A stretch of DNA of 64,000 nucleotides from Halobacteroidaceae bacterium. GTDB taxonomy: Bacteria > Bacillota > Halanaerobiia > B1SED10-174. The stretch is taken from NCBI GenBank assembly GCA_003554145.1, contig PWFS01000001.1, positions 1,439 through 65,438 of the forward strand. The letters run 5' to 3'. The notes beneath the pieces were generated by a model. That model was given only the letters and a program-made list of their open reading frames with translations. It was not told where the DNA came from and did not search any database. Position 1 is the stretch's first letter. Each line of letters opens with the position of its first letter. A program made the translations under genes and the position numbers. Positions 1 through 64,000 of the stretch are shown here, one piece after another.

Positions 1-120
1 AATTATTATTGTTAGGAGGGCTTTTTTTTGGTTTCTATGGGAAAAACTACCAGCCCCATTGTTTTACTCCAATCCTGGTTCAGGTTATTATTAATTTAGA
101 ACTGGATTGGAGGAGATAGC

Positions 121-660
121 ATGCTTTTTGACAATAAAATTTTCATCACTCTTATAGTTTTTGTGCTGGGTCTTGCCGGCTGGCTTTTTTTAGGTAATCG
201 TTTATCCCCCCCGGTGATTTTGTCAGTTGAAACAGAAGGTGGGGGTGGCAATGAAGGTTTTTGTTTGCGTCATCTCAATCCCCTGCAGTATCGGGTGACC
301 CAGGAGGATGGAACAGAGCCTCCTTTTAACAATGAATACTGGGATCATTTTGAGCCCGGCATATACGTGGATATTGTTTCAGGGGAGCCCCTTTTTAGCT
401 CCCGGGACAAGTACGATTCGGGGAGCGGTTGGCCCAGCTTTACCCGACCCCTTTTTGAGGAAAATATTGTTGAAGTCAAGGATACCTCCCTGGGAATGAT
501 TAGGACTGAAGTTCGCAGTAAAGAAGGGGATACCCACCTGGGTCATGTCTTTGAAGATGGCCCTGAGCCCACCGGTCGGAGGTATTGTATTAATTCTGCC
601 GCCCTCCGTTTTATTCCCCAAGAAAAACTGGAAGAAGAAGGTTATGAGGGAATTTTCTAA
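121..660 (+). CDS. msrB: Peptide-methionine (R)-S-oxide reductase MsrB with ~50-aa N-terminal extension containing a TM helix and a Gly-rich linker
   Basis: Core motifs [70 protein letters not shown] typical of MsrB/SelR; GGAGGAG RBS 7-13 nt upstream of ATG 121; hydrophobic [17 protein letters not shown] at N-terminus. Confidence 0.85.
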
Positions 661-1097
661 AAAACCAGCAAGCCTGCGACCTGGATGACAGACTCAACCC
701 GTTGAAAACCGGTGTTTACATTGTTTGCGGAACAATAGAAGATCGGGGGAAAAACCCCGTTTTGGATTTAATGGTCAGAGCCCTCAATTTGCATTGGCAA
801 AAATAATTGCAATACCATCGATCAGACAGGAATTAAGCTTGTGGCGATATGAACAGTAATCAAAAACTAAGCCCAGGAATTTGCACCGACCTGATCGGCA
901 AAGCTTCAAAGATACATCAGGTTGACTTTAAAAAACAAATAACCTTGATGACGATCAAAGACCCCAGGATTTTTTCCAGGGGTCTTTTTCTTCCTGAGCA
1001 GGGAAAAAGAATTACCGGGAGCAACCAGGTGAACTGAAAAAAGCCTTCGAAAACCAGGCCCCGATTATGAGTTAAAAGCGCTACAAAGGGAACAGAA

Positions 1098-1127
1098 TTG
1101 ACCGCTTCTCTCTCCCCGTGGTAAGAT
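1098..1127 (+). promoter_or_regulatory. Candidate sigma70 promoter (TTGACC -17- TAAGAT) upstream of PurM-like gene
   Basis: TTGACC at 1098-1103, 17-nt spacer, TAAGAT at 1122-1127; sequence-only prediction. Confidence 0.35.
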
Positions 1128-1134
1128 TAAAGGT

Positions 1135-2286
1135 GTGCTTAGGAGAAAGAATTGCTTAACTTTAATAGGGAGGGATTCCCCGGTGAATACTGTTGAAAAA
1201 GCTTTAATGCATGGTCTTTTTGTTCATCTGCATCATAATATTGATCAGGCAATTGATTTTGGGCAGTTAGAGGAGTTGAATAAAAAAGTTGCCCGGATGT
1301 GGCCCGGCGCTCTTCTGGTGGGCCCCCATGATAACGATGATGCGGCTGTTTTTAAGTTCCCGGAAATGGATGGTTTGTTCGTAGGAAAAATGGAAAGCCA
1401 CTGTTCTCCAGGTGTTCCTCGTCCCTATGATGCTGCTGCTACCGGTGCAGGGGGGGCAATGCGTGATGTGGTGGCCATGGGAGCCCGACCCTTCTTTCTC
1501 CTTGATTTTATTGGAACCAGGCCCCTGGAACAGGAAGTGCTGGTTGGCCCCTGTGGCTTCAATGGAATTTGTGATTGTGGGCAGTGTCAGGTCATGACCA
1601 GCGGTGAGCGCCTGGGCCATATAATTAAAGGGGTTAAAGATATGTGCCAGTCCATGGACGTTTTTGTAGTGGGTGGAGGTCTTTCCACTTCCTTTAGCGA
1701 TATTGTTCCCGCAATAGTGGTAGCAGTTATTGGCAAATTAATAACCAGAGAACCTCTGACCAAGCCAGCAAAAAAAGCTGGTCATAAGCTGATTGTGGCG
1801 GGGACTACCGGCAAGGATGGCAATGATACCCTGTACCGGGCAGGGCTGGTGGAAGAAATGCGGCCCGCCCAGGCCTTATTTTCCGAAGAGCGCCAGGTTA
1901 TGGAGGCTTCTATTGCAGCTTTTAAGACAGGAAAAATCAAAGCCTGTTCTGACCTGGGAGCCGCTGGAATTGGAGCTGCTGTTTCGGAATCCGCCCGCTT
2001 TGGAGAACTGGGAGCGGAGGTTGATTTGTCCCGGGTTCCGGTTAACGCCCAGGATATTTCCCCCGAGGAAGTTTTGATCTGTGAAACTCAGGCCCGGATG
2101 CTATTCCACGTGGAGCCCCGGGACGAGGAGGAGGTTTTGCAAGTTATTCGAGAAGCGGGAGTGCCTGCTGAAGTAATCGGGGAGATTACTGCAGAAGCTA
2201 AAGAAGTGTTTAAATATGATGGCGAAATAATTGCAGAAATACCCAATGAGCCTACTCCAGAAATGATGGAAGAGCTAAGGAGTTAG
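1135..2286 (+). CDS. AIR-synthase-related (PurM superfamily) protein of unknown specific function; true start may be GTG ~1184 after AGGGAGGGA RBS
   Basis: Long ORF; DAAATGAGGAMRDVVAMGARP and Gly-rich segments resemble PurM/HypE/ThiL/SelD-type ATP-binding N-domain followed by C-terminal domain; 3' 370 nt are duplicated (diverged) at 3655-4090. Confidence 0.6.
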   Translation: MLRRKNCLTLIGRDSPVNTVEKALMHGLFVHLHHNIDQAIDFGQLEELNKKVARMWPGALLVGPHDNDDAAVFKFPEMDGLFVGKMESHCSPGVPRPYDAAATGAGGAMRDVVAMGARPFFLLDFIGTRPLEQEVLVGPCGFNGICDCGQCQVMTSGERLGHIIKGVKDMCQSMDVFVVGGGLSTSFSDIVPAIVVAVIGKLITREPLTKPAKKAGHKLIVAGTTGKDGNDTLYRAGLVEEMRPAQALFSEERQVMEASIAAFKTGKIKACSDLGAAGIGAAVSESARFGELGAEVDLSRVPVNAQDISPEEVLICETQARMLFHVEPRDEEEVLQVIREAGVPAEVIGEITAEAKEVFKYDGEIIAEIPNEPTPEMMEELRS

Positions 2287-2372
2287 AGAGAAAAGAATAA
2301 TTCAGCCAACCCCCTCTGGTGCATAATTTGGTGGCCCTCGGATTTCATTTTTGTTTTCTTGAGGATAATTGT
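1918..2372. repeat. Copy 1 of a diverged ~440-bp direct repeat (3' end of PurM-like gene plus downstream spacer ending ...ttgaggataat)
   Basis: Aligns by eye at roughly 80% identity with 3655-4090 (e.g. aaatcaaagcctgttctga..., gttccggttaacgcccaggatatttcccc..., caggcccggatgctattcc..., ggagtgcctgc.gaagtaatcgg, ...tgaggataat). Confidence 0.65.
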
Positions 2373-2456
2373 TCACTAACCCTAATGTTTGTGGGGTTAA
2401 GGTTCGGGTAATAAAAAGCAAAAGGGGACAGATAAGAAGGGAAGAAGGGGTCGAGG

Positions 2457-3323
2457 ATGGAAAGGTTTTTAGGCTCTGCAGATCCGGCGATCCGCCGATT
2501 GGCCGGGGATCAAAGGGCAGATGTTATGCAAAGTCCAAAGGTAAAGATCCTGATTAATTTTCCCGCTGTCCACCCTTATAAAAAGTGGTGGGGAACCCAC
2601 TGGCGATTGGTCTCCCTGGCTGATCTCGAGGTCAATCAAGCCCGAGCGGTAATTGAACCTGGCATTGAGCAGGAACTCAAATGGCTGGCTTCTCCCCGCC
2701 GTCGAATTAAGATTATCGATGGCCTGGTTCGGCATTGTGCTTCTCAGGAGGGTAATGCTGTTTATGCCTGCTCTCGCCTGGGCTTTGCTTCTGATCCCCG
2801 GGTAACAAAACTGGTGAACTGGTTAATAGACTGGCAGTGGCCTGATGGGGGTTGGAATTGTGATCAAAAGGCTTCGGGGCGCCGTTCGTCTTTTCACGAA
2901 ACTGTAACCCCCGCTCTGGGTCTGGTTGAATATTACCGGGCCACCGGTGAAAGAAAGGCCCTGACTGCAGCCCAAGAAGCTGCGGGTTTGCTCCTGGAGC
3001 ATAACCTTTTTCGCAGCCTGAAAACCGGAGAGGTGATTGACCCCGCCTGGCTTAAGCCCCATTATCCTCCCTACTGGCATTATGATCTTTTGCAGGGTTT
3101 GCGTTTAATTGATGCGGTGGGATTTTTACCTGATCCCCGGGCTGATGAAGCCCTGGAGATTCTGGAAAAAAACCGAAGGAAAGATGGACGCTTTGCGGGA
3201 CCCAAATGGTACTCAAAAAAACAGCCGGATGCTGTTGATTGGGGCAGTGGGGCAGAAAATGAAATGCTCAATCTGCTCATTGAAAAGGCTCTGCTGGCCG
3301 GGAGAAAAAATGAAAAAAGTTGA
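2457..3323 (+). CDS. Hypothetical protein with QW-type motif (DWQWPDGGW = Q-x3-G-x-W), possibly alpha/alpha-toroid prenyltransferase/terpenoid-cyclase-like fold
   Basis: 288-aa ORF with codon usage like neighbours; single clear QW motif and Trp-rich composition; lies on 1.3-kb segment bracketed by the diverged direct repeat. Confidence 0.5.
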   Translation: MERFLGSADPAIRRLAGDQRADVMQSPKVKILINFPAVHPYKKWWGTHWRLVSLADLEVNQARAVIEPGIEQELKWLASPRRRIKIIDGLVRHCASQEGNAVYACSRLGFASDPRVTKLVNWLIDWQWPDGGWNCDQKASGRRSSFHETVTPALGLVEYYRATGERKALTAAQEAAGLLLEHNLFRSLKTGEVIDPAWLKPHYPPYWHYDLLQGLRLIDAVGFLPDPRADEALEILEKNRRKDGRFAGPKWYSKKQPDAVDWGSGAENEMLNLLIEKALLAGRKNEKS

Positions 3324-3654
3324 ACAATGCTCGGGGATAACACTTTTTGATTACCATTAAAAGGGAAGGGTCATTTAACCCTATATATATGGTGGGGGAG
3401 CAGTTGTTGTGGGGTTGATATAAGTACTGTTTAAAGCTGGGTAGCCCTGGATGCAGCAACAAAAATTAAGAAACTCGTTTTTGGAGTTAAAAAGATCATC
3501 TTTGCCAAAAATTTAATATCGGGATGCTGCGCCAATTATTTCCTGTTGGGGCTTGTTTTTTTGCCCCGGGCCCATAAACCCTAATTCGGGCTCAGCCTTC
3601 GAGGTGAAAGGGTAACCCCCAGATTATTTTGGAAAGCCACTATTGCTCTATAAA

Positions 3655-4090
3655 AGCTTTTAAGACGGTCAAAATCAAAGCCTGTTCTGATCCGGGAACT
3701 TTTTTTTCTGTAGCCCTGCTTTGGGAGAACTGGGAACCGAGGTTGAATGGTCCCGGGTTCCGGTTAACGCTCAGGATATTTCCCCGAGGGAGTTCGAGTT
3801 TGTGAACCTCAGGCCCGGATGCTATTCCGCGTGGAGCCCCAGGACGAGGAGGATCTTCTGAAAGTTATCATAAAAGCCGGAGTGCCTGCAGAAGCAATCG
3901 GGTAGAGTACTGCAGAAACTAAAGAAGGGTTAAAATATGAAGGGGAAAAATTTCTAAAATACCCAATTAGCCTCCTCCGGAAATGGGGGAGGAGCCAGGG
4001 TGAAGGAGAGAAAAGATTAGATTAGCCCACCTGGGGGGCATAATTTCGAGGCCATCCTTTTTCATTTTTGGCCTTCCTGAGGATAATATG
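3655..4090 (+). pseudogene. Degenerate duplicate (gene remnant) of the 3' end of the PurM-like gene 1135..2286; disrupted by frameshifts and an in-frame stop
   Basis: Nucleotide similarity to 1918-2372 with indels; the six-frame ORF track gives no long +-strand ORF here and reading the aligned copy-2 sequence shows an in-frame stop (gggTAGagtactgcagaa) plus indels; its 3' end overlaps the last codons of the intact CNNM gene. Confidence 0.6.
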
Positions 4091-5126
4091 TTTTCTTTCT
4101 TCCGTGCAGAGCAATGCCCTGATTTTGAACAATTCCCCTTAAAAGACGGCCCAGTATATCGGAGCCGGTTATTACTTTTTTCTGAGTTCCCCACAGCAGG
4201 ATAATATCTTCATCTATTACGTCATCTGCACCATGCTGGGGCTGGACTTTGAGGCGCTGGATGATTTTTCCCAGGGGAGCGTGGTCATCCCTGACAATAA
4301 TGGGGCGATGGCAGTACCGGTAGGGGTTAAACCCCTCAAAGTTAAAAAGAGCCTCCCGGATAAACTTATCTGAATCAAGAACCATTCCCGGTTCTCCCTG
4401 GGGATCAACTATAACAATCCACTTTTTCTGGGAGGCCTGGATTTTTTGTAAAAACTCATCTGCAGGTTCTGGTTTTATAGCTGGAAAAACAGGCCGTTTG
4501 CTTTCAAATTCCACCTGGATAATGCTCTGGGGATCAAGGGGTTCTCCTTCGGCAGCCAGGGGCAGATCATCCAGGGCCAGAAAATTTAAGGCCCCTTTTC
4601 CTTCCATTCGGTTTATTTCCGTTTCCCCTGATTCCATGTGTAGTTTTATCAATTCCCGCATATCCTTTTCCCGAAGGAAGTGAATAGCTTCTGATCCCAG
4701 CCAACAATCCAGGACCAGGGCAGTTGGTCGGGCAATGGGAAAGAGAATTAACTGATAAAAGCGAAGCAGGGGAGCCAGCCGGGCTCCTACTTTAATTGCA
4801 TTGCGAGAAAAATAGGCCTGGGGGATGATTTCTCCGGCTATGGTAATTACCACTGTGGAAAAAAGAAAAGCGCTGATCCCGGCCAGAACTGATCCAGATA
4901 AGAGGGCCAGGAGAACATTGACTGAAACATTGGCCCACAGGATGGTTACCAGCAGAAAATTCGCATCTTCCCTTAATTCCAGGACTTTAACTGCATCGGG
5001 GTTGTTCTTGCCTGCCTCCATTTCCAGGCGCATTTTGCTCACGCTAAAAAAAGCCAGGTTTAAACCGGAAAGTGTTGCTGACTGGGAAAGACAGATAATA
5101 ATTCCAATCCAGGTTAAAAGTATCAT
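4062..5126 (-). CDS. CNNM/DUF21-domain membrane protein with divergent CBS pair (HlyC/CorC-family, putative Mg/Co transport-related); lacks C-terminal CorC_HlyC domain
   Basis: N-terminal 4 hydrophobic helices with NxxLxxxxxGxxLAG-like DUF21 pattern, downstream CBS-like segments; AGGAGGG RBS 5 nt before ATG. Confidence 0.7.
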   Translation of the reverse strand: MILLTWIGIIICLSQSATLSGLNLAFFSVSKMRLEMEAGKNNPDAVKVLELREDANFLLVTILWANVSVNVLLALLSGSVLAGISAFLFSTVVITIAGEIIPQAYFSRNAIKVGARLAPLLRFYQLILFPIARPTALVLDCWLGSEAIHFLREKDMRELIKLHMESGETEINRMEGKGALNFLALDDLPLAAEGEPLDPQSIIQVEFESKRPVFPAIKPEPADEFLQKIQASQKKWIVIVDPQGEPGMVLDSDKFIREALFNFEGFNPYRYCHRPIIVRDDHAPLGKIIQRLKVQPQHGADDVIDEDIILLWGTQKKVITGSDILGRLLRGIVQNQGIALHGRKKTYYPQEGQK

Positions 5127-6252
5127 TAGAGCCCTCCTGTTTTTGTTTTTCAGCTCTTAATCTCCAGGAAAGTTCAACAGGAAAATACTACTTTTTTAAA
5201 AAATTTCCAGTCCACTGGCTCAAAGGATCAAAGCTGGAGTTTTCCTCAGAGAGGTTTCTGGATATTGCTATGTTGGGGGCTGGGAAAAGGTTTTTGCGGG
5301 TAGAAAAGTGTAAAAAATATTTTACATCAGGGGTGAAATTTAAAAAGAAAAGGAAGGGTGTGCAAAATAATGGACAGGTGAAGGTGGGGGTTGTCTAAAG
5401 TTCAACACAAAGAGAAAATTCCTGATACACAGGCGTTTAACTTATACCCTGCTCTTCCTGCATTCTTCTGTAGTTCGGGGAGAACATAGTACAGTACAGA
5501 AAAGGAAAAAATATTGTAATTAAGAAACGAAATAGGAGAGGGGTAATTAAAGGTTAAACTCCTGGCAGAGGCCCATTACAGGCAATTTTATCCCCGGAGA
5601 GATGTTTAAATCTGTCTGTTTTTTTTTCTGTTTCTGAATGGGACTGGAGCAAAATTATTTCCAGAGAAAAATTTTTTAAGCAAAAAAAAGAATAAAAACC
5701 CCCCATTTTTGGGCCACCTTTATTTTGGGTGCTTGATTATTATTGGGAAAAAAATTGTAGGGTTGATAGGCCTGTTTTGGTACATTTATTGCTTTATAAT
5801 TGGGCAGGAAAATAAAACAATGAAAGGGAAGGTGTTTTAATTTTTTTTCAGTGGACCTGGAATAAGGAGATAAAGGTCCTGAAAAAGGCTTTTCTTGGGG
5901 AAAGGGGTAACCCGGGGGAGTTTACACTTGTTTTTTTGGCGTTTTTAAATTTTTTACCCTGGGGTCAATGGTCATTTTTTTCAGAACACCAGTTGATAGC
6001 AGAAAAACCGGGGTAATAAAATCCCAATGTGGGGGAAAAGCCATTTCATTTAAACTGGCAGAATGCCCCAAACCAGAACCGGAACCAATCAGGGGAAGAA
6101 GGTCCTGGGGATGCAAGAAGATTTTGGGAATAGTTTTTCAGGCCCAGAGGAATTTTAGTTCAAAACAATTTACCCGGAAAATCCCTTTCTGATCCAGAAA
6201 AAAGAAAAGCTATAATAATATAGCCAAAAATTTACAGGAAAGAGGTGTTTTG

Positions 6253-7146
6253 ATGAAAAAAATTAGAGCGGCAGTTGTGGGGTATGGCAATATTGGAAAA
6301 TATACAGTTGATGCCATTAATGCGGCCGGAGATATGGAACTGGCCGGGGTTGTTCGGCGCAAAAAATCTCTTAAGGGAGCAGAAAAATTCCCCTATAAGG
6401 TTGTGGAATCAATAACTGAACTGGATGATGTTGATGTTGCACTCCTGGGGGTTCCTACCCGAATGGTACCTCAGTACTGCCGGGATTTACTGGCGATGGG
6501 AATTAACACAGTTGATTCCTACGATATTCATGATGTTAAGGATTTAAAAAGGGAACTGGCCCAGGTGGGCAAAGCCCACAATTCAGCAGCGGTTATAGCT
6601 ACTGGCATAGACCCCGGGATGGGTTCTGTGACCAGGGCGCTTTTTAAGTTTATGGCTCCCGGGGGGATAACTCACACCAATTATGGACCGGGAATGAGCA
6701 TGGGCCACTCTGTCGCGGTTAAAGCTATTCCCGGAGTTAAAGATGCCTTATCCCTGACCATACCTAAAGGACAGAGCATGCATAAAAGGGTTATTTATGT
6801 GGAGATTGAAGATGGGGAAGATTTTGAACAGATTCAGCAGAAGGTCAAAGCGGATGATTATTTTGTCAATGATGAGACTCATCTTTTCCAGGTAGATAAT
6901 GTGGAAGAAATGATAAACATGGGCCATAAAATCCAAATTGAGAGGGAAGGCGTGTCCAGCGAAGTTCATAATCAGCGCTATGAGCTGAAAATAGAAGTGC
7001 AGAATCCTGCTGCCACGGCCCAGGTAATGGTTGCTTCTGCCCGGGCCAGCATGAGGGTGGAACCAGGTGCCTATACCATGCTGGATATTCCTCTTGTTCA
7101 TTTTATTGAAGGGGACCCCGAAGAGTTAATTAACCGGTTAATTTAA
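6253..7146 (+). CDS. ddh: meso-Diaminopimelate D-dehydrogenase
   Basis: IRAAVVGYGNIGK Rossmann start, GIDPGMGS, NYGPGMSMGHSVAVKAIPGVKDAL, HKRVIYVE match recalled C. glutamicum Ddh motifs (VAIVGYGNLGR, WDPGMFS, WGPGLSQGHSDALRRIPGV, HKRQCFVV); length 297 aa. Confidence 0.85.
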   Translation: MKKIRAAVVGYGNIGKYTVDAINAAGDMELAGVVRRKKSLKGAEKFPYKVVESITELDDVDVALLGVPTRMVPQYCRDLLAMGINTVDSYDIHDVKDLKRELAQVGKAHNSAAVIATGIDPGMGSVTRALFKFMAPGGITHTNYGPGMSMGHSVAVKAIPGVKDALSLTIPKGQSMHKRVIYVEIEDGEDFEQIQQKVKADDYFVNDETHLFQVDNVEEMINMGHKIQIEREGVSSEVHNQRYELKIEVQNPAATAQVMVASARASMRVEPGAYTMLDIPLVHFIEGDPEELINRLI

Positions 7147-7175
7147 GGGAAGTTTGAACTGAAAAGCAGAAAAAA

Positions 7176-7216
7176 GTCCTGAAACAGGGAGCCGTCCTGC
7201 TTCAGGATTTTTTTTG
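7176..7216 (+). terminator. Rho-independent terminator after ddh
   Basis: gtcctgaaacaggg...cctgcttcaggat hairpin followed by TTTTTTTTGTT. Confidence 0.5.
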
Positions 7217-7374
7217 TTGGACAGATATTTTTTCGCATCTTTGACCTGCCCTGATAGTTTCCATTTATGGAAATCTACTCCCAGAAGATAATAAAATTAG
7301 AGGAATCCGAGGGGGAAAATAGAACTTTAAGGTATGCTTAATGAAAATGATTATTGGAAAAGAAGGTGAAAAAA

Positions 7375-9192
7375 ATGGCCCAGACTCTGGCCTATATAAA
7401 TGGTGAGCACTTTTATTATGCTTTTGTGGCAGGAAGTAACGAGGTCTCCCGCTACCGGGATTTCCTCAATAAGATTAACGTTTTTCCAGTTTTTGATAGC
7501 GATACCGGTAATAATCTGGCCCAGACCTTAAACTACATTGTGGATTCGGTTCAGCCCCAAAAATCTCTGGGGGAGACAGTTCGTTCCCTGGCCAATGCTT
7601 CATTGAGTGGTGCTGTCGGAAATTCTGGTATTATACTGGCCCAGTTTATTAACGGGCTGGCCCGGGAAATTGGCGAAGTCAGTTCCCTGACTCCAGAAGA
7701 TTTTGGGGATAAGGTCCGGCGAGCAGTACCCTATGCTTACAAAGCGGTGGCTCGACCGGTGGAGGGAACCATGCTGACAGTTTTAAGGGAATGGTCGGAG
7801 GCCCTGAAAAAGGCGGCAGAAGAAACCGGGGATATTATGAAGATGTTCAAGAATTCCCTGGATCAGGCCCGGGTATCTCTGCAGGAAACAACTGATAAGA
7901 TTAAGGTCCTAAAAGAGGCCCTGGTGGTGGATGCCGGGGCCCAGGGTTTTGTTTTTTTCCTGGAGGGTGTAGCCCGCCTGGTGGAAACCGGTAATATCAG
8001 GTCCCTGCTGCGCCAGAAGGCCCCGGACCTGGCTATAGAGGAGCCCTGGGCCGGGGTAAGTGGTGAAATAAACCTGAGGTATTGTTCTGAAGCCCTGTTA
8101 AAGGGGGAAGACCTTGACCATGAAGAACTGCGGGAAAAACTGGAACCCTCTGGTGATTCTCTGATTATTGCTGGAACCGGGGAAAAGGTAAAAATCCATC
8201 TCCATACCAATAAACCGGATGAGTTTTTCTTCCAATTGAGGGATTACGGGACCATTATCCATCAGAAAGTTGATGATATGCAGCGGCAGTACCAGGTAGC
8301 TCATGAGCGACAAAATAAAATTGCTCTGATTACTGATTCTATTGCTGATATTCCCCAGGAAACAATAGACCGGCATCAGATTCACCTGATTCCCATCAAC
8401 CTGATAATTGAAGGATCTACTTTCCTGGATAAAGTATCTATCAAGCCCGATCAGATTTACTCCATACTGGATCAGGTGAAGGAATATCCCACTTCATCGC
8501 AACCCCCTCTGAAAACTGTAGAGAAAATGCTCAATTTTCTCTCTCAGTATTATGAATCAATAATTGTGGTTTCGGTATCCAAAGAACTGAGTGGAACCTG
8601 GAATGTTTTTTCCCGCGCTGCCCAACCACTGCAAAAACAGGGTAAGAAGATTTCCATTATTAATTCCCGTCTCAATTCCGGGGCCCAGGGGTTACTGGTT
8701 CAAAAAGCTGCCCAACTAATTGAAAAGGAATTGGAACACGAGGAAATTGTGGAAATTCTGGAAGAAAAAATCAAGCAAACCAGCATTTTTGTTAGTGTTG
8801 CTACTTTTAAATATATGGTCCGGGGAGGACGGGTCAGCCCGATGAAAGGGTTATTGGGTAAAGTTTTAAACCTGAAACCCATTGTTTCTCTGGACGAAGA
8901 AGGGCGGGGCACTGCATTTGCCCGCAGCTTCAGCCGGAGGGGCAGTACTAAAAAAATAGTGGACATCATAAAGGGAATTAAAGAAAAAAGTCCGGTGGAA
9001 AGTTACTGTATTGTCCATGCCGGGGCTCCAGAAAAAGCTCAATCTTATCGAGATATTTTTTCCAGGATGCTGGGGAAAGAACCGGATTATGTGGTTGAAA
9101 TATCTCCGATTGTTGCTTTAAGTGCGGGCCTGGGAGCAGTTGCAGTTGCGGTGATGACAGGAGAGGAAGAAGCTGCCCCGGTTGTTTCTTGA
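7375..9192 (+). CDS. DAK2-domain / DegV-domain fusion protein (YloV/FakA-like fatty-acid kinase-type architecture)
   Basis: N-terminal Dak2-like region; C-terminal DegV signature KIALITDSIADIP..., GSTF.D, SxxLSGT; start chosen at ATG 7375 after GAAGGTG RBS (ORF extends to 7354). Confidence 0.65.
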   Translation: MAQTLAYINGEHFYYAFVAGSNEVSRYRDFLNKINVFPVFDSDTGNNLAQTLNYIVDSVQPQKSLGETVRSLANASLSGAVGNSGIILAQFINGLAREIGEVSSLTPEDFGDKVRRAVPYAYKAVARPVEGTMLTVLREWSEALKKAAEETGDIMKMFKNSLDQARVSLQETTDKIKVLKEALVVDAGAQGFVFFLEGVARLVETGNIRSLLRQKAPDLAIEEPWAGVSGEINLRYCSEALLKGEDLDHEELREKLEPSGDSLIIAGTGEKVKIHLHTNKPDEFFFQLRDYGTIIHQKVDDMQRQYQVAHERQNKIALITDSIADIPQETIDRHQIHLIPINLIIEGSTFLDKVSIKPDQIYSILDQVKEYPTSSQPPLKTVEKMLNFLSQYYESIIVVSVSKELSGTWNVFSRAAQPLQKQGKKISIINSRLNSGAQGLLVQKAAQLIEKELEHEEIVEILEEKIKQTSIFVSVATFKYMVRGGRVSPMKGLLGKVLNLKPIVSLDEEGRGTAFARSFSRRGSTKKIVDIIKGIKEKSPVESYCIVHAGAPEKAQSYRDIFSRMLGKEPDYVVEISPIVALSAGLGAVAVAVMTGEEEAAPVVS

Positions 9193-9442
9193 AGTTAAAA
9201 ACGGAAGGGAAACAGCCAGAGTAACAGGACCATAATTCCCGCCTTAGCTGGTATCAGCTTTCCCTTCAGGTATAGGCCCGGGGTTCCGGGCCTTTAGAAA
9301 CTCAGCCCTGCTTCCAGTTGGAGAATAATCCTCAACAGGGGCAGAAAATCAGGGATTAAGCTGTTTTGAGTTTAGACAATAATTGAGGGGGAAAGAACTG
9401 CAAAACTGCAGGAAGCCCCGAGATCAGGAGGGTGTTTAACCA

Positions 9443-10213
9443 ATGGGAGAACTTTTTTTTCAGGCCGCCCTGGCCGTTTTTATTTATTTTTTTATTTTTT
9501 TCCTGATAGCCCAGGCTATAAAAAATAATTCTATTGTCGATATCGGCTGGGGAATGGGCTTTATTGTTGTCGCCCTGATTACCCTTTTCAGCAGTGGAAA
9601 TTTTACAGCCCGCAGCATTATTGTTACCGTCCTGATAATTATCTGGGGAGGGCGCCTAACATATCATCTGTTCCGGCGCAACTGGGGCCAACCAGAAGAT
9701 TTTCGTTATGCTAAATGGCGCCGGGACTGGGGTAAATGGCTTATCCCCCGCTCCTTTTTCCAGATATTCATGCTGCAGGGGGTAATGATGCTGATTATTG
9801 CCTTCCCCATAATACTGATCAATGCTTCTAACCGGCCGGGCCTTAATTTACTCGATTTTCTGGGTCTTTTCATCTGGGTGGTGGGGTTCTTTTTTGAGGC
9901 TGTGGGTGACCGGCAACTGGCAATTTTTAAAAGTGACCCCGCAAATAAGGGGCGGATAATTCAAAGCGGCCTCTGGAAATATACCCGCCACCCCAACTAT
10001 TTTGGAGAGGTTACCCTGTGGTGGGGGATATTTTTCCTGGCTTTATCAGTTCCCCTGGGCTGGACCGGTGTGATCAGCCCCCTGACCATTACCTGGCTGA
10101 TGTTGTACGTTTCAGGGGTTCCAATGCTGGAGAAAAAATATAAAGATAATCCCGAATTTCAGGATTATGCCCGCGGGACCAGCAAATTTATTCCTCGTTT
10201 GCCCCAAAAATAG
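9443..10213 (+). CDS. DUF1295 / steroid-5-alpha-reductase-like membrane protein
   Basis: Multi-TM protein with C-terminal [17 protein letters not shown] motif typical of DUF1295/ICMT/steroid reductase superfamily. Confidence 0.7.
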
Positions 10214-10230
10214 ACCGGGAGGTAATTGCT

Positions 10231-10632
10231 ATGGGACAGGTGATCAAACTTTATTTCTTAACCCTGGCTGTCTTTTTAATTGTTGATTTAGCCTGGCTGG
10301 GGCTTGTGGCCCGGGATTTTTATCGGGAACAGCTGGGAAATTTGATGAGAGCCAATGTTAACTGGACTGCAGCCATTATTTTTTACCTTATTTTCATTGG
10401 AGGGATCCTCTTTTTTGTAGTTTACCCTGCCCTGGAAAGAGATAGTATGGTTTATGCCCTACTGGTTGGAGGTTTATTTGGATTTATTACTTATGCTACT
10501 TATGATCTAACCAATCTGGCCACACTGCAGGGCTGGCCGCTAACCATGACCCTGGTTGATCTGGCCTGGGGGACTTTCCTGGGGGCTTCCGTTTCTTTTT
10601 TGAGTTTTGTTATGGGCAAATTCCTTCTTTAA
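10231..10632 (+). CDS. DUF2177-like small integral membrane protein
   Basis: 133 aa, four hydrophobic segments, GGGAGG RBS; immediately downstream of DUF1295 gene (common pairing). Confidence 0.55.
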   Translation: MGQVIKLYFLTLAVFLIVDLAWLGLVARDFYREQLGNLMRANVNWTAAIIFYLIFIGGILFFVVYPALERDSMVYALLVGGLFGFITYATYDLTNLATLQGWPLTMTLVDLAWGTFLGASVSFLSFVMGKFLL

Positions 10633-10908
10633 AGCTATTTGGCCTGTTTCAGGGAATTTGAATATCTGGAGCAATATGATTAAGATGTATTCTGGGATAA
10701 GCCGATAGTTCAATTGGGGCGGAGCGATATGCAGGGAAAATGTGATGAGCAGTGGAGCAAAGAAGCTTTTTAATGTCTTTCCCGATTCCGGGAAAAAATA
10801 CAGGGGCAGGAAAAGGAATTTGCCGACAATGGGTTGCAAAGGACAATGCCTGCAGAGTGAGAATTATCACGGGAAAAAAGCAATAATTAATTATCCCCAT
10901 AAAAAATA

Positions 10909-10929
10909 ATCACCCTTTCGCAGGGTGAT
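10909..10929 (-). terminator. Terminator hairpin for minus-strand permease gene (ATCACCCT-ttcgc-AGGGTGAT) followed on minus strand by TATTTTTTAT
   Basis: Perfect 8-bp stem, 5-nt loop; U-run on minus strand. Confidence 0.45.
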
Positions 10930-10941
10930 AAGGCGCTGGAC

Positions 10942-10976
10942 AAACCCCGGGAATTTTTCTGGGGTTTGTTTTTTAT
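10942..10976 (+). terminator. Plus-strand terminator (AAACCCCGG...CTGGGGTTT + GTTTTTT)
   Basis: GC-rich stem with T-run; convergent with the minus-strand hairpin. Confidence 0.4.
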
Positions 10977-11006
10977 CCTGGAATTGGCCTGGGGCAGGCT
11001 GAGAAA

Positions 11007-12383
11007 CTAAAAATCCTCCTCCCGAATCCGGGCCAGCTGCAAAAGGCTGCGCCCCTGCTGGCGCAGGGAGTTTTCCCGCACCTGAAAATAAATCAGGCCA
11101 GCAATTATCCACAGGAGGAATAGAAGGCTGAAAATAACTCCCAGGGGTTGTGAATACAGATCTACCAGCAGGATAATAATTATTATTAATGCCAGCAGTA
11201 GACCAATTCCTGCAGAAAAATAAAGCCAGAAAATTGGAAGGCGGAAGGAACTGCTGGCAAAAGCCCGGGGAGCTCGCCTGGGAAGAACAACTGCTGCGCC
11301 AATTAAAGGTAAGAAAATAATAATTCCTCCCAGGGAGCCAAGAATAGTAAAGGTTTCCAGGAATTCTTCCCCCAGAACGATAATGGCCAGACTCGAGGCC
11401 AGATATATGATGGTCAGAAACCAGTGGGGAGTACCAAAGCGCCTGTTTACCGCCAGGAGAGATGAAGGGAAAAAACCGTCGGCAGTCATTACCAGGAGTG
11501 ATTTGGTGCCCCACATAAAACTGGCATTAAGGGTAGTAGTTATTGCAACCACTCCTCCCGCAAAAACAAAAAAGTTCAGGCCGCCCCGGCCCATAAAAAT
11601 TTCTGCGGAGGCAGTAAGGGGCTGTCCGGCACTGATTTCCCAGGGTACAGCCCCTGCAGCAACAAATACTACCAGGAGGTAAAAAACAGTAACCAGGGGA
11701 ATGGAAAACAAAAAGGCCCGGGGAATGTTCTGCCGGGGATTTTTTATCTCTCCTCCCAGTTCAACGATGGCATTGGCTCCCATGTAGGTAAAGGTTAAAA
11801 TGCTGGTGGCCAGGGCCAGTCCGTAATACCCCTGGGGCATAAAAGGTTCAAAATTATCCAGGCTGACCGTGGGAAACCCAGACCAGGTAAAATAGAAAAG
11901 AGAACTTATTAAGAGCAAAACCAGCCCCCCCTGAATAGCGGTAGCCAGGGATAACCCCAGGATATTAATCAAAAAAATCCCGGTTAAAATGGCCAGGGCT
12001 ACGGGAACGGTGGGCCAGTCAAAAATGGCCTGCAGGTAGCGGGCAGCGCTGAGGGCATAAAGGGGAAAAGCCCCTAAAAGAGCCCCTGCTATGTAGACCC
12101 ATATTCCCAGGAAGGCAGCCCTGGGGGAAAAAAGGCGGCTGGAATAACGGTAATTGCCTCCGGTTACCGGCAGGGATGCTCCCAGCATGGCCAGGAGGAG
12201 CATCAAAAAGGCGATTGGAATTACAGCCAGGGCATAGGCCAGGATTACTGAAGGGCCGGTAAATTCAATCGCCATTCCGGTTAGAACAAAAATACCGGCT
12301 CCAATTGTTTGCCCCACGGCAATGGCAATTAGGCCAGGTAAACCAAGAGTTCTTTTCAGACCAAATTCACTCTTTGAGGACAT
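11007..12383 (-). CDS. APC-superfamily amino acid permease
   Basis: 458 aa, about 12 TM segments, N-terminal GLPGLIAIAVGQTIGAGIF consensus of amino-acid permeases. Confidence 0.8.
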   Translation of the reverse strand: MSSKSEFGLKRTLGLPGLIAIAVGQTIGAGIFVLTGMAIEFTGPSVILAYALAVIPIAFLMLLLAMLGASLPVTGGNYRYSSRLFSPRAAFLGIWVYIAGALLGAFPLYALSAARYLQAIFDWPTVPVALAILTGIFLINILGLSLATAIQGGLVLLLISSLFYFTWSGFPTVSLDNFEPFMPQGYYGLALATSILTFTYMGANAIVELGGEIKNPRQNIPRAFLFSIPLVTVFYLLVVFVAAGAVPWEISAGQPLTASAEIFMGRGGLNFFVFAGGVVAITTTLNASFMWGTKSLLVMTADGFFPSSLLAVNRRFGTPHWFLTIIYLASSLAIIVLGEEFLETFTILGSLGGIIIFLPLIGAAVVLPRRAPRAFASSSFRLPIFWLYFSAGIGLLLALIIIIILLVDLYSQPLGVIFSLLFLLWIIAGLIYFQVRENSLRQQGRSLLQLARIREEDF

Positions 12384-12420
12384 GGAAGGCCTCTTTCTGG
12401 GAAGTAATTATAATAATATT

Positions 12421-12449
12421 ATAATACAATAACGGCCCGAAACAGTCAA
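12421..12449 (-). promoter_or_regulatory. Candidate sigma70 promoter for permease (TTGACT -17- TATTAT on minus strand)
   Basis: Reverse complement reads TTGACTgtttcgggccgttattgTATTAT; about 30 nt upstream of start codon at 12383. Confidence 0.4.
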
Positions 12450-12454
12450 AACAT

Positions 12455-13717
12455 TTAAAGGCGGCGGCGGGCGGCCCGGGCATGACCGGCCAGCCCTTCC
12501 CAATCAGCCAGGGTAGCTGCCGCCGGGCCAATCTGGCGCAAACCTGTTGCAGTAATCTCCAGGGTAGTGGGTAATTTGACAAAATCCAGGACATTAAGCC
12601 CTCCTGCATAACGGGCGGTGGTATTGGTGGGCAGGGTGTGATTTAAACCGCTGGTATAATCTCCAAAAACTTCGCAGGTTTGCTGACCCAGGAATAGCGA
12701 GCCAAAATTGAGGAGTTTTTCCTGGAAATAATCCTGATTTTGAACCTGCAGTTCCAGGTGTTCCGGTGCCTTTTTGTTGGCAATTTCTATTGCCTGCTCA
12801 TTATTTTCCACCAGGATTATAGCTCCGTTGCGATCCAGGCTCTGCCTGGCGATTGCCCCAGTGGGGAGATCCTGCAACTGTTTATTAACATTTTCCTTCA
12901 CTTTTTTGGCCAGGGCAGAGGAGGTAGTAATAAGGACAGCGATTGCTGCCGGGTCATGTTCGGCCTGGGCCAGGAGATCAGCGGCAATTAATTCCGGATC
13001 ACCGCTCTGGTCGGCAATAATCATAACTTCAGTGGGCCCCGCCAGGAGATCAATCCCCACCCTTCCCAGTACAATCTTTTTGGCCTGAGTTACATAGCTA
13101 TTTCCAGGTCCAACAATTTTATCCACCTGGGGTACTGTTTCCGTGCCGTAGGCCAGGGCTCCAATGGCCTGAACTCCGCCCAGGCGGTATATTTCCTGGA
13201 TACCGATTAAATCTGCAGCCGCAAGGATCGCGGGGTTAATATCTCCGGAGAAAGAAGGGGGTGAGGAAATAATGATTTTTTCAGCTCCAGCCACCTGGGC
13301 TGGGACTGCCCCCATCAGCAGGGAAGAAATAAGGGGGAAAGAACCCCCGGGGACATAGACCCCCACCCGGGAAATGGGAATGACCCGCTGCCCAGCTTTG
13401 ACCCCGGGCGTAATTTCGATCTCAAAATCCTGTATTTGTCCTAACTGTCTGCGGGCAAAAATTCGAATATTATCCGCTGCCAGCCTGCAGGCCTCGAGAA
13501 AATCGGGATCGGCCTGCTCCCGGGATTCTTTGATGGTCTGGAGGGGAACTTTCAGGGCAGCAGGACGAACTCCGTCGAATTCTTCAGTATAATCCAGAAG
13601 GGCCTGATCTCCCTTCAACTGCACCTGATCCAGAATTTCTTTTACCGTGGCTGCATCACCCTCCTCCTGATAGGAAAAAAAGGAGGGTTCAAGGTCTTTA
13701 CCGGTAATAATTTTCAT
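12455..13717 (-). CDS. hisD: Histidinol dehydrogenase
   Basis: MKIITGKDL... start; conserved HisD segments (GVYVPGG, AGPTEVMIIAD, AEHDPAA, NHTLPT); ORF extends 14 codons upstream to 13759. Confidence 0.9.
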   Translation of the reverse strand: MKIITGKDLEPSFFSYQEEGDAATVKEILDQVQLKGDQALLDYTEEFDGVRPAALKVPLQTIKESREQADPDFLEACRLAADNIRIFARRQLGQIQDFEIEITPGVKAGQRVIPISRVGVYVPGGSFPLISSLLMGAVPAQVAGAEKIIISSPPSFSGDINPAILAAADLIGIQEIYRLGGVQAIGALAYGTETVPQVDKIVGPGNSYVTQAKKIVLGRVGIDLLAGPTEVMIIADQSGDPELIAADLLAQAEHDPAAIAVLITTSSALAKKVKENVNKQLQDLPTGAIARQSLDRNGAIILVENNEQAIEIANKKAPEHLELQVQNQDYFQEKLLNFGSLFLGQQTCEVFGDYTSGLNHTLPTNTTARYAGGLNVLDFVKLPTTLEITATGLRQIGPAAATLADWEGLAGHARAARRRL

Positions 13718-14958
13718 TTTCTGTGCCTCCTTTTGAGTTCGGTCAGGACTTCCATCCAATCCACATCCTCCTGGGATAAAAGCACCAGCAGGTGGTATAG
13801 TAGATCAGCTGCCTCCCAGGTCAGGTTATCCCGATCGTCAGCCATTATTACTTCTTCACTTTCCTCCCTGATTTTTTCTCGCACTCCGGGTCCATCAAGG
13901 CTGGCGGTATAGGATTGGGGAGGAGCATTCTCCAGCCGGCTTTGGATAATATCCTGGAGGAGGGAGGGAGAGAAAGTGCGGGAACCGAAGCAGGAATATT
14001 TCTCCTGATGACAGGCTGTTCCTGATTGATCAACTGTAGCCAGTAGCGCATCACCATCGCAATCGGAACGCAGCGAAATTAACTCCTGAAAGTGCCCGGA
14101 GGTTTCTCCCTTGGTCCATAACTCCTGGCGGGAGCGGGAAAAATAGCACATTTTATTGGTCTTCAGGGTTTGAAGTAAGGATTCCCGACTGGAATAGGCC
14201 AGCATTAAAACCTGGCCATGACGATCCCTGCTTATAGTGGGAATTAAGCCCTGGTCCCAGTTAAGGGTGGCAATAAAGGCTTCTTCCAGGGATATTTTGC
14301 CCGAATAAAGGGCCATTCCCAGCTGGATTTTGATTTCCATGCGGGAGAGTTTTTGGATTTGCTCCAGGCTGGAAATACCTCCTGCTGCAGTAATTCTGCC
14401 GGGGGCCAGAACAGTAGCCCTGTTAAATAAGTCCATATCTGTTCCAGTCATGGTGCCCTCCCGGTCAATGCAGGTGACCAGAAATTCTGCTGCATATTCT
14501 TTTAATTGGGGCAGAACCTGCTCCAGGGTCATTCCCGTGCTCCGGGTCCAGCCGTGGGTTTGAACTTTCCCTTCTCGCACATCAAGGGCAATAACAATCT
14601 GTTCGGGTGCAAGGATTTTTCTTAAATCGTTCAAAAACTCTTTATTAATTCCTCCGGCTGAGAAAGCCCTGGTGCCAATGATTATTTTTTCGGCTCCCAT
14701 TTTGATTAGTTCCCGGGCTCGTTCGGGGGTCCTGATGCCGCCCCCTGCTCTGCAGTGGGCCAGTGGAAAAATCTGGGCCAGAAGCTCATTATTCTGACCC
14801 TGATCCAGGGCTGCATCCAGGTCTATTACTGCAACTTCTCCCACACGATTAAAATCCCGGGCCAGCTGCAGGGGGTTGTCGTGTTCCAGGATCTTCTCCC
14901 GGCCCTGACGCAATTGAACTGCCCGGCCATCCATCAGGTCAATAGAAGGGATCAGCAT
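13714..14958 (-). CDS. hisA-hisIE: Apparent trifunctional fusion: HisA (ProFAR isomerase) + HisI (PR-AMP cyclohydrolase) + HisE (PR-ATP pyrophosphatase)
   Basis: N-terminal MLIPSIDLMDGRAVQL...GGGIR (HisA barrel, ~235 aa), then without stop WDQGLIPTISRDRHGQVLMLAY...CHQEKYSCF (HisI), then ...YTASLDGPGVREKIREESEEV...AADLLYHLLVLL (HisE). Confidence 0.8.
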   Translation of the reverse strand: MLIPSIDLMDGRAVQLRQGREKILEHDNPLQLARDFNRVGEVAVIDLDAALDQGQNNELLAQIFPLAHCRAGGGIRTPERARELIKMGAEKIIIGTRAFSAGGINKEFLNDLRKILAPEQIVIALDVREGKVQTHGWTRSTGMTLEQVLPQLKEYAAEFLVTCIDREGTMTGTDMDLFNRATVLAPGRITAAGGISSLEQIQKLSRMEIKIQLGMALYSGKISLEEAFIATLNWDQGLIPTISRDRHGQVLMLAYSSRESLLQTLKTNKMCYFSRSRQELWTKGETSGHFQELISLRSDCDGDALLATVDQSGTACHQEKYSCFGSRTFSPSLLQDIIQSRLENAPPQSYTASLDGPGVREKIREESEEVIMADDRDNLTWEAADLLYHLLVLLSQEDVDWMEVLTELKRRHRK

Positions 14959-15707
14959 CGAACCGGCACCCCCCGGGCGGCGAGGAATTCTTTAATGGCC
15001 GGGATTGACGTATCTCCAAAATGAAGGAGGGAAGCTATCAGGACCGCGTCCGCTTTTCCGATTTCAATACCCCGGGCCAGGTGTTCCAGACTTCCTGCTC
15101 CCCCGGAAGCAATAACGGGGATGTTGACTGCTTCGGACATTTTTTGCAATAATTCCAGATCATAACCTTCTCGGGTTCCATCGCGATCAATGGAGTTTAA
15201 AAGGATCTCTCCTGCTCCCAGGGCTTCCCCTTTTCGGGCCCATTCAACGGCTTTTTCCTGGGTTGGAGTTCTTCCTCCATGACTGTAAGCGTACCAGGAA
15301 TCGTCGCAAAAAGCTGCATCAATACTCAGAACAATGCACTGGGACCCAAAAAGAGTTGCTCCCCGGGTTAAGAGTTCAGGATCGGCAAGGGCGGCAGTGC
15401 ATACAGCAACCTTATCGGCCCCTGCTTCAAGAGCCCGGCGCATATCTTCCACCGATCGAATTCCTCCTCCTACAGTCAGGGGGATAAAAATCTCCCGGGC
15501 CACTTTCTGCACCAGTTCCAAAACGGTCTGTTCTTCCCGGGGTGAAGCCCCAATATCCAGGAAAGTTAATTCATCGGCTCCTTCTTGATAATAATGCCTG
15601 GCCATTTCCACCGGATCGCCGGCTGGTCTTAATTCCTGAAACCGGGTGCCTTTAACCACCCGGTCCCGATCAACGTCCAGGCAGGGAATTATTCTTCTGG
15701 TTAACAT
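14952..15707 (-). CDS. hisF: Imidazole glycerol phosphate synthase cyclase subunit
   Basis: MLTRRIIPCLDV..., GADKV, conserved HisF motifs; ORF could start 5 codons earlier (15722). Confidence 0.9.
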   Translation of the reverse strand: MLTRRIIPCLDVDRDRVVKGTRFQELRPAGDPVEMARHYYQEGADELTFLDIGASPREEQTVLELVQKVAREIFIPLTVGGGIRSVEDMRRALEAGADKVAVCTAALADPELLTRGATLFGSQCIVLSIDAAFCDDSWYAYSHGGRTPTQEKAVEWARKGEALGAGEILLNSIDRDGTREGYDLELLQKMSEAVNIPVIASGGAGSLEHLARGIEIGKADAVLIASLLHFGDTSIPAIKEFLAARGVPVRC

Positions 15708-16326
15708 TGCTACCACCTGCACCTTCTAACCAATTATTTAATAGTTTTAGCCCCAGAGGACCGCTTTTTTCAGGATGAAATTGAACTCCCCAGATATTAC
15801 CGGATTGGATTACGGTGGGGTAGGAAATATCTCCATAGGCAGTCAACCCCAGGACCCAGTCAGCTCGATTTTTTTCCGGGGGAATATAATAACTATGCAG
15901 AAAGTAGAAAAACTGGGGATTGTCAGGTTCTGGAGTCAGAGGACATGCCTTTTGCCACCAGACCTGATTCCAGCCGATCTGGGGAACTCGCCGGACCTGG
16001 AAACGTTGTAGCAGTCCCGGGAAATAATCAAACCCCGGGATGTCGGGGGATTCCCTGCTTCCCGAAAACAGGAGCTGTAAGCCCAGGCAAATTCCCAGAT
16101 AAGGGCGGTTGTTGCCCAGCCAGGTCTGAATTGGGGAAAAGAGCTGCCTCGATTTTAGGGCCTGAATTGCTGCTCCAAAACTACCCACTCCCGGCAGAAT
16201 TAAACGGTCAACTTGCTTCAGTTGTTCGGGCCGGTTAATCAGCACCGGTTTTTCCTGCAAAAAGCGGAGAGCATTCAGGACTGAATGAAGATTTCCTGCT
16301 TCATAGTTCACCACCCCGGTTTTCAT
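15670..16326 (-). CDS. hisH: Imidazole glycerol phosphate synthase glutamine amidotransferase subunit
   Basis: MKTGVVNYEAGNLHSV..., GICLGLQLLF (catalytic Cys), QFHPEKS. Confidence 0.85.
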   Translation of the reverse strand: MKTGVVNYEAGNLHSVLNALRFLQEKPVLINRPEQLKQVDRLILPGVGSFGAAIQALKSRQLFSPIQTWLGNNRPYLGICLGLQLLFSGSRESPDIPGFDYFPGLLQRFQVRRVPQIGWNQVWWQKACPLTPEPDNPQFFYFLHSYYIPPEKNRADWVLGLTAYGDISYPTVIQSGNIWGVQFHPEKSGPLGLKLLNNWLEGAGGSNVNQKNNSLPGR

Positions 16327-16328
16327 AT

Positions 16329-16910
16329 CTAAAGGACCCCCTTGGTACTGGGAAGATGCGATTTACCGGTTAAACTGCTGGCTGCCTGCAGGGCCCGGGC
16401 AAAAGCTTTAAAGAGGGCTTCAATCTGATGGTGGTCGCTGCGTCCATACAGGATTCGCAGGTGAATTGCAGCCTGGAGGGAGCGGGACAGGCCTCCAAAA
16501 AAATCAAATATCAGATCGCAGGGAAAATCTCCAACCTGTTCTCCCCGGGGAGAAAAGTCACAGTGGAAATATGATCGTCCGGAGAGATCTACTGCGGCCA
16601 TGGCCAGGGTTTCGTCCATGGGAAAAAAGAAAAAACCTGCTCGCTGTATGCCCTTTTTATTTCCCAGCGCCTTTTGCAAGGCTTCTCCCAGGGCAATTCC
16701 CGTATCCTCTACCAGGTGATGGGGATCAACATGGAGGTCTCCCTGGAGAGAAGCTTCCAGGTTCAGACTGCCGTGACAGGCCAGGCATTCCAGCATATGG
16801 CTAAAAAAGCCCAGTTCACAATCTATATTGCTCTGCCCGGAACCATCCAGGGTGACTTTAATTTTAATCTCTGTTTCCCTGGTCTTTCTGCTTACAATTC
16901 CCGATCGCAT
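16329..16910 (-). CDS. hisB: Imidazoleglycerol-phosphate dehydratase
   Basis: RKTRETEIKIKVTLDGSG, DPHHLVEDTGIALG, HHQIEALFKAFARAL typical IGPD. Confidence 0.9.
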   Translation of the reverse strand: MRSGIVSRKTRETEIKIKVTLDGSGQSNIDCELGFFSHMLECLACHGSLNLEASLQGDLHVDPHHLVEDTGIALGEALQKALGNKKGIQRAGFFFFPMDETLAMAAVDLSGRSYFHCDFSPRGEQVGDFPCDLIFDFFGGLSRSLQAAIHLRILYGRSDHHQIEALFKAFARALQAASSLTGKSHLPSTKGVL

Positions 16911-18625
16911 TCTAAAACCTCCTCCAGTTCCATAATACTCTCTATTATTCTGTGGGCTCCTGCTTTTTGCAGGGCTTCCCGATCGGAAAGGGTATTTCCC
17001 GGGGGCATAAAACCCAGGGGAATTAAACCTGCTCTGCGGGCCGCCTCCATATCATCGGGAGTATCCCCGATATAATAACCGCGGGAACTCCCCATTTTTT
17101 CCAGGGCCAGCTCCAGTCCTGCCGGGTCAGGCTTGCCCTTTTCGGGGGGCAGATCATCCATGGTGATTATCGGGGAGAAAAAATCTTTTAATCCCAGGTG
17201 CTCCAGGGTAAAAAAAGCTTCGGACCGGGGCCTACCTGTAACAATACCAAGTTTAAATTTCCGGCTTAACTTCCCCAATAATTCGCGATTAATAAGGGGT
17301 TTTTCTTTTTGAATTAAACCATTCCAGTCCTGGCCCAGGTAAAACTCCTGGAATTTTTCAATAATCCGGGAGCGGGGAATATCAATTTTTCTCCTTTCAA
17401 GCAGGGCTGCCGTTAGATCCCAGTCATTATTAAAACCCCCCGCCCTTTTCGCTGCAGCAATTTCCTCCTGATCCGGTCTCTGTCCGCTGAAAAACTTAAC
17501 TGTGGCAGCAATGGCCTCTCGGTAAGAAGAACGGACATCGACCAGGACCCCGTCCAGATCAAATAGCAGGACTGATGGAGAGAGAACCTTCTCCAGGGCC
17601 TGTAACAACTGTTCATGGTCCTTCCGGGTGCCAATGCTGATCCGCAGGTACTCCTCCAGAGGAGGATAATTTTCCAGGGAGCGGACCCGTATATTTTCCC
17701 GGGCCAGGGCCTTTTGTACTGCGGCAGCCCCGGGTCCCACTTTAATCAGGATAAAATTGGTAGCGGTAGTACGGGTCTCAATATGCAGACGAGCCAGGGC
17801 TTTTTGTAAAAAGACTTTTTCCTGTTCCACGAACTCTTTTTCTTTTTCAATAAATTCCTGATCAGAGAGAGCCGCCCGGGCGGCAACAACTGCTGGACCA
17901 CTGAGGGGGTAGGGAGGATTAATCAGGTGCAGTTTTTCAATTATGCTGGTCGACCCAATTATATAGCCCAGGCGCAAACCGGCCAGACCGTAGGCCTTGG
18001 AAAAAGTTCGAATCAGGATCAGATTGGGAAACTCTTCCAGCAGAGGGACTGCTGAAACTCCAGAATAGTGGTGGTAGGTTTCATCAATAATAACCGGGGT
18101 TTGGGGGAAATTCTGCAGGATCCGGGTAATGGTTTCCAGGGTGATTATTTCCCCGGTAGGGCTGGCGGGATTAACCAGGATAAGGGCTGCGGGGGGTTCA
18201 GTTGATTGGGCCAATACCTGATCCAGGGGAAAGGTTAGGTCCGGCCCATACTTAATTTCTCCAGGCCGGGCCTGCCGCAGGTTTAAAAAGAGGCGGTACA
18301 TGGAATAGGTGGGGGGGGTCAGGACCACATCCTTATTTTTTTCTACCAGTGCCTCCAGAATAACCCGGATGGCTTCATCCCCGCCACAGGTTAAAATGAG
18401 ATTCTCGGGCCTGACTCCCACCTCATTAGCCAGTTCAAGATAAAGTTCATGATAATCAGGATAGGCAAATAGGGTTTCGGGTTCTAAACGGGAGAGCTCT
18501 TCCTTTACCCGGGGTGAAGGACCCCGAGGATTTTCATTCATATCCAGGCAGATCTGTTTAGAACGGGGAGTGGTGGAAACGGGGTAAGGGGATAAATTTT
18601 CCAGGGCAGTTCTTACTCGGATCAT
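16892..18625 (-). CDS. hisC: Histidinol-phosphate aminotransferase fused to C-terminal HAD-IA phosphatase domain (putative bifunctional HisC / histidinol-phosphatase)
   Basis: N-terminal class-II aminotransferase with YPDY, SKAYGLAGLRLGY (PLP-Lys); after ~350 aa continues in frame into FDLDGVLVD (DxDG motif I), GIVTGRP (motif II), K...GDTPDDMEAARRAG (motifs III/IV). Confidence 0.8.
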   Translation of the reverse strand: MIRVRTALENLSPYPVSTTPRSKQICLDMNENPRGPSPRVKEELSRLEPETLFAYPDYHELYLELANEVGVRPENLILTCGGDEAIRVILEALVEKNKDVVLTPPTYSMYRLFLNLRQARPGEIKYGPDLTFPLDQVLAQSTEPPAALILVNPASPTGEIITLETITRILQNFPQTPVIIDETYHHYSGVSAVPLLEEFPNLILIRTFSKAYGLAGLRLGYIIGSTSIIEKLHLINPPYPLSGPAVVAARAALSDQEFIEKEKEFVEQEKVFLQKALARLHIETRTTATNFILIKVGPGAAAVQKALARENIRVRSLENYPPLEEYLRISIGTRKDHEQLLQALEKVLSPSVLLFDLDGVLVDVRSSYREAIAATVKFFSGQRPDQEEIAAAKRAGGFNNDWDLTAALLERRKIDIPRSRIIEKFQEFYLGQDWNGLIQKEKPLINRELLGKLSRKFKLGIVTGRPRSEAFFTLEHLGLKDFFSPIITMDDLPPEKGKPDPAGLELALEKMGSSRGYYIGDTPDDMEAARRAGLIPLGFMPPGNTLSDREALQKAGAHRIIESIMELEEVLECDREL

Positions 18626-18626
18626 T

Positions 18627-19490
18627 TCAAATAACAACCTTTCGAAGTTCATATTCCAGGATATCCGTTGCTCCAAACTTTTTTAGTATTGGAATAATAC
18701 GGGCAGCTTCATCCCTGGGAACTGCAGCTTTTACCGCAAACCCCTCCTCCCGATGGAGGGTGGAAACAGTAGGAGAGCGCATACAGGGTAGAATTTTGAC
18801 TACTGTTTCCAGTTGCTCGCGGGGGACATTCATTTCCAGCATTACCCGGGTGCGGGCGTCCAGGATGGACTGAAAAAGGAGCTTTAGCTCTTCAATTTTT
18901 TCTTTTTTCCAGGGATCCTCCAGGGCCTGGGGGTTGGCGATAAACCTGGTAGACGAATTCAGGAGGGTAGATACAATTGACAGGTGATTTTCCTTAAGAG
19001 TCTGACCGGTGGAGGTGTTATCAATTATCATATCTGCATCTTCGGGTGGGAAAACTTCGGTGGCTCCATAGGTTCGGATCAAAACATAGTCAAAACCCTG
19101 TTCCTGCAGGAATTTTTCTGCCAGTAGTTGATACTCTGAAGCGACAACAATTCTTTTCTTTTTTAGTTCTGTCAGGGAAGAATTATAGGGGATCGCCGCT
19201 ACTATTTGCACTGGATTAAAACCCAGATTGAGTACTTCTTTTACGCCTGCTTCTGTTTCCAGGATCCAGTCCAAACCGGTGAATCCAGCATCATGACTCC
19301 CCAGTTCCACCAGAGAGGGAATATTCTGGGGTTTCATAATTTTCACCTCAATGGAACTGTCGCTGACAAAAGGACGATAACCCCGGGTTGAAAGGTTGAT
19401 CTCAATTCCAGCCTCCTCCAGCAAACGAACGACATTGTCAAAAATTCTTCCCTTGGGCAACATCAGGCGGAGCAGTGACATGGTTAACAC
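18627..19490 (-). CDS. hisG: ATP phosphoribosyltransferase, long form with C-terminal regulatory domain
   Basis: LRLMLPKGR, DAGFTGLD, IIDNTSTGQTL; about 285 aa. Confidence 0.85.
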   Translation of the reverse strand: MLTMSLLRLMLPKGRIFDNVVRLLEEAGIEINLSTRGYRPFVSDSSIEVKIMKPQNIPSLVELGSHDAGFTGLDWILETEAGVKEVLNLGFNPVQIVAAIPYNSSLTELKKKRIVVASEYQLLAEKFLQEQGFDYVLIRTYGATEVFPPEDADMIIDNTSTGQTLKENHLSIVSTLLNSSTRFIANPQALEDPWKKEKIEELKLLFQSILDARTRVMLEMNVPREQLETVVKILPCMRSPTVSTLHREEGFAVKAAVPRDEAARIIPILKKFGATDILEYELRKVVI

Positions 19491-19540
19491 CTCTTTTACT
19501 TCGCTAATTGGGTAGAGAAATAAAGGATAATACAGGACTT

Positions 19541-19575
19541 ATTATAACAAAAGTTGGAGGCAATTAAAACCCCCT
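19541..19575 (-). promoter_or_regulatory. Candidate his-operon promoter (extended -10 TGTTATAAT on minus strand)
   Basis: Reverse complement reads ...ttttgTTATAAT about 50 nt upstream of hisG start; weak -35. Confidence 0.3.
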
Positions 19576-19958
19576 TTTTTTGGTTTTACAAAAAAAATGT
19601 TAAATAGAGAGGAGGCAGGGTATCCTTCTGGTTTATTCCACAGAGAAAATACGGAAGAAAAAATGCTCTATGGGGGTTTCAGTTTCCCGAGATCACTATA
19701 TAGCTCCAGGTTAATTGGGTGCGGAACCGAAGCAGGGAAAATAATGCCTTTGCTGCAAACATGGAACCCGGATCTCCATAAATCAGAGTTTAAAAGGGAG
19801 AGGAACTGAATAACGGGCCCCTGGTGGAAAAACGGGGAAGAGGCTCACGGGGTAATAATAAAGAGGAAAAAATGGTTTAATGGGGTTTGGAAAAGGTTCA
19901 GGGCTCTTTATCAGGGGAATTATGCCTGGATAGGGGAAAAAAGAAAACTTTTATCCTG

Positions 19959-19985
19959 TTGCTTTTTTACCTATCCTGTTATAAT
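19959..19985 (+). promoter_or_regulatory. Candidate promoter for nitronate monooxygenase gene (TTGCTT-15-TATAAT)
   Basis: TTGCTT 19959-19964, TATAAT 19980-19985, 55 nt before ATG 20040. Confidence 0.3.
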
Positions 19986-20039
19986 TAAGATTACAGCTTA
20001 AGTATAGGCAAGTTTAATTATTGCTTGGGAGGAGAGCCA

Positions 20040-20981
20040 ATGGCTGGAGAATTAAAAATTGGAAAGCTTAAAATACCTATCCCTGTTATCCAGGGAGGTA
20101 TGGCAGTCCGCATTTCTACAGCTCCACTGGCTGGAGCGGTGGCTAATGAGGGCGGTGTGGGGATAATAGCCGGTACCGGCATGAGTCTCTCAGAATTAAG
20201 AGATGAAATTAGAAAAGCCCGGGAGTTAACCACGGGAATAATAGGAGTCAATGTCCTGTTTGCGGTAAATAAATTTACCCGGCTGATAAAAACAGCCATT
20301 GAAGAAAAAGTAGATTTAATTATTTCCGGGGCCGGTATTTCCCGGGACATGTATCGCTGGGGAAGAGAGGGTGGAGTGGATATTGTTCCCGTCGTTTCCA
20401 CCGGGAGGCTGGCCAGGATGGCCGAAAGATTTGGAGCTGCAGCAGTTATAGTGGAAGGCAATGAAGCGGGGGGACATCTGGGGACAGATCGACCCCTCAG
20501 GACTATCCTACCGGAGGTAATATCCACGGTAAATATCCCGGTTATTGCCGCGGGGGGAATAATGGAGGCCATTGATATTAAAGAGATGCTGGAACTGGGA
20601 GCGGATGGAGTTCAGATGGGCACCCGTTTTGCAGCCAGCGAGGAATCAAATGCTTCCCCCGAATTTAAGGATTCTTATGTCCGGGCAACCGGTGAGGATA
20701 TTGGGATAATTTCCAGCCCGGTAGGGCTCCCCGGGCGGGGCATAGTCAATAATTTTGCGCGCAGTATTGCCGGAGGTAACAAGCGGGAAATAGGGCGTTG
20801 TTATCAGTGCCTTAAACGCTGCTCCCATCAGTACTGTATTATGGAAGCTTTAAACAATGCTCACCGGGGGGGCAATAGCAGAGCGGCTTTATTCTTTTCC
20901 GGGACAGGAGTGGGGCAGATTAAAGAAATACTATCTGTTCAAGAGATTTTTAAGAATTTAAAGACTGCTTTTAAAGCTTAA
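20040..20981 (+). CDS. Nitronate monooxygenase / 2-nitropropane dioxygenase family FMN oxidoreductase (FabK-like)
   Basis: PIIQGGMA, GGVGII, EAGGH, VIAAGGI, GADGVQMGTRF motifs; GGGAGGAG RBS before ATG 20040. Confidence 0.8.
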   Translation: MAGELKIGKLKIPIPVIQGGMAVRISTAPLAGAVANEGGVGIIAGTGMSLSELRDEIRKARELTTGIIGVNVLFAVNKFTRLIKTAIEEKVDLIISGAGISRDMYRWGREGGVDIVPVVSTGRLARMAERFGAAAVIVEGNEAGGHLGTDRPLRTILPEVISTVNIPVIAAGGIMEAIDIKEMLELGADGVQMGTRFAASEESNASPEFKDSYVRATGEDIGIISSPVGLPGRGIVNNFARSIAGGNKREIGRCYQCLKRCSHQYCIMEALNNAHRGGNSRAALFFSGTGVGQIKEILSVQEIFKNLKTAFKA

Positions 20982-21094
20982 GCCGGTTTTTTAGCAGGTT
21001 GAGTGCAGGTGCAAAACCCTTAAATTGCGGAGTTTTCCTGGGTCCGATTTTCAGCCAGGCACCCTTTTGATAACAGGGAGAGGGGGTAAGAGAA

Positions 21095-21709
21095 ATGAGG
21101 ATGGGTTATATAGTTTTGATTACAGCCCTGTTTTTATTTTCCCTACCGGGAACAGCTGCAGGGTCGGACCTCCATTCATTATGGGAAAAATCCCTGACAA
21201 TAATGGAAAAGCACGAGGAAAGTCCCGGGGAATGGCTTTTTATTTCCATTGAACAATATAACCGCCGGGGCAATCTGTCCGAGTCTTCTAAAGAATGGGT
21301 TCACTTGGAGGGAGAATTAGAAGAGGATGAGCTTCCCGGAAATTTTAGTCTTAACCCTTTTACCCAGGAGAATATCCAGAACCTGGACATCAGCTTTAAG
21401 GGCCGGACCACTTCTGCTGAAAATCTGGAACTGATAAAAATAGGTTTTGTAATAAAACAGGAAGATGGTGATATCCTGGAGGGTACCGCCTGGTTGGAAG
21501 AAGAAACCGGGGCCTTGCGAAAAACAACTTTGTCCCCGGGGGATTTGCCCCTGGGGGTTCGTCGGTTTCAAATCCAGATGGAGTATGAATATTTACCGGG
21601 AGAGAGCTGGTCTCTGGAGAAAGCCTATTTTGAGTTTAAAGGATCCTGGATTATAGTCCACCGGGATATCAGGGGTTATTTTGAATTTCATGAAGAAAAG
21701 GATAGGTAG
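21095..21709 (+). CDS. Secreted hypothetical protein (signal peptide)
   Basis: N-terminal MRMGYIVLITALFLFSLPGTAAG signal-like sequence; GAGGGGG RBS. Confidence 0.5.
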   Translation: MRMGYIVLITALFLFSLPGTAAGSDLHSLWEKSLTIMEKHEESPGEWLFISIEQYNRRGNLSESSKEWVHLEGELEEDELPGNFSLNPFTQENIQNLDISFKGRTTSAENLELIKIGFVIKQEDGDILEGTAWLEEETGALRKTTLSPGDLPLGVRRFQIQMEYEYLPGESWSLEKAYFEFKGSWIIVHRDIRGYFEFHEEKDR

Positions 21710-21803
21710 GGGTTGAAGATTTAATTGCCCGGTGTTTTTCTCAAAAAGAAGGGATCACCGAAAAGCTTGCTCAGAACAACCCCAAAAAGGTTGTGGAGGG
21801 TAT

Positions 21804-22604
21804 GAAATGGTAGAAGTAAAAAAAATCTCCGGAGAAGGAGTTCTGCATAAATGCAGCCTGGAGGGCTTTAATTTTCAGGTCGACCCTTATATTGGTTGTG
21901 AGCACTTGTGTTCATACTGTTATGGGCTTAATCAGGCCATCTCTGACTGGGAAAAACAAATACTGAGTTATGGGGATATTATCGGTGAATTATCTGGCAA
22001 ACTTGCGGTTTTCCCCCCACAAACCATATATATGGGCATGAATTGCGACCCCTATCAGCCAGCAGAAAAACATTTTCAAATGACCCGGGATATTTTAATT
22101 TTGCTGGGGGGAAGTGGGTTTTCGGTTAGCATTCTTACGAAATCGCCGCTGATTTTAAGGGATTTAGATGTTCTGAGCAGGATGGAGGGGGCTTCAGTGG
22201 GGACTTCAATTGCTTTTTCTACAGAAGAAACCCGAAAAAAGTTTGAAAAAAACAGCCCCCCCATTACTGAAAGGCTGGAGATGCTGGCCTCGATGAAAAA
22301 AGCTGGCATAAAAACCTATACCCTGATCTGCCCGGTTTTTCCTTTCATCACTGATACCCTGCAGTTGATTGAAAAGGCTGCACCCTGCTCTGATACCATA
22401 TGGGTTTATCCCCTGCAGATTCAGGGCGAGGAAACCAGTAACTGGCAGAATATAAATCAGATTCTGGAGAACCATTTCCCGGGGATCAGGGCTGAGTTTG
22501 AGGAAATTGTGCTTTCTCGCGGACATCCCTACTGGCAAATATTAAAAGAAGAACTGACAGAAATACGGGATAAAAGAAATCTGGATTTACAGATTAAATT
22601 GTAA
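21804..22604 (+). CDS. Radical SAM protein (SplB/COG1533-like)
   Basis: CEHLCSYCY = CxxxCxxC radical-SAM cluster motif near N-terminus; start ATG 21804 after GGAGGG (ORF extends to 21732). Confidence 0.65.
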   Translation, partial: EMVEVKKISGEGVLHKCSLEGFNFQVDPYIGCEHLCSYCYGLNQAISDWEKQILSYGDIIGELSGKLAVFPPQTIYMGMNCDPYQPAEKHFQMTRDILILLGGSGFSVSILTKSPLILRDLDVLSRMEGASVGTSIAFSTEETRKKFEKNSPPITERLEMLASMKKAGIKTYTLICPVFPFITDTLQLIEKAAPCSDTIWVYPLQIQGEETSNWQNINQILENHFPGIRAEFEEIVLSRGHPYWQILKEELTEIRDKRNLDLQIKL

Positions 22605-22708
22605 ACAGGGGAAGAATTTCAGGGAGCCCGGCTCGTAGCTCCAGGTTTAAAAGTGGATAGTTCCGGGGAAAAAAGGAATCAGCTTTTTGGAGAGAGTGGG
22701 AATGGAAA

Positions 22709-23476
22709 ATGATAAAATATAGGAAATATGGTTCCCGACCGTTTCAAATAGCAGTTATTCATGGAGGACCAGGAGCCCCCGGCAGTCTGCAGTCCCTGGC
22801 CCTTTTCCTGGAAAAACAGGGCGGGGTTCTGGAACCAATGCAGAGCAAAAACACAATTTCCGGTCAAATTAAGGAATTAAGGGAATTATTACTGGAAGAG
22901 GGTACTGTTCCTGCGGTTCTGGTTGGCCATTCCTGGGGCGCCTGGCTGGCATATTTGCTGGCTGCTGATTATCCAGGGCTGTTAAGCCGGCTGATCCTTA
23001 TCGGCACAGGTCCTTTCCAGGATACTTATTTGCCGGAGCTGGAGGCCGAAAGAGAAAAAAGAATAAGCCCGGCAGAAAAACAAAAACTGGAAAAATTAAA
23101 AAATAATATCCACGATCCCGCTTCCTTTCAGAAACTGGGGGAAATAATGTCCCGGATTGATTCCTGGGCGCCGATTCCAGGAGAAAACAGGGCGATTGCC
23201 TATCAGCCCTGGATTTTTAATAGCATAATGGAACAGTTGGGGAAAATGCGCTCAGAAGGGTCCTTACTGGATGCAGGCCGAAAAATTAAATGCCCGGTGG
23301 TTGTGATTCATGGATTTTATGATCCTCATCCCTTTAAAGGCGTAATTGAGCCCCTGCAGGAGGTAATTAATCAGCTTGATTATTTCCTGCTGGAGAATTG
23401 CGGCCATTATCCCTGGCTGGAGAAAGAAGCCCGAACCCGGTTTTGGGCTATAATGGAAAAAGTGCTGCAGGGATAA
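22709..23476 (+). CDS. Alpha/beta-hydrolase fold protein
   Basis: GHSWGAW nucleophile elbow (GxSxG), later D and H-containing segments (HGFYDPHP, CGHYPW). Confidence 0.7.
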   Translation: MIKYRKYGSRPFQIAVIHGGPGAPGSLQSLALFLEKQGGVLEPMQSKNTISGQIKELRELLLEEGTVPAVLVGHSWGAWLAYLLAADYPGLLSRLILIGTGPFQDTYLPELEAEREKRISPAEKQKLEKLKNNIHDPASFQKLGEIMSRIDSWAPIPGENRAIAYQPWIFNSIMEQLGKMRSEGSLLDAGRKIKCPVVVIHGFYDPHPFKGVIEPLQEVINQLDYFLLENCGHYPWLEKEARTRFWAIMEKVLQG

Positions 23477-23624
23477 AGTTGATTTTTTAACTCAATTCAG
23501 GGCTATTCAAGCCCGGTTGCAAAGCAGATTTTAACTGGCTGTTTTGTGGAAAAATTGATAGGGGAACAGTTTTTGCGAGCCAGGAAAAATAAGGAACGGT
23601 TTCCCGGTCCAGAATAAAAAATAG

Positions 23625-23651
23625 GCCCCTTCCAAAATTATTGGAAGGGGC
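23625..23651. terminator. Bidirectional terminator between hydrolase and osmC (GGCCCCTTCCAA-aatta-TTGGAAGGGGC)
   Basis: Perfect 11-bp stem flanked by A-run upstream and T-rich downstream. Confidence 0.55.
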
Positions 23652-23782
23652 TATTATTGCCTTTTATTCTTAAGAAACAGGGCCCCGAAATCAGTTGTTT
23701 AGCAAAAAGGTACTTGAGGTGATGTTAAAAAGATGCCTCGATCGGATTGATTGGCCCTGAGTAACCCGGTCCATGAATTTTC

Positions 23783-24175
23783 TCAGTCAGCAATAACGGT
23801 TTCGATGGCCGGGGGGGTTTTCAGGTGTTTTTTTACGGTACAGGTTTCCGCTGCTTTGATGATCGCTTTGCGATATTTATCTGGAAAAGCAGGGGGTAGC
23901 TTAATTTCGATCTGGACCCTGTCCACAAGCTTTTTTTCCTGATTTTTGTGAGTCCTGAGGTTTAATTCAATTTCCTCGGTGGGAATACCTCGATCCCGGC
24001 AAAACTGCAGAACATAGTAGCCTGCACAGGTTCCAAGTGAAGCCCAGAAAAGATCGAAGGGCGAGGGAGCAGTATCATTACCGCCTGCTTCTGAGGGTTG
24101 ATCGGTGTGAACCGTAAAACCATTATAGGAGGCGTCAACTTTTTGTCCTCCTGGAAAAGAGATTTCCATATTCAT
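23783..24175 (-). CDS. osmC: OsmC/Ohr-family peroxiredoxin-like protein
   Basis: 130 aa; LFWASLGTCAGYYV and AETCTVKKHL (two conserved Cys) typical of OsmC family. Confidence 0.8.
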   Translation of the reverse strand: MNMEISFPGGQKVDASYNGFTVHTDQPSEAGGNDTAPSPFDLFWASLGTCAGYYVLQFCRDRGIPTEEIELNLRTHKNQEKKLVDRVQIEIKLPPAFPDKYRKAIIKAAETCTVKKHLKTPPAIETVIAD

Positions 24176-24610
24176 AGCTTTTATCCCTCCTGTTGGGTGG
24201 ACTGAATCCAGTATATCACAAAAACAAATTTCTGGAAATAAAGCCAGAACCGTTATTTCTTTTTAGTTTTCTTTTCCAGCAGGTGTTTTTCCGCCTCTTT
24301 AACTATTCGGTCCAGGTCCTCTTCTGTCCCCCGGGGAAGATCTGGAGCTTTAAAATCCCCCAGGATTTGCTGGACTTCCTCATAGGCCCGGTCCAGGACA
24401 GCTGGCTGTCCTTGAAAATATATTTCTCTAATAGTTTACCGCTGCACCGAGCAGCGAATTTTATAATTTCTAAAAAAGGTATTAATTCCCTGCAAATTGT
24501 TTCAGAAAATTCCGAATCACGGGGCAAGGGTTTTTGAAGTGCAGGTTTTCTGGCTGAAAGGGGGTAAATAATTAACAGGGGAAATTATGCCCCGGGGAGG
24601 TGATTATTAA

Positions 24611-25291
24611 ATGTGCGGTCGTTTTTCTCTCACCGTTGACGAATTTTTTATTTTGATTGAAAGATTTGGCATTAAGGGCTCACCTGATATTGAGTACCGC
24701 CCCAGTTATAATATTGCCCCGAGCCAGCCCGTATTGATCATAAGAAAGAGGGCAGGAGATTTGCAGGCGGCTTATGTAAAATGGGGTTTGATCCCCGCCT
24801 GGGTTAAGGATCTGCAGAAAGCCCCCAGAATTATCAATGCCCGCTCGGAAACTGTAGGGGAAAAGCCATCTTTTCGTTCTGCTTTTCGCCGCCGGCGCTG
24901 CTTGATTCCCGCTGATGGGTTTTATGAGTGGAAGAAAGAGGGACAGAAGAAAATCCCGTTCCGATTTCACCTGCCCCAGGATCAATTATTTGCTTTTGCT
25001 GGAATATGGGAAAAGTGGCAGGGGGCGGAGGGAGAAGTGATTGAGACCTCAAGCATTTTAACTGCTGAAGCCAGCCCGGATGTTGCCCCTGTCCATGAGC
25101 GGATGCCTCTCATTCTTAAGACGGAACAGGAAAAAATGTGGCTGGCAGAAGAGGCCGAAGAAAAGGATTTAAAAGAATTAATCGCAGCTTTTAAGCCACC
25201 CCGTTTAGAAATGTACCGGGTTTCCCAGGCGGTAAATTCACCTCGCAATAATTCCCCCCAACTATTGGAGAAAAAAGATACTCTGTTCTAA
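24611..25291 (+). CDS. SOS-response associated peptidase (SRAP/YedK, abasic-site processing protein)
   Basis: MCGRF N-terminus with catalytic Cys2, YNIAPSQ, FYEW; GGAGGTG RBS. Confidence 0.85.
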   Translation: MCGRFSLTVDEFFILIERFGIKGSPDIEYRPSYNIAPSQPVLIIRKRAGDLQAAYVKWGLIPAWVKDLQKAPRIINARSETVGEKPSFRSAFRRRRCLIPADGFYEWKKEGQKKIPFRFHLPQDQLFAFAGIWEKWQGAEGEVIETSSILTAEASPDVAPVHERMPLILKTEQEKMWLAEEAEEKDLKELIAAFKPPRLEMYRVSQAVNSPRNNSPQLLEKKDTLF

Positions 25292-25298
25292 ATGAATA

Positions 25299-25322
25299 AA
25301 GCCCCGGTAAAAACCGGGGGCT
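25299..25322. terminator. Hairpin AGCCCCGG-taaaaa-CCGGGGGCT between convergent SRAP and methyltransferase genes
   Basis: GC stem; T-rich flank on minus strand. Confidence 0.4.
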
Positions 25323-25327
25323 GTTAG

Positions 25328-25903
25328 TTAATAAATGAAGGGTAAAAAGCGGTAACGCTGGGCTTTCCATTCCAGGTAGCGGGTTCCAATTACTTCTTCC
25401 ATTAATTCTTCCTCTTCCTGCATTCTTTTATTTAAAGAAGCAAACATTATCACCGCAGAAAAAATCGCGGCAGGATAGTTGGTGAGAAAGAGGGGGATAC
25501 CGGTAGTGAGGAGAAAAAGGCCCAAATACAGGGGGTGACGCAGATAAGAATAGAGACCTGAACCGACCAGGGCCTGACTTTCTTCAGCCTCAGTTGCCCG
25601 GCTGAAATTCAGTCCCAGCATTTTTATGGACCAGTAGCGGCAGATCAGCCCGCTCAGGTAAATCATTAATCCCCCGGTTCTCATGATACTTCCCGCCGTC
25701 CCGGAAACAAGCCCTATTCCAGCTCGGCTAAGAGAAATGGATAGAATTATTGACGCCAGGATGGAAAACATAATGATAAAAAATGACCCCTGCCCCTTTT
25801 TGTCCTGGGTGGAGGAGGGGAAAAAAATAAATTCAGCCCACCACATCAGGGTTGCAGCGATAAAAAGGATCATTTGAAAATCCCAGATTAATGGTTCGCG
25901 CAT
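25328..25903 (-). CDS. Isoprenylcysteine carboxyl methyltransferase (ICMT)/phospholipid methyltransferase-family membrane methyltransferase
   Basis: Multi-TM; GLYSYLRHPLYLG motif characteristic of ICMT/PEMT family. Confidence 0.65.
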   Translation of the reverse strand: MREPLIWDFQMILFIAATLMWWAEFIFFPSSTQDKKGQGSFFIIMFSILASIILSISLSRAGIGLVSGTAGSIMRTGGLMIYLSGLICRYWSIKMLGLNFSRATEAEESQALVGSGLYSYLRHPLYLGLFLLTTGIPLFLTNYPAAIFSAVIMFASLNKRMQEEEELMEEVIGTRYLEWKAQRYRFLPFIY

Positions 25904-26033
25904 GGATCTGCCTCCTTTTATTAACAGAATCAGGTTGGTGAAAACTGTTCATTTAAAGGGCAGGAATTTTTTCCTGCTGGGGGAATTAATTAATAATTAA
26001 TCTTAATAAAAAGCACAGTTAGGGGGTTTGTTT

Positions 26034-27533
26034 ATGAGTAAAGGAAAAGTTGTAGTTGTCGGGGCTGGCCCGGGGGGGCTTACCAGTGCTATGCTCCTGG
26101 CGACAAGAGGTTTTGAGGTGCAGGTTTTCGAAAAGGAACCGGTCCTGGGGGGGCGCAATGCGGCATTGAAACTGGGGGATTATACTTTTGATATTGGACC
26201 AACTTTTTTTATGATGAAATTTATTCTGGACCAGATTTTCAAGGAAACAGGCCGGCAGGCTGAAGATTATCTGGATTTCAAACTTCTCGATCCCATGTAC
26301 CGGCTGCAGTTTGAGGATCGGGAAATATACATATCCAGTGATACCGAGAAAATGCAGGCGGAAATAGATCGGCATTTTCCGGGCAATGAAGGAGCTGTGC
26401 AAAACTTTTTAAGCCGTGAAGAAAAGAGACTGAAAAAACTTTTGCCCTGCCTGCAGCGACCATATAGTTCCTGGACTGATCTACTGGCTCCTGAAGTCCT
26501 GCAACTTCTGCCGCGCTTGAGTCTGGGTAGATCCCTTTTTGATGTTCTGGGAGACTATTTTTCCGAAGAACAGTTGAAACTCTCCTTTACTTTTCAGGCC
26601 AAATACCTGGGGATGTCTCCCTGGGAATGTCCCGGAGCCTTTGCCATTATTCCATTTATTGAACATAATTTTGGTATTTATCATATTCAGGGGGGCTTGA
26701 ATCAGATATCCGAGATGATGGGGAAAATTGTCCAGGAAGAGGGCGGGCAGATTCATACATCTACTCCGGTCAGCAAGATTATGGTTAAAGAAAAAAGAGC
26801 CTGTGGGGTAGAACTGGAGGATGGAACCCGGGTGGAAGCAGACAAGGTTATAATTAATGCGGATTTTGCCCATGCCATGAACGAATTATTTGACCCCGGG
26901 GTTTTGAAAAAGTATAACTCTCAGGCCCTGGAGCGCAAGAAATATTCCTGTTCCACCTTTATGCTGTACCTGGGCCTGGATAGGGAATATGATATCAATC
27001 ATCACAATATTGTTTTTGCCAGGAATTACCGGGAAAATGTTGATGATATTTTCAAGAATTTTAAATTGAGTGATGATATGTCCATCTATATCCAAAATCC
27101 TACTATAACTGATCCCGGTTTAGCCCCTGCAGGCCACTCGGCCCTGTATATCCTGGTTCCAATTGCCAATCGGCAGGCACCGGTGGAATGGAATGAACAA
27201 CAGGTTAAATATTACCGGGACCTGGTCCTGCAGACGATTAAGGAGAAAACCAGCCTTAAGGATATCGAGGAACATATTGTCCAGGAAAAGGCCATAACCC
27301 CTTTAAACTGGGAACAGGATTTCAGTGTTTACCGGGGGGCCACTTTTAACCTGGGTCATAATCTGTCCCAGATGCTCTATTTCCGGCCCCGGAACCGTTT
27401 TGAAGAGCTGGATGATTGCTTTCTGGTTGGGGGTGGAACCAATCCCGGCAGCGGCTTACCCACAATCTATGAGTCCGGCCGGATTGCTACCCGCCTGATA
27501 TGCTCAGATTATAATTTGCCATATGACCTTTAA
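26034..27533 (+). CDS. Phytoene-desaturase-family FAD oxidoreductase (CrtI/CrtN-like)
   Basis: VVVVGAGPGGLTSAMLLATRGFEVQVFEK dinucleotide-binding motif, C-terminal GGGTNPGSGLP; start ATG 26034 (ORF from TTG 26028). Confidence 0.8.
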   Translation: MSKGKVVVVGAGPGGLTSAMLLATRGFEVQVFEKEPVLGGRNAALKLGDYTFDIGPTFFMMKFILDQIFKETGRQAEDYLDFKLLDPMYRLQFEDREIYISSDTEKMQAEIDRHFPGNEGAVQNFLSREEKRLKKLLPCLQRPYSSWTDLLAPEVLQLLPRLSLGRSLFDVLGDYFSEEQLKLSFTFQAKYLGMSPWECPGAFAIIPFIEHNFGIYHIQGGLNQISEMMGKIVQEEGGQIHTSTPVSKIMVKEKRACGVELEDGTRVEADKVIINADFAHAMNELFDPGVLKKYNSQALERKKYSCSTFMLYLGLDREYDINHHNIVFARNYRENVDDIFKNFKLSDDMSIYIQNPTITDPGLAPAGHSALYILVPIANRQAPVEWNEQQVKYYRDLVLQTIKEKTSLKDIEEHIVQEKAITPLNWEQDFSVYRGATFNLGHNLSQMLYFRPRNRFEELDDCFLVGGGTNPGSGLPTIYESGRIATRLICSDYNLPYDL

Positions 27534-27550
27534 AGGAGGGAGGGGCTTAT

Positions 27551-29032
27551 TCAGCCCCTTCCTTTAGTTATTTTATCCCGGACCTGCAGTCCCGAAAGGA
27601 AGGCCATGGGCATTCCCCCGCCGGGGTTTACGCTGCCCCCGGTAAAAAATAGGTTGCGATATTTGCCGCTGACCTTGGGAGCTTTGAAACCCAGGTTTTT
27701 TTTGCGGTCAGAAACCACTCCGTAAATTGCTCCCCGATTGGAAAGATACAGGTTTTGAATATCGGCCGGGGACCACATCAGTTCGGTGACAATATGTTTA
27801 CGCAGGTCGGTTAACCCCATTTTTTCCAGTTTTTGCAGGACCTTTTCCCGGAGATCCATTAAATCCCCCTGAGAAAAAGGCTGCTCCTGTAGATGGGGAA
27901 TGTGGGGCAAAATTTTAATCACTTCTCCCCCCTCTGGAGCAGTTGCAGGATTGGTCTGGGTGGGAGCGACCAGGTAAATGGTTGGATCTTCAGGCAGTTT
28001 TTTCTCCTGGAAAATAGTGTGGAAGTGTTTTTCGGGATCGGAGGAGAAGAAAAAGTTGTGATGGGCCAGGTCGGGGTACTTGCGATCAACTCCCAGGTGC
28101 AGCACCAGCCCCGAACAGGCCGGTTCAAAGCGGTTCAGGCTGCGCATAAAGGCCTCTTCTTCCCCCAGCAATTCCTTATAGGCGGGGATAACCTCCATGT
28201 TGGAAACAAATAAATCACCCTTTACGACTTCCCCGTTCTCCAACTCCAGGCAGGTGATGGAACTCCCTTCAGTACGAAGACGACTGACCCGGCTTTCCAG
28301 GTGAACTTTGCCTCCCAGTTCCTGGAAAAGCTTCTGCAGGGCCTCACTCAGTTTAAAAAGGCCCCCCCGCACATACCATAACCCGAATTCATGCTGAATA
28401 AAGGGTAAAAGGTTCAGAATAGCCGGGGCTGAGTAAGGGGAGGAGCCTACGTACTTGATGAAAAAATTAAAAATATCAATGAGATAGGAGTTGTTTATGT
28501 AGCGGTTAACCCCCCGGTTCATGGTGGAGAACAGGTCAAAGCCCCGCAGGGTATCCCAGATTCCGTGAAATCGGATCAACTGGGGAAGGGTATCGATACC
28601 CTCCTGGAAATAACCTTTTTCCACCTGTTCATAGAGTTTTTTGGTGTAGGATAAAAATCGGTTCATTTCCTCTGCATCCTTAGAACTCAGGATGCTGTTT
28701 TTCTGTACCATTTCTTCGGGGGCAGCATAGAGGTCAATAACCGTGTCATCGGGGAAGAAATTGCGCCACTGCAGTTCCAGCAGTTCAAATTCCACGTAAT
28801 CCTTAATGTTGCGGCCAGCTTCGGTGAAGGCCTGTTCAAAAATATGGGGCATGGTTAGAATGGAAGGCCCCAGGTCAAAGGAAAAACCATCCTGCTCAGT
28901 ATAATTGAGCTTACCGCCCAGGTGCTTATTTTTTTCAAAGAGCTCAACTTCATAACCAGAATTCAAAAGGGAGATACCGGCAGCAAGTCCTCCCAGGCCG
29001 CCACCAATGATTTTTGCCTGCGGGGTATTCAT
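27551..29032 (-). CDS. Second phytoene-desaturase-family FAD oxidoreductase (CrtI/CrtN/CrtP-like)
   Basis: KIIGGGLGGLAAGISLLNSGYEVELFEK..., GGSVNPGGGMP; convergent with first copy, 17 nt apart. Confidence 0.8.
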   Translation of the reverse strand: MNTPQAKIIGGGLGGLAAGISLLNSGYEVELFEKNKHLGGKLNYTEQDGFSFDLGPSILTMPHIFEQAFTEAGRNIKDYVEFELLELQWRNFFPDDTVIDLYAAPEEMVQKNSILSSKDAEEMNRFLSYTKKLYEQVEKGYFQEGIDTLPQLIRFHGIWDTLRGFDLFSTMNRGVNRYINNSYLIDIFNFFIKYVGSSPYSAPAILNLLPFIQHEFGLWYVRGGLFKLSEALQKLFQELGGKVHLESRVSRLRTEGSSITCLELENGEVVKGDLFVSNMEVIPAYKELLGEEEAFMRSLNRFEPACSGLVLHLGVDRKYPDLAHHNFFFSSDPEKHFHTIFQEKKLPEDPTIYLVAPTQTNPATAPEGGEVIKILPHIPHLQEQPFSQGDLMDLREKVLQKLEKMGLTDLRKHIVTELMWSPADIQNLYLSNRGAIYGVVSDRKKNLGFKAPKVSGKYRNLFFTGGSVNPGGGMPMAFLSGLQVRDKITKGRG

Positions 29033-29140
29033 AACTATTTATCGCCACCTTTTTTTGCCAGAATATAGTAATAGTTCTGATTAAAGCCCGGAAATCCTGC
29101 AATTTTTTTTCAAATTAAAGGATTTGTTTACCGGAAATAA

Positions 29141-29169
29141 TTGACAGGGAGAAGCTTTGTTGATATAAT
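29141..29169 (+). promoter_or_regulatory. Consensus sigma70 promoter TTGACA-17-TATAAT driving ArsR-family regulator
   Basis: TTGACA 29141-29146, exactly 17-nt spacer, TATAAT 29164-29169; GGAGG RBS 29197-29201; ATG 29209. Confidence 0.6.
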
Positions 29170-29208
29170 TAACTCGGTCAAAAAAAATTAACCGTTGGAG
29201 GCAAATCC

Positions 29209-29784
29209 ATGCAGGATGTCCTTTTTTTGACCCGGTTAGAACAGCTGAAAGCTTTAAGTGACCCCCTGCGGATGGCAATATTAGCCCGGCTGATGGAACA
29301 ACCCTATACCGGGCAGCAGCTGGCCCGAATATTAGAGGTGCCCCGCAGCAAGGTCCATTATCACCTGGGGGAAATGGAAAAGAACGGTATTGTAGAGGTA
29401 GTTCGCCGGGAGGAAAAGCAGGGGATTATGCAAAAATTTTACCGGGCAGTAGCCCGCTCTATTGTTCCCAGTTCGGAACTCCTGGGGTTTGTTGATGCAC
29501 ATTCCGTGCGCAGTGTGGGGCTGGAGGTAGTGGAAAAAACCCGGGAGGAAATTCTCCGAGCGCCTCCTGAAGCCCTGGAATTCAAAGAAGGCTCCATCCA
29601 GGAACAGACTTCTCTCTTTTACAACTTCCAGGTTCAAATGAAGCCCCGAGAATTTGCGGTTTTATTGGGGGAAATTGAGAAGATCCTGGGTAAGATTGAA
29701 AGTCGGGATGGTAGTGGAGAAGAAAGTTTTTTTGTCAGTTTTACCGGGTTTTCCCGGAGCCCGCAATCTCCCCCGGCTCCTTAG
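29209..29784 (+). CDS. ArsR/SmtB-family HTH transcriptional regulator with C-terminal extension
   Basis: LSDPLRMAILARL...GQQLARILEVPRSKVHYHLGEMEKNGIV winged-helix signature. Confidence 0.7.
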   Translation: MQDVLFLTRLEQLKALSDPLRMAILARLMEQPYTGQQLARILEVPRSKVHYHLGEMEKNGIVEVVRREEKQGIMQKFYRAVARSIVPSSELLGFVDAHSVRSVGLEVVEKTREEILRAPPEALEFKEGSIQEQTSLFYNFQVQMKPREFAVLLGEIEKILGKIESRDGSGEESFFVSFTGFSRSPQSPPAP

Positions 29785-29969
29785 TTTTGTTTTTCGATTC
29801 TAACCGGGTCTCCCCCGTATAATATGTGGCAGGTGAAAACAGGAGCAAAAAGGAACCCCCTTTTCCTGAAAGCTCCTGTTTTGCCTTTTCGGAAATGACA
29901 ACTGCAGGAAGATATAATAGGGGCGTTATGATATAATGAAAAACATCACTCCCAGAGGGAGGGGTATCC

Positions 29970-30662
29970 ATGAAAACACTTGGTTTGATTGGCGGCATGA
30001 GCTGGGAATCTACCAGCGAATATTACCGCATAATCAATCAGACGGTTAAAGAAAAACTGGGTCCCACCCATTCCTGCCGAAGCGTAATCTATTCGGTGGA
30101 TTTTGCTGAAATTTCCCGAATGCAGCATCAAAGGGATTGGGAAGGGCTGACAGCGGAAATGGTTGAGATTGCCCGAAGACTGGAGAAAGCAGGAGCAGGG
30201 TTAATAATAATCTGCTCCAATACCATGCATATTATGGCTGATGTTGTTGCGGATAAGATTGAAGTGCCCCTTCTGCATATTGTTGATGTAACTGCGGAAG
30301 CCATTAAGGAGCAGGGCCTGAAAACAGCTGGCCTTTTGGGAACCAGTTTTACCATGGAGGAGGGCTTTTATAAAGAACGGTTGCGGGACAAACATAATCT
30401 GACTACCCTTACTCCATCAGCCCCCGAGCGAGAAACAGTTCACAGGATAATTTATGAGGAATTAATTTCCGGGCAAATTAAGGAACCATCCCGGCAAAAA
30501 TTCCAGGAAATTATTCAGAACCTGAAAGAGCGGGGAGCAGAGGGAATAATTCTGGGATGTACAGAGATCCCCCTTTTAATCAGGGCCGAGCACAGTAATT
30601 TGCCCCTTTTCGATACTACCCTGCTCCATGCCCGGCGGGCAGTTGAAGAAATTTTAAAATAA
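29970..30662 (+). CDS. Aspartate/glutamate-racemase-family protein (aspartate racemase-like)
   Basis: GLIGGMSWEST, IICSNTMH (Cys), GIILGCTEIPLL (second Cys). Confidence 0.8.
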   Translation: MKTLGLIGGMSWESTSEYYRIINQTVKEKLGPTHSCRSVIYSVDFAEISRMQHQRDWEGLTAEMVEIARRLEKAGAGLIIICSNTMHIMADVVADKIEVPLLHIVDVTAEAIKEQGLKTAGLLGTSFTMEEGFYKERLRDKHNLTTLTPSAPERETVHRIIYEELISGQIKEPSRQKFQEIIQNLKERGAEGIILGCTEIPLLIRAEHSNLPLFDTTLLHARRAVEEILK

Positions 30663-30692
30663 AAGGAAGTAGCAGGGGAAGGGGTTTTGCTA

Positions 30693-31142
30693 ATGTTAAA
30701 AACAAAGATCAGGAGCATAATCCTGCTGAGCCTGATTCTGATTATGGTTTTGGCTCCTGCTGTACATGCCGCCGAACTGACCCTGGGGATTAAGCGAGGA
30801 GCAGGGCTGGGAACCGGGGGAGTGGAAGCAGAACTGGGGGTTAAGGGAAGGATGGCCTTTTTTATTGGCGCAGGCTTTCATCATCAACTGCTCAGCCTTA
30901 ATTCCGGGCTGAGGTTATATATTAATCCCTCCCGGGATGGGATTTTTGTCAGCTCTTTTCTGGGTCGGGTCACCGATTTTAGTGGAAGCCCAACGGGGGG
31001 ATATGCCCTGGGGGGTACCGTAGGTTATAGCTGGGAGTTTGCTCCTCCCTGGCGAATTATGTTTGAGGGAGGTGCCCTGCTGGGTTTTGACGGTAGTCGA
31101 ATACCGACGGTGGGATTTGGAGTTGGGTATCAAATTTTTTAG
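30693..31142 (+). CDS. Small outer-membrane beta-barrel protein (OmpW/OmpX-like)
   Basis: Signal peptide ending AVHA-AE, alternating Gly/aromatic beta-strand pattern, C-terminal ...GVGYQIF aromatic terminus typical of OMPs. Confidence 0.55.
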   Translation: MLKTKIRSIILLSLILIMVLAPAVHAAELTLGIKRGAGLGTGGVEAELGVKGRMAFFIGAGFHHQLLSLNSGLRLYINPSRDGIFVSSFLGRVTDFSGSPTGGYALGGTVGYSWEFAPPWRIMFEGGALLGFDGSRIPTVGFGVGYQIF

Positions 31143-31156
31143 GGGAGTCGATTTCA

Positions 31157-31969
31157 GTGCTTTATGAGTTGCAACCAGCCCATTTTGGCAGATGTTCAGA
31201 ACTGGTTAATCTCCTGGGCCAACTGGAGGTCAGAGCAATTATCGGTGGGAATAATCCGGGGCGGGTTTTTGTAGATAATGAAGAAAACCCATCTACAGGG
31301 CTGGTCTGGCTGGGTAACCTGGATGGGTTCTTTTTTATCGGACGGGAGGATAATGAGGAATTCAACCGGGAGGCCCCTCAATTTATCGAACGGGTAATTG
31401 GGCCCCAGGCCCGGGACCAGGGAGTAGAATGGTTTGAATGTTTTGGGAACCGACCCCAATGGGATAAAGTAATTAAAAAGATATTTGCCGGAAGAGAGAT
31501 GGAGACCTGGAAACAAAAAGTATTTTCTCTTACCCCAGAAAAGATGCAGCCTCTAAAAAAACCTGATGGTTATTCGCTGATAAAAATTAATGGGGAGAGT
31601 TTTGCTCCGACCCTGGAAAATTATCGGTACTGGCAGGAAAGGATAATTGAATTCTGGGGTGATATATCTTCATTCCTGGAAAAGGGGACTGGCTATGGTG
31701 TGCTCCAGGGGGACAAACTGGTTGGGATGTGTTTATCCGGGTTTGTTTGGGAAGGAGTTCACGGGGTTGATATTGAAATCCTGCCTGATTATCAGGGTCA
31801 AAAGCTGGGGAGTTTAATTAGCCAGGCCTTCTTGAATGAATGCAGCCGCAGGGGCTGGACTGCTTACTGGGATTGTATGGAACAAAACCGGGCTTCAGAA
31901 GCAATTGCTCGGAAAATTGGCCTGCAGGAACAATTTTCCTATCAGGGCTTTGAATTTGAATTAAAGTAG
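31157..31969 (+). CDS. GNAT-family N-acetyltransferase (C-terminal GNAT domain)
   Basis: C-terminal VDIEILPDYQGQKLGSLI..., RRGWTAYWDC pattern; GTG start after AGGGGAG RBS. Confidence 0.6.
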   Translation: MLYELQPAHFGRCSELVNLLGQLEVRAIIGGNNPGRVFVDNEENPSTGLVWLGNLDGFFFIGREDNEEFNREAPQFIERVIGPQARDQGVEWFECFGNRPQWDKVIKKIFAGREMETWKQKVFSLTPEKMQPLKKPDGYSLIKINGESFAPTLENYRYWQERIIEFWGDISSFLEKGTGYGVLQGDKLVGMCLSGFVWEGVHGVDIEILPDYQGQKLGSLISQAFLNECSRRGWTAYWDCMEQNRASEAIARKIGLQEQFSYQGFEFELK

Positions 31970-31999
31970 CAAAGGGACAGGAAAGATGATAGATTTATG

Positions 32000-33052
32000 T
32001 TATAAAAACGGGGGGCGATAGCTGGCGGTTAAAGGGAATTTTTCCTGAGGGTGTATTGCTTCAATAAGATTGATTATTATATCCTCTTCCTGGCGGGTTA
32101 TTACCGGAAATCCATGGTGCCTGTTGCGATACTTTATTGGTCGGCCTTCTTTTTCCCGGGCCCGGATAAAGTCCAGGTGATGCTGGAGACGCTTTAAAAT
32201 ATAATTATTGCCTTCCTGGAGAAAAAGAAAAGCCCGGTCCCTGGCCATTTCCCCCAGGGAGGGTTTGAGGTCCACCCCGGTGCTGTTTCTTTCTGAGGCA
32301 ATTGCGGCCAGCATAACCGTTCCCGTTCCGGCAAAGGGGTCCAGGACCTGATCGCCTTTGATGGAAAACATGTTTATCAGTCGATAGGCCAGCTCAAAAG
32401 GGAAAGCCCCACTGCGCCCATTCCCCTTTTTATTGTTGATGGTTTGCCGGGCCCCTTTTAACTGGGACCAGACATCGGAAAACCATTTATTCCGTTCTTC
32501 CCAGAAAAAGGCGCTCTCCCGCCTTTTTTGTTTTTGTTCCGGGCAGTTAAACTGCCGTTTTTCTCCTTTGCGCAGGAGCAGTATGTATTCATGTTCCAGG
32601 GTGACATAAGCGCCGGGAGGTAACATGCCGGAGCCCATAAACTTATTGGGGGCATTGGTTTCTTTTCTCCAGATAATTGCCGGAAGAGGGTTCAAGCCCT
32701 TTTCCTGGCAGTAACTGAGGATCCGGGCATGATTGGGAAACAGTTGAAAATTGCTGTTAACCGTCCGGGTAGCGTCACCAATATTGATGCAGGCCATTCC
32801 CCCGGGTTTTAAGACCCGGCAGATTTCGTCCCAGCAATAGTCTAACTGTCGGTGCATGAGCTCAAAAGCCCTGATTCCTGCTCCCTGCATAAGGGCTTCT
32901 TCGACTTCAGGGTCCAGTCCCATGAAAAGTTCGTCCCACATGGCAATCATGGGATAGGGAGGCGAGGTAACAATCAGATCCATACTGTCCCGGGATATCA
33001 TTTCCAGGTGCCGGGAATCACCGATTATGAAATCATGGCAGGTAGTCATCAT
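32000..33052 (-). CDS. DNA methyltransferase, beta-class amino-MTase (N6-adenine or N4-cytosine); no cognate restriction gene nearby
   Basis: Motif IV TSPPY near N-terminus, motif I VLDPFAGTGTV near C-terminus (beta-class order). Confidence 0.8.
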   Translation of the reverse strand: MMTTCHDFIIGDSRHLEMISRDSMDLIVTSPPYPMIAMWDELFMGLDPEVEEALMQGAGIRAFELMHRQLDYCWDEICRVLKPGGMACINIGDATRTVNSNFQLFPNHARILSYCQEKGLNPLPAIIWRKETNAPNKFMGSGMLPPGAYVTLEHEYILLLRKGEKRQFNCPEQKQKRRESAFFWEERNKWFSDVWSQLKGARQTINNKKGNGRSGAFPFELAYRLINMFSIKGDQVLDPFAGTGTVMLAAIASERNSTGVDLKPSLGEMARDRAFLFLQEGNNYILKRLQHHLDFIRAREKEGRPIKYRNRHHGFPVITRQEEDIIINLIEAIHPQEKFPLTASYRPPFL

Positions 33053-33234
33053 TTCCTCCTGGTAGGATCAATTTTCTCAATATTATCAAATTGGAACTGG
33101 TAAATCAATGTTAGAACTGAGGAGGGGATAGTGAGTAGGAAAGGGGGGGCAAAACGTGCCAGCAGGCAGGATAAAAGAGGCTTTTATCATCAGCCCGGGA
33201 AAACCGGTTAAAAAATAAGCGGGGAAAAAGGAAA

Positions 33235-33510
33235 TTGCCGTTGGAGGAGGAAGAGGTTAGAAGGAGGTGGGGGGTTTTGCTGACCATAAAGTGTGCCCGC
33301 TGCAAGAGCAAAGTCATGCAGTATAAAAAAATCGGGCAGGGTCGGGTTTTGCGCTGCTATCTCCCTCGGATCAAACGATTTTTTGCCCGGGTGGAAAAAG
33401 GTCAACTTCAGTGTCCGGGCTGTGATAATATTATTGGGAAAAAGAAAACCGGGTTTTTTCAAATGAACCGCAGGGAGTTTACTTATTCCGGGAAAAAAAT
33501 AAAAAAATAA
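33235..33510 (+). CDS. Small basic zinc-ribbon protein (CxxC...CxxC); start uncertain
   Basis: CARCKS ... CPGCDN four-Cys arrangement; Lys/Arg-rich; possible TTG start near 33276 after GGAGGTG. Confidence 0.35.
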   Translation: MPLEEEEVRRRWGVLLTIKCARCKSKVMQYKKIGQGRVLRCYLPRIKRFFARVEKGQLQCPGCDNIIGKKKTGFFQMNRREFTYSGKKIKK

Positions 33511-33602
33511 TTGACCTTAGAGTTAAGGCAGGAATCGGAAACCGGGACAGGAAATAATAAGAGATGGATTGTCCCGGAAAAAGAAAGAAACAGGAGGGAT
33601 AA

Positions 33603-35583
33603 AATGTCAGTTGAAAAGCTTGCAGTTGACACCATAAGGTTTTTGGCCGTGGATGCCGTGGAGAAGGCGAAATCGGGACACCCCGGACTGCCCATGGGTG
33701 GTGCGGCCATAGGTTATACCCTCTGGAGCAGATTTTTAAATCATGATCCCCGGGACCCGGGCTGGCCAGACCGTGACCGCTTTGTTCTCTCTGCTGGCCA
33801 CGGCTCCATGCTCCTTTACGGTCTGTTACACCTTTTTGGATATGACCTGACCATGGATGATATCAAGGCTTTTCGACAGTGGGGTAGCAAAACCCCCGGT
33901 CACCCGGAAGCAGGTATTCCTCCCGGGGTAGAAACCACCACCGGCCCCCTGGGTCAGGGGCTGGGTAATGCAGTGGGAATGGCCATAGCCGAGCAGCGCC
34001 TGGCGGGGGAATTCAATCAGCCCGATCTGCAGCTGGTTGATCATTATACCTATGTTTATACCGGAGATGGATGTATGATGGAGGGAATAAGCAGTGAAGC
34101 CGCATCACTGGCCGGTCATCTGGGGCTGGGCAAGTTGATCTGTTTGTATGATGATAATGAAATAACCATCGATGGGCCCACCGACCTTACCTTTTCGGAA
34201 GAGGTGGGTAAGCGCTTTGAGGCCTTTGGCTGGCAGGTTTTAACGGTAGAAGATGGACAGAATATTGAAGAAATTGCCCGGGCTATTACAGCGGGTAAAG
34301 CCCACTCTCAGGCTCCAACCCTGATCAAAGTAAAAACCCGAATTGGTTACGGGAGCCCTTCTAAAGAAGGAAAGGCTGCTGCCCACGGTGCTCCCCTGGG
34401 TGAAGAAGAGGTTAAAGCCACCCGGGAAAACCTGGGCTGGCCTGTTGATAAGGAGTTCCATGTTCCTGCGGAGGTAAAGGAGCATTTTCGTTCCCTGCAG
34501 GAAAAAGCCATAGAGAAACGCCGAGAATGGGATAAAATATGGTCTCAGTATGAAACAGAATATCCGCAGAAGGCCCGGGAATGGAAAATGTGGCATGATA
34601 ATCGCCTGCCGGAGGACTTAAAGAAATCTCGTCCCCTTGAATTTACTGAACCTGTGGCTACCCGGGCTGCTTCAGGGGAAATTATGCAGAAAATCTCCGG
34701 TTATCTTCCCAACTTTATGGGTGGTTCTGCCGATCTCTATGCTTCCACAAAAACTCATTTAAAAGAAAAGGAAGACTTTACCCGGGATAACCGCAAAGGC
34801 AATAATATCTTTTTTGGCGTCAGGGAGCATGCCATGGGAGCAATTGTCAACGGAATGGCTCTTCATGGTGGGCTTCGGCCCTTTGCTTCTACTTTCCTGG
34901 TTTTTGCCGATTACATGAAACCCCCCCTGCGCCTGGCTGCCCTTTCCCACCTCCCTGCAATTTTTGTTTTTACTCATGATAGTATTGGAGTGGGGGAAGA
35001 TGGCCCCACCCATCAACCAATAGAGCAACTGGCCATGTTGCGTTCCATCCCCAATATGTGTGTTTTAAGGCCAGCAGATGGGCGGGAGACTGAAGTTGCC
35101 TGGGAAAAAGCCCTGCAGAATCAGCAGGGCCCCACCAGTATTGTTTTGACCCGGCAGAAGCTGCCTCCTCTGGAGGGCTCATCTTCAGAAGCGGGAAGAG
35201 GTGCCTATATTGTGGCCGGGGATAAGGACAGTAATCCTGATTTAATTTTAATGGGCAGTGGTTCCGAAGTGCACCTGATTGTGCAGGCCCGGGAACAACT
35301 GGTGAAAGAAGGTTACCGGGTTCAGGCGGTGAGCTTCATGAGCTGGGAACTATTTGCTGCTCAGCCCCGGGAATATCAGGAACGAATTCTTCCTCCTGGA
35401 GTTAAAAAGCGACTGGCAGTTGAGGCAGCAGCTTCACTGGGGTGGGAACGCTTTGTGGGCCAAGAAGGCCTGGTCTGGGGAATTGATGAATTCGGAGCTT
35501 CTGCGCCTGGAGATTTATTAATGGAGAAAAAAGGGTTTTCGGTGGAAAATATTGTTCAGCAGGCCCGAAAACTCCTGAAATAG
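33603..35583 (+). CDS. tkt: Transketolase
   Basis: [40 protein letters not shown] (TPP motif), full length ~660 aa. Confidence 0.9.
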
Positions 35584-35702
35584 GTTGCGATTTAAGGACA
35601 GGGTTGATTTAATGGGAAGAAAAAACCTTTGCCCTTGGTTCAAAATTGAGGTTGCTTTTGGATTTTCCCGTAGGGCAGAAATTAAGGGGAGATGGTGCGT
35701 GG

Positions 35703-37343
35703 ATGGTGGGTAAAGCCGTTTTAATTTTACTTTTAATTTTTTTTACTTCAGGCGGCTTGAGTTTTGCTCAGGAAGAATGGCCCGAAGGCTGGTCCCGGGA
35801 AGGGAGTGTTGCTGTATTTGGTGACTATTCTCGGGATTATAGCCTGTTGATTACCGGGAGTGGGGACCGCTTAGTTGCTGGATTTGAGGGAAGCACCGTT
35901 CGAAATATCAGGGCAACTTTGCTTCGCAATGGAAATGAGATCTATACTTCCCCTACTTTTTTTAACGCCTTTCAATCGGAATTGGTTGTTGATGAGAGGG
36001 GCGGTTATCATCTATTCTGGGTTGAGCGGGAGGGTAGCCTGCAGCGAATTCTCTACACCTATATTGATGGGGATGGAGAAATCCGCCAGGATAGCCTTAT
36101 TCTCCGGGAGAGCCCGTCGCGGATCGATGGGATGACCGCCGTTGAGAGAGTAGAAGGGGAAATTCACCTGATCTGGTCAGATGTGGAAAGACCGGAGGGT
36201 GTTCTGCTGCACATGATTATTGAAGAAGGGCAAATTGTCCAGGACTATCAGGTTCTGGTAAAAGATCCCTTCCGTCCCACCGGAAGTACTTTTGTTTTTG
36301 ACCGGGAGGGGTACCTCCATTTATTCTGGAGAAAAATTGATGATTGGGAAATGAATTGTTATTATCAGAAATTTACCCCCGAAGGTGAGGCAGCGGGCCC
36401 CGCGGACAAGCTGGTTAAGCTGACCAATCTGGATGGAGACCGCCGTCCGGTTATTGATGCTGAACTAAAGGCATTTTGGGATGAGGAGGGGCAGATCTAC
36501 CTGATTTTTTCCGGGCAGGATCAACAGGCAGGCATGGATAACGGCCATTTTTCGCAGATTGTACTGGAAAAAGGCCGTTCTCCCGGCGAACCCATGCGTA
36601 TTTCTCCCAGTTTTCAACGCCTGCAGTCCATGGATGCGATTATTACTCCTGAGGCCCTGCACCTGGCCTGGGTTCATTTCCAGGGGAATCGCTATCGGCC
36701 ATTTTATATGAAAGTTTCCCGGGAAGGGGAAATTCAGTATGGGCCTCAGGTTATGGATCTAACTACTTCTGGAGGTTTGAATCCCCGCCTGGCCCGGGAT
36801 AATGATTCCATTCACTATTTCTGGCAGAGAACAGGCAGCGAAGTTGGAACTGTTGATATACTGGCCCGCAATGACGGAAATCCCCAGTCTCCTCCCCTGG
36901 GTTATGCCCTGGGGCTGGGCAAACGTAATCCCCACCTGGGCTTTTTGTATGTCCTGGGGGTAGGATTTGTTTATGCAGCCCTGTTAACAGTTTTTGCAAA
37001 ATTCCTGGGCCCGGTCGCGGTTTATTTCATTCTGGCCCTGGCCAATCGTCTGAAATTGATTGGCAATCTGGAAAAATTTCCTGTGCACGGAGCCCTGGTA
37101 ATTATGGCCGGTTTATTTTTGTTCCAGGATACAGTACTGGACTTTATTCACCTGGAATGGTCTGGCCGTTTCTTCCCCCTGCTGGCAGCTTCACTGGCTT
37201 CTGCTTTTGCCCTCCTGATGAAAAAAGGGGAAAAACGATGGTTGAAACTGGATAATACCATGGGCTGGGTTTTCTTCATGGTGCTCTGGTTATACTGGTA
37301 TACCTTTTTAATCACGGTTCCGAATTTAATTATAACCTCCTGA
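35703..37343 (+). CDS. Paralog A: membrane-anchored repeat protein (EWPEGWS motif, six x-H-L-x-W repeats, C-terminal 4-TM domain); uncharacterised family
   Basis: Signal/TM MVGKAVLILLLIFF; repeats YHLFW, IHLIW, LHLFW, IYLIF, LHLAW, IHYFW spaced ~50 aa; hydrophobic C-terminal ~130 aa; 15 nt upstream of polA; paralogs at 39957 and 58974. Confidence 0.6.
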   Translation: MVGKAVLILLLIFFTSGGLSFAQEEWPEGWSREGSVAVFGDYSRDYSLLITGSGDRLVAGFEGSTVRNIRATLLRNGNEIYTSPTFFNAFQSELVVDERGGYHLFWVEREGSLQRILYTYIDGDGEIRQDSLILRESPSRIDGMTAVERVEGEIHLIWSDVERPEGVLLHMIIEEGQIVQDYQVLVKDPFRPTGSTFVFDREGYLHLFWRKIDDWEMNCYYQKFTPEGEAAGPADKLVKLTNLDGDRRPVIDAELKAFWDEEGQIYLIFSGQDQQAGMDNGHFSQIVLEKGRSPGEPMRISPSFQRLQSMDAIITPEALHLAWVHFQGNRYRPFYMKVSREGEIQYGPQVMDLTTSGGLNPRLARDNDSIHYFWQRTGSEVGTVDILARNDGNPQSPPLGYALGLGKRNPHLGFLYVLGVGFVYAALLTVFAKFLGPVAVYFILALANRLKLIGNLEKFPVHGALVIMAGLFLFQDTVLDFIHLEWSGRFFPLLAASLASAFALLMKKGEKRWLKLDNTMGWVFFMVLWLYWYTFLITVPNLIITS

Positions 37344-37360
37344 ATGGAGGTTGGGAGTTG

Positions 37361-39940
37361 ATGGTTTTGGCCAAGAAGTCTTTTATTATTGATGGGCACA
37401 GTCTCGCTCACCGCTGCTTTTATGCCATGCCTCCCCTCTCTACCCGGGGAAAACCCATGGGTGCAGTTTTTGGGGTGGCCAAAATTCTCCTGAAAATATT
37501 GCAGGAGGAAAAACCAGAATTTCTGGGGGTGGCTTTTGATCACCCCAGTCCTACTTTTCGCCACCGGGAGTTTCCGGATTATAAAGCTCAGCGGGAGAAG
37601 ACCCCAGATGAACTGCGACCTCAGTTTTCAGATATTAAGAAGCTTCTGCAGGTGATGGGTATCCCCATTTATGAGCAGGAAGGATTTGAAGCCGACGATG
37701 TCCTGGGCAGCCTGGCTCAAATTCTGAATAACAGGGATTATGAAACCTATATTATTACCGGGGACAAGGATAGCCTGCAACTGGTGGACGATAAGGTTCG
37801 GGTCCGCTATACCCTGCGGGGTATAACGGAAACTGTTGACTATACTCCCGAACAGATTGAGGAACAATATGGACTGGATCCCCAACAGCTAATTGATGTA
37901 AAAGCTCTGATGGGAGATAGCTCGGATAATATACCCGGGGTTCCGGGTATCGGGGAAAAAACCGCCCTACAGCTGATTAAAAAGTATGATAATGTGGAAA
38001 ACCTCCTGGACCATAGATCGGAAATTAAAGGCAAAAGAGGGCAGGCCATTGAAGAAAATAAGGATTTTATACTGCTGAACAAGAAACTGGTGACTATTGA
38101 AACCGGATTGTCAGTGGAAATAGGAAAAGACCTGAAACAGTACACTGACCCACCCTGGTCAGAGGTTGCGGAGCTTTTTCGCGAATGGCAGTTTTCCAGC
38201 CTGCTCAACGCCCTGCCCCTGGGCACAGAAGATCAACCTCCAAAAAAGGAAATCGATTTTCTGGAGATCGATAATGAAGAAGTTTGGGCCCGGGTTAAAG
38301 ATGATTTTAAACCCCTAAATCCCCTTCCAGTGGCCTGGGTGGTGCAGGGGCAGAGGCCCCTGGAATACAGGCTACAGAAACTGGCGCTGGGTGGCGAGGA
38401 TCAGGTGCTAATTTTTTCAGGGGAAAGTCTGCCTGAAGATATCCAGGAATTGCTTCAGAGTTCAGAGCAGGATAAAATTGGCCACAATTTTAAATCTGTT
38501 TTTAAGTTGATAAATCCGGGAGGGAAGCTATTCGACACTTCCCTGGCCTTTTATCTGCAGGAACCTGGAAGTGCTCCCCCCGAGTTGGGACAGCTGGTGG
38601 AAAGAATTTGCGGGGCAAACATAGAGGATGAAACAGATATTTCCGACCTGGCCCGCATGGTTAATTACCTGCCCGAGGTAGGGGAATACCTGGAGGAGCA
38701 ATTGGAGAAAAACAGCGTCCTGGAAGTTTTTGAAGAAGTTGAAGCCCCCCTTATTCCTGTTCTGGCAGAAATGGAGGCCAATGGAATAAAGATTGATCAG
38801 GAATTTCTTAAAAAACTCTCTGCAGAACTGGAGAAAAAGCTCCAGGGTATTAAAGAGAAAGCCTACAGCTATGCGGGGCGGGAGTTTAACCTCAACTCCC
38901 CCAAGCAACTGGGGGAGGTCCTGTTTGAGGAACTGGAGCTGCCGGTTTTAAAGAGGACCAAGACCGGTTATGGTACCGGGGCAGATATCCTGGAAAAGCT
39001 CCGGGACCAGCATCCCATTATTGAATATATTCTCCATCACCGCCAGCTGTCCAAGCTAAAATCCACCTATGTTGATGCTCTCCCGGCCCTGGTAAATTCC
39101 CGGACCGGTCGTCTGCACACCTCATTTCATCAGAATATTACTGCAACCGGTCGTCTCAGCAGTTCCGAGCCCAACCTGCAGAACATCCCCATCCGAACCA
39201 GGGAAGGACAGAAAATTCGGCGGGCTTTCGTTGCTGATAAGGGAAATATGCTCCTGGCTGCAGATTATTCCCAGATTGAATTGCGGGTTCTGGCCCATAT
39301 GGTGGGGGAGGGGGGCCTGAGGCGGGCCTTTTCTGAGGGTCGGGATATTCACACCCAGACTGCCAGTGAGGTTTTTGGGGTGGACCCTGGAGAAGTTGAT
39401 CCTGAGTTGCGGCGCCGGGCAAAAGTTATTAATTTTGGGCTGGCTTACGGAATGTCTGCTTACGGGCTGTCCCAGGATTTAGATGTTTCCCAGGAGGAGG
39501 CCAGGGATTATATCGAACGTTATTTCAACCGCTTTCCCGGGATGAAAGAATATATCGACAGTTGTATTCAAAAAGCCCGGGAGAAGGGATACGTGGAAAC
39601 CCTGCTCCAGAGAAAAAGATATCTTCCTGATATTAATCACCGGGTACCCCATCGGCGCAACTTTGCCGAAAGAATGGCTATTAACACTCCCATCCAGGGT
39701 ACTGCAGCTGATATTATGAAAATGGCCATGCTCAAAGTATTTGAAGAGTTGAAGTCCTGGCCAGGAGTACGCATTCTCCTCCAGGTCCATGACGAACTGG
39801 TCCTGGAGGTCCCAGAAAAAGAAGCAGAAGAGGTGGGAAAGGTAGTTGCCGAGGCCATGGAAAATGCTTTTGATCTTGCAGTTCCCCTGGAAGTGGATTT
39901 GAAAAAAGGTCCCAACTGGATGGATATGACGGCTTTTTAA
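37361..39940 (+). CDS. polA: DNA polymerase I (5'-3' exonuclease + vestigial 3'-5' exo + polymerase)
   Basis: 5'-nuclease N-terminus, pol motifs DYSQIELR (A), RRRAKVINFGLAYGMS (B), QVHDELVLEV (C); proofreading DxE motif not evident (Bst/Taq-like). Confidence 0.95.
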   Translation: MVLAKKSFIIDGHSLAHRCFYAMPPLSTRGKPMGAVFGVAKILLKILQEEKPEFLGVAFDHPSPTFRHREFPDYKAQREKTPDELRPQFSDIKKLLQVMGIPIYEQEGFEADDVLGSLAQILNNRDYETYIITGDKDSLQLVDDKVRVRYTLRGITETVDYTPEQIEEQYGLDPQQLIDVKALMGDSSDNIPGVPGIGEKTALQLIKKYDNVENLLDHRSEIKGKRGQAIEENKDFILLNKKLVTIETGLSVEIGKDLKQYTDPPWSEVAELFREWQFSSLLNALPLGTEDQPPKKEIDFLEIDNEEVWARVKDDFKPLNPLPVAWVVQGQRPLEYRLQKLALGGEDQVLIFSGESLPEDIQELLQSSEQDKIGHNFKSVFKLINPGGKLFDTSLAFYLQEPGSAPPELGQLVERICGANIEDETDISDLARMVNYLPEVGEYLEEQLEKNSVLEVFEEVEAPLIPVLAEMEANGIKIDQEFLKKLSAELEKKLQGIKEKAYSYAGREFNLNSPKQLGEVLFEELELPVLKRTKTGYGTGADILEKLRDQHPIIEYILHHRQLSKLKSTYVDALPALVNSRTGRLHTSFHQNITATGRLSSSEPNLQNIPIRTREGQKIRRAFVADKGNMLLAADYSQIELRVLAHMVGEGGLRRAFSEGRDIHTQTASEVFGVDPGEVDPELRRRAKVINFGLAYGMSAYGLSQDLDVSQEEARDYIERYFNRFPGMKEYIDSCIQKAREKGYVETLLQRKRYLPDINHRVPHRRNFAERMAINTPIQGTAADIMKMAMLKVFEELKSWPGVRILLQVHDELVLEVPEKEAEEVGKVVAEAMENAFDLAVPLEVDLKKGPNWMDMTAF

Positions 39941-39956
39941 AAGGGAGGAGAAGCCG

Positions 39957-41621
39957 GTGCGAAGGTTAACCTGGTTTATTCTGGGCCTGGCCATTCTTTG
40001 GGGGACGGGTACCGCAGCCCGAGAGGTGGAATGGCCCGAGGGCTGGTCTGCTGCAGAAACAATAGATCAGTATAGCATTTTCTCCCAGCGTTACGATGTT
40101 GACTTTAACCAGCAGCAGGATCAGTTTGTAGTTGCGGGAATTACAGGTTCCCGGGGTGCAATGCACCTGATCCTGGATATATTTGAAGCAGGTATTACCC
40201 CCCAAAAAAAGGACCGGCTTCTGGTGCGAGAAGAATCCAGTTTTATTGATTTTCCCCTGGTCTTTATTGATTCTTCTGGTAATTTTCTGTTATTCTGGAT
40301 GGAGGAAATTAATCGCATCCGCCATATTTATTTCCAAAAAATGGATAGAGATGGAAATTTTCTCGGGGATCGGGTAATTATCCTGGAATCTCCCCGCCGG
40401 ATCAGCAATATGCGGGGTTTTTTGGACGAAAAGGATCGGGTTCACTTGAACTGGACGGGCCTGGGAGAAACCGGCCTGGAAATCCACTACAGCCGGCTTG
40501 GGCCTGGGGGCGAGATTGAGCAGGAACCAATTGCCCTGACTTCTTCCGAGAAGTTTTCGTATCGAGGGCTGATTTTGAGTGATGGAGAAAAATTGCACCT
40601 GTTCTGGGTTGAATTGTTCCAGCTTTCTGCTGACTTACAATACCAGCAGTTTAACCTGGAGGGTGATCCCCTGGGTTCAAGCCAGACCATTGCCCATGTA
40701 TCCCTGGTGGATCGGGCTGGTTTTCCTTTTCTGGAAATATCCATGGACGGGGTGCTGGATGAGAGGGGTGAAATCCATCTGATCTGGAATGCCCAGGGAG
40801 ATGGTGACGATTTATTTCGTTCTGGTTCGGATATTTTTTACTCTCGGTTTCGGGATGGGAAAATGGTGGTGGAACCACAGAACCTTATTGCTTACTGGGC
40901 TGATGCCCATTTTCCCGTAATAGCTATAGCCGGTGATAAAATAAAAATTGCCTGGGAAGATCATCTCCGGGCCCCGGTTAGAATTGCCTATCAATCCTGG
41001 GAAAAAAATCAGGAAGGTCCAATAGAGTCTGTTTATCTCAATTACGGGGTCAATTCTGGCTTTTCTCCCCGCATCCTTATTGATGGGGAAGGTTGGGCCC
41101 ATGTGTTCTGGTATAATTTTTTTCGGGATAGAAATATTATAGAAGTTAAAACAATAAATCACCGTTACCCCGGAAGTCCTTCATTTTGGTACCAGCTGGG
41201 TTTGGGGACTGAAAGCCCATTCCAGCGATTGCTTTATGTCCTGGGGTTAAATTTTCTCCTCGCTCTTCTAAACAGTCTTACCCACCTCCATTTTATAATT
41301 ATTGTGATTTTGATGCTGGCCCTGGCCGGGAATTATCTGGATTTAAAAAAGTTTACCTGGGGAGTTATTTTTACCGGTTTTGCCCTGATTTTTTTATTAC
41401 AGGAAACGGGCTGGTACTATCAGCCCCTCTACCTGGAAGGGGGATTTGAATTTCTGTCTACAGCCCTGGCCGCTCTGCTGGTATATGTTTTTTTAAGGGC
41501 TTTTTCTGACTGGCCGGGGATTAAAGATGCCATGGGGCAATTTATAGTTTTCTGGCTTTTTGTTTACTGGCAGACCTTTTTTTCCTTTATTCCCCATTAT
41601 ATTAATGAGATTATCCCTTGA
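39957..41621 (+). CDS. Paralog B of the membrane-anchored repeat protein family
   Basis: GTG start after AGGGAGGAG; VEWPEGWS motif; repeats LLFWMEE, VHLNW, LHLFWVE, IHLIWNA, IKIAWED, AHVFWYN; C-terminal TM helices; 17 nt after polA stop. Confidence 0.6.
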   Translation: MRRLTWFILGLAILWGTGTAAREVEWPEGWSAAETIDQYSIFSQRYDVDFNQQQDQFVVAGITGSRGAMHLILDIFEAGITPQKKDRLLVREESSFIDFPLVFIDSSGNFLLFWMEEINRIRHIYFQKMDRDGNFLGDRVIILESPRRISNMRGFLDEKDRVHLNWTGLGETGLEIHYSRLGPGGEIEQEPIALTSSEKFSYRGLILSDGEKLHLFWVELFQLSADLQYQQFNLEGDPLGSSQTIAHVSLVDRAGFPFLEISMDGVLDERGEIHLIWNAQGDGDDLFRSGSDIFYSRFRDGKMVVEPQNLIAYWADAHFPVIAIAGDKIKIAWEDHLRAPVRIAYQSWEKNQEGPIESVYLNYGVNSGFSPRILIDGEGWAHVFWYNFFRDRNIIEVKTINHRYPGSPSFWYQLGLGTESPFQRLLYVLGLNFLLALLNSLTHLHFIIIVILMLALAGNYLDLKKFTWGVIFTGFALIFLLQETGWYYQPLYLEGGFEFLSTALAALLVYVFLRAFSDWPGIKDAMGQFIVFWLFVYWQTFFSFIPHYINEIIP

Positions 41622-41638
41622 GGGAGGCCTGGACAATT

Positions 41639-41854
41639 ATGGGTTTCTGGCAGGTTTTAATTCAGAAAAAAAGTATTCTTTTCATTGTATTGACTTTACT
41701 GGGTGCAGTTTGTGTTTTTGCCTATATCTATCTGGTAGGTTTGACTGAACCCGCTGAAAGAGGCAGTCTCTGGCTGCCCAAACTGATTATTTTCCTGGTC
41801 CTACTATTATCTCTGATTATTCGTTTTCAGGTGGACCGGTTTAAGAATAAATAG
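41639..41854 (+). CDS. Small 2-TM membrane protein
   Basis: GGGAGG RBS, two hydrophobic helices; overlaps end of paralog B. Confidence 0.4.
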   Translation: MGFWQVLIQKKSILFIVLTLLGAVCVFAYIYLVGLTEPAERGSLWLPKLIIFLVLLLSLIIRFQVDRFKNK

Positions 41855-41870
41855 GGGAGGGGTTGAAGTT

Positions 41871-42737
41871 TTGCCCGAACTGCCAGAAGTAGAAACTGTG
41901 CTGCAATCATTACTTCCAATTCTTCAGGGAAAAACAGTTAATTCTGTAAAAATCAATCACCCCCAGGTAATAGGGTGGCCAGAGTCGCCCCTGACCTTTG
42001 CCCGGGAGTTGACCGGTTTGATTTTCCGGGATGGCCACCGCCGGGGCAAATTTTTAATTTTCCAGATGTCGGGTGAGCGCAGGCTTATTTTTCACCTGCG
42101 GATGACCGGTCAGCTTTTTTATCAGGAAGGGTTTGTTTCTCCTGCCCCCCATACCCACCTGATTCTGGTTCTATCTGGAGGTGGGGCAGTTAACTTTAAG
42201 GATACCCGGCGTTTTGGGAGAGCATATTTACTGCGACCGGGAGAGGAAAAAGAGGCGGGGAACCTGGAGAGACTTGGTCCAGAACCCCTGGATCCAGATT
42301 TTTCCCCAAATGACTTTAAGGATGTTTTAAAAAAAAGGTCCGGCCGGATAAAATCCCTTCTTTTAAATCAATGTTTTCTGGCGGGGCTGGGAAATATTTA
42401 TGTTGATGAAATACTATTCCGCAGCTCTGTTCACCCGGAAACACCGGCTTCCCGCCTGAGGGAAGAGGAAATGGATCGCCTTTACTGCAACATGCGAACC
42501 ATTCTCCGGGAGGCGATATCGGGTCGGGGGACCACTTTCCGGGACTATCGCGATGGAACCGGTCAGGCGGGCGATTTTCAGGGGTTACTACAGGTTTATG
42601 GCCGGGAAGGTCAGAACTGTCCCCATTGTGCGGAGGAAATCAGAAGAAAAAAAGTAGCGGGAAGAAGTTCTTTTTTCTGTCCTCGCTGTCAGAAGGATGA
42701 TAGTTATGACCCTGATTCGATTGGAGAATGTAAGTAA
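41871..42737 (+). CDS. mutM: Formamidopyrimidine-DNA glycosylase
   Basis: (M)PELPEVETV N-terminus with catalytic Pro2/Glu3, C-terminal CPHC...CPRCQ zinc finger; TTG start. Confidence 0.9.
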   Translation: MPELPEVETVLQSLLPILQGKTVNSVKINHPQVIGWPESPLTFARELTGLIFRDGHRRGKFLIFQMSGERRLIFHLRMTGQLFYQEGFVSPAPHTHLILVLSGGGAVNFKDTRRFGRAYLLRPGEEKEAGNLERLGPEPLDPDFSPNDFKDVLKKRSGRIKSLLLNQCFLAGLGNIYVDEILFRSSVHPETPASRLREEEMDRLYCNMRTILREAISGRGTTFRDYRDGTGQAGDFQGLLQVYGREGQNCPHCAEEIRRKKVAGRSSFFCPRCQKDDSYDPDSIGECK

Positions 42738-44565
42738 ATATTTTTCGGGAGAACTTCTTCTGGAAGGAGTTAATCTACAGGTTGAGAACGGTGACCGCCT
42801 GGGTTTAATTGGCAGGAATGGTACGGGAAAAACCACTCTCCTGGAAATAATCCGGGGGAATAAAGAAGCTGATCAGGGGGTAATTGAGCGCAATCGCAAT
42901 ATTACTACTGGATTTTTGCCCCAGACCCTGCTGTGGGCCCAGGAAGGTCTGGTTTCTGATTATCTGTGGAAGGCCTTTTCGGAACAGGTGCAGCTTCGAA
43001 AACAACTGGAAAAAATTACGGAGGCAATAAGCGAAAAAGCAGATAGTACTCTTCTGGAGAAATATGCCCGACTGCAGGAAAAATTTGAAGAAGCCGGGGG
43101 CTATGAATGTGAGAGCAGAATCCGGGGCATCATTAACGGGCTTGGTTTTGCCGAAGAAGCTCTGGACCGGGATCTGAGGAGTTTCAGTGGAGGGGAAAAA
43201 ACCCGCCTGGCCCTGGCCCGCCTTCTTTTGGAAAAGCCAGACCTTTTACTCCTGGATGAACCAACCAATCACCTGGACCGCAACAATCGGGAGTGGCTGG
43301 CCTCTTTTCTCCAGGATTATCCAGGGGCCCTGATTCTGGTTTCTCACGACCGCTATTTTCTGGATCAGGTGGTGCAGGGTATTCTGGAAATTGATTACTG
43401 CCACCTTTATAATTATCCAGGCAATTATTCCAGCTTCACCCAGCAGCGGGAATTAAAAGTTAAAACCTGGGCCCGCGAATATGAAAAACAGCAGGAAGAA
43501 ATTGCAGCCCTGGAAGATTTTATCCGTAGATACAAGGCTGGACAGCGAACTAAAGAAGCCCGGGCCCGGGAAAAGAGACTGGAGCGAATGAAGCGTATTC
43601 CTCCACCTCCGCCGCCTCGCAAGAAATTAAAACTTCGTTTTCCCCTGAATCGCATGAGTGGCCAGGAGGTTTTGGAAACCAGTAATCTGGGCTGTGTTAA
43701 AGAGGGCCGAAAACTTTTTTCCGGGGTGGAAACCGAGCTCCGGCGCGGGGAGAGAATTGCCTTTCTGGGTCCCAACGGGGCAGGAAAAACAACTTTTCTC
43801 AAGTGCCTTCTGGACAGTCATCCCCATCAGGGAATGGTTAAATGGGGGCACGGAGTAGAAACCGGTTATTTTGATCAAGAGGGAGGTTTTTTGCCCAGGG
43901 AAAAAACTCTTTTTGAAATTGTGGCCGATTATGGATTGACCCGCCGGCAGGATATAATGGATCATCTTGGTGCTTTTCGATTTGGCGGCGAAGAAGCAGA
44001 AAAGCAGGTGAAGATGTTAAGTGGAGGTGAGTTGTCCCGCTTTAATCTGGCCCTACTGGTTTTGCAGGGCGCCAATGTTCTTCTGCTGGATGAGCCCACC
44101 AATCACCTGGATCTGGATCTGCAGGAATGGCTGGAAGAGGCCATGGTTGCTTTTAAAGGAACCCTCGTTTTCACCTCCCATGATCGCTATTTTATTGAGC
44201 GGGTTGCCACCGGGATCTGGTATTTAAACAGGGGGTTTTTCAAGCAATTTTCGGGTAGTTATGAGGAATTTTTGGATTGGGAACGGGAATTATTGGCTTC
44301 CTGGAAAAAGCCTGCCCGGGCAAAAAAAGAAAGGGGCAAAAAAAAGGCGGTTCCCGCCAGAAAAGAAAACGGGAAAAAAAAGAGGCAGCACCTGGAAGAG
44401 GAAATATCCCGCCTGGAAAAAATTATAGGGGAATATAATTCGCTCTTTGCTGACCCAGAATTTTTTAAGAGGGACGATGTTGCAGAATTAACTGCTGATT
44501 ATGAAGAGAAGAAGGAAAAACTGGAAAAGCTAATGGAAGAATGGGAAAAGACCCTGGAAGAATAA
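42706..44565 (+). CDS. ABC-F family ATPase (two ABC domains, Uup-like C-terminal Lys-rich coiled coil)
   Basis: Two Walker A (GRNGTGKTT, GPNGAGKTT), two LSGGE signatures, inter-domain linker, C-terminal KKERGKKKAV...; overlaps mutM by 32 nt. Confidence 0.85.
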   Translation: MTLIRLENVSKYFSGELLLEGVNLQVENGDRLGLIGRNGTGKTTLLEIIRGNKEADQGVIERNRNITTGFLPQTLLWAQEGLVSDYLWKAFSEQVQLRKQLEKITEAISEKADSTLLEKYARLQEKFEEAGGYECESRIRGIINGLGFAEEALDRDLRSFSGGEKTRLALARLLLEKPDLLLLDEPTNHLDRNNREWLASFLQDYPGALILVSHDRYFLDQVVQGILEIDYCHLYNYPGNYSSFTQQRELKVKTWAREYEKQQEEIAALEDFIRRYKAGQRTKEARAREKRLERMKRIPPPPPPRKKLKLRFPLNRMSGQEVLETSNLGCVKEGRKLFSGVETELRRGERIAFLGPNGAGKTTFLKCLLDSHPHQGMVKWGHGVETGYFDQEGGFLPREKTLFEIVADYGLTRRQDIMDHLGAFRFGGEEAEKQVKMLSGGELSRFNLALLVLQGANVLLLDEPTNHLDLDLQEWLEEAMVAFKGTLVFTSHDRYFIERVATGIWYLNRGFFKQFSGSYEEFLDWERELLASWKKPARAKKERGKKKAVPARKENGKKKRQHLEEEISRLEKIIGEYNSLFADPEFFKRDDVAELTADYEEKKEKLEKLMEEWEKTLEE

Positions 44566-44610
44566 TCAGGTTAATGAGCAGAGAAAATATGGCTGCAGGG
44601 GAGGGATAGC

Positions 44611-45234
44611 TTGGAAAAAATAGGAATTACGGGAGGCCTGGGCACGGGCAAATCAAAGGTCCTGGAAATTGTTCGAAAATTGGGGAGCCCGGCTATCAGC
44701 GCCGATGAAATAGTTCATCAGGAAATGGGAAAAGGCCAGAAGGTTTATGAAGAAATTGTCCACAGTTTCGGGGAAAATATCCTGGGAGAAAACGGTGAAA
44801 TTGACCGGTCCAGGCTGGCTGAAATCGTTTTCACAGATGAGAAAAAAAGGCAGCAACTGGAAGCACTGGTTCATCCCCGAGTCCGGGAAGTAATATTGGA
44901 ATTCTTTGACCAACAGGCCCGTAAGGAACCCTCCCCGGCGGCTGTTTTTGTTGAAGTGCCCCTTCTTTATGAGGTGGGCTGGGAAAAACATTTTGACCGG
45001 GTATGGGTGGTTTATGCCCCCCGGGAAATGGTCCGCAATCGCCTATTAAAAGCCAATCGCTATTCTCCGGAAGATCTTAATGCCCGTCTTCAGGCCCAGA
45101 TGTCCCTCCGGGAAAAGGTAAAAAGGGCCGATGTAGTTATTGAGAATAAGGGCAGCCTGCGAGACCTGGAAAAAAGAGTCCGGGAGAGGTGGAGAAGAAT
45201 TCATGCCAAAAATAGCTCTGATCGCCCACGATAA
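44611..45234 (+). CDS. coaE: Dephospho-CoA kinase
   Basis: IGITGGLGTGKS P-loop; about 200 aa; TTG start after AGGGGAGGG. Confidence 0.85.
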   Translation: MEKIGITGGLGTGKSKVLEIVRKLGSPAISADEIVHQEMGKGQKVYEEIVHSFGENILGENGEIDRSRLAEIVFTDEKKRQQLEALVHPRVREVILEFFDQQARKEPSPAAVFVEVPLLYEVGWEKHFDRVWVVYAPREMVRNRLLKANRYSPEDLNARLQAQMSLREKVKRADVVIENKGSLRDLEKRVRERWRRIHAKNSSDRPR

Positions 45235-45568
45235 AAAGAAAAAAGAGATGGTCCAGCTGATAGGCAATTTTCGGGATCGGTTGGAGGGACAGGGCCTTTT
45301 TGCAACGGGGAATACCGGAAAGCTTTTGATTGAAGAGCATAATCTGGCCATAAAAACTATGGCTTCAGGCCCTCTGGGCGGGGATCAGCAAATTGGAAGC
45401 CTGGTCACTTCTGGAGAAGTAAATGTGGTAATTTTTTTGCGGGATCCTCTAACTGCTCAGCCCCATGAGCCGGATATAACCGCATTAATGAGGGTTTGTG
45501 ATGTCCATGAAATCCCCCTGGCAACCAATATTACATCCGCAAGAATTATCCTGGATGGGGTACTGTAG
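45203..45568 (+). CDS. mgsA: Methylglyoxal synthase
   Basis: MPKIALIAHDKKK..., LFATGNTG, GPLGGDQQIG, IFLRDPL conserved MgsA segments; overlaps coaE 3' end by 32 nt. Confidence 0.85.
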   Translation: MPKIALIAHDKKKKEMVQLIGNFRDRLEGQGLFATGNTGKLLIEEHNLAIKTMASGPLGGDQQIGSLVTSGEVNVVIFLRDPLTAQPHEPDITALMRVCDVHEIPLATNITSARIILDGVL

Positions 45569-45613
45569 ATAGATTGAAAAAATGGAAAGAGAGAGGGCAG
45601 GTGTAGGGGTAAA

Positions 45614-46165
45614 ATGAAAGCATTTTCCTTCCGGGCGGTATTATTTAATGCTGGAGTGGGTTTTTTGATTATTTTTCTCCTATTTCCTCAGCTGGGGCGG
45701 TTATATTACCCCTTTTTATTCCGGGAAGAAATAGAGGAACTGGGGGCAATTTATGACCTTGAACCAGAATTAATTGCTGCCCTGATCCACGTAGAAAGCA
45801 AATTTAATACTGCAGCCGAATCGGGCAAAGGCGCCCGAGGGCTCATGCAGATAATGCCTTCTACCGGGGCCTGGGTTGCGGGGGGGCTGGGCATTCTGGA
45901 TTTTGACCCCGAGGATCTTTTTGATCCCCAGGTCAATTTGCAGATTGGCTGCTGGTACCTGGCCAGTTTACGGGAAGAGTTTTCCAGCATTACAACTGCC
46001 CTGGCTGCCTATAATGCGGGGCGGGGTAATGTTAAGGGCTGGCTCAATAATGGCATCTGGGATGGGACCCCGGAAAATAGGGATGATATCCCCTTCCTGG
46101 AGACCAGGACTTACTTGAGTAGAATTGAGAGAACTCTGCACAGGTATAGGAGTTTGTACGAATAA
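45614..46165 (+). CDS. Lytic transglycosylase (SLT domain)
   Basis: LIHVESKFN (catalytic Glu), GLMQIMPSTG, AYNAG motifs. Confidence 0.75.
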   Translation: MKAFSFRAVLFNAGVGFLIIFLLFPQLGRLYYPFLFREEIEELGAIYDLEPELIAALIHVESKFNTAAESGKGARGLMQIMPSTGAWVAGGLGILDFDPEDLFDPQVNLQIGCWYLASLREEFSSITTALAAYNAGRGNVKGWLNNGIWDGTPENRDDIPFLETRTYLSRIERTLHRYRSLYE

Positions 46166-46335
46166 TTAAATAGCATTTTTTGCTTATTTTTGCAGGAAAA
46201 ATAAAATGTAAAGCGAATATGAATTTAAATGAGTTAAATATTTTTGCTTTTTTTTATGGGGGTGATAATTGGAGTTTTCTGGAATTAAATGTTTGAATTT
46301 ATGGGGTGTCATAATTCTTTAAGGAGGAATGCTCA

Positions 46336-48051
46336 GTGAAAAAAAGTCTGGTTGTGTTTTTTGTGGGGGCATTGGTCCTGGCCATGTCCTTTTCCGTAAT
46401 CGCCGCCGTGCCCGCCGATTACGTTGAATCTCCCTATCCAGTGGGGAATGTGGGGGAAACTCTCTTAAGTTCTCAAATTTCTGACCCAAGAACTTTTAAT
46501 ACCCATATTGCCAAGGAAACCTCTTCTACAGATGTTATTAATCAGTTTTTGACCTCTTTTACCCGCCGTGATCCTCATACTGCCGAGATCATTCCTAATC
46601 TGGCTAAGGGATGGGATTTCAGTGATGATGGACTGGAGTGGACTTTTTATCTTCGTGAGGGGGCAAAATGGAGTGATGGAACGCCCATCACTGCCTATGA
46701 TGCGGAATTCACCTTTGACGTAATTTATGACGAAACTGTTCCCACCAGCTCCCGGGATGTTTTGCAGGTAGCAGGGCAGTATCTGGATTATGAAGTTATT
46801 GATGATTACACTTTCCGCCTGTATCTTCCCGAGCCTTTTGCTCCTCTGCTTGCCACCCTGCCCAATATTGTTCCCAAGCATGCCCTTTATGATGCGTGGG
46901 AAGCCGGGGACTATAATGAAACCTGGAGTATTAATACTCCACCCTCAGAAATAATCGGTTCAGCTGCCTTTATGCTGGGTGGCTATCGTCCGGGTGAGCG
47001 TGTTGTTCTGCTTCGTAATCCCAACTTCTGGCATGTAAATGAGCGGGGAGACGCCCTGCCTTATATTAGCCGCTGGATTATGCAGATTGTTGAAAGTCAG
47101 GATGCTGCCAGTCTTGCCTTTGAAGCTGGAGAAACCCATGTAAACAGTGTGCGTCCGGCTGACTATGCGCGTTATCGCATGAATGAGCGTAACTGGAATA
47201 TGCAGGTGCATAATATGGGCCCAACTTTCAGCACCCTTTTTGTTATCATGAATATGAATCCACGGGGTCCGCACTTTGAAGAAGAGCCCTACAAACTGGA
47301 ATGGTTCAAAAATCTCCATTTCCGCAGGGCAGTAGCTCATGCTGTGGATAAGTATACCATGGTTGATCAGCTCTATGATGGGCTGGCTACTCCTCAGTGG
47401 TCTCCAGTTAGTGCGCCCAATGAATTCTTCCTCAATCCCGATGTCAAGAAATATGAGTATGACCTGGATGCAGCCCGGGAAGAACTGGAAAAGGGTGGCT
47501 TTACCTGGGATGCCCAGGGCCGGCTGTTTGATGATGATGGTAATCGGGTCAGCTTTATTCTGACCACCAATGCCGGTGTTGATGTGCGCGAAGGTGCCGG
47601 TAACCTGCTACAGGCTGACCTGCAGGAGCTGGGTATGGACGTAACCTTCACCCCGGTTGATTTCAACTACCTGGTCAATCAGCTGACCAGTGAGTTTGAA
47701 TGGGATATGATGATTATGGGTCTTACCGGTGGCCTCGAACCCCATACCGGCCGCAATGTATGGCATTCTTCGGGTAACCTGCATATGTGGAATCCTTTAC
47801 AGGATGAGCCCGCTACCGAATGGGAAGCCCGGATAGATGAAATCTTTGACGAAGCTGCAACTGTTCTCGATCCGGATGAGCGCCAGGCTCTCTATTATGA
47901 GTGGCAGGAAATTATTGCCGAACAGGTTCCCATTATTTATACCGTTGTTCAGGATAGTCTCCTTGCTATGCGCAACACGGTTAAGAATGCTGATCCTACC
48001 ATTGTTGGCGGCTGGACTCACAATATAGAAAGTCTCTTTATTGAAAGATAG
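46336..48051 (+). CDS. oppA: ABC transporter substrate-binding protein, family 5 (oligopeptide/dipeptide)
   Basis: 571 aa; signal peptide without lipobox Cys; family-5 SBP size and composition; GTG start after AAGGAGG; heads permease/ATPase operon. Confidence 0.8.
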   Translation: MKKSLVVFFVGALVLAMSFSVIAAVPADYVESPYPVGNVGETLLSSQISDPRTFNTHIAKETSSTDVINQFLTSFTRRDPHTAEIIPNLAKGWDFSDDGLEWTFYLREGAKWSDGTPITAYDAEFTFDVIYDETVPTSSRDVLQVAGQYLDYEVIDDYTFRLYLPEPFAPLLATLPNIVPKHALYDAWEAGDYNETWSINTPPSEIIGSAAFMLGGYRPGERVVLLRNPNFWHVNERGDALPYISRWIMQIVESQDAASLAFEAGETHVNSVRPADYARYRMNERNWNMQVHNMGPTFSTLFVIMNMNPRGPHFEEEPYKLEWFKNLHFRRAVAHAVDKYTMVDQLYDGLATPQWSPVSAPNEFFLNPDVKKYEYDLDAAREELEKGGFTWDAQGRLFDDDGNRVSFILTTNAGVDVREGAGNLLQADLQELGMDVTFTPVDFNYLVNQLTSEFEWDMMIMGLTGGLEPHTGRNVWHSSGNLHMWNPLQDEPATEWEARIDEIFDEAATVLDPDERQALYYEWQEIIAEQVPIIYTVVQDSLLAMRNTVKNADPTIVGGWTHNIESLFIER

Positions 48052-48138
48052 TTGGAGTAATTAAAATAAGGGGGGAGAGTTTCCTCTTCCCCCTTAATTT
48101 TTTATTCTATCTGATCGCTGGGGGAGAGGAGGCCTAGT

Positions 48139-49110
48139 ATGAGGATTTATATAATCCGGCGAATTCTGCAAATGTTTCCCCTGCTTTTGGGTATCAGTAT
48201 GATGAGCTTTTTTGTACTGAACCTATCGCCGGGGGATTTCCTTGCCCAGATAGAAATGAATCCAGACATCTCGGCAACTTTAATTGCCCAGATGCGGGCA
48301 GATTTTGGCCTGGACCAACCGGTGTGGGTTCAGTATTTTTACTGGCTGCGGGAACTATTAAGATTAAATTTTGGCGAATCTTTTGCCTATCGGATTCCTG
48401 TGGAACAGTTGATTGGTTTTCGAATAATGAATACCTTCCGGCTGTCCCTGGCCGCAACGGTTTTAACCTGGGTTGTGGCAATTCCAGTGGGGATTCATGC
48501 TGCAATTAACCGCTATTCACTGCGGGATAATGTTCTTACCTTTTTCACCTTTTTTGGAATATCCGTACCCAACTTTTTCTTTGGGTTGATTCTTCTATTC
48601 CTGATTGCCAGATATGGATTGTTAGGTTTACCCGTGGGGGGTATGACTTCATGGTACCACGAAGAATTATCTTTTATGGCCAGGATGTGGGACTATATTC
48701 GTCACCTTATTCCACCGACCATAGTTCTGGCAACTGCAGGAATGGCCGGCCTGATGCGTCAAATGCGAGGGCAGATGATGGATGCAATGAGTCAGGATTA
48801 TATACGAACTGCACGATCCAAGGGCTTGAATGATCGGGTGGTTATTTATAAACATGCTCTGCGTAATGCCATCAACCCCCTGATTACTATTTTTGGTTTT
48901 AGTATCAGTGCTCTTTTGAGTGGAGCTGCAATTACCGAGGTAGTTTTCAGTTATCCAGGTCTGGGGAATATGCTCCTTACTGCAGTAAGGCAAAAAGATC
49001 TATATGTCGCCATGGCTGGACTTATGATGGGAAGTGTTCTTCTTATCCTGGGGAATCTTCTGGCAGATATTCTGCTTGCAGTTACCGATCCCCGGATAAG
49101 ATATAATTAG
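48139..49110 (+). CDS. oppB: Oligopeptide ABC transporter permease
   Basis: DYIRTARSKGL...VIYKHALRNA signature of OppB/DppB. Confidence 0.85.
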   Translation: MRIYIIRRILQMFPLLLGISMMSFFVLNLSPGDFLAQIEMNPDISATLIAQMRADFGLDQPVWVQYFYWLRELLRLNFGESFAYRIPVEQLIGFRIMNTFRLSLAATVLTWVVAIPVGIHAAINRYSLRDNVLTFFTFFGISVPNFFFGLILLFLIARYGLLGLPVGGMTSWYHEELSFMARMWDYIRHLIPPTIVLATAGMAGLMRQMRGQMMDAMSQDYIRTARSKGLNDRVVIYKHALRNAINPLITIFGFSISALLSGAAITEVVFSYPGLGNMLLTAVRQKDLYVAMAGLMMGSVLLILGNLLADILLAVTDPRIRYN

Positions 49111-49128
49111 AGGAAAGGAGGTATAATT

Positions 49129-50466
49129 GTGCAGCAACCTCCAGCCAATCAGGATTTTGAAAAGCAAAGAAAAAAAATGGAGAGCGAAGAAGATTTTATC
49201 CGCTCACCTATAAGGGTAGCCTGGATGCGATTAAAAAGGCACCGCCTGGCTCTTTTTGGGGGAATTGTTCTGGCAATTCTTTATTTCTCTGTTATTTTTG
49301 CCCCCCTGTATGCTCCCTATGACCCCTATCAGCAGTTCCGGGGGAAATCATATCACCCTCCTGTTTCCATCCGGGTTCGAGATGAGGATGGGAATTTCCG
49401 AATGCCCTTTATCTACAATTACCTCCGTGGCCACCGCTATATGATATATGGATATTTTGATCAGGAGGATCCGGATACTGGTGAGATGACTGAACTTGAG
49501 GAGGACCTGGGGACTTTTGATGTTGTTGACCGGGCGGAGGCCCATGGTAAGGCCGAAAAAATTGCGGAGGAAGAAGGAGCAGATGATTTCACCTATTTCC
49601 CAATTATGAGGATCTGGGTGGAAGACAGGCAGGAATCACCCCGCTTTCCGTTGAAACTATTTGCAGAGTCGGATAGAGATTTTTCGGTTCTCGGAATTCC
49701 TGCCAGTACAAAAATCCTGGGTCTGGGAGAACCCAGCTTTGCAGACCCCTATTCTGAGCGGGAAACCGCACGTATTTTTCTGTACGGTACTGATCAGTTT
49801 GGCCGGGATAATTTCAGTAGACTTCTGCACGGAGGTCGGGTCTCCCTGTTTATTGGTATCGTAGCCCTGATGATCAGTACTTTTATTGGAATGATTTTTG
49901 GAGGCATTTCCGGGTATTATGGAGGCTGGATTGATAACATGATGATGCGCCTGGCAGAAGTGGTTATGAGTTTCCCGCAATTTTATCTACTCATGGCCCT
50001 GGCCGCGGTTTTACCCCTGGACATGACTTCTGCTGCCCGGTTCTTTTTAATCGTTGTGATCCTGGCTTTTGTAGGCTGGGCCGGCCTGGCCCGGGTTATC
50101 CGGGGTATGGTTCTATCCATCAGTCAGCAGGACTTTGTCGAGGCTGCACGAGCTCTGGGCGGTAGTGACCTGCGAATTATTATTCGTCATGTTCTTCCCA
50201 ACACCTACACTTATGTAATTGTAGCTGCAACCCTGGCCCTTCCCGGCTATATTCTGACCGAGGCTGGATTGAGCTTTTTGGGCCTGGGGATACAGCAACC
50301 ACAGGCCAGCTGGGGGAACATGTTATCAGCGGCCCAGAGCATTAGAGTTTTGACCGAAAATGCCTGGCTACTGGTTCCCGGTTTCTTTATTTTTATTGCT
50401 GTTCTGGCGTTCAGTTTCTTGGGTGACGGCATCCGAGATGCTTTTGATCCCAAGACTGATGTATAA
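49129..50466 (+). CDS. oppC: Oligopeptide ABC transporter permease with extended N-terminal periplasmic region
   Basis: C-terminal OppC/DppC permease core (EAARALGGSDLRII); about 150 extra N-terminal residues after first TM. Confidence 0.85.
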   Translation: MQQPPANQDFEKQRKKMESEEDFIRSPIRVAWMRLKRHRLALFGGIVLAILYFSVIFAPLYAPYDPYQQFRGKSYHPPVSIRVRDEDGNFRMPFIYNYLRGHRYMIYGYFDQEDPDTGEMTELEEDLGTFDVVDRAEAHGKAEKIAEEEGADDFTYFPIMRIWVEDRQESPRFPLKLFAESDRDFSVLGIPASTKILGLGEPSFADPYSERETARIFLYGTDQFGRDNFSRLLHGGRVSLFIGIVALMISTFIGMIFGGISGYYGGWIDNMMMRLAEVVMSFPQFYLLMALAAVLPLDMTSAARFFLIVVILAFVGWAGLARVIRGMVLSISQQDFVEAARALGGSDLRIIIRHVLPNTYTYVIVAATLALPGYILTEAGLSFLGLGIQQPQASWGNMLSAAQSIRVLTENAWLLVPGFFIFIAVLAFSFLGDGIRDAFDPKTDV

Positions 50467-50488
50467 AAGAAAGGAGGCTTAACAAAAA

Positions 50489-51514
50489 GTGGCAAAAGAT
50501 GTGCAGAACGAGAAGAAATCCAAAGAACTACTCTTAGAGGTCAAAAACCTAAAAACCTACTTTCACACCGAGGACGGCGTGGTTAAAGCTGTTGATGGTG
50601 TATCCTTTGAAATTTACAAAGGAGAGGTATTAGGTATTGTTGGAGAATCTGGTTGTGGCAAAAGTGTAACCTCGCTGTCTATTATGCGCCTGGTCCAGGA
50701 ACCCCCTGGGAAAATCTCTGCCGACACACTTACTTTTGAAGGAGCGGAAATCCTGAAAAAGAGTGAATCTGCTATGAGGAGGATCAGGGGGAATGATATC
50801 TCCATGATCTTCCAGGAGCCGATGACCTCGCTGAACCCGGTGTATACTGTTGGAAATCAGATTTCCGAAGCCATTATTCTCCACCAGAAATTGTCCAAGG
50901 ACAAGGCTATGAAAAATGCGGTCGAAATGCTGCGCAAGGTTGGTATTCCGCTTCCCGAGAAAAGGGTGCATGAATACCCCCACCAGCTTTCCGGTGGTAT
51001 GCGCCAGCGGGTAATGATCGCCATGGCACTGTCCTGTAACCCTAAACTCTTGATTGCCGACGAACCAACCACCGCACTGGATGTTACCATCCAGGCCCAG
51101 ATCCTGGAGTTAATGGGTTCTTTGCAGCGGGATTTCGATGCAGCCATTATGTTGATCACTCATGACCTGGGAGTAGTTGCTGAGACCGCCGACCGAGTAG
51201 TGGTTATGTATGCGGGTAAGGTAGTGGAATATAGTGATGTGAATACGATTTTCCACAATCCTCGCCACCCCTATACCTGGGGTCTTCTGCAGTCCATCCC
51301 GCGTCTTGATGAAGAGCGGGAGCGACTCCTGGTAATTGAAGGTGTGGTTCCCAATCCGCTATTCCTGCCGGATGGTTGCAAATTCCACCCTCGCTGTCGT
51401 TTTGCTTCTGAGAGATGTTCAGAAGAAGAACCCGAACTGGAAAATATCAATCAAGATCATCAAGTTCGCTGCTGGCATTATGATAAAGTTGCCGAAGCGG
51501 ATAAAAAGGTTTAA
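50489..51514 (+). CDS. oppD: Oligopeptide ABC transporter ATP-binding protein
   Basis: GESGCGKS Walker [10 protein letters not shown]-terminal oligopeptide-ABC Cys-containing extension. Confidence 0.9.
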
Positions 51515-51530
51515 TTGGAGGTGAATTCTG

Positions 51531-52529
51531 GTGGCTAACGAAGAAATCCTACTAGAAGTCAATAATCTCAAGAAATACTTTCCCATAAAGGGTGGAGTTT
51601 TCGGCCGGGTTGTTGGCAATGTTAAAGCTGTAGACGGAGTTTCCTTTTATGTAAATAAAGGGGAGACTGTGGGACTTGTTGGTGAATCCGGTTGTGGCAA
51701 GACCACGACCGGGAAAGTTGTTCTCCGCCTGGAAGAAGCAACAGAAGGCGAAATTCTTTTTGAGGGTCGCAATGTCCTGGAACTGGGGCGGGAAGAAATG
51801 CGCAGCCTGCGCCGGGAAATGCAGATAATTTTCCAGGACCCCTATAGTTCACTGAACCCCCGGATGACCGTTGGCAATATTATCGGGGAAGCCCTGGAAA
51901 TTCACGGTCTGGCCCGGGGTAAGGCCAAGGAAAAGAAAGTTAAAGAACTTCTGGAAGTTGTTGGGCTTACCGCCCATCACATGCGCCGCTATCCTCACGA
52001 GTTTAGCGGTGGGCAGCGTCAGCGGATCGGTGTAGCCCGAGCCCTGGCCGTGGATCCCAAATTGATTGTATGTGATGAACCTGTTTCAGCCCTTGACGTT
52101 TCTATTCAGGCCCAGGTTATTAACCTGATGGAGGATTTGCAGAAGGAATTTGACCTGACCTATCTATTTATTGCCCACGACTTGAGTGTGGTCAAGCATA
52201 TCAGTGACCGGATTGCAGTTATGTATCTGGGGAAAATTGTTGAACTGGCTGATAAAGCGGCACTGTTTAAAAAACCCATTCATCCCTATACCCAGGCTCT
52301 TCTCTCCGCCATTCCCATTCCTGATCCAGCAATTAAGAGGGAGAAGATAATTCTGAAGGGTGATGTTCCCAGCCCAGTTAATCCTCCCTCGGGTTGCCGT
52401 TTTCACACCCGTTGCCCCTACGTTATGGATATTTGCAAAACAGAGGAACCCGAATTTGTGGACTGGGGAGATCGGCACTTTGCTGCCTGTCACCTGGAAG
52501 AAGGTGCTCCCGAAAGAGAAGTTCTTTAA
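51531..52529 (+). CDS. oppF: Oligopeptide ABC transporter ATP-binding protein
   Basis: [18 protein letters not shown]-terminal CRFHTRCP motif. Confidence 0.9.
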
Positions 52530-52552
52530 ACCAAACTCAAATCAGGATAGAA

Positions 52553-52581
52553 AAGGAGAGGCCAGCCCTCTCCTTTTTCTT
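52553..52581 (+). terminator. Rho-independent terminator of opp operon (GGAGAGG-ccagc-CCTCTCC + TTTTTCTT)
   Basis: 7-bp GC stem plus T-run 24 nt after oppF stop. Confidence 0.6.
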
Positions 52582-52891
52582 ATGGGTGTGCCCGACATAT
52601 CTATTGAGGATCTCGCCTTTTATGGCAGATTAGGATGATGAAAAGGGCAAGATTGCCCAGGGGCTGGAGGCGCTGTAGGGAGCAGTCTGACGAACTGTAG
52701 AGTAGAAGAGGAGCACTGGGAAGGGAGCCCAGTGTGGGAATTTTGGCCTAATGGATGAAACTTATTCGGGAGCAGCTTATGCGGCTCGTAGGCAAGTTAT
52801 AGGAGAGGGGAAGTCCTCGTTTAGCTCGGGGCTTCTCCACTCAATTTTTTTCGGGTGCTGGCAGGAAATGGCTCCAGAAAAATTATATTAC

Positions 52892-52920
52892 TTGACCCTG
52901 ACTCCCTGCACTGGTATTAT
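52892..52920 (+). promoter_or_regulatory. Candidate sigma70 promoter TTGACC-17-TATTAT upstream of small acidic membrane protein
   Basis: TTGACC 52892-52897, 17-nt spacer, TATTAT 52915-52920. Confidence 0.4.
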
Positions 52921-53026
52921 TTAAGTGAATAGGGATTGTTGTAATATTAATCTGTTGATAATCAGGGAAATGGTCCCGCCCGGATAGTTTGCTCGGAATA
53001 TAGCTTCTCGGAGAGGGGGGCGGATA

Positions 53027-53212
53027 ATGTACGAACCAGATAGAGACCGGGAAAAAGAGGAAAGAGAAGGAAGGGAAGAAGAAGAGGTTAAACCAACCTG
53101 GAAGGATTTTCTGGCTATGACCATTGCTGCTTATGAAATTATCCTGGTCCCGATGCTAATAATTTTCGCCGTTCTGGGAGGTGTAATATTCCTTTTTTAC
53201 CTTATATTTTAA
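53027..53212 (+). CDS. Small tail-anchored membrane protein with poly-acidic/charged N-terminus (61 aa)
   Basis: GAGAGGGGGG RBS 6 nt before ATG; EPDRDREKEEREGREEEEVK then single C-terminal TM helix; followed by hairpin terminator. Confidence 0.45.
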   Translation: MYEPDRDREKEEREGREEEEVKPTWKDFLAMTIAAYEIILVPMLIIFAVLGGVIFLFYLIF

Positions 53213-53227
53213 TAAGAATAGCAAAAA

Positions 53228-53258
53228 CCCCCGCCTTGCCGGGGGTTTTCACATATGC
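53228..53258 (+). terminator. Terminator ACCCCCG-ccttgc-CGGGGGT + TTTC
   Basis: GC-rich hairpin directly after 53027..53212 stop. Confidence 0.45.
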
Positions 53259-54062
53259 TGCTGATGGTCGGTTTAATGTGATTGATTTATGGGAAATTAA
53301 TAGTAATATTGACTCATTAAAATGAGAGTTTTTGCAATTTTGAAATTATATTGGTTTTCCATAACGCATATTTAGATCATAAACCCTGCAAATCCGGAAA
53401 AAAGCTCAGTTATTATTTCCAGGCTATTAACCTCAAATTTAATCAGTAGTTTTAGCTCTGACAATTAATTTCTTTTTTCAATTTCCCGGAATTTGCAATG
53501 GATTACGTTAATAATTTAGAGGAAAAGATTAAGACGATAATAAATTCATTATTTTGTTGTAGAGAGTTTAGTAGAAGAAGGAAATAGTTGAATAATTAAT
53601 AAACTGCTGGGTTTGAAGTCCCATGCAGAACTCTCTTTTTGCTTTAACAGGTCTTGATTACAACCCTCGGGCGAGTATTAAAAATTAGCAGAAAAAATTT
53701 AAAAATTCGCAAAAATTTTAAGAATTTTGGCTTATAATATAGTAGAGGGGGTGATTATTTTCAATTACGGTAAAATGAAATAACTTTTTCAAGTTTAAGG
53801 GAAATTGTTCTTGCAATATTTAAACTTAAATGGTTTTTTGCGGTTTTTAGGGCAATTCGGAGGGTAGCTAAACATTGAGAAGAATAGTTTAATCAGCAGC
53901 TAATTATTTTGGTCAGACCTGTAGTTTATTGGCGTTTAAAACCGACGAGGAATTAAAATGGGGCTTAAAGTTTGAAGGGCTCATAGGTTACAAGGGGCAG
54001 CGCTCTTGCCGTTATTAGGTTCTGGAAAGGAGTTCAAAATTTAAAAAGATGGGAGATAGGGC

Positions 54063-54599
54063 ATGTCAGAAAATATTATCCTGTTACTTGTTGCGGTTGT
54101 AGTTGGAGGTGGTTTAATTGCTGGTATCTTATATTTTATTCTCCGTCACATGCGGGGCTCAATTAAATTATCCCTACCCCAGACAGCATTTAACCCGGGA
54201 AATAAGATTAGCGGTGAGTTTGATCTTCTCGCAAAAAAACCCATCCAGGGAAATAAACTTATCGTTAGGTTGATTGGGCAACAGGTCACCAGGCACCACC
54301 AGAATGGGAAGAGCAGGACGCGCTCCCAGGAGATTTACAGGGATGAAGTTCTTGTTGAAGAGGCTAAGGACTATCCTGCCGGATATACTGGTAAGTATAG
54401 CTTTGAAATTAACACCCCGAATACAAATGAAACAGAATTTCTAAATTCTCCTCTTGGTCAAACTCTAAATGCTGCTGTTCGATTGCTCAGTAACCGAAAC
54501 ACACGCCTCCAATGGAGGGTAGAAGCCAGGCTGGATGCCAAAGGTATTGATCTGGTAGCAGCAAAAAAAATTACCCTAAATACCAAATTTATGGGGTAA
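54063..54599 (+). CDS. Hypothetical N-terminally membrane-anchored protein
   Basis: 178-aa ORF after GGGAGATAGGG RBS; N-terminal TM IILLLVAVVVGGGLIAGILYFIL; sits at edge of AT-rich island. Confidence 0.45.
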   Translation: MSENIILLLVAVVVGGGLIAGILYFILRHMRGSIKLSLPQTAFNPGNKISGEFDLLAKKPIQGNKLIVRLIGQQVTRHHQNGKSRTRSQEIYRDEVLVEEAKDYPAGYTGKYSFEINTPNTNETEFLNSPLGQTLNAAVRLLSNRNTRLQWRVEARLDAKGIDLVAAKKITLNTKFMG

Positions 54600-55023
54600 T
54601 TTTATGAGTTCCACCGTATTGGAGGTTTGTTGAACACACGCCAGATAAGGCAAAACCTGATAAAGTCAAAGGTCTCAGTTGGAATTGGACAATTAGCGTA
54701 ATCATGCAGTTGCAGACAATAACCCGGGAGCTGTTTAACTTCTTATTATTTTATCAATTCTATAGATATATAAGGGAATATGGGGCATAAGTTTCCGACT
54801 ACTACCAATTAAGCCCTTATACAGGCTTATTACCCCAATGGTGGACAATGAAAATTAACCAAACCACCTTGCTTTGAGCTCCTATGTTTGTGGGGAGCTT
54901 TTTTCATTTTTGAAAGGAGCCTGCAGAAAACTTCCAGTAACAGTTTGAGTTAAGGATCAATGTCGAAAAAATGAAACCGCAACCACTCATCATTAGGAGA
55001 GTTTGCGGCAAAAAAATCAAGAA

Positions 55024-55110
55024 TGGTGCCGAGAGCGGGATTCGAACCCGCACAGGCTCACGCCCACAGCGCCCTCAACGCTGCGTGTCTGCCAATTCCA
55101 CCATCTCGGC
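55024..55110 (-). tRNA. tRNA-Leu (anticodon GAG), class II with long variable arm
   Basis: Reverse complement GCCGAGATGGTGGAATTGGCAGACACGCAGCGTTGAGGGCGCTGTGGGCGTGAGCCTGTGCGGGTTCGAATCCCGCTCTCGGCACCA: 7-bp acceptor stem, anticodon stem CAGCG/CGCTG with loop TTGAGGG (anticodon GAG), T-loop GGTTCGAATCC, encoded CCA. Confidence 0.85.
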
Positions 55111-55427
55111 TCTTTTAATATTATAACACATCCAAAAAACCTGTCAATAATTCAACAGATGAATTGCCGGCACTATTCCAGGCAGAAAACATTTTGGAAG
55201 GGGAAAGTCAGTACAGAGAATCTCCGAAATTTTTGTTAGTTTTTTCTTTTCTGCTTCAGGAAAAATAAAAATCTAATAGAGGTTGGAACGGGGAGGGATC
55301 AGGGAAAAGGAGGGCCATATAATAAAAAACAGGAATAGGAAGCATTACTGAGTAAAAAGGAAAAAAAGACCGTTAAATCGGGGTTTTTTTGCAGGGGAAA
55401 AGGTATGTTTGCCGAATTTAAACGTTA

Positions 55428-56915
55428 ATGTTTTTTGCAGGGGGGATAATTTTGGAAAAATGGCGTGATGTACTGGCCCTGCTTGTAATTCTGGGCCTGG
55501 TGGCAGCCTCCCTGGGGGCCATATTTTTCCTGCAAAGGGGAATTGATGTGCAGGTTTTTACTCCGGAAAATCGTATTGTGGCCCGAAATATAGGGGCCAC
55601 TGGTGAAGTGCATTTTTCGGGGGGGGAGAGAGTGTATTCTCCTTTTGCGGGTATAATTGCCGAAGTCCAGGTAAAAAAAGGAGAACTGGTGGAAAAGGGC
55701 GATCCCCTTTTTATTTATGATACCGAGGAATGGGAAAGAGAATTAATGCAGTTGAAACTGCGCTTCCAGCAGCTAAAAGAGGAAGAATCTTTTAGGGAAA
55801 ATCAAATTCGAAGAGAACTTGCTGACCTGGAAGCCAGAAAAATGGACTGGCTTTTGCGGGAAGAAGAACTTCATTATTCTCAGGATATAAGAAAATGGGA
55901 AATGGAATGTTTGATCCAGGATCTGGAAAGGGAATTAGATCAGGCGAGAAAAGATCTGGCTGATCTGGAGGATTTTTATCATTCAGAATATGTTACCTGG
56001 CGAGAAGTTCAAAAAGCACGGGATCAAGTTGCAAACCTGGACCATGAACTGAAAAGGGCCAGGTTGGACCAGAAACAGGTCCTGGAGGTTGAATTCCCCC
56101 TGCAGGAAAAGATTTTAAACAGAGAAGGTTTGCGGATCAGTAACAAAATAGAAGAAACCCGCAAAAAACTGGAAGTTTTCCTGGAAAAAAAAGGCCTGAA
56201 TTCTGCCTACCAGGAAATGGAACTAATTCAGGGCAGCATTGAACAACTGGAACTGAGGCTGGCGAATAAGGAAGTGATGGCTCCAGAAGAGGGGCTGGTT
56301 AACAGCCTGATGCTGGAACAGGGCCAGAGGGTTAATCAAGGATTGCTGGCCCTAGAAATTAATGATCCTGCTGCAATTGAGATTGTTCTGAAGGTCAACT
56401 CCCGGGATTTTCACCGACTGGAAAAGGGGCAGGAGGTGGAGGTTTTCCTGGAGGACATTCATCCTCCCCTGAGTGGAAAAATTGAATGGATAGCACCCTG
56501 GGCTGAAGAACAATTGGTAGAAACCGGGGTTGTTTTGACGGACCGGCGAGATCTTCTCCGGCCGGGAATGGTCGTAGAAGCACAGATTAATCTGACCGGA
56601 CGGCGCCTTCTGATACTTCCCCCCCAGGCAGTTTTTGAGCGTGAACTTCAAGATACCAGGATGATAATCAGGGAGGGAGAGGATACTGCCTATTATGTAT
56701 TTCTGGTGGACAAGGATTCCCGGGAGGTTTATCCCAGTCGGGTGCGTATCGGACAGGAAACTCAGGATTATATTGAAATTGTTTCCGGCCTCAGTGCTTC
56801 CAGCAATGTAGTTATCGGGGATACCGAGGCTCTTAACAGGTTGGAAGGCTACCTGACCGAGTGGGAACAGAGGTTGATTGAAGAAATCAGGGAAAATTTT
56901 ACTGATAATAATTAG
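55428..56915 (+). CDS. HlyD-family membrane-fusion / periplasmic adaptor protein (start may be TTG 55452)
   Basis: N-terminal TM, long coiled-coil heptad region (ELMQLKLRFQQLKEEE..., DLADLEDF...), C-terminal beta-barrel/lipoyl-like segments. Confidence 0.7.
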   Translation: MFFAGGIILEKWRDVLALLVILGLVAASLGAIFFLQRGIDVQVFTPENRIVARNIGATGEVHFSGGERVYSPFAGIIAEVQVKKGELVEKGDPLFIYDTEEWERELMQLKLRFQQLKEEESFRENQIRRELADLEARKMDWLLREEELHYSQDIRKWEMECLIQDLERELDQARKDLADLEDFYHSEYVTWREVQKARDQVANLDHELKRARLDQKQVLEVEFPLQEKILNREGLRISNKIEETRKKLEVFLEKKGLNSAYQEMELIQGSIEQLELRLANKEVMAPEEGLVNSLMLEQGQRVNQGLLALEINDPAAIEIVLKVNSRDFHRLEKGQEVEVFLEDIHPPLSGKIEWIAPWAEEQLVETGVVLTDRRDLLRPGMVVEAQINLTGRRLLILPPQAVFERELQDTRMIIREGEDTAYYVFLVDKDSREVYPSRVRIGQETQDYIEIVSGLSASSNVVIGDTEALNRLEGYLTEWEQRLIEEIRENFTDNN

Positions 56916-56926
56916 GAGCTGTTTTT

Positions 56927-58993
56927 ATGGTTCGCTTTTTCTCGCGCAGGATTCTAACCGTATTATTGCTGATCTGGCTTCTAACTGCAATAATTTTTGC
57001 CCTGATTGCTGCTTCTCCCGAAGGGTTGGAGAGAGTTCTTCCTGTTAGTGGATCCGGCCCCTTTGAGCTGGCCCGAGAAAGGAGTATCAATAACCTGGAT
57101 TCTTCTCCAGCCAGGGAGTATTTTGTCTGGATTGGGGAAATGTTATCCGGGAATCTGGGAACTGTTGGAGGTACTGGCTCAACCGGGTTCCCCCTGATCA
57201 CCATTCTGGGACAGCGCCTGGCTGTTAGTTTTATACTGATTGGAACCTCACTCATTGTCGCGGTGTCAGCCGGGCTGATAATGGGGGTTTACTCTGCCCT
57301 CCGTCCCCACAGTATCCTGAGCAGATTATTGAATTACCTGGGTATACTGGGAGTTTCTATTCCTGATTTTGCCCTGGGAATTCTGTTATTGATAGTATTT
57401 GCTGTTCATCTGCAGTGGCTTCCTTCCGGTGGTCAGCAGGGCCTCCTATTTGATGAAACAGGCCTGAGTATGATCCTTGACCGTTTGCGCCATTTAATTC
57501 TACCGGTGATAACCCTTGCCGCTGGTTATATTGCCATTTTTTCTGAGCATGTAAAAACAGCCTTATCCCTCACCGTCCGGGAAGACTATATTCGTACCGC
57601 TCGTTCCAAGGGACTTTCCGAAAAAGTGGTTATTCTCAAGCATGCCCTGCGCAACAGCATGATTCCCATTCTGGCTTCCCTTTTTTCTTCCCTACCCTTT
57701 TTTCTGGGGGGAATAGTGGTGGTAGAACACCTCTTTTCCTGGCCCGGTTTGGGCTCTTTCATTTATCGTAATGTCCTGGACCGAACCGGGGATTTTTACG
57801 TGGTATTAATTATAACCGGGCTGATATCCTTTATTACCCTGATGGGGAGTCTCCTGGCTGACTTTTTGTATGCCCTGGTGGATCCCCGGGTGCGCAATCC
57901 GGTGGAAAAAACGGATAAAGGAATTCCCCTACTAAATATTTTTATTGTTGCAGGAACTGGCCTGTTCGCAGTTTTCTTTTACTTCTGGATTCTGGAACCC
58001 GCTTACAGCTTCCTGGGGTCAGGAATGGTTATTGGGATGGCCTTTGCTGGCTTTCTGACCCTTATTGGCATCTGGGTATTGCCCCGCCGAAAAGAAAAAA
58101 AACAACCCAACTCTCCAGGAGGATCCTTGACGACCTGGTCTCAGGCGTTACCTGTTTTTAACTGGAGATTAATTATTGGTTTTTTCCGGGGCCTGGCTCG
58201 TCCGGGAGTAATTCTGGGAATTATTATCCTGATCAGTATAATGGGAGGTTATTTCTATACTCAGAGCGAGGGTTTAATGCGGGTGAGTGATATGCCTGTA
58301 GACCTGGAAAATCGTCTTGCGCCCCCTTCCCTGGAAAATATTTTAGGAACTGATCGAATTGGGAGGCCAGTTTTAACTGCGGTTTTAATTAATGCTGGTA
58401 ATACTATGAGCCTGGTTTTTTATATAACACTTATTGGTCTTCTGGGAGGAACTGTTCTGGGGGTCCTTTCCGGTTATCTGCAGGGTCTTTTTGACCGCTC
58501 CCTGATGGCCATATTTGATCTGCTGTCCTCAATCCCCAGTTTTTTCTTTGTGTTTTTGATTATGGGGGCCATTGGTCAGGAGGAGAACATAATAATAATG
58601 GCTGCTGCGGTGGTAGGTTTGATAGAGCTAACCCGGGTTATCCGGGCCCGGATGCTTTCCATTAAAGAATTCCAGTTTGTGGAGGCTGCCCGCTCCCTGG
58701 GTAATTCTGACCTGCAGATTCTGGCCCGCCATCTTCTTCGCAATGTTTTTCCCCTGATCTGGGGACAGGGTTTGATTCTTTTTGGCCGTAATATGGTTTT
58801 ATTATCTTCTCTGGGGTATTTGCGGATAATACCTTCTACTACCTGGGGTTCAATGGCCGGTGATGCCGTGCGGTCTTCCCTTTATGATTGGTGGGTCAGC
58901 CTGGGGCCCATCATTATGATTATCCTGGTAGTTTTTGCCGTAAATATTATCGGGAAGGGGGTGCTGGGAAACATTGATCCCCTTAAGAAATAA
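56927..58993 (+). CDS. Fused OppB-like + OppC-like ABC permease (single 688-aa polypeptide); no ATPase or SBP in operon
   Basis: First half contains DYIRTARSKGLSEKVVILKHALRN (OppB/DppB signature); second half contains EAARSLGNSDLQIL (OppC/DppC signature). Confidence 0.75.
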   Translation: MVRFFSRRILTVLLLIWLLTAIIFALIAASPEGLERVLPVSGSGPFELARERSINNLDSSPAREYFVWIGEMLSGNLGTVGGTGSTGFPLITILGQRLAVSFILIGTSLIVAVSAGLIMGVYSALRPHSILSRLLNYLGILGVSIPDFALGILLLIVFAVHLQWLPSGGQQGLLFDETGLSMILDRLRHLILPVITLAAGYIAIFSEHVKTALSLTVREDYIRTARSKGLSEKVVILKHALRNSMIPILASLFSSLPFFLGGIVVVEHLFSWPGLGSFIYRNVLDRTGDFYVVLIITGLISFITLMGSLLADFLYALVDPRVRNPVEKTDKGIPLLNIFIVAGTGLFAVFFYFWILEPAYSFLGSGMVIGMAFAGFLTLIGIWVLPRRKEKKQPNSPGGSLTTWSQALPVFNWRLIIGFFRGLARPGVILGIIILISIMGGYFYTQSEGLMRVSDMPVDLENRLAPPSLENILGTDRIGRPVLTAVLINAGNTMSLVFYITLIGLLGGTVLGVLSGYLQGLFDRSLMAIFDLLSSIPSFFFVFLIMGAIGQEENIIIMAAAVVGLIELTRVIRARMLSIKEFQFVEAARSLGNSDLQILARHLLRNVFPLIWGQGLILFGRNMVLLSSLGYLRIIPSTTWGSMAGDAVRSSLYDWWVSLGPIIMIILVVFAVNIIGKGVLGNIDPLKK

Positions 58994-60665
58994 TCGGGCC
59001 CTGCGCCTGGGACTACTATTTTTGATCCTCCTCGGGGTGGGAACGCATTTTTTGCTGCTTCCGGATCAGGCCGGGGAAGAAAAATCCATATTGCATTCTC
59101 CCCGGCACTTAATTACCCATATTCAGGCGGGTAATTACCCTCCTGCTTTTTTGTTAGAGGAAGAAGGGATTATCCATTTTCTGGGCCGGGAACAGGGGCA
59201 TATATTGCAGTACATCAGGCTGGAAGATTATTTCACTCCTTCCCTCCAGGAAAAAATCAAATTTTCCAGGGATATTACTCTTGAATATGTTCTCCCTCTG
59301 GGACAGGAAGAGGGAGGGGATCTCCTGTTTGCCGTTGTTGGCCGGGAAAGATGGGAGCATAGTATTTTTCTTCTGTCCAGAGAAGAAGGGGAATGGGTTC
59401 AAAAAAAGTTACCCCTCCACCCTGTTCAGAGTAAGGATGTAGACGGGTTGTTAATTAAAGACGAAGTAGTTCTGGTGTATGTGGAACGTGAAGAAGATCA
59501 ATATCACTTAAAAATGAAGAAAGGTAATAATTCTCCCATATCCCTTTTTTCTTCTCCAGGCCATATCGGCTTACCTCGCCTGGAGATCGATGAAAAAAAC
59601 AGGCTGCATGTTATGTGGAAAGGCACCCGGGGAGCCGTTGGTATAATGCAGTATCAGGTGTTCTGTCCGGAAGAGGGTGAACCCCAGAGCGAGAATCCCC
59701 GGGAACTGGGGGAAGCTTCAATTTATTTTGGAGAGATCTCCGGTCAGCCCCGCTTGTTTCGAGAGGATCCGGGAGGCAGCCTGATGGTTGATGCAGGGGG
59801 AAATGTTTTTCTGGCCTGGACCGATGCTTTCTGGGAACCTCTTCTGGGGGTTCATCGAAGCAAGGTCCACCTGACCCGCCTATCTTCAGATGGTCAGGAG
59901 CAGGGAGAATGGATTTTTTCTGGATTGGAAAACTTTTCCCTGGCCCCCAGGCTTTTGACTATTCCCGAGAAAGGGACTGCTCTTTTTTTGGAAGACCTGG
60001 CGGGGAATCAGTTTAATCTTCAATTTTTGGAACTTTGCCCGGAGGTGGATGACTTTATTTCTCCCAGCCGTTTTACCCCCTTTTATGGCAATCATCGGCT
60101 GGCTGCTGTTGACAGTGATGAAGAAGGGGAAAAAATGGTTATGTGGCGGACCATGGATGGGAGAAAGGACGCAGTATGGGCCCGGAGCAGTCGGCAGTCA
60201 TCTTTACCCACCTGGTACGATAGCTGGGGACTCTGGTTTGCCCGGGAGGGGACCCAAGATCTTTTCATTGAAGGGAGCCTCCTGATGTTATACAGTCTGG
60301 CGGGAGGGGTTGCTTTTCTGGGTCGAAACGCTCTAATTATTGCCCTGATTGCCCTACTGCTCTATGGTTTGCAGACTTACCGGTTCCTGGGGAAAATTAA
60401 TTTCTTTATTTTCTCCGGCTTATTATTGGCCCTTTTATTCTTTTTCCAGGAATTTTTCCCCCTGTTTTATTCACCTCCTTACGCTCAACCGGGGTTGCTG
60501 CTGTTTTCTGCCCTGATTACAACAACGGTAATGATTGGAGTTGCCCGTAAACACTGGTTTGATGGAGGAGAAGAAATAATATACCTGAGCTATACTGTTT
60601 TCTGGATTTTCTTTAATTCCTTTTTGATCTTACTGGCTACGGCGCCAGCAACTTTCCACCCCTGA
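58974..60665 (+). CDS. Paralog C of the membrane-anchored repeat protein family (TTG start overlapping permease stop)
   Basis: N-terminal TM LGLLFLILLGVG; repeats IHFLG, LLFAVVG, VLVYVERE, LHVMWKG, VFLAWTD, MVMWRT; C-terminal 4-TM region. Confidence 0.55.
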   Translation: MIPLRNNRALRLGLLFLILLGVGTHFLLLPDQAGEEKSILHSPRHLITHIQAGNYPPAFLLEEEGIIHFLGREQGHILQYIRLEDYFTPSLQEKIKFSRDITLEYVLPLGQEEGGDLLFAVVGRERWEHSIFLLSREEGEWVQKKLPLHPVQSKDVDGLLIKDEVVLVYVEREEDQYHLKMKKGNNSPISLFSSPGHIGLPRLEIDEKNRLHVMWKGTRGAVGIMQYQVFCPEEGEPQSENPRELGEASIYFGEISGQPRLFREDPGGSLMVDAGGNVFLAWTDAFWEPLLGVHRSKVHLTRLSSDGQEQGEWIFSGLENFSLAPRLLTIPEKGTALFLEDLAGNQFNLQFLELCPEVDDFISPSRFTPFYGNHRLAAVDSDEEGEKMVMWRTMDGRKDAVWARSSRQSSLPTWYDSWGLWFAREGTQDLFIEGSLLMLYSLAGGVAFLGRNALIIALIALLLYGLQTYRFLGKINFFIFSGLLLALLFFFQEFFPLFYSPPYAQPGLLLFSALITTTVMIGVARKHWFDGGEEIIYLSYTVFWIFFNSFLILLATAPATFHP

Positions 60666-61068
60666 ATAAGGGTAGAATTGGACCGTCAGAAACTAAAACT
60701 ATTGGATTAGTTGTCAGGGAGATCTCCAGAGGAAAGCGGGGCAATTATGGAGGCAGATAAAGAGTGAGCGGGTTTTTTATCCTGAGCCTGCTCCTGGCTC
60801 CAGCTGTTTTCATGCCCTGATAAAAAAGCCTCCGGGACAGTTAGAGGTCAAACCAAGAACCAGACAATTTCCAAAAAACCCTGTTCTTCGATTCAGCAGT
60901 CTCGGAAATTATTTCAGGCCTGGATTCAGAGCAGAGGTTTTTTTTTATTTTCCTGTCCGGTTAGTTGTGAAGGTAGGGAATAAGGAAGAAGGAAGTCAGG
61001 AATAAAACTTTTTTTATCAACAGGCTTTTAAGGCTTGTTTTTTTTATATTTTTTTAGTATCATTTGTT

Positions 61069-62331
61069 ATGAGGGTGTGCACCGTTTGTGCACATACTCT
61101 ACCTGGAGGTGAGAGAGTGCATCCATTTTTAGAACATGTTAACCCGGCACTGGGATCATTATTGAAAGCTTTAAATATGGATAAAACATTTGTTAAAGGG
61201 GAGGGTAGCTGGCTCTATGATGAAAAGGGAGACTGTTATCTGGATATGGTGTCCTCATATGGTGCCCTTCCTTTCGGTTATAATCCTCCTGCTATCTGGG
61301 AGGCTCTAAAACAGGTTGAAAAAACAGCAGAACCGAGCCTGGTTCAACCTTCATTCTTAGGAGCTGCGGGGGAACTGGCCCGTCGTCTGGTAGAGCTGGC
61401 GCCTCCCGGGATGGACAAGGTCACATTTACCAATAGTGGGACCGAGGCGGTGGAGGCAGGAATCAAAATGGCCCGAGCTCGCACAGGGCGTCAGGGAATT
61501 ATTTCTACCTACGGGGGCTTTCACGGCAAAACCCTGGGGTCTCTCTCTGCTACAGGTAGGGCCTCCTATCAAAAGCCATTTTTTGCTCCTGTAGAGGGTT
61601 TTGGATTTATTCCCTTTGGGGACCTGGAGGCTCTGCAGCGTGTTCTTGCTGAAAAAGGTGAGCAAATTGCTGCGGTGGTCCTGGAACCCATTCAGGGTGA
61701 GGGAGGCATAGTTGAACCTCCTCCTGGATATTTGCGGCAGGCCCAGGAGTTATGTACCGAGAATGGGTCCTTATTAATTGTCGATGAAATTCAAACTGGC
61801 CTGGGGCGAACAGGGTATCTTTTCCTTGCTGCTGAAGAGGGCTTCACTCCCGATATTATTACCCTGGCCAAAGCCCTGGGGGGCGGTCTTTTCCCTATTG
61901 GAGCCGTTCTGGCCAGAGGAGATGTTTTCACCGATGATTTTGGTAACAAGCACTCCTCCACTTTTGCGGGCAATACCCTGGGGGCCAGGGTAGGAATTGC
62001 AGTTCTGGATCTTCTGACTGAGCGGGAAGGAGCATTGCTGCAGGAAGTCAGGGAGAAAGGGAAGCGTTTTAAAAAGGGCCTGGAAGAAATTAAAGAGGCT
62101 CATTCCAGAGTAATCAGAGAAATTCGAGGCCGGGGTTTTCTCCTGGGGATTGATTTTGATGTTTCCCGTTTCAATCTCCCCGAAACCCTCCTGGGAATCA
62201 TGGGCGATCAGGAAATGCTGACTCCGGTTCTTTCCAGCCATCTTCTCTGTCAGGAGCAAATCCGGGTGGCTCCAACCCTTAACGGAGATACAGTGATCCG
62301 AATTGAACCACCTCTGAATGTTAAAGATTAG
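61069..62331 (+). CDS. Class-III PLP-dependent aminotransferase (acetylornithine/omega-aminotransferase family)
   Basis: FVKGEGSWLYDEKG, TFTNSGTEAVEAGIKMAR, LLIVDEIQTGLGRTG, TLAKALGGG (PLP Lys) motifs. Confidence 0.8.
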   Translation: MRVCTVCAHTLPGGERVHPFLEHVNPALGSLLKALNMDKTFVKGEGSWLYDEKGDCYLDMVSSYGALPFGYNPPAIWEALKQVEKTAEPSLVQPSFLGAAGELARRLVELAPPGMDKVTFTNSGTEAVEAGIKMARARTGRQGIISTYGGFHGKTLGSLSATGRASYQKPFFAPVEGFGFIPFGDLEALQRVLAEKGEQIAAVVLEPIQGEGGIVEPPPGYLRQAQELCTENGSLLIVDEIQTGLGRTGYLFLAAEEGFTPDIITLAKALGGGLFPIGAVLARGDVFTDDFGNKHSSTFAGNTLGARVGIAVLDLLTEREGALLQEVREKGKRFKKGLEEIKEAHSRVIREIRGRGFLLGIDFDVSRFNLPETLLGIMGDQEMLTPVLSSHLLCQEQIRVAPTLNGDTVIRIEPPLNVKD

Positions 62332-62364
62332 GAAATTGATTATGCCCTGGAGGCAATAAAGAGA

Positions 62365-63738
62365 ATGGCCGGACAGTTGGAAAGAGGCAACACTGCCGCA
62401 ATTCTTAATCACCTGACTTCCAGTAAAGCTGTTCCTTCTCCCAGGATTAAGGCCAGACCTATCCGGCAGCCTCTTTCTGAAGACCCTGAAGAAGGCCGCT
62501 GGGCTTTCATTGCTCATCCCCTGGACATGGAAAATTATCGGGATTTTGATCGAAGCCTGCTTTCTCTGGAAGATGATGATATTCAGGAGCTCACCAGCAG
62601 GTGGAATGATCTGGTTGAGCCTTTCCTGGTTTCCGAAGCACGCATTGAAACCCCGGTCGGGGCCCGGGCCCGAGGAGAATTTATAATTGTTCCCCGTACT
62701 GCGGAGGAGCTGATAGAGATGCCTGGAGAAAAATCTCTACAGGAAGTTCGCCAGGCCCTCAACATGGCCCGGGACAGGGGAGCCAGGATTGTAGGACTTG
62801 GGGCCTACACCTCGGTGGTTAGCCGGGGAGGCCTCCATCTCCGTAAAGAGGGAGTACCCATTACTACCGGTAACAGCTTTACCGTTGGTTCGGCGATAAA
62901 AGCGGTGGAGAAGGCTGCCGCCAGCATTGATCTGCCCCTTAATCAGGCTCAAATAAGCGTCGTTGGTGCTACCGGGGCAATTGGTGGGGCTTCCGCTTTT
63001 CTCCTGGCTGAAAGAGCGGGAGGTTTAAACCTGATAGGAAATCCCCGCCATCCTGATAAAGCCTATCGCCGGCTATTAAAAACCTGTGCTCGAATTTATC
63101 GTCATTTGCTTAAGAAGGCAGAAGAAGGGGAAAGATTTGGCCCGGGCTCAATTGGAAGCTGGCTTCTGCAGCAAAAGAATGCTCCTGCTCCGGGAGAATC
63201 TCTGGCCCGCTTCTTAAAATGGACAGAGGAAATACAGCAGGAGCAGGAAACACCTGTAAAAATTTCTTCCTCCTGCCCCGATTCCCTACCCGAGTCGGAT
63301 ATAACTGTAATTGCGACCAGTTCCCTGGCTGAGTTTATTACAGCAGATATGCTAAAGGCAGGAGCTATTGTCCTTGACCTTTCTCGCCCTCCCAATGTTA
63401 GCCGTTCAGTGGAAAACAACAGGCCCGATGTCCTGGTTATTGACGGAGGTGTTATTAAAGCTCCTGGTGAACCCGACTGGGGCTGGAATTTTGGTTTTGA
63501 AAGGGGCCTGGCTTATGCCTGTATGACTGAAACCTTCATCCTGGCCCTGGAAAAAAATTATCGCAATATGAGTCTGGGAACCGATTTAAATTTAAAAGAT
63601 ATGAATTATATCCAGGAGATGGGTGAAAAACATGGTTTTGAACTGGCTGGCTTTCGCAGTTTTGATCGACCTCTGGACTTAAATAAATGGGAAAGATTTG
63701 TTGATTTCAGGTGTAAAAAGGATCCTCTCTACCGATAA
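62365..63738 (+). CDS. Acyl-ACP-reductase (AAR)-like NAD(P)-dependent dehydrogenase with ~90-aa insertion
   Basis: Motif-by-motif resemblance to recalled cyanobacterial AAR: LNHLTS (GHLTS), GLGAYTSVV (LGGFTSI), TTGNSFTVGSAI (TTGNTHTAYVI), VVGATGAIGGA (VVGATGDIGSA), VLVIDGG (VLIDGGYP), KHGFELAGF (RHGFQPLAL); 33 nt downstream of the aminotransferase. Confidence 0.55.
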   Translation: MAGQLERGNTAAILNHLTSSKAVPSPRIKARPIRQPLSEDPEEGRWAFIAHPLDMENYRDFDRSLLSLEDDDIQELTSRWNDLVEPFLVSEARIETPVGARARGEFIIVPRTAEELIEMPGEKSLQEVRQALNMARDRGARIVGLGAYTSVVSRGGLHLRKEGVPITTGNSFTVGSAIKAVEKAAASIDLPLNQAQISVVGATGAIGGASAFLLAERAGGLNLIGNPRHPDKAYRRLLKTCARIYRHLLKKAEEGERFGPGSIGSWLLQQKNAPAPGESLARFLKWTEEIQQEQETPVKISSSCPDSLPESDITVIATSSLAEFITADMLKAGAIVLDLSRPPNVSRSVENNRPDVLVIDGGVIKAPGEPDWGWNFGFERGLAYACMTETFILALEKNYRNMSLGTDLNLKDMNYIQEMGEKHGFELAGFRSFDRPLDLNKWERFVDFRCKKDPLYR

Positions 63739-63740
63739 AG

Positions 63741-63780
63741 AATAAGCTCTTATTTCCCCGGGAATAAGAGCTTTTTTCTT
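63741..63780 (+). terminator. Rho-independent terminator (AATAAGCTCTTATT-tccccggg-AATAAGAGCTT + TTTTTCTT)
   Basis: 11-bp perfect stem and T-run immediately after stop of 62365..63738. Confidence 0.7.
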
Positions 63781-64000
63781 CAATCTTCTTGGCCTTATTT
63801 TTTATTTAGAGTGCCATACCGCAACTCTAATTGGCCCCTTTCCAGGAAGCAAATCTTTTTAACACAAAGGTGCGGGAAATCACTGCAGGGCGCGATTAAA
63901 AGGGATTTGCCGGGTCTTAGAAAGGATAATACTGCGTGTCTGGTTGGGGAGTATTGCTATAGGGAACCCAAAAAGCCACTTTATTGAAGAAAAATGTTCA

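Follow-up and report, generated by a model that had tools for sequence, protein, structure and literature searches.

The stretch of DNA analysed here, hereafter the window (64,000 nucleotides), comes from a soda-lake genome of the family Halobacteroidaceae. Halanaerobiales possess an LPS outer membrane (PMC5007114). The window carries a three-gene module, which is real, conserved and unusual, and all three of its predicted open reading frames are present on the forward strand at the predicted coordinates. The module and its flanking elements are:

55385-55451, forward strand: conserved leader or promoter-proximal stretch 5' of the adaptor gene, from DNA alignment
55452-56915, forward strand: adaptor gene (HlyD/EmrA-type), TTG start from ortholog alignment (55428-56915 if the ATG start is used)
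56927-58993, forward strand: fused OppB-OppC permease gene, 688 aa, from Pfam, NCBIfam and solved-structure matches
58974-60665, forward strand: C-type propeller membrane protein gene, 563 aa
61019-61047, forward strand: terminator-like hairpin and T-run 3' of the propeller gene, from a consensus scan only

The adaptor gene had originally been given an ATG start at 55428 (495 aa); ortholog alignment moves the start to the TTG at 55452, which yields a protein of 487 aa. The predicted spacing of the genes is confirmed. The permease gene begins after a gap of 11 nt, its ATG preceded by the ribosome-binding site AGGAG, and the propeller gene starts at 58974, inside the permease stop region (58993), so that the two genes overlap by 20 nt. 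Upstream of the adaptor gene, DNA alignment shows a leader core, TTTGCCGAAT, that is preserved in four lineages, while the rest of the intergenic DNA is divergent. An Rfam search of the leader (55385-55451) matched no family, and a tRNA was the sole Rfam match over 52400-61200. A 7-codon mini-ORF at 55405-55428 was considered as a leader peptide and dropped, as its ATG is not kept in the L006 and L018 loci. The hairpin at 61019-61047 plausibly marks the end of the three-gene transcript; promoter and terminator scans were near background and are taken as weak hints only.

The adaptor matches Pfam HlyD_3 (6.7e-18), HlyD_D23 (8.4e-15) and Biotin_lipoyl_2, and its match to the NCBIfam model TIGR01730 (RND_mfp, 1.1e-31) exceeds the model cut-off. 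It comprises lipoyl, β-barrel and membrane-proximal domains and a very long α-hairpin, with a membrane helix at the N-terminus and an additional helix at the C-terminus. In the AF2 model, the hairpin helices (100-185 and 191-279) have a pLDDT >90 and span ~125 Å. A structural search with this model (Foldseek) retrieved EmrA as the best match (4tko, 7.8e-19) and also MacA. Judged by its profile matches and predicted fold, the protein is a genuine membrane-fusion protein of the efflux type, as the original prediction of a HlyD-type adaptor had it, and a long EmrA-like hairpin in a diderm Firmicute suggests an outward, envelope-spanning role.

In AcrA and MacA, the hairpin tip carries an R-x3-L-x6-S pattern. 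The adaptors of L010 and L013 have this canonical tip; in the window adaptor D, F and T replace R, L and S, and its close relatives retain L and S, not R. The canonical tips of L010 and L013 speak for the envelope-spanning complex proposed below, the non-canonical tip of the window adaptor against it. The lack of a linked outer-membrane channel also speaks against it: no gene for a TolC-family outer-membrane factor was detected within the DNA covered, namely the window and the fetched loci. TolC-family genes are often unlinked from their partner transporter genes. In the seven lineages that have the adaptor, its only adjacent transporter gene is the fused permease gene, and no partner of a known exporter class (RND, MFS, MacB-type or type IV ABC) adjoins it. 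A homolog search found the adaptor clade only with the three-gene module.

The permease was predicted to join OppB and OppC in one chain of 688 aa, and homology and structure searches of 56927-58993 indeed return complete OppB and OppC halves. The protein is divided as follows:

Residues 1-323 (56927-57895, forward strand): OppB-like half
Residues 324-416 (57896-58174, forward strand): linker of low conservation that adds two membrane helices
Residues 417-688 (58175-58993, forward strand): OppC-like half
Residues 216-250 and 581-612: EAA coupling loops

Pfam detects BPD_transp_1 in two stretches (3.2e-49), NCBIfam places OppB-type models at residues 1-323 and OppC-type models at residues 428-686, and the permease family profile matches solved OppB (8j5q_B, 2e-56, residues 1-323) and solved OppC (8z21_B, 3e-41, residues 417-686). 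Hydropathy indicates ~14 membrane helices. The chain retains both EAA loops, the N-terminal loop motif of OppB and the GTD..GR motif of OppC. On these matches, the permease is a single-chain OppB+OppC protein with a type I importer fold. No NCBIfam equivalog model reaches its cut-off, so the permease is orthologous to none of the named systems; the matches to the SapB and SapC models are weak (3e-25 and 4e-20).

Invariant positions make up 46% of the N-terminal EAA region and 31% of the C-terminal one, against 2% of the linker and 20% of the whole permease. Across 10 family members (43-100% identity), these positions include D220-L230, K238, H239, R242 and N243 in the N-terminal region and E586-A588, G592, N593, Q597, I598, H602 and N606 in the C-terminal region. 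The best-conserved 30-residue segments of the permease are 603-632, 247-276 and 214-243. Since both cytoplasmic EAA loops are almost invariant, the permease probably still docks a dimer of ABC ATPases. EAA conservation is a family-wide trait, so that likeness to OppB and OppC does not name the partner ATPase, which is a point against the complex model.

The propeller protein is predicted to consist of an N-terminal helix (8-27), an outward-facing, seven-bladed β-propeller (~58-405) and five C-terminal helices (427-560); the structure model is of moderate confidence (pLDDT 68, six sequences). Pfam and NCBIfam searches with the protein encoded at 58974-60665 gave no match, including no direct Pfam BNR match. 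Its link to BNR repeats comes from remote profile matches only, to proteins with BNR_4 or BNR_2. The structural matches are generic (5c9o, 7ron and 7esk, 6-11% identity), with a distant resemblance to lectins, polysaccharide lyases and BNR repeats. BNR repeats form a ligand-binding fold. Two further members of the family are encoded in the window:

35646-37343, forward strand: paralog A, 565 aa with an N-terminal WPEGWS; its gene is flanked by the transketolase gene and polA
39957-41621, forward strand: paralog B of the propeller membrane family, 554 aa, directly 3' of polA

Paralogs A and B match each other with E 6e-37, have no adjoining permease gene and are kept in the same synteny in L019. 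The module protein had been labelled their third paralog. The label holds for the architecture, and the homology is full-length (profile-profile comparison: 99.4% probability, E 1.7e-21, 441 columns), but the relation is remote, with ~15% identity and a pairwise BLASTP E of only 0.015. In a complete genome (L032), an oppABCDF operon is immediately followed by the gene for a distant family member, which is also consistent with the complex model below. As far as sequence comparison can tell, these proteins of one helix, a propeller and five helices are a small uncharacterised family that recurs beside Opp-type genes.

Loci with the permease-propeller pair or the full triplet are the window, L001, L006/L011, L008, L010, L012, L013, L017, L018, L020 and L022, all mapped by tblastn. 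Wherever enough upstream DNA was available for the count, every C-type propeller gene examined lies directly 3' of a fused OppBC gene, in ~9 distinct lineages. The propeller proteins of these lineages share 27-47% identity and the flanks differ; a pairing kept across such diverged lineages in different surroundings is not a chance neighbourhood. The gene-neighbourhood comparison thus identifies the module as a conserved, operon-like unit. The adaptor is present in seven lineages, with identity down to ~25-33%, and absent from two (L012 and L022), which keep the permease-propeller pair without it; the adaptor is therefore not essential to the core function. In L006/L011 and L008, two permease-propeller units each stand behind one adaptor. 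Gene order and overlap indicate that fused permease and propeller protein form an obligate pair with coupled translation, and in relatives this pair is duplicated as a unit. The adaptor and permease genes of L017 are frameshifted, which could be a MAG assembly error or decay, and a further propeller gene survives as remnants in L018/L025. In at least eight other lineages, the ORFs are intact and clearly constrained.

Word-indexed homolog searches yielded four relatives of the propeller protein and eight of the adaptor. An exhaustive HMMER search with the propeller gave 325 matches, of which ~35 were judged full-length family members from their lengths and matched stretches; the sampled remainder were repeat-level, BNR-type matches. 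A GTDB scan found five loci, all in MAGs and thus without a cultured host. The most complete MAGs with the module are GCA_003550965.1, GCA_007122335.1, GCA_003551665.1 and UBA4882. A metagenome scan returned only soda-lake contigs of lineages already found. The module family has very few known members, and all come from uncultured Firmicutes of soda lakes and relatives of these. Literature searches for fused OppBC proteins, or for adaptors that partner Opp-type or importer-type permeases, brought up no relevant work. The combination of an adaptor, a single-chain OppBC and a membrane-anchored propeller, without an ATPase or a binding protein, was found described nowhere, and we infer its function.

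The nearest candidate source of ATPases is the operon upstream of the module:

46336-52529, forward strand: canonical oppABCDF, from ORFs
50489-51514, forward strand: oppD, candidate trans ATPase
51531-52529, forward strand: oppF, candidate trans ATPase

This operon ends 2.9 kb 5' of the module, not 4 kb as first estimated. An SLT lytic transglycosylase gene lies 5' of oppA, which is itself the SBP_bac_5-type gene nearest to the module. In L006, the counterparts of oppD and oppF carry ABC_tran and oligo_HPY, and OppD/F are 94-97% identical among related MAGs versus 84-88% for OppA/B/C. Opp and the module are separate transcription units, with a tRNA-Leu gene in the opposite orientation and a terminator-like hairpin (53221-53252) in the DNA that divides them. 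As predicted, genes for an ATPase or a binding protein are missing from the module, in all ~9 lineages. None is encoded from the module to the window end, nor in the ~5 kb beyond that end in the near-identical contig L001, so that on the downstream side such genes do not lie just outside the window. No OppD/F-like or OppA-like match was found in L010, L013, L017, L020 and L022 (~4.5-22 kb per locus).

The original prediction also proposed that the module borrows OppD/F. Because both EAA loops are among the best-conserved segments, ATPases acting in trans, most simply of the OppD/OppF type, are the likeliest energy source, and the module follows just 3' of oppF in five soda-lake lineages (the window, L006/L011, L012, L018 and L029). 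This adjacency is not universal, however, being absent from L010, L017 and L022. It is confined to closely related MAGs with common overall synteny and could be an inherited gene order, and the two units are transcribed separately. The coupling-loop sequences of the window OppB and OppC are nearly the same as those of the fused permease; this likeness was dropped as proof of OppD/F sharing, since the motif is conserved across all Opp-type permeases. There is precedent for importer operons that lack an ATPase gene and are served by a shared ATPase (PMC7658222).

We favour, at slightly less than an even chance, a model in which the three proteins form one export-directed inner-membrane complex around the fused Opp-type permease, powered by ATPases in trans. 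The permease would dock a dimer of ABC ATPases encoded elsewhere, in the simplest case the OppD/OppF-type proteins from the operon 2.9 kb upstream, an arrangement that would resemble the 'multitask' ATPases of sugar importers. The outward propeller, held by six membrane helices, would fill the usual periplasmic place of the soluble binding protein and may present or receive substrate. The adaptor would form a sleeve over the assembly, reaching toward the outer membrane of the diderm Firmicute. To our knowledge, adaptors of this class occur only alongside exporters; for this reason, and because the binding protein is absent, the direction is most likely outward, with export or envelope delivery of a possibly peptide- or amine-like substrate. 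The model is at its weakest where it assigns direction and substrate.

The canonical permease halves, with the OppB loop motif, the GTD..GR motif and both EAA loops, also befit an ordinary peptide/nickel-type importer whose permease genes have fused, a reading that we consider rather unlikely. Such a system would use the resident OppA and OppD/F, or another set from elsewhere in the genome, to import a peptide-like nutrient or a cell-wall fragment; the propeller would be a tethered receptor or accessory, and the adaptor a lineage-specific structural or protective add-on. The two lineages without an adaptor agree with this, as do the position of the module 3' of oppABCDF in several MAGs with an SLT gene 5' of oppA, the distant family member 3' of the complete opp operon in L032, and the distant likeness of the propeller repeats to a ligand-binding fold. 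Type I importers depend on a binding protein, however, and the module encodes none in ~9 lineages. Import also sits poorly with an adaptor gene that lies 11 nt from the permease gene, is retained in seven lineages at such low identity, and belongs to a clade exclusive to the module and to a class that we know only with exporters.

The module may instead be no transporter at all. As an ABC mechanotransducer like FtsEX or LolCDE, it would use ATP-driven permease motion to power work by the propeller and the adaptor in the periplasm or at the outer membrane (hydrolase control, lipid or lipoprotein extraction, or glycan remodelling). The translational coupling of an outward propeller 1:1 with the permease, the likeness of that propeller to lectins, polysaccharide lyases and BNR repeats, the long adaptor hairpin and the diderm host are consistent with this, and paralogs A and B, without an adjacent permease gene, imply that the family can act in other contexts. 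We nonetheless judge it improbable: neither an enzyme nor a lipoprotein partner recurs as a linked gene, the spread over a handful of MAG lineages speaks against a core role in envelope biogenesis, and we know of no type I importer-fold ABC system that acts as a mechanotransducer. A permease that needs no ATPase and serves as a scaffold or as a passive or ion-coupled channel, or else a module in decay, would account for the lack of a linked ATPase gene in any context, the L017 frameshifts and the propeller remnants in L018/L025. Coupling loops that are the best-conserved parts of the protein are hard to explain without an ATPase partner, however, and with the intact, constrained ORFs of at least eight other lineages they make this reading very improbable.

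In textbooks, periplasmic adaptors serve only RND, MFS, MacB-type and type IV ABC exporters, and a type I fold with EAA loops marks an importer. Their union in a conserved operon would mean either that an importer scaffold has been reused for outward or envelope-spanning work, or that adaptors act outside efflux. An anchored propeller in place of the soluble binding protein, together with the omission of the ATPase, points to possible ATPase sharing in the peptide-transporter family, and the module also defines a small family of propeller membrane proteins beside Opp-type genes. Going beyond the favoured complex model, the module may be the first case of an ABC machine that couples a type I importer fold to an adaptor, namely an exporting single-chain Opp-derived permease with OppD/F in trans, a propeller that replaces the binding protein and an EmrA-like adaptor that bridges to the outer membrane; in this full form, we hold the proposal to be doubtful.

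Among known systems, the type I transporters OppBCDF and DppBCDF (8j5q, 8z1v and 8z21) match both permease halves end to end, including the EAA loops. The module differs from them in that its halves are fused via two extra helices, in that it has no ATPase or SBP_bac_5 gene, and in its coupled adaptor and propeller. With EmrAB-TolC, MacAB-TolC and HlyBD-TolC it shares a membrane-anchored adaptor with lipoyl, long hairpin, β-barrel and membrane-proximal domains, an RLS-type tip in two orthologs and a diderm host. Its inner-membrane partner is a type I importer fold in contrast to the MFS, MacB-type, type IV ABC and RND proteins; it has no linked outer-membrane factor gene, and the tip of the window adaptor deviates. 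The operons served by the shared ATPases MsmX and MsmK likewise encode an importer-type permease without an ATPase gene and are energised from elsewhere (PMC7658222), but these are sugar (CUT1) systems with their own binding protein, whereas the putative sharing in the module would involve Opp-type heterodimeric ATPases. SapBCDF offers an Opp-family permease pair that NCBIfam names a putrescine exporter, which agrees with the export model; unlike the module, it comes with ATPases and a binding protein of its own but lacks an adaptor and a propeller partner. Compared with BNR proteins and seven-bladed lectins and lyases, finally, the propeller protein of the module is unique in having a membrane helix on the N-terminal side of the propeller and five more on the C-terminal side.

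The module and its upstream surroundings occupy the following positions in the window:

46336-52529: canonical oppABCDF, upstream of the module
53028-53213: small membrane-protein ORF, between oppABCDF and the module
53221-53252: terminator-like G+C-rich hairpin, between oppABCDF and the module
54063-54599: 178-aa gene, between oppABCDF and the module
55428-56915, + strand: adaptor ORF, 495 aa as ORF
56927-58993, + strand: permease ORF, 688 aa
58974-60665, + strand: third-protein ORF, 563 aa

The three-gene observation of the original prediction was confirmed, as the ORFs, their domain matches, the 11-nt spacing between adaptor and permease (with an AGGAG site 5' of the permease ATG) and the 20-nt overlap between the permease and third ORFs are all present. 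Ortholog alignment places the adaptor start at TTG 55452 (487 aa), the same start as in the gene calls on four of five near-identical contigs. Since the hairpin, the 178-aa gene and an opposite-strand tRNA-Leu, whose promoter matches the consensus perfectly, lie between opp and the module, the latter appears to be its own transcription unit, separate from opp.

The ORF at 53028-53213, after oppF and before the hairpin, encodes 61 aa with an acidic N-terminus and one membrane helix; a 55-aa gene takes its place after oppF in L006, L011 and L012, three of the loci compared with the window. About 0.8 kb of A+T-rich DNA (53230-54060; 2-kb block 41% G+C) separates the opp terminator from the 178-aa gene and holds no ORF of at least 80 aa. 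In the 178-aa protein a membrane helix lies at the N-terminus, and the arrestin-like similarity is weak (Arrestin_C 1e-4, below cut-off); its gene is kept upstream of the module in near-identical contigs. The leader 5' of the adaptor gene (55385-55451) is conserved in four lineages amid diverged intergenic DNA and consists of a core, TTTGCCGAAT, with TTTTTGCAGGGGAAAA ahead of it; TTTTTTGCAGGGG is present twice in the window, 44 nt apart. No Rfam family matched the leader.

The permease contains two BPD_transp_1 domains. OppB-type NCBIfam models match residues 1-323 and OppC-type models residues 428-686, all with scores below the equivalog cut-offs, and the family profile matches solved OppB (8j5q_B, 2e-56, residues 1-323) and OppC (8z21_B, 3e-41, residues 417-686), which bears out the fusion of both in one 688-aa chain. 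Two extra hydrophobic helices in the 93-residue linker (338-356 and 367-385) keep the topology consistent, with 6+2+6 helices. Only 10 clusters out of 5.8 billion contain full-length fused relatives (43-100% identity), and two more fused genes (L020, L022) surfaced only via their propeller neighbours.

The product of the first ORF belongs to the membrane-fusion (periplasmic adaptor) proteins, with HlyD_3 (6.7e-18) and HlyD_D23 (8.4e-15) domains and a TIGR01730 match above the cut-off (1.1e-31). Its AF2 model comprises a membrane helix (15-29), a lipoyl domain, a beta-barrel, a membrane-proximal domain, hairpin helices 100-185 and 191-279 (pLDDT >90) and an additional C-terminal helix (466-491). 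The hairpin is estimated from this model at ~125 A (1.5 A per residue), and the top structural match is EmrA (4tko, 7.8e-19), with MacA next. Long hairpins of the EmrA type occur in pumps in which only a small part of the inner-membrane partner is periplasmic; the modeled hairpin would fit an Opp-type permease as partner. The canonical R-x3-L-x6-S hairpin tip is found in the adaptors of L010 and L013, and the window adaptor has D, F and T. A search with E up to 1e-5 returned eight proteins. Close relatives are module orthologs only (50-99% identity), with the next matches at 24-31%, and the adaptor clade is as narrow as the fused-permease family.

The third protein has no match in Pfam or NCBIfam. 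When 1.84 billion representatives were searched exhaustively with a profile, 325 matched; roughly 35 of these (536-602 aa) are full-length propeller family members, judged from lengths and matched stretches, and in the sampled part of the remainder there are repeats of the BNR_4 or BNR_2 type, or PKD domains only. The xHLxW motif noticed originally is the blade signature. The third gene had been called a paralog of two others in the window, A (35646-37343) and B (39957-41621), with a WPEGWS N-terminus. Profile comparison (hhalign: 99.4% probability, E 1.7e-21, 441 columns) indicates homology over the whole length, helical bundle included, but the relationship is remote (pairwise E only 0.015). 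A and B match each other at E 6e-37. These two lie on either side of polA, with the transketolase gene and fpg further out, an order kept in metagenome contig L019 (10001-11647, 14281-15954), and no permease gene adjoins them. A distant family member lies directly 3' of an oppABCDF operon of CP016379.1, a complete genome; together with the module, this ties the family to Opp-type genes more than once. In that genome, 1980-16746 of the compared locus holds two complete tandem oppABCDF operons, with the propeller-family member (550 aa) and two small unknown genes between them.

Gene order at the compared loci is as follows:

Window and L001: adaptor, permease, propeller
L006/L011 and L008: adaptor followed by two permease-propeller units in a row
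L010: adaptor, permease, propeller; flanks differ, with M50 peptidase on the 5' side and AFOR genes on the 3' side
L013: adaptor, permease, start of propeller
L017 (UBA4882): adaptor and permease, each frameshifted, then propeller
L018: adaptor, permease, propeller
L012 and L022: permease and propeller; no adaptor
L020: permease and propeller; locus truncated at its upstream end

Judged from these loci, the arrangement is evidently more than chance, and the permease-propeller pair is the invariant core and has been duplicated whole; seven lineages have the adaptor and two lack it. No ATPase or binding-protein gene accompanies the module, as originally noted: tblastn with the window's OppA, OppD and OppF found none in L010, L013, L017, L020 and L022 (~4.5-22 kb per locus), and none lies within ~5 kb past the window end.

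Second permease-propeller units stand behind the first in L006 (13784-17510) and L008 (5470-9202), and only fragments of a second propeller gene in L018 (8530-9269) and L025 (8428-9167), and the module thus expands and decays by whole permease-propeller units; the window has no second unit and no such fragment. A choloylglycine-hydrolase-like (CBAH/AAT) gene follows the second unit in relatives. Downstream of the window's module, 61069/61117-63738 (+) encodes an 873-aa PigE-like fusion of a class III aminotransferase and an acyl-ACP-reductase-like domain (NCBIfam 1e-112, 9e-49), conserved 3' of the module in soda-lake MAGs. At 62329 the window reads TAG, against GAG in another four assemblies from this population; the stop codon breaks the gene into two ORFs that share a frame, 420 aa and 457 aa long, and reflects either a nonsense polymorphism or an error of assembly or sequencing.

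The permease sequence was found on Kulunda soda-lake sediment metagenome contigs and in MAG GCA_003550965.1, whose contig is 99.9% identical to the window. Related MAGs are named Halobacteroidaceae bacterium or Bacillota bacterium; Halobacteroidaceae are members of Halanaerobiales, in which an LPS outer membrane is present (PMC5007114).

Among ten members of the fused-permease family, residues are invariant at 46% and 31% of the ATPase-docking coupling loops of the OppB half (EAA-N) and OppC half (EAA-C), compared with 20% of the whole protein and 2% of the linker, and the most conserved 30-residue windows are 603-632, 247-276 and 214-243. This constraint on the EAA loops argues that an ATPase dimer would still dock; a rival explanation is an ATPase-free or decaying module. 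A docking ATPase, not being encoded in the module, would have to act in trans, for which sugar importers offer a precedent (PMC7658222). The conserved loops and the position of the module 3' of oppF in five soda-lake lineages are consistent with the originally proposed borrowing of the resident OppD/F, but this adjacency is missing in L010, L017 and L022 and may be inherited synteny. The coupling loops of the window's OppB/OppC are almost identical to those of the fused permease, but the motif is conserved family-wide. Between the window and L006, L018 and L025-L029, protein identity is 94-97% for OppD/OppF (50489-52529 in the window) and 84-88% for OppA/B/C, against 68% for the fused permease, 49% for the adaptor and 46% for the propeller protein. 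Constraint this unusually tight would be compatible with ATPases that serve two or more permeases, but may be ordinary, as ATPases are usually the most conserved transporter subunits. OppD/F are thus candidates for which each point is weak.

With the domain identities, gene coupling, conservation of pair or triplet, and absence of ATPase and binding-protein genes established, we infer a system in which an ATPase supplied in trans would drive the fused permease, the propeller would stand in for the binding protein, the adaptor would be a sleeve reaching towards the outer membrane, and transport would be outward. This direction is suggested only by the absence of a binding protein and by the adaptor, a class that is to our knowledge known solely with exporters. 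Further rivals of the whole account are an ordinary importer using OppA and an FtsEX-type mechanotransducer. That an Opp-type system may export is not a new proposal: NCBIfam names SapB/C a putrescine exporter.

The module is real and conserved, and a transporter specialist would find it surprising, yet it is rare and confined to uncultured genomes. A literature search found no description of an adaptor paired with an Opp-type permease, and no outer-membrane factor gene is linked to the module in the window and the loci compared. The permease differs from its known family in lacking its own ATPase and binding protein, and the adaptor differs from known adaptors in that its partner is not of a known class. 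All parts of the module come from known families, but the module departs from each known system in defining features.

Follow-up and report, generated by a model that had tools for sequence, protein, structure and literature searches.

Gene organization of the locus

The window (the whole 64,000-nucleotide stretch of DNA analyzed) carries two forward-strand open reading frames at 61069..62331 (420 aa; ORF1) and 62365..63738 (457 aa; ORF2), as the initial annotation stated. They had been described as a two-gene operon with a 33-nt gap, encoding an aminotransferase and an acyl-ACP reductase (AAR)-like dehydrogenase. However, both lie in a common reading frame, and their sole divider is a TAG at 62329-62331, the lone stop across 890 codons. 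The intervening 33 nt code for EIDYALEAIKR, the conserved helix with which the aminotransferase ends, and therefore do not form an intergenic spacer. In place of an operon there is one fused gene split by a single-base nonsense change. Positions 61117..63738 are interpreted here, with a probability of roughly 0.8, as one gene for a TamH-type bifunctional transaminase-reductase that carries a single-base TAG and would encode 873 aa when intact. The features of the locus are as follows.

61019..61046, forward strand: terminator-like hairpin with a 9-bp stem and T-run, setting the gene apart from upstream membrane-protein genes
61076..61094, forward strand: perfect palindrome TGTGCAC-CGTTT-GTGCACA in the leader, conserved in contigs L085-L090
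61104..61119, forward strand: Shine-Dalgarno (SD) sequence GGAGG (61104-61108) and probable GTG start (61117-61119), placed by homologue alignment
61117..62328, forward strand: class-III (omega) transaminase domain (PF00202, NF053554, PDB entry 4PPM)
62329..62331, forward strand: in-frame TAG where L085 and L086 read GAG (Glu421), a G-to-T difference
62332..62499, forward strand: last transaminase helix (EIDYALEAIKRMAGQLERGNTAAILNHL) and interdomain linker of about 30 aa (junction conservation, predicted model)
62350-62354 and 62365, forward strand, inside the preceding segment: SD-like GGAGG, then ATG, which could allow re-initiation
62500..63738, forward strand: AAR-type thioester reductase domain (PigE profile, TIGR04058, 4PPM and 6JZQ alignments, fold)
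63052..63252, forward strand: helical element in the Rossmann domain, ORF2 residues ~230-296 (alignment gaps, predicted model)
63744..63773, forward strand: intrinsic terminator with a 13-bp stem and T-run, ending the gene (hairpin search)

The GTG at 61117-61119 is the probable start codon, given that homologue P0041 has its N-terminus at the same place in the alignment; the match to the PigE profile starts at residue 17. The ATG at 61069 was rejected as a start because L090 reads ATA at this site. The leader palindrome is exact and unchanged in position in L085-L090, has no second exact copy in the window, and is a candidate operator or mRNA leader hairpin. A counterpart of the hairpin at 61019..61046 is kept in relatives L088-L090. 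No riboswitch or other RNA element was found in the 400-nt upstream gap with Rfam, the lone match being a tRNA at 55027-55110. At the 3′ end, the strong terminator reported previously is present as the 13-bp stem listed above.

Status of the in-frame TAG

Two soda-lake metagenome contigs (L085 and L086) are 99.94% identical to the window and have GAG (Glu) at the position of the stop. L086 differs by five mismatches over 7,636 nt and contains an intact 889-aa ORF at its positions 4705..7374. In four relatives at 70–76% identity the gene is likewise intact, with GAA or GGA at the codon of 62329. At the junction, all 106 relatives have a sense codon, which encodes Glu in 62 of them, with Ala, Asp, Ser, and Gln also occurring, and the surrounding pattern PPLxxxxE(E/Q)xxxAL is kept among fused relatives in the alignment. 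Aminotransferase and reductase lie within a single stop-free frame of 859–972 codons in 71 of 71 loci, a count taking in species-representative genomes whose locus is uncut at the 5′ end; the gene there runs to roughly 870–890 codons. The intact fusion is the allele of the environmental population and of every relative examined. Given GAG in near-identical contigs and the intact relatives, the locus would therefore be a single fusion gene, and its T at 62329 would stem either from a nonsense mutation specific to the strain or from an error in base calling or assembly.

The closest protein match, P0015 (66% identity), was set aside, as its contig ends before the junction and so says nothing on the TAG. 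Short N-termini of P0009 and P0013, considered as signs of a recurrent split, were traced to frameshifts in two assemblies (L001, L002) that have low coverage or are prone to error. P0001 (L003) also looks N-terminally truncated, with only the C-terminal part of the aminotransferase domain detectable.

If the TAG is real, the source strain could possess a functional two-gene split, with the transaminase made without its last helix, the reductase re-initiated at ATG 62365, and the two halves acting as subunits. The SD-like GGAGG (11 nt upstream of the ATG) and an ATG within 33 nt after the stop would permit this, the halves are otherwise intact with every catalytic motif present, and separate reductase and transaminase proteins cooperate elsewhere, for example TabE and TabA (bioRxiv 10.1101/2025.08.11.669332). 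However, the intact allele has the same GGAGG and ATG letters, where they simply code for LEAIKRM, and they therefore did not evolve for re-initiation. Such an arrangement is distinctly unlikely, given also that none of the 106 relatives is divided at the junction, that the population allele (L085, L086) is unbroken, and that the stop deprives the transaminase fold of a conserved helix. For annotation, the locus is a warning that an SD sequence and ATG between well-formed neighboring ORFs can mimic an operon where there is really one gene with a one-base break.

Programmed recoding, in which pyrrolysine insertion or suppressor read-through yields the full-length protein, is extremely improbable and was rejected. 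The stop codon is indeed TAG, which is decoded as pyrrolysine in some anaerobic Bacillota and halophilic relatives. However, the near-identical contigs carry a plain Glu codon and the relatives varied sense residues, 12 of the 46 long ORFs in the window terminate in TAG, as with any ordinary stop, and the window is without pyl genes, one ordinary tRNA being the sole RNA gene found.

Catalytic domains and helical insertion

Assignment of ORF1 to the class-III aminotransferases is supported by PF00202 (E 2.7e-88; 296.8 vs. a gathering score of 30.5 bits). The best match of both halves of the fusion is PigE, by NCBIfam profile NF053554 and PDB entry 4PPM. The transaminase half matches positions 380-730 of NF053554 (E 1e-112, 378.1 bits) and residues 386-744 of 4PPM (E 1.8e-84); the next profile matches are putrescine and acetylornithine aminotransferases. 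The PLP lysine is Lys268 (ATG numbering), in the motif TLAKALGGG, with its codon verified at 61870-61872. All ArgD, GabT, and putrescine aminotransferase equivalogs score under cut-off (putrescine aminotransferase 301.8 vs. 612, ArgD 288.9 vs. 410), and no arginine, polyamine, or GABA operon surrounds the gene, its neighbors being transport and membrane genes. The possibility that the aminotransferase is an ArgD or GabT ortholog in such an operon, raised in the initial annotation, is therefore not borne out.

The AAR relationship proposed for ORF2 is upheld by profile searches (TIGR04058, E 9.5e-24; PDB entry 6JZQ, E 1.4e-16), and ORF2 also matches the N-terminal part of PigE (NF053554; E 8.9e-49, 166.5 bits). 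The predicted model (pLDDT 93.4) has the AAR fold, Foldseek aligning it to 6JZY with an E value of 3e-22, a TM score of 0.82, and ~22% identity. A GxxGxxG motif is located at 62965-62985 (ORF2 Gly201-Gly207), and the 4PPM and 6JZQ alignments set Cys386 (63520-63522, motif AYACMTE) opposite the catalytic Cys294 of AAR. Both the GxxGxxG motif and the catalytic Cys are invariant, the latter across 43 sequences. Another dehydrogenase family can be discounted, as PF01488 for shikimate dehydrogenase (19.3 vs. 24.3) and PF01118 for semialdehyde dehydrogenase (17 vs. 26) remain under their gathering thresholds; shikimate dehydrogenase, FolD, and semialdehyde dehydrogenase gave only sub-threshold matches to a short Rossmann segment. 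The terminal amidation domain (TAD) family, at TM scores of ~0.67–0.71 and 14–16% identity, is more distant than AAR, and no NRPS is attached here. Neither equivalog level is reached (TIGR04058, 84.3 vs. 449.7 bits; NF053554, 166.5 + 378.1 vs. 850 bits); because the scores are far under both cut-offs, a substrate cannot be transferred from PigE or AAR.

Two structural features noted previously for the reductase are revised. What had been called its "N-terminal extension" (ORF2 residues 1-45) consists of the final part of the aminotransferase fold and the interdomain linker of the fusion protein; in the model, the segment encoded by 62332..62499 forms two short helices, then coil. The insertion in the Rossmann domain, put at ~90 aa, is ~51 aa by comparison with PigE (alignment gap, query 232-289 vs. 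PigE 192-198) and ~53 aa by comparison with AAR, given a GxxGxxG-to-Cys spacing of 185 (Gly201 to Cys386) vs. 132. It is ordered in the model (helices 230-253, 263-268, and 280-292; pLDDT 93–98). Nor is it peculiar to this ORF, as 107 of the 108 clade members have a spacing of 170–189, and to judge from these sequences the ~50-aa insertion is ancestral to the clade. Its first, Lys/Arg-rich helix may be a longer version of the helix that AAR has at the equivalent position. The insertion would be a hallmark of the transaminase-to-reductase domain order, and may serve in carrier-protein docking or interdomain packing.

Distribution, proposed chemistry, and comparison with known systems

The clade comprises at least 552 species-level genomes, mostly of anaerobic Bacillota, including Dethiobacteria, Syntrophomonadaceae, Symbiobacteriaceae, Limnochordia, Peptococcaceae, and Halanaerobiales. 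Brassicibacter mesophilus DSM 24659 and Sporotomaculum syntrophicum FB are cultured carriers. When ORFs up to ~7 kb away from the gene were clustered for 80 genomes and the window, no conserved partner emerged, the commonest neighbor occurring in at most 19 of 80 loci. Recurrent neighbors, identified by reading their sequences and not by profile, are presumably ProRS, 5-formyl-THF cyclo-ligase, M16 peptidases, TetR, and RluD. The window contains no ANL, ACP, or pyrrole-pathway genes, and no TamA-like ANL-ACP partner or biosynthetic cluster lies nearby in the window or across the 80 genomes. A literature search for a described transaminase-AAR fusion from Bacillota or Clostridia found none.

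Whereas gene structure, nonsense SNP, domain families, fold, and conserved catalytic residues come directly from the analysis, activity, substrate, cofactor, and the role of the insertion are inferred, the mechanism being taken from characterized homologues. By this analogy, an acyl group would be transferred from a phosphopantetheine thioester (acyl-ACP, possibly acyl-CoA) to Cys386 of the reductase domain and reduced by NAD(P)H to the aldehyde. The aldehyde would be handed to the transaminase domain, whose PLP sits on Lys268, and there be aminated to the primary amine, Glu or another amino acid serving as donor. The initial annotation had proposed this sequence of reductase and transaminase; homology supports it well, as it is the chemistry of the nearest characterized relatives, PigE (PMC8341465) and PtTamH (PMC9594044). 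The novelty attached to it is not sustained, as natural transaminase-thioester reductase fusion enzymes have already been characterized biochemically.

It is tempting to speculate that the clade represents TamH-type enzymes operating outside natural-product clusters on housekeeping acyl-ACP or another core thioester, and that these anaerobes thereby obtain primary amines, long-chain or otherwise, through primary metabolism, with the ~50-aa insertion as an element for carrier-protein docking or interdomain channeling; this proposal is tentative. A mode other than that of TamH and PigE is rather unlikely. The enzyme might work in the catabolic direction, from amine through aldehyde to acyl-thioester; its AAR-like domain might catalyze a non-reductive reaction like that of a TAD; or it might use a short polar thioester (e.g., malonyl- or succinyl-) to form an amino acid such as β-alanine or GABA and not a fatty amine. 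Such a mode would suit a lone gene in housekeeping-type surroundings without a carrier-protein partner in at least 552 genomes, and putrescine and acetylornithine aminotransferases as the nearest transaminase matches after PigE. The second-best structural family is, moreover, the NAD-binding TAD of CarI, of unsettled chemistry (bioRxiv 10.1101/2024.10.28.620694). However, AAR and PigE are much closer (TM 0.82, ~22% identity) than TAD (TM ~0.7, ~15%), PigE is the top match for each domain, and the architecture and motif spacing agree with reductive PtTamH.

The known fusion enzymes for turning thioesters into amines all belong to pyrrole-alkaloid pathways (PigE, TamH), and they attract interest as biocatalysts for making fatty amines. 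A stand-alone clade this widespread among anaerobes, cultured carriers included, would supply new enzymes and raise the question of which amine is made. Beyond the nonsense SNP, the window itself brings nothing unusual: on sequence grounds its locus is a member of the already known TamH/PigE-like type of bifunctional enzyme.

PtTamH of Pseudoalteromonas tunicata, from the tambjamine YP1 pathway, was shown experimentally to be a bifunctional thioester reductase/transaminase; it needs a dedicated ACP and, in vitro and jointly with TamA, produces fatty amines from fatty acids (PMC9594044). Like the window gene, it has the class-III omega-transaminase at its N-terminus, then a linker, and at its C-terminus an AAR-type reductase with GxxGxxG and catalytic Cys. 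By published numbering and not by alignment, its Gly707 and Cys887 are 180 residues apart (PMC9594044), vs. 185 here, and PtTamH would therefore have a comparable insertion. In contrast to the window gene, PtTamH is 941 aa long, lies in the tam cluster, and relies on TamA, an ANL-ACP protein; neither the window gene nor its clade is accompanied by a carrier-protein partner or by pyrrole-alkaloid genes. PigE, of the MAP branch of prodigiosin biosynthesis in Serratia, is also a bifunctional thioester reductase/transaminase by experiment (PMC8341465). It contains the same two catalytic domains, its Cys296 aligns with the catalytic Cys, and its thioester-to-aldehyde-to-amine logic is that proposed here. 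However, its order is reversed, with the reductase N-terminal and the transaminase C-terminal, and it lacks the ~51-aa insertion; at the window locus the transaminase precedes the reductase and there is no pig cluster.

Two further systems resemble the reductase half only. Cyanobacterial AAR (TIGR04058; PDB entries 6JZQ, 6JZU, and 6JZY) has the same fold, Rossmann motif, and equivalent Cys294, but is a stand-alone protein of 340 aa without transaminase or insertion, and partners aldehyde-deformylating oxygenase to make alkanes. The TAD of CarI/VatR (PDB entry 9E4S and related) shares the AAR superfamily fold and invariant Cys and binds NAD (bioRxiv 10.1101/2024.10.28.620694). Unlike the window protein, in which a transaminase precedes the reductase, it forms the C-terminal part of an NRPS module and has no associated transaminase.

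A single reading frame interrupted by TAG

The locus carries two ORFs of the same reading frame, both of which were located correctly in the initial annotation, as was the strong terminator that follows them.

61069..62331, + strand: ORF1, aminotransferase half, 420 aa
62329-62331, + strand: TAG, the sole internal in-frame stop in 61069..63738
62365..63738, + strand: ORF2, acyl-ACP reductase (AAR)-like half, 457 aa
63744..63773: terminator hairpin, 13-bp stem and T-run

Translation of 61069..63738 gives 890 codons with one internal stop. The 33 nt between the ORFs, initially described as an intergenic spacer, translate as EIDYALEAIKR, which together with the preceding RIEPPLNVKD forms the conserved helical region at the C-terminus of the aminotransferase fold.

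A single metagenome scan yielded two contigs from soda-lake sediment, L085 (SL_8KL_010_SED) and L086 (SL_5KL_010_SED), encoding a reductase identical to that of the window. L086 differs from window positions 56365-64000 by five mismatches in 7,636 nt (99.94% identity). At position 62329, both contigs have G (GAG, Glu) versus T (TAG) in the window, and the fusion ORF of L086 is uninterrupted (889 aa). The remaining four differences fall in upstream genes, two being synonymous and two conservative. Four further metagenome relatives (reductase part 70-73% identical, full-length fusion 73-76%) are likewise intact, with GAA or GGA at the TAG-equivalent codon. The 5' end of L085 (1-789) aligns with the window as two blocks offset from each other (58415-59203 and 58879 onward), a pattern that suggests a chimeric assembly or a repeat inside the membrane-protein gene 58974..60665.

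TAG is an ordinary stop codon in the window, terminating 12 of its 46 long ORFs, and no pyl genes are present among the window's genes. Given these observations, the GAG codon of L085 and L086, and the intact relatives, the proposed two-gene operon is one fused gene with a single G-to-T nonsense difference. The T is either a mutation specific to this strain or an error in base calling. If the TAG is real, the transaminase would be without its last helix, and the reductase could re-initiate at ATG 62365, 11 nt upstream of which lies a GGAGG. The same GGAGG/ATG sequence codes for LEAIKRM in the intact allele; it is therefore fortuitous, and did not evolve for re-initiation.

Homologous fusions and genomic context

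A homologue search with ORF2 returned relatives at 44-49% identity, many with PF00202 N-terminal to the reductase. Scanning species-representative genomes revealed at least 552 relatives, 80 of which were fetched. The suggested association of aminotransferase and reductase recurs in all 71 loci with an uncut 5' end, as one stop-free frame of 859-972 codons and not as gene pairs. The TAG-equivalent codon is sense in 106/106 (108 loci compared) and Glu in 62 (GAG 32, GAA 30). Two metagenome homologues, P0009 and P0013, were considered as real splits and rejected: their apparent N-terminal truncation results from frameshifts in the aminotransferase part (contig L001 about 9667-10026 and contig L002 about 9735-9959, respectively), in low-coverage or error-prone assemblies.

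The window contains no ANL/ACP partner or biosynthetic cluster, and no neighbor is conserved across the 80 genomes, the commonest occurring in at most 19 of the 80 loci; recurrent neighbors look like housekeeping genes. Only close soda-lake relatives share the gene order around the fusion, with the permease and membrane-protein genes upstream of it and a gene for a 275-aa membrane protein downstream. No ATPase or binding protein adjoins these upstream genes, and the order permease, membrane protein, fusion gene is kept in the related contigs L088 and L089. Beyond the window end, L086 7841-10781 encodes the 275-aa protein (polytopic, no Pfam match, also downstream in L087-L090) and a 659-aa type-I phosphodiesterase/AlkP-superfamily protein. 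Other genes observed in the window are as follows.

55428-60665, + strand: HlyD-like protein, then a 688-aa protein of two fused BPD_transp_1 permease domains (OppB-OppC-like), then a 563-aa membrane protein without Pfam match
7354-9192, + strand: 612-aa ORF with Dak2, FakA-like_M, and DegV domains, joining fatty-acid kinase subunit A to a fatty-acid-binding domain of the FakB/DegV type
16892-18676, - strand, his operon: 594-aa ORF, class-I/II aminotransferase (HisC-like) with a fused HAD hydrolase domain, a possible histidinol-phosphate aminotransferase/phosphatase
26028-27533, + strand, and 27551-29032, - strand: convergent amine-oxidase/phytoene-desaturase-like flavoenzyme genes, 18 nt between ends, adjoined by an ICMT/PEMT-like methyltransferase gene

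Domain anatomy and family assignment

Leader DNA is conserved among close relatives. Because ATG 61069 reads ATA in the related contig L090, translation is predicted to begin at GTG 61117, with a GGAGG ahead of it at 61104; the N-terminus of the homologue P0041 is consistent with this start. The intact fusion product comprises 873 aa.

61076-61094: perfect palindrome TGTGCAC-CGTTT-GTGCACA, in the leader, 3' of a -10-like box and 5' of the SD
61117-62328: transaminase domain, PLP lysine K268 in TLAKALGGG
ORF2 residues 1-45: last transaminase helix, then about 30 aa of linker, 3' of the TAG
ORF2 residues 46-457: reductase domain, GxxGxxG at G201-G207, Cys386 in AYACMTE

The palindrome is unique in the window and exact, at the same position, in six close relatives (L085-L090), whose proteins differ by as much as about 27%; it may serve as the operator of some regulator or form a hairpin in the mRNA leader. 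ORF2 residues 1-45 had been read as an N-terminal extension of the reductase. Cys386 aligns with AAR Cys294, and an alignment of 43 sequences shows no variation at this residue.

Profile searches confirmed the class-III aminotransferase (PF00202, E 2.7e-88) and the AAR-family relationship (TIGR04058, E 9.5e-24; PDB entries 6JZQ/6JZU, E 1.4e-16). The top NCBIfam model for both halves is PigE (NF053554, 837 positions; ORF2 at positions 2-191 and later, E 8.9e-49; ORF1 at 380-730, E 1e-112), and the top PDB entry for both is 4PPM (PigE, 861 aa). Scores fall below the equivalog cut-offs for PigE (166.5 + 378.1 bits versus 850, with reversed domain order) and AAR (84 versus 450 bits). The alternatives entertained at the outset did not hold: shikimate and semialdehyde dehydrogenases, like FolD, gave sub-threshold hits to the Rossmann segment alone, and ArgD and GabT, like putrescine aminotransferase, scored under their equivalog cut-offs. 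An AlphaFold2 model of ORF2 (pLDDT 93.4, pTM 0.92) best matches the AAR structures 6JZY and 6JZU (E 3e-22, target-normalized TM 0.82), followed by the CarI terminal amidation domain (TM about 0.7).

The reductase insertion and comparison with PigE and TamH

An insertion is indeed present in the reductase domain, and is shorter than the 90 aa first estimated. In alignment, ORF2 residues 232-289 replace PigE residues 192-198, and thus about 51 aa are extra relative to PigE. The GxxGxxG-to-Cys spacing is 185 in ORF2; counted from the alignments, AAR has 132 and PigE about 135. In the model, strands 220-224 and 298-301 flank the region, which is folded into ordered helices (H230-253, H263-268, and H280-292). 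A spacing of 170-189 occurs in 107/108 related loci, so the insertion is not peculiar to the window protein. Published numbering of PtTamH (G707, C887; spacing 180)(PMC9594044) implies, by residue numbers and not alignment, that TamH carries a comparable element. As reverse-order PigE lacks the insertion, we infer from these published numbers that it accompanies the transaminase-to-reductase order.

PigE, whose N-terminal domain is AAR-like with Cys296, reduces a thioester intermediate and transaminates the resulting aldehyde (PMC8341465). PtTamH comprises an N-terminal class-III omega-transaminase, an approximately 50-aa linker, and a C-terminal AAR-type reductase; together with the ANL-ACP protein TamA, and with NADH and Glu, it makes C12 amine from C12 fatty acid, while acyl-CoA is not a substrate (PMC9594044). 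Homology predicts three steps for the intact enzyme of the window: acyl transfer from a phosphopantetheine thioester to Cys386, NAD(P)H-dependent reduction to the aldehyde, and transamination of that aldehyde by the PLP domain, giving a primary amine. The thioester-to-amine chemistry first proposed thus stands by homology, while the gene structure and the claimed novelty of the pathway logic do not, PigE and PtTamH being known. The gene is a new example of a known enzyme type, with a one-base interruption in the window sequence. A literature search found no paper describing a Bacillota clade of transaminase-AAR fusions, and the remaining value lies in this large, uncharacterized stand-alone clade.

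PigE differs from the window gene in its reversed domain order and lack of the insertion. The architectural features of TamH are found in the window gene, whereas the TamH pathway context is absent. By homology, the window enzyme would work as TamH and PigE do.
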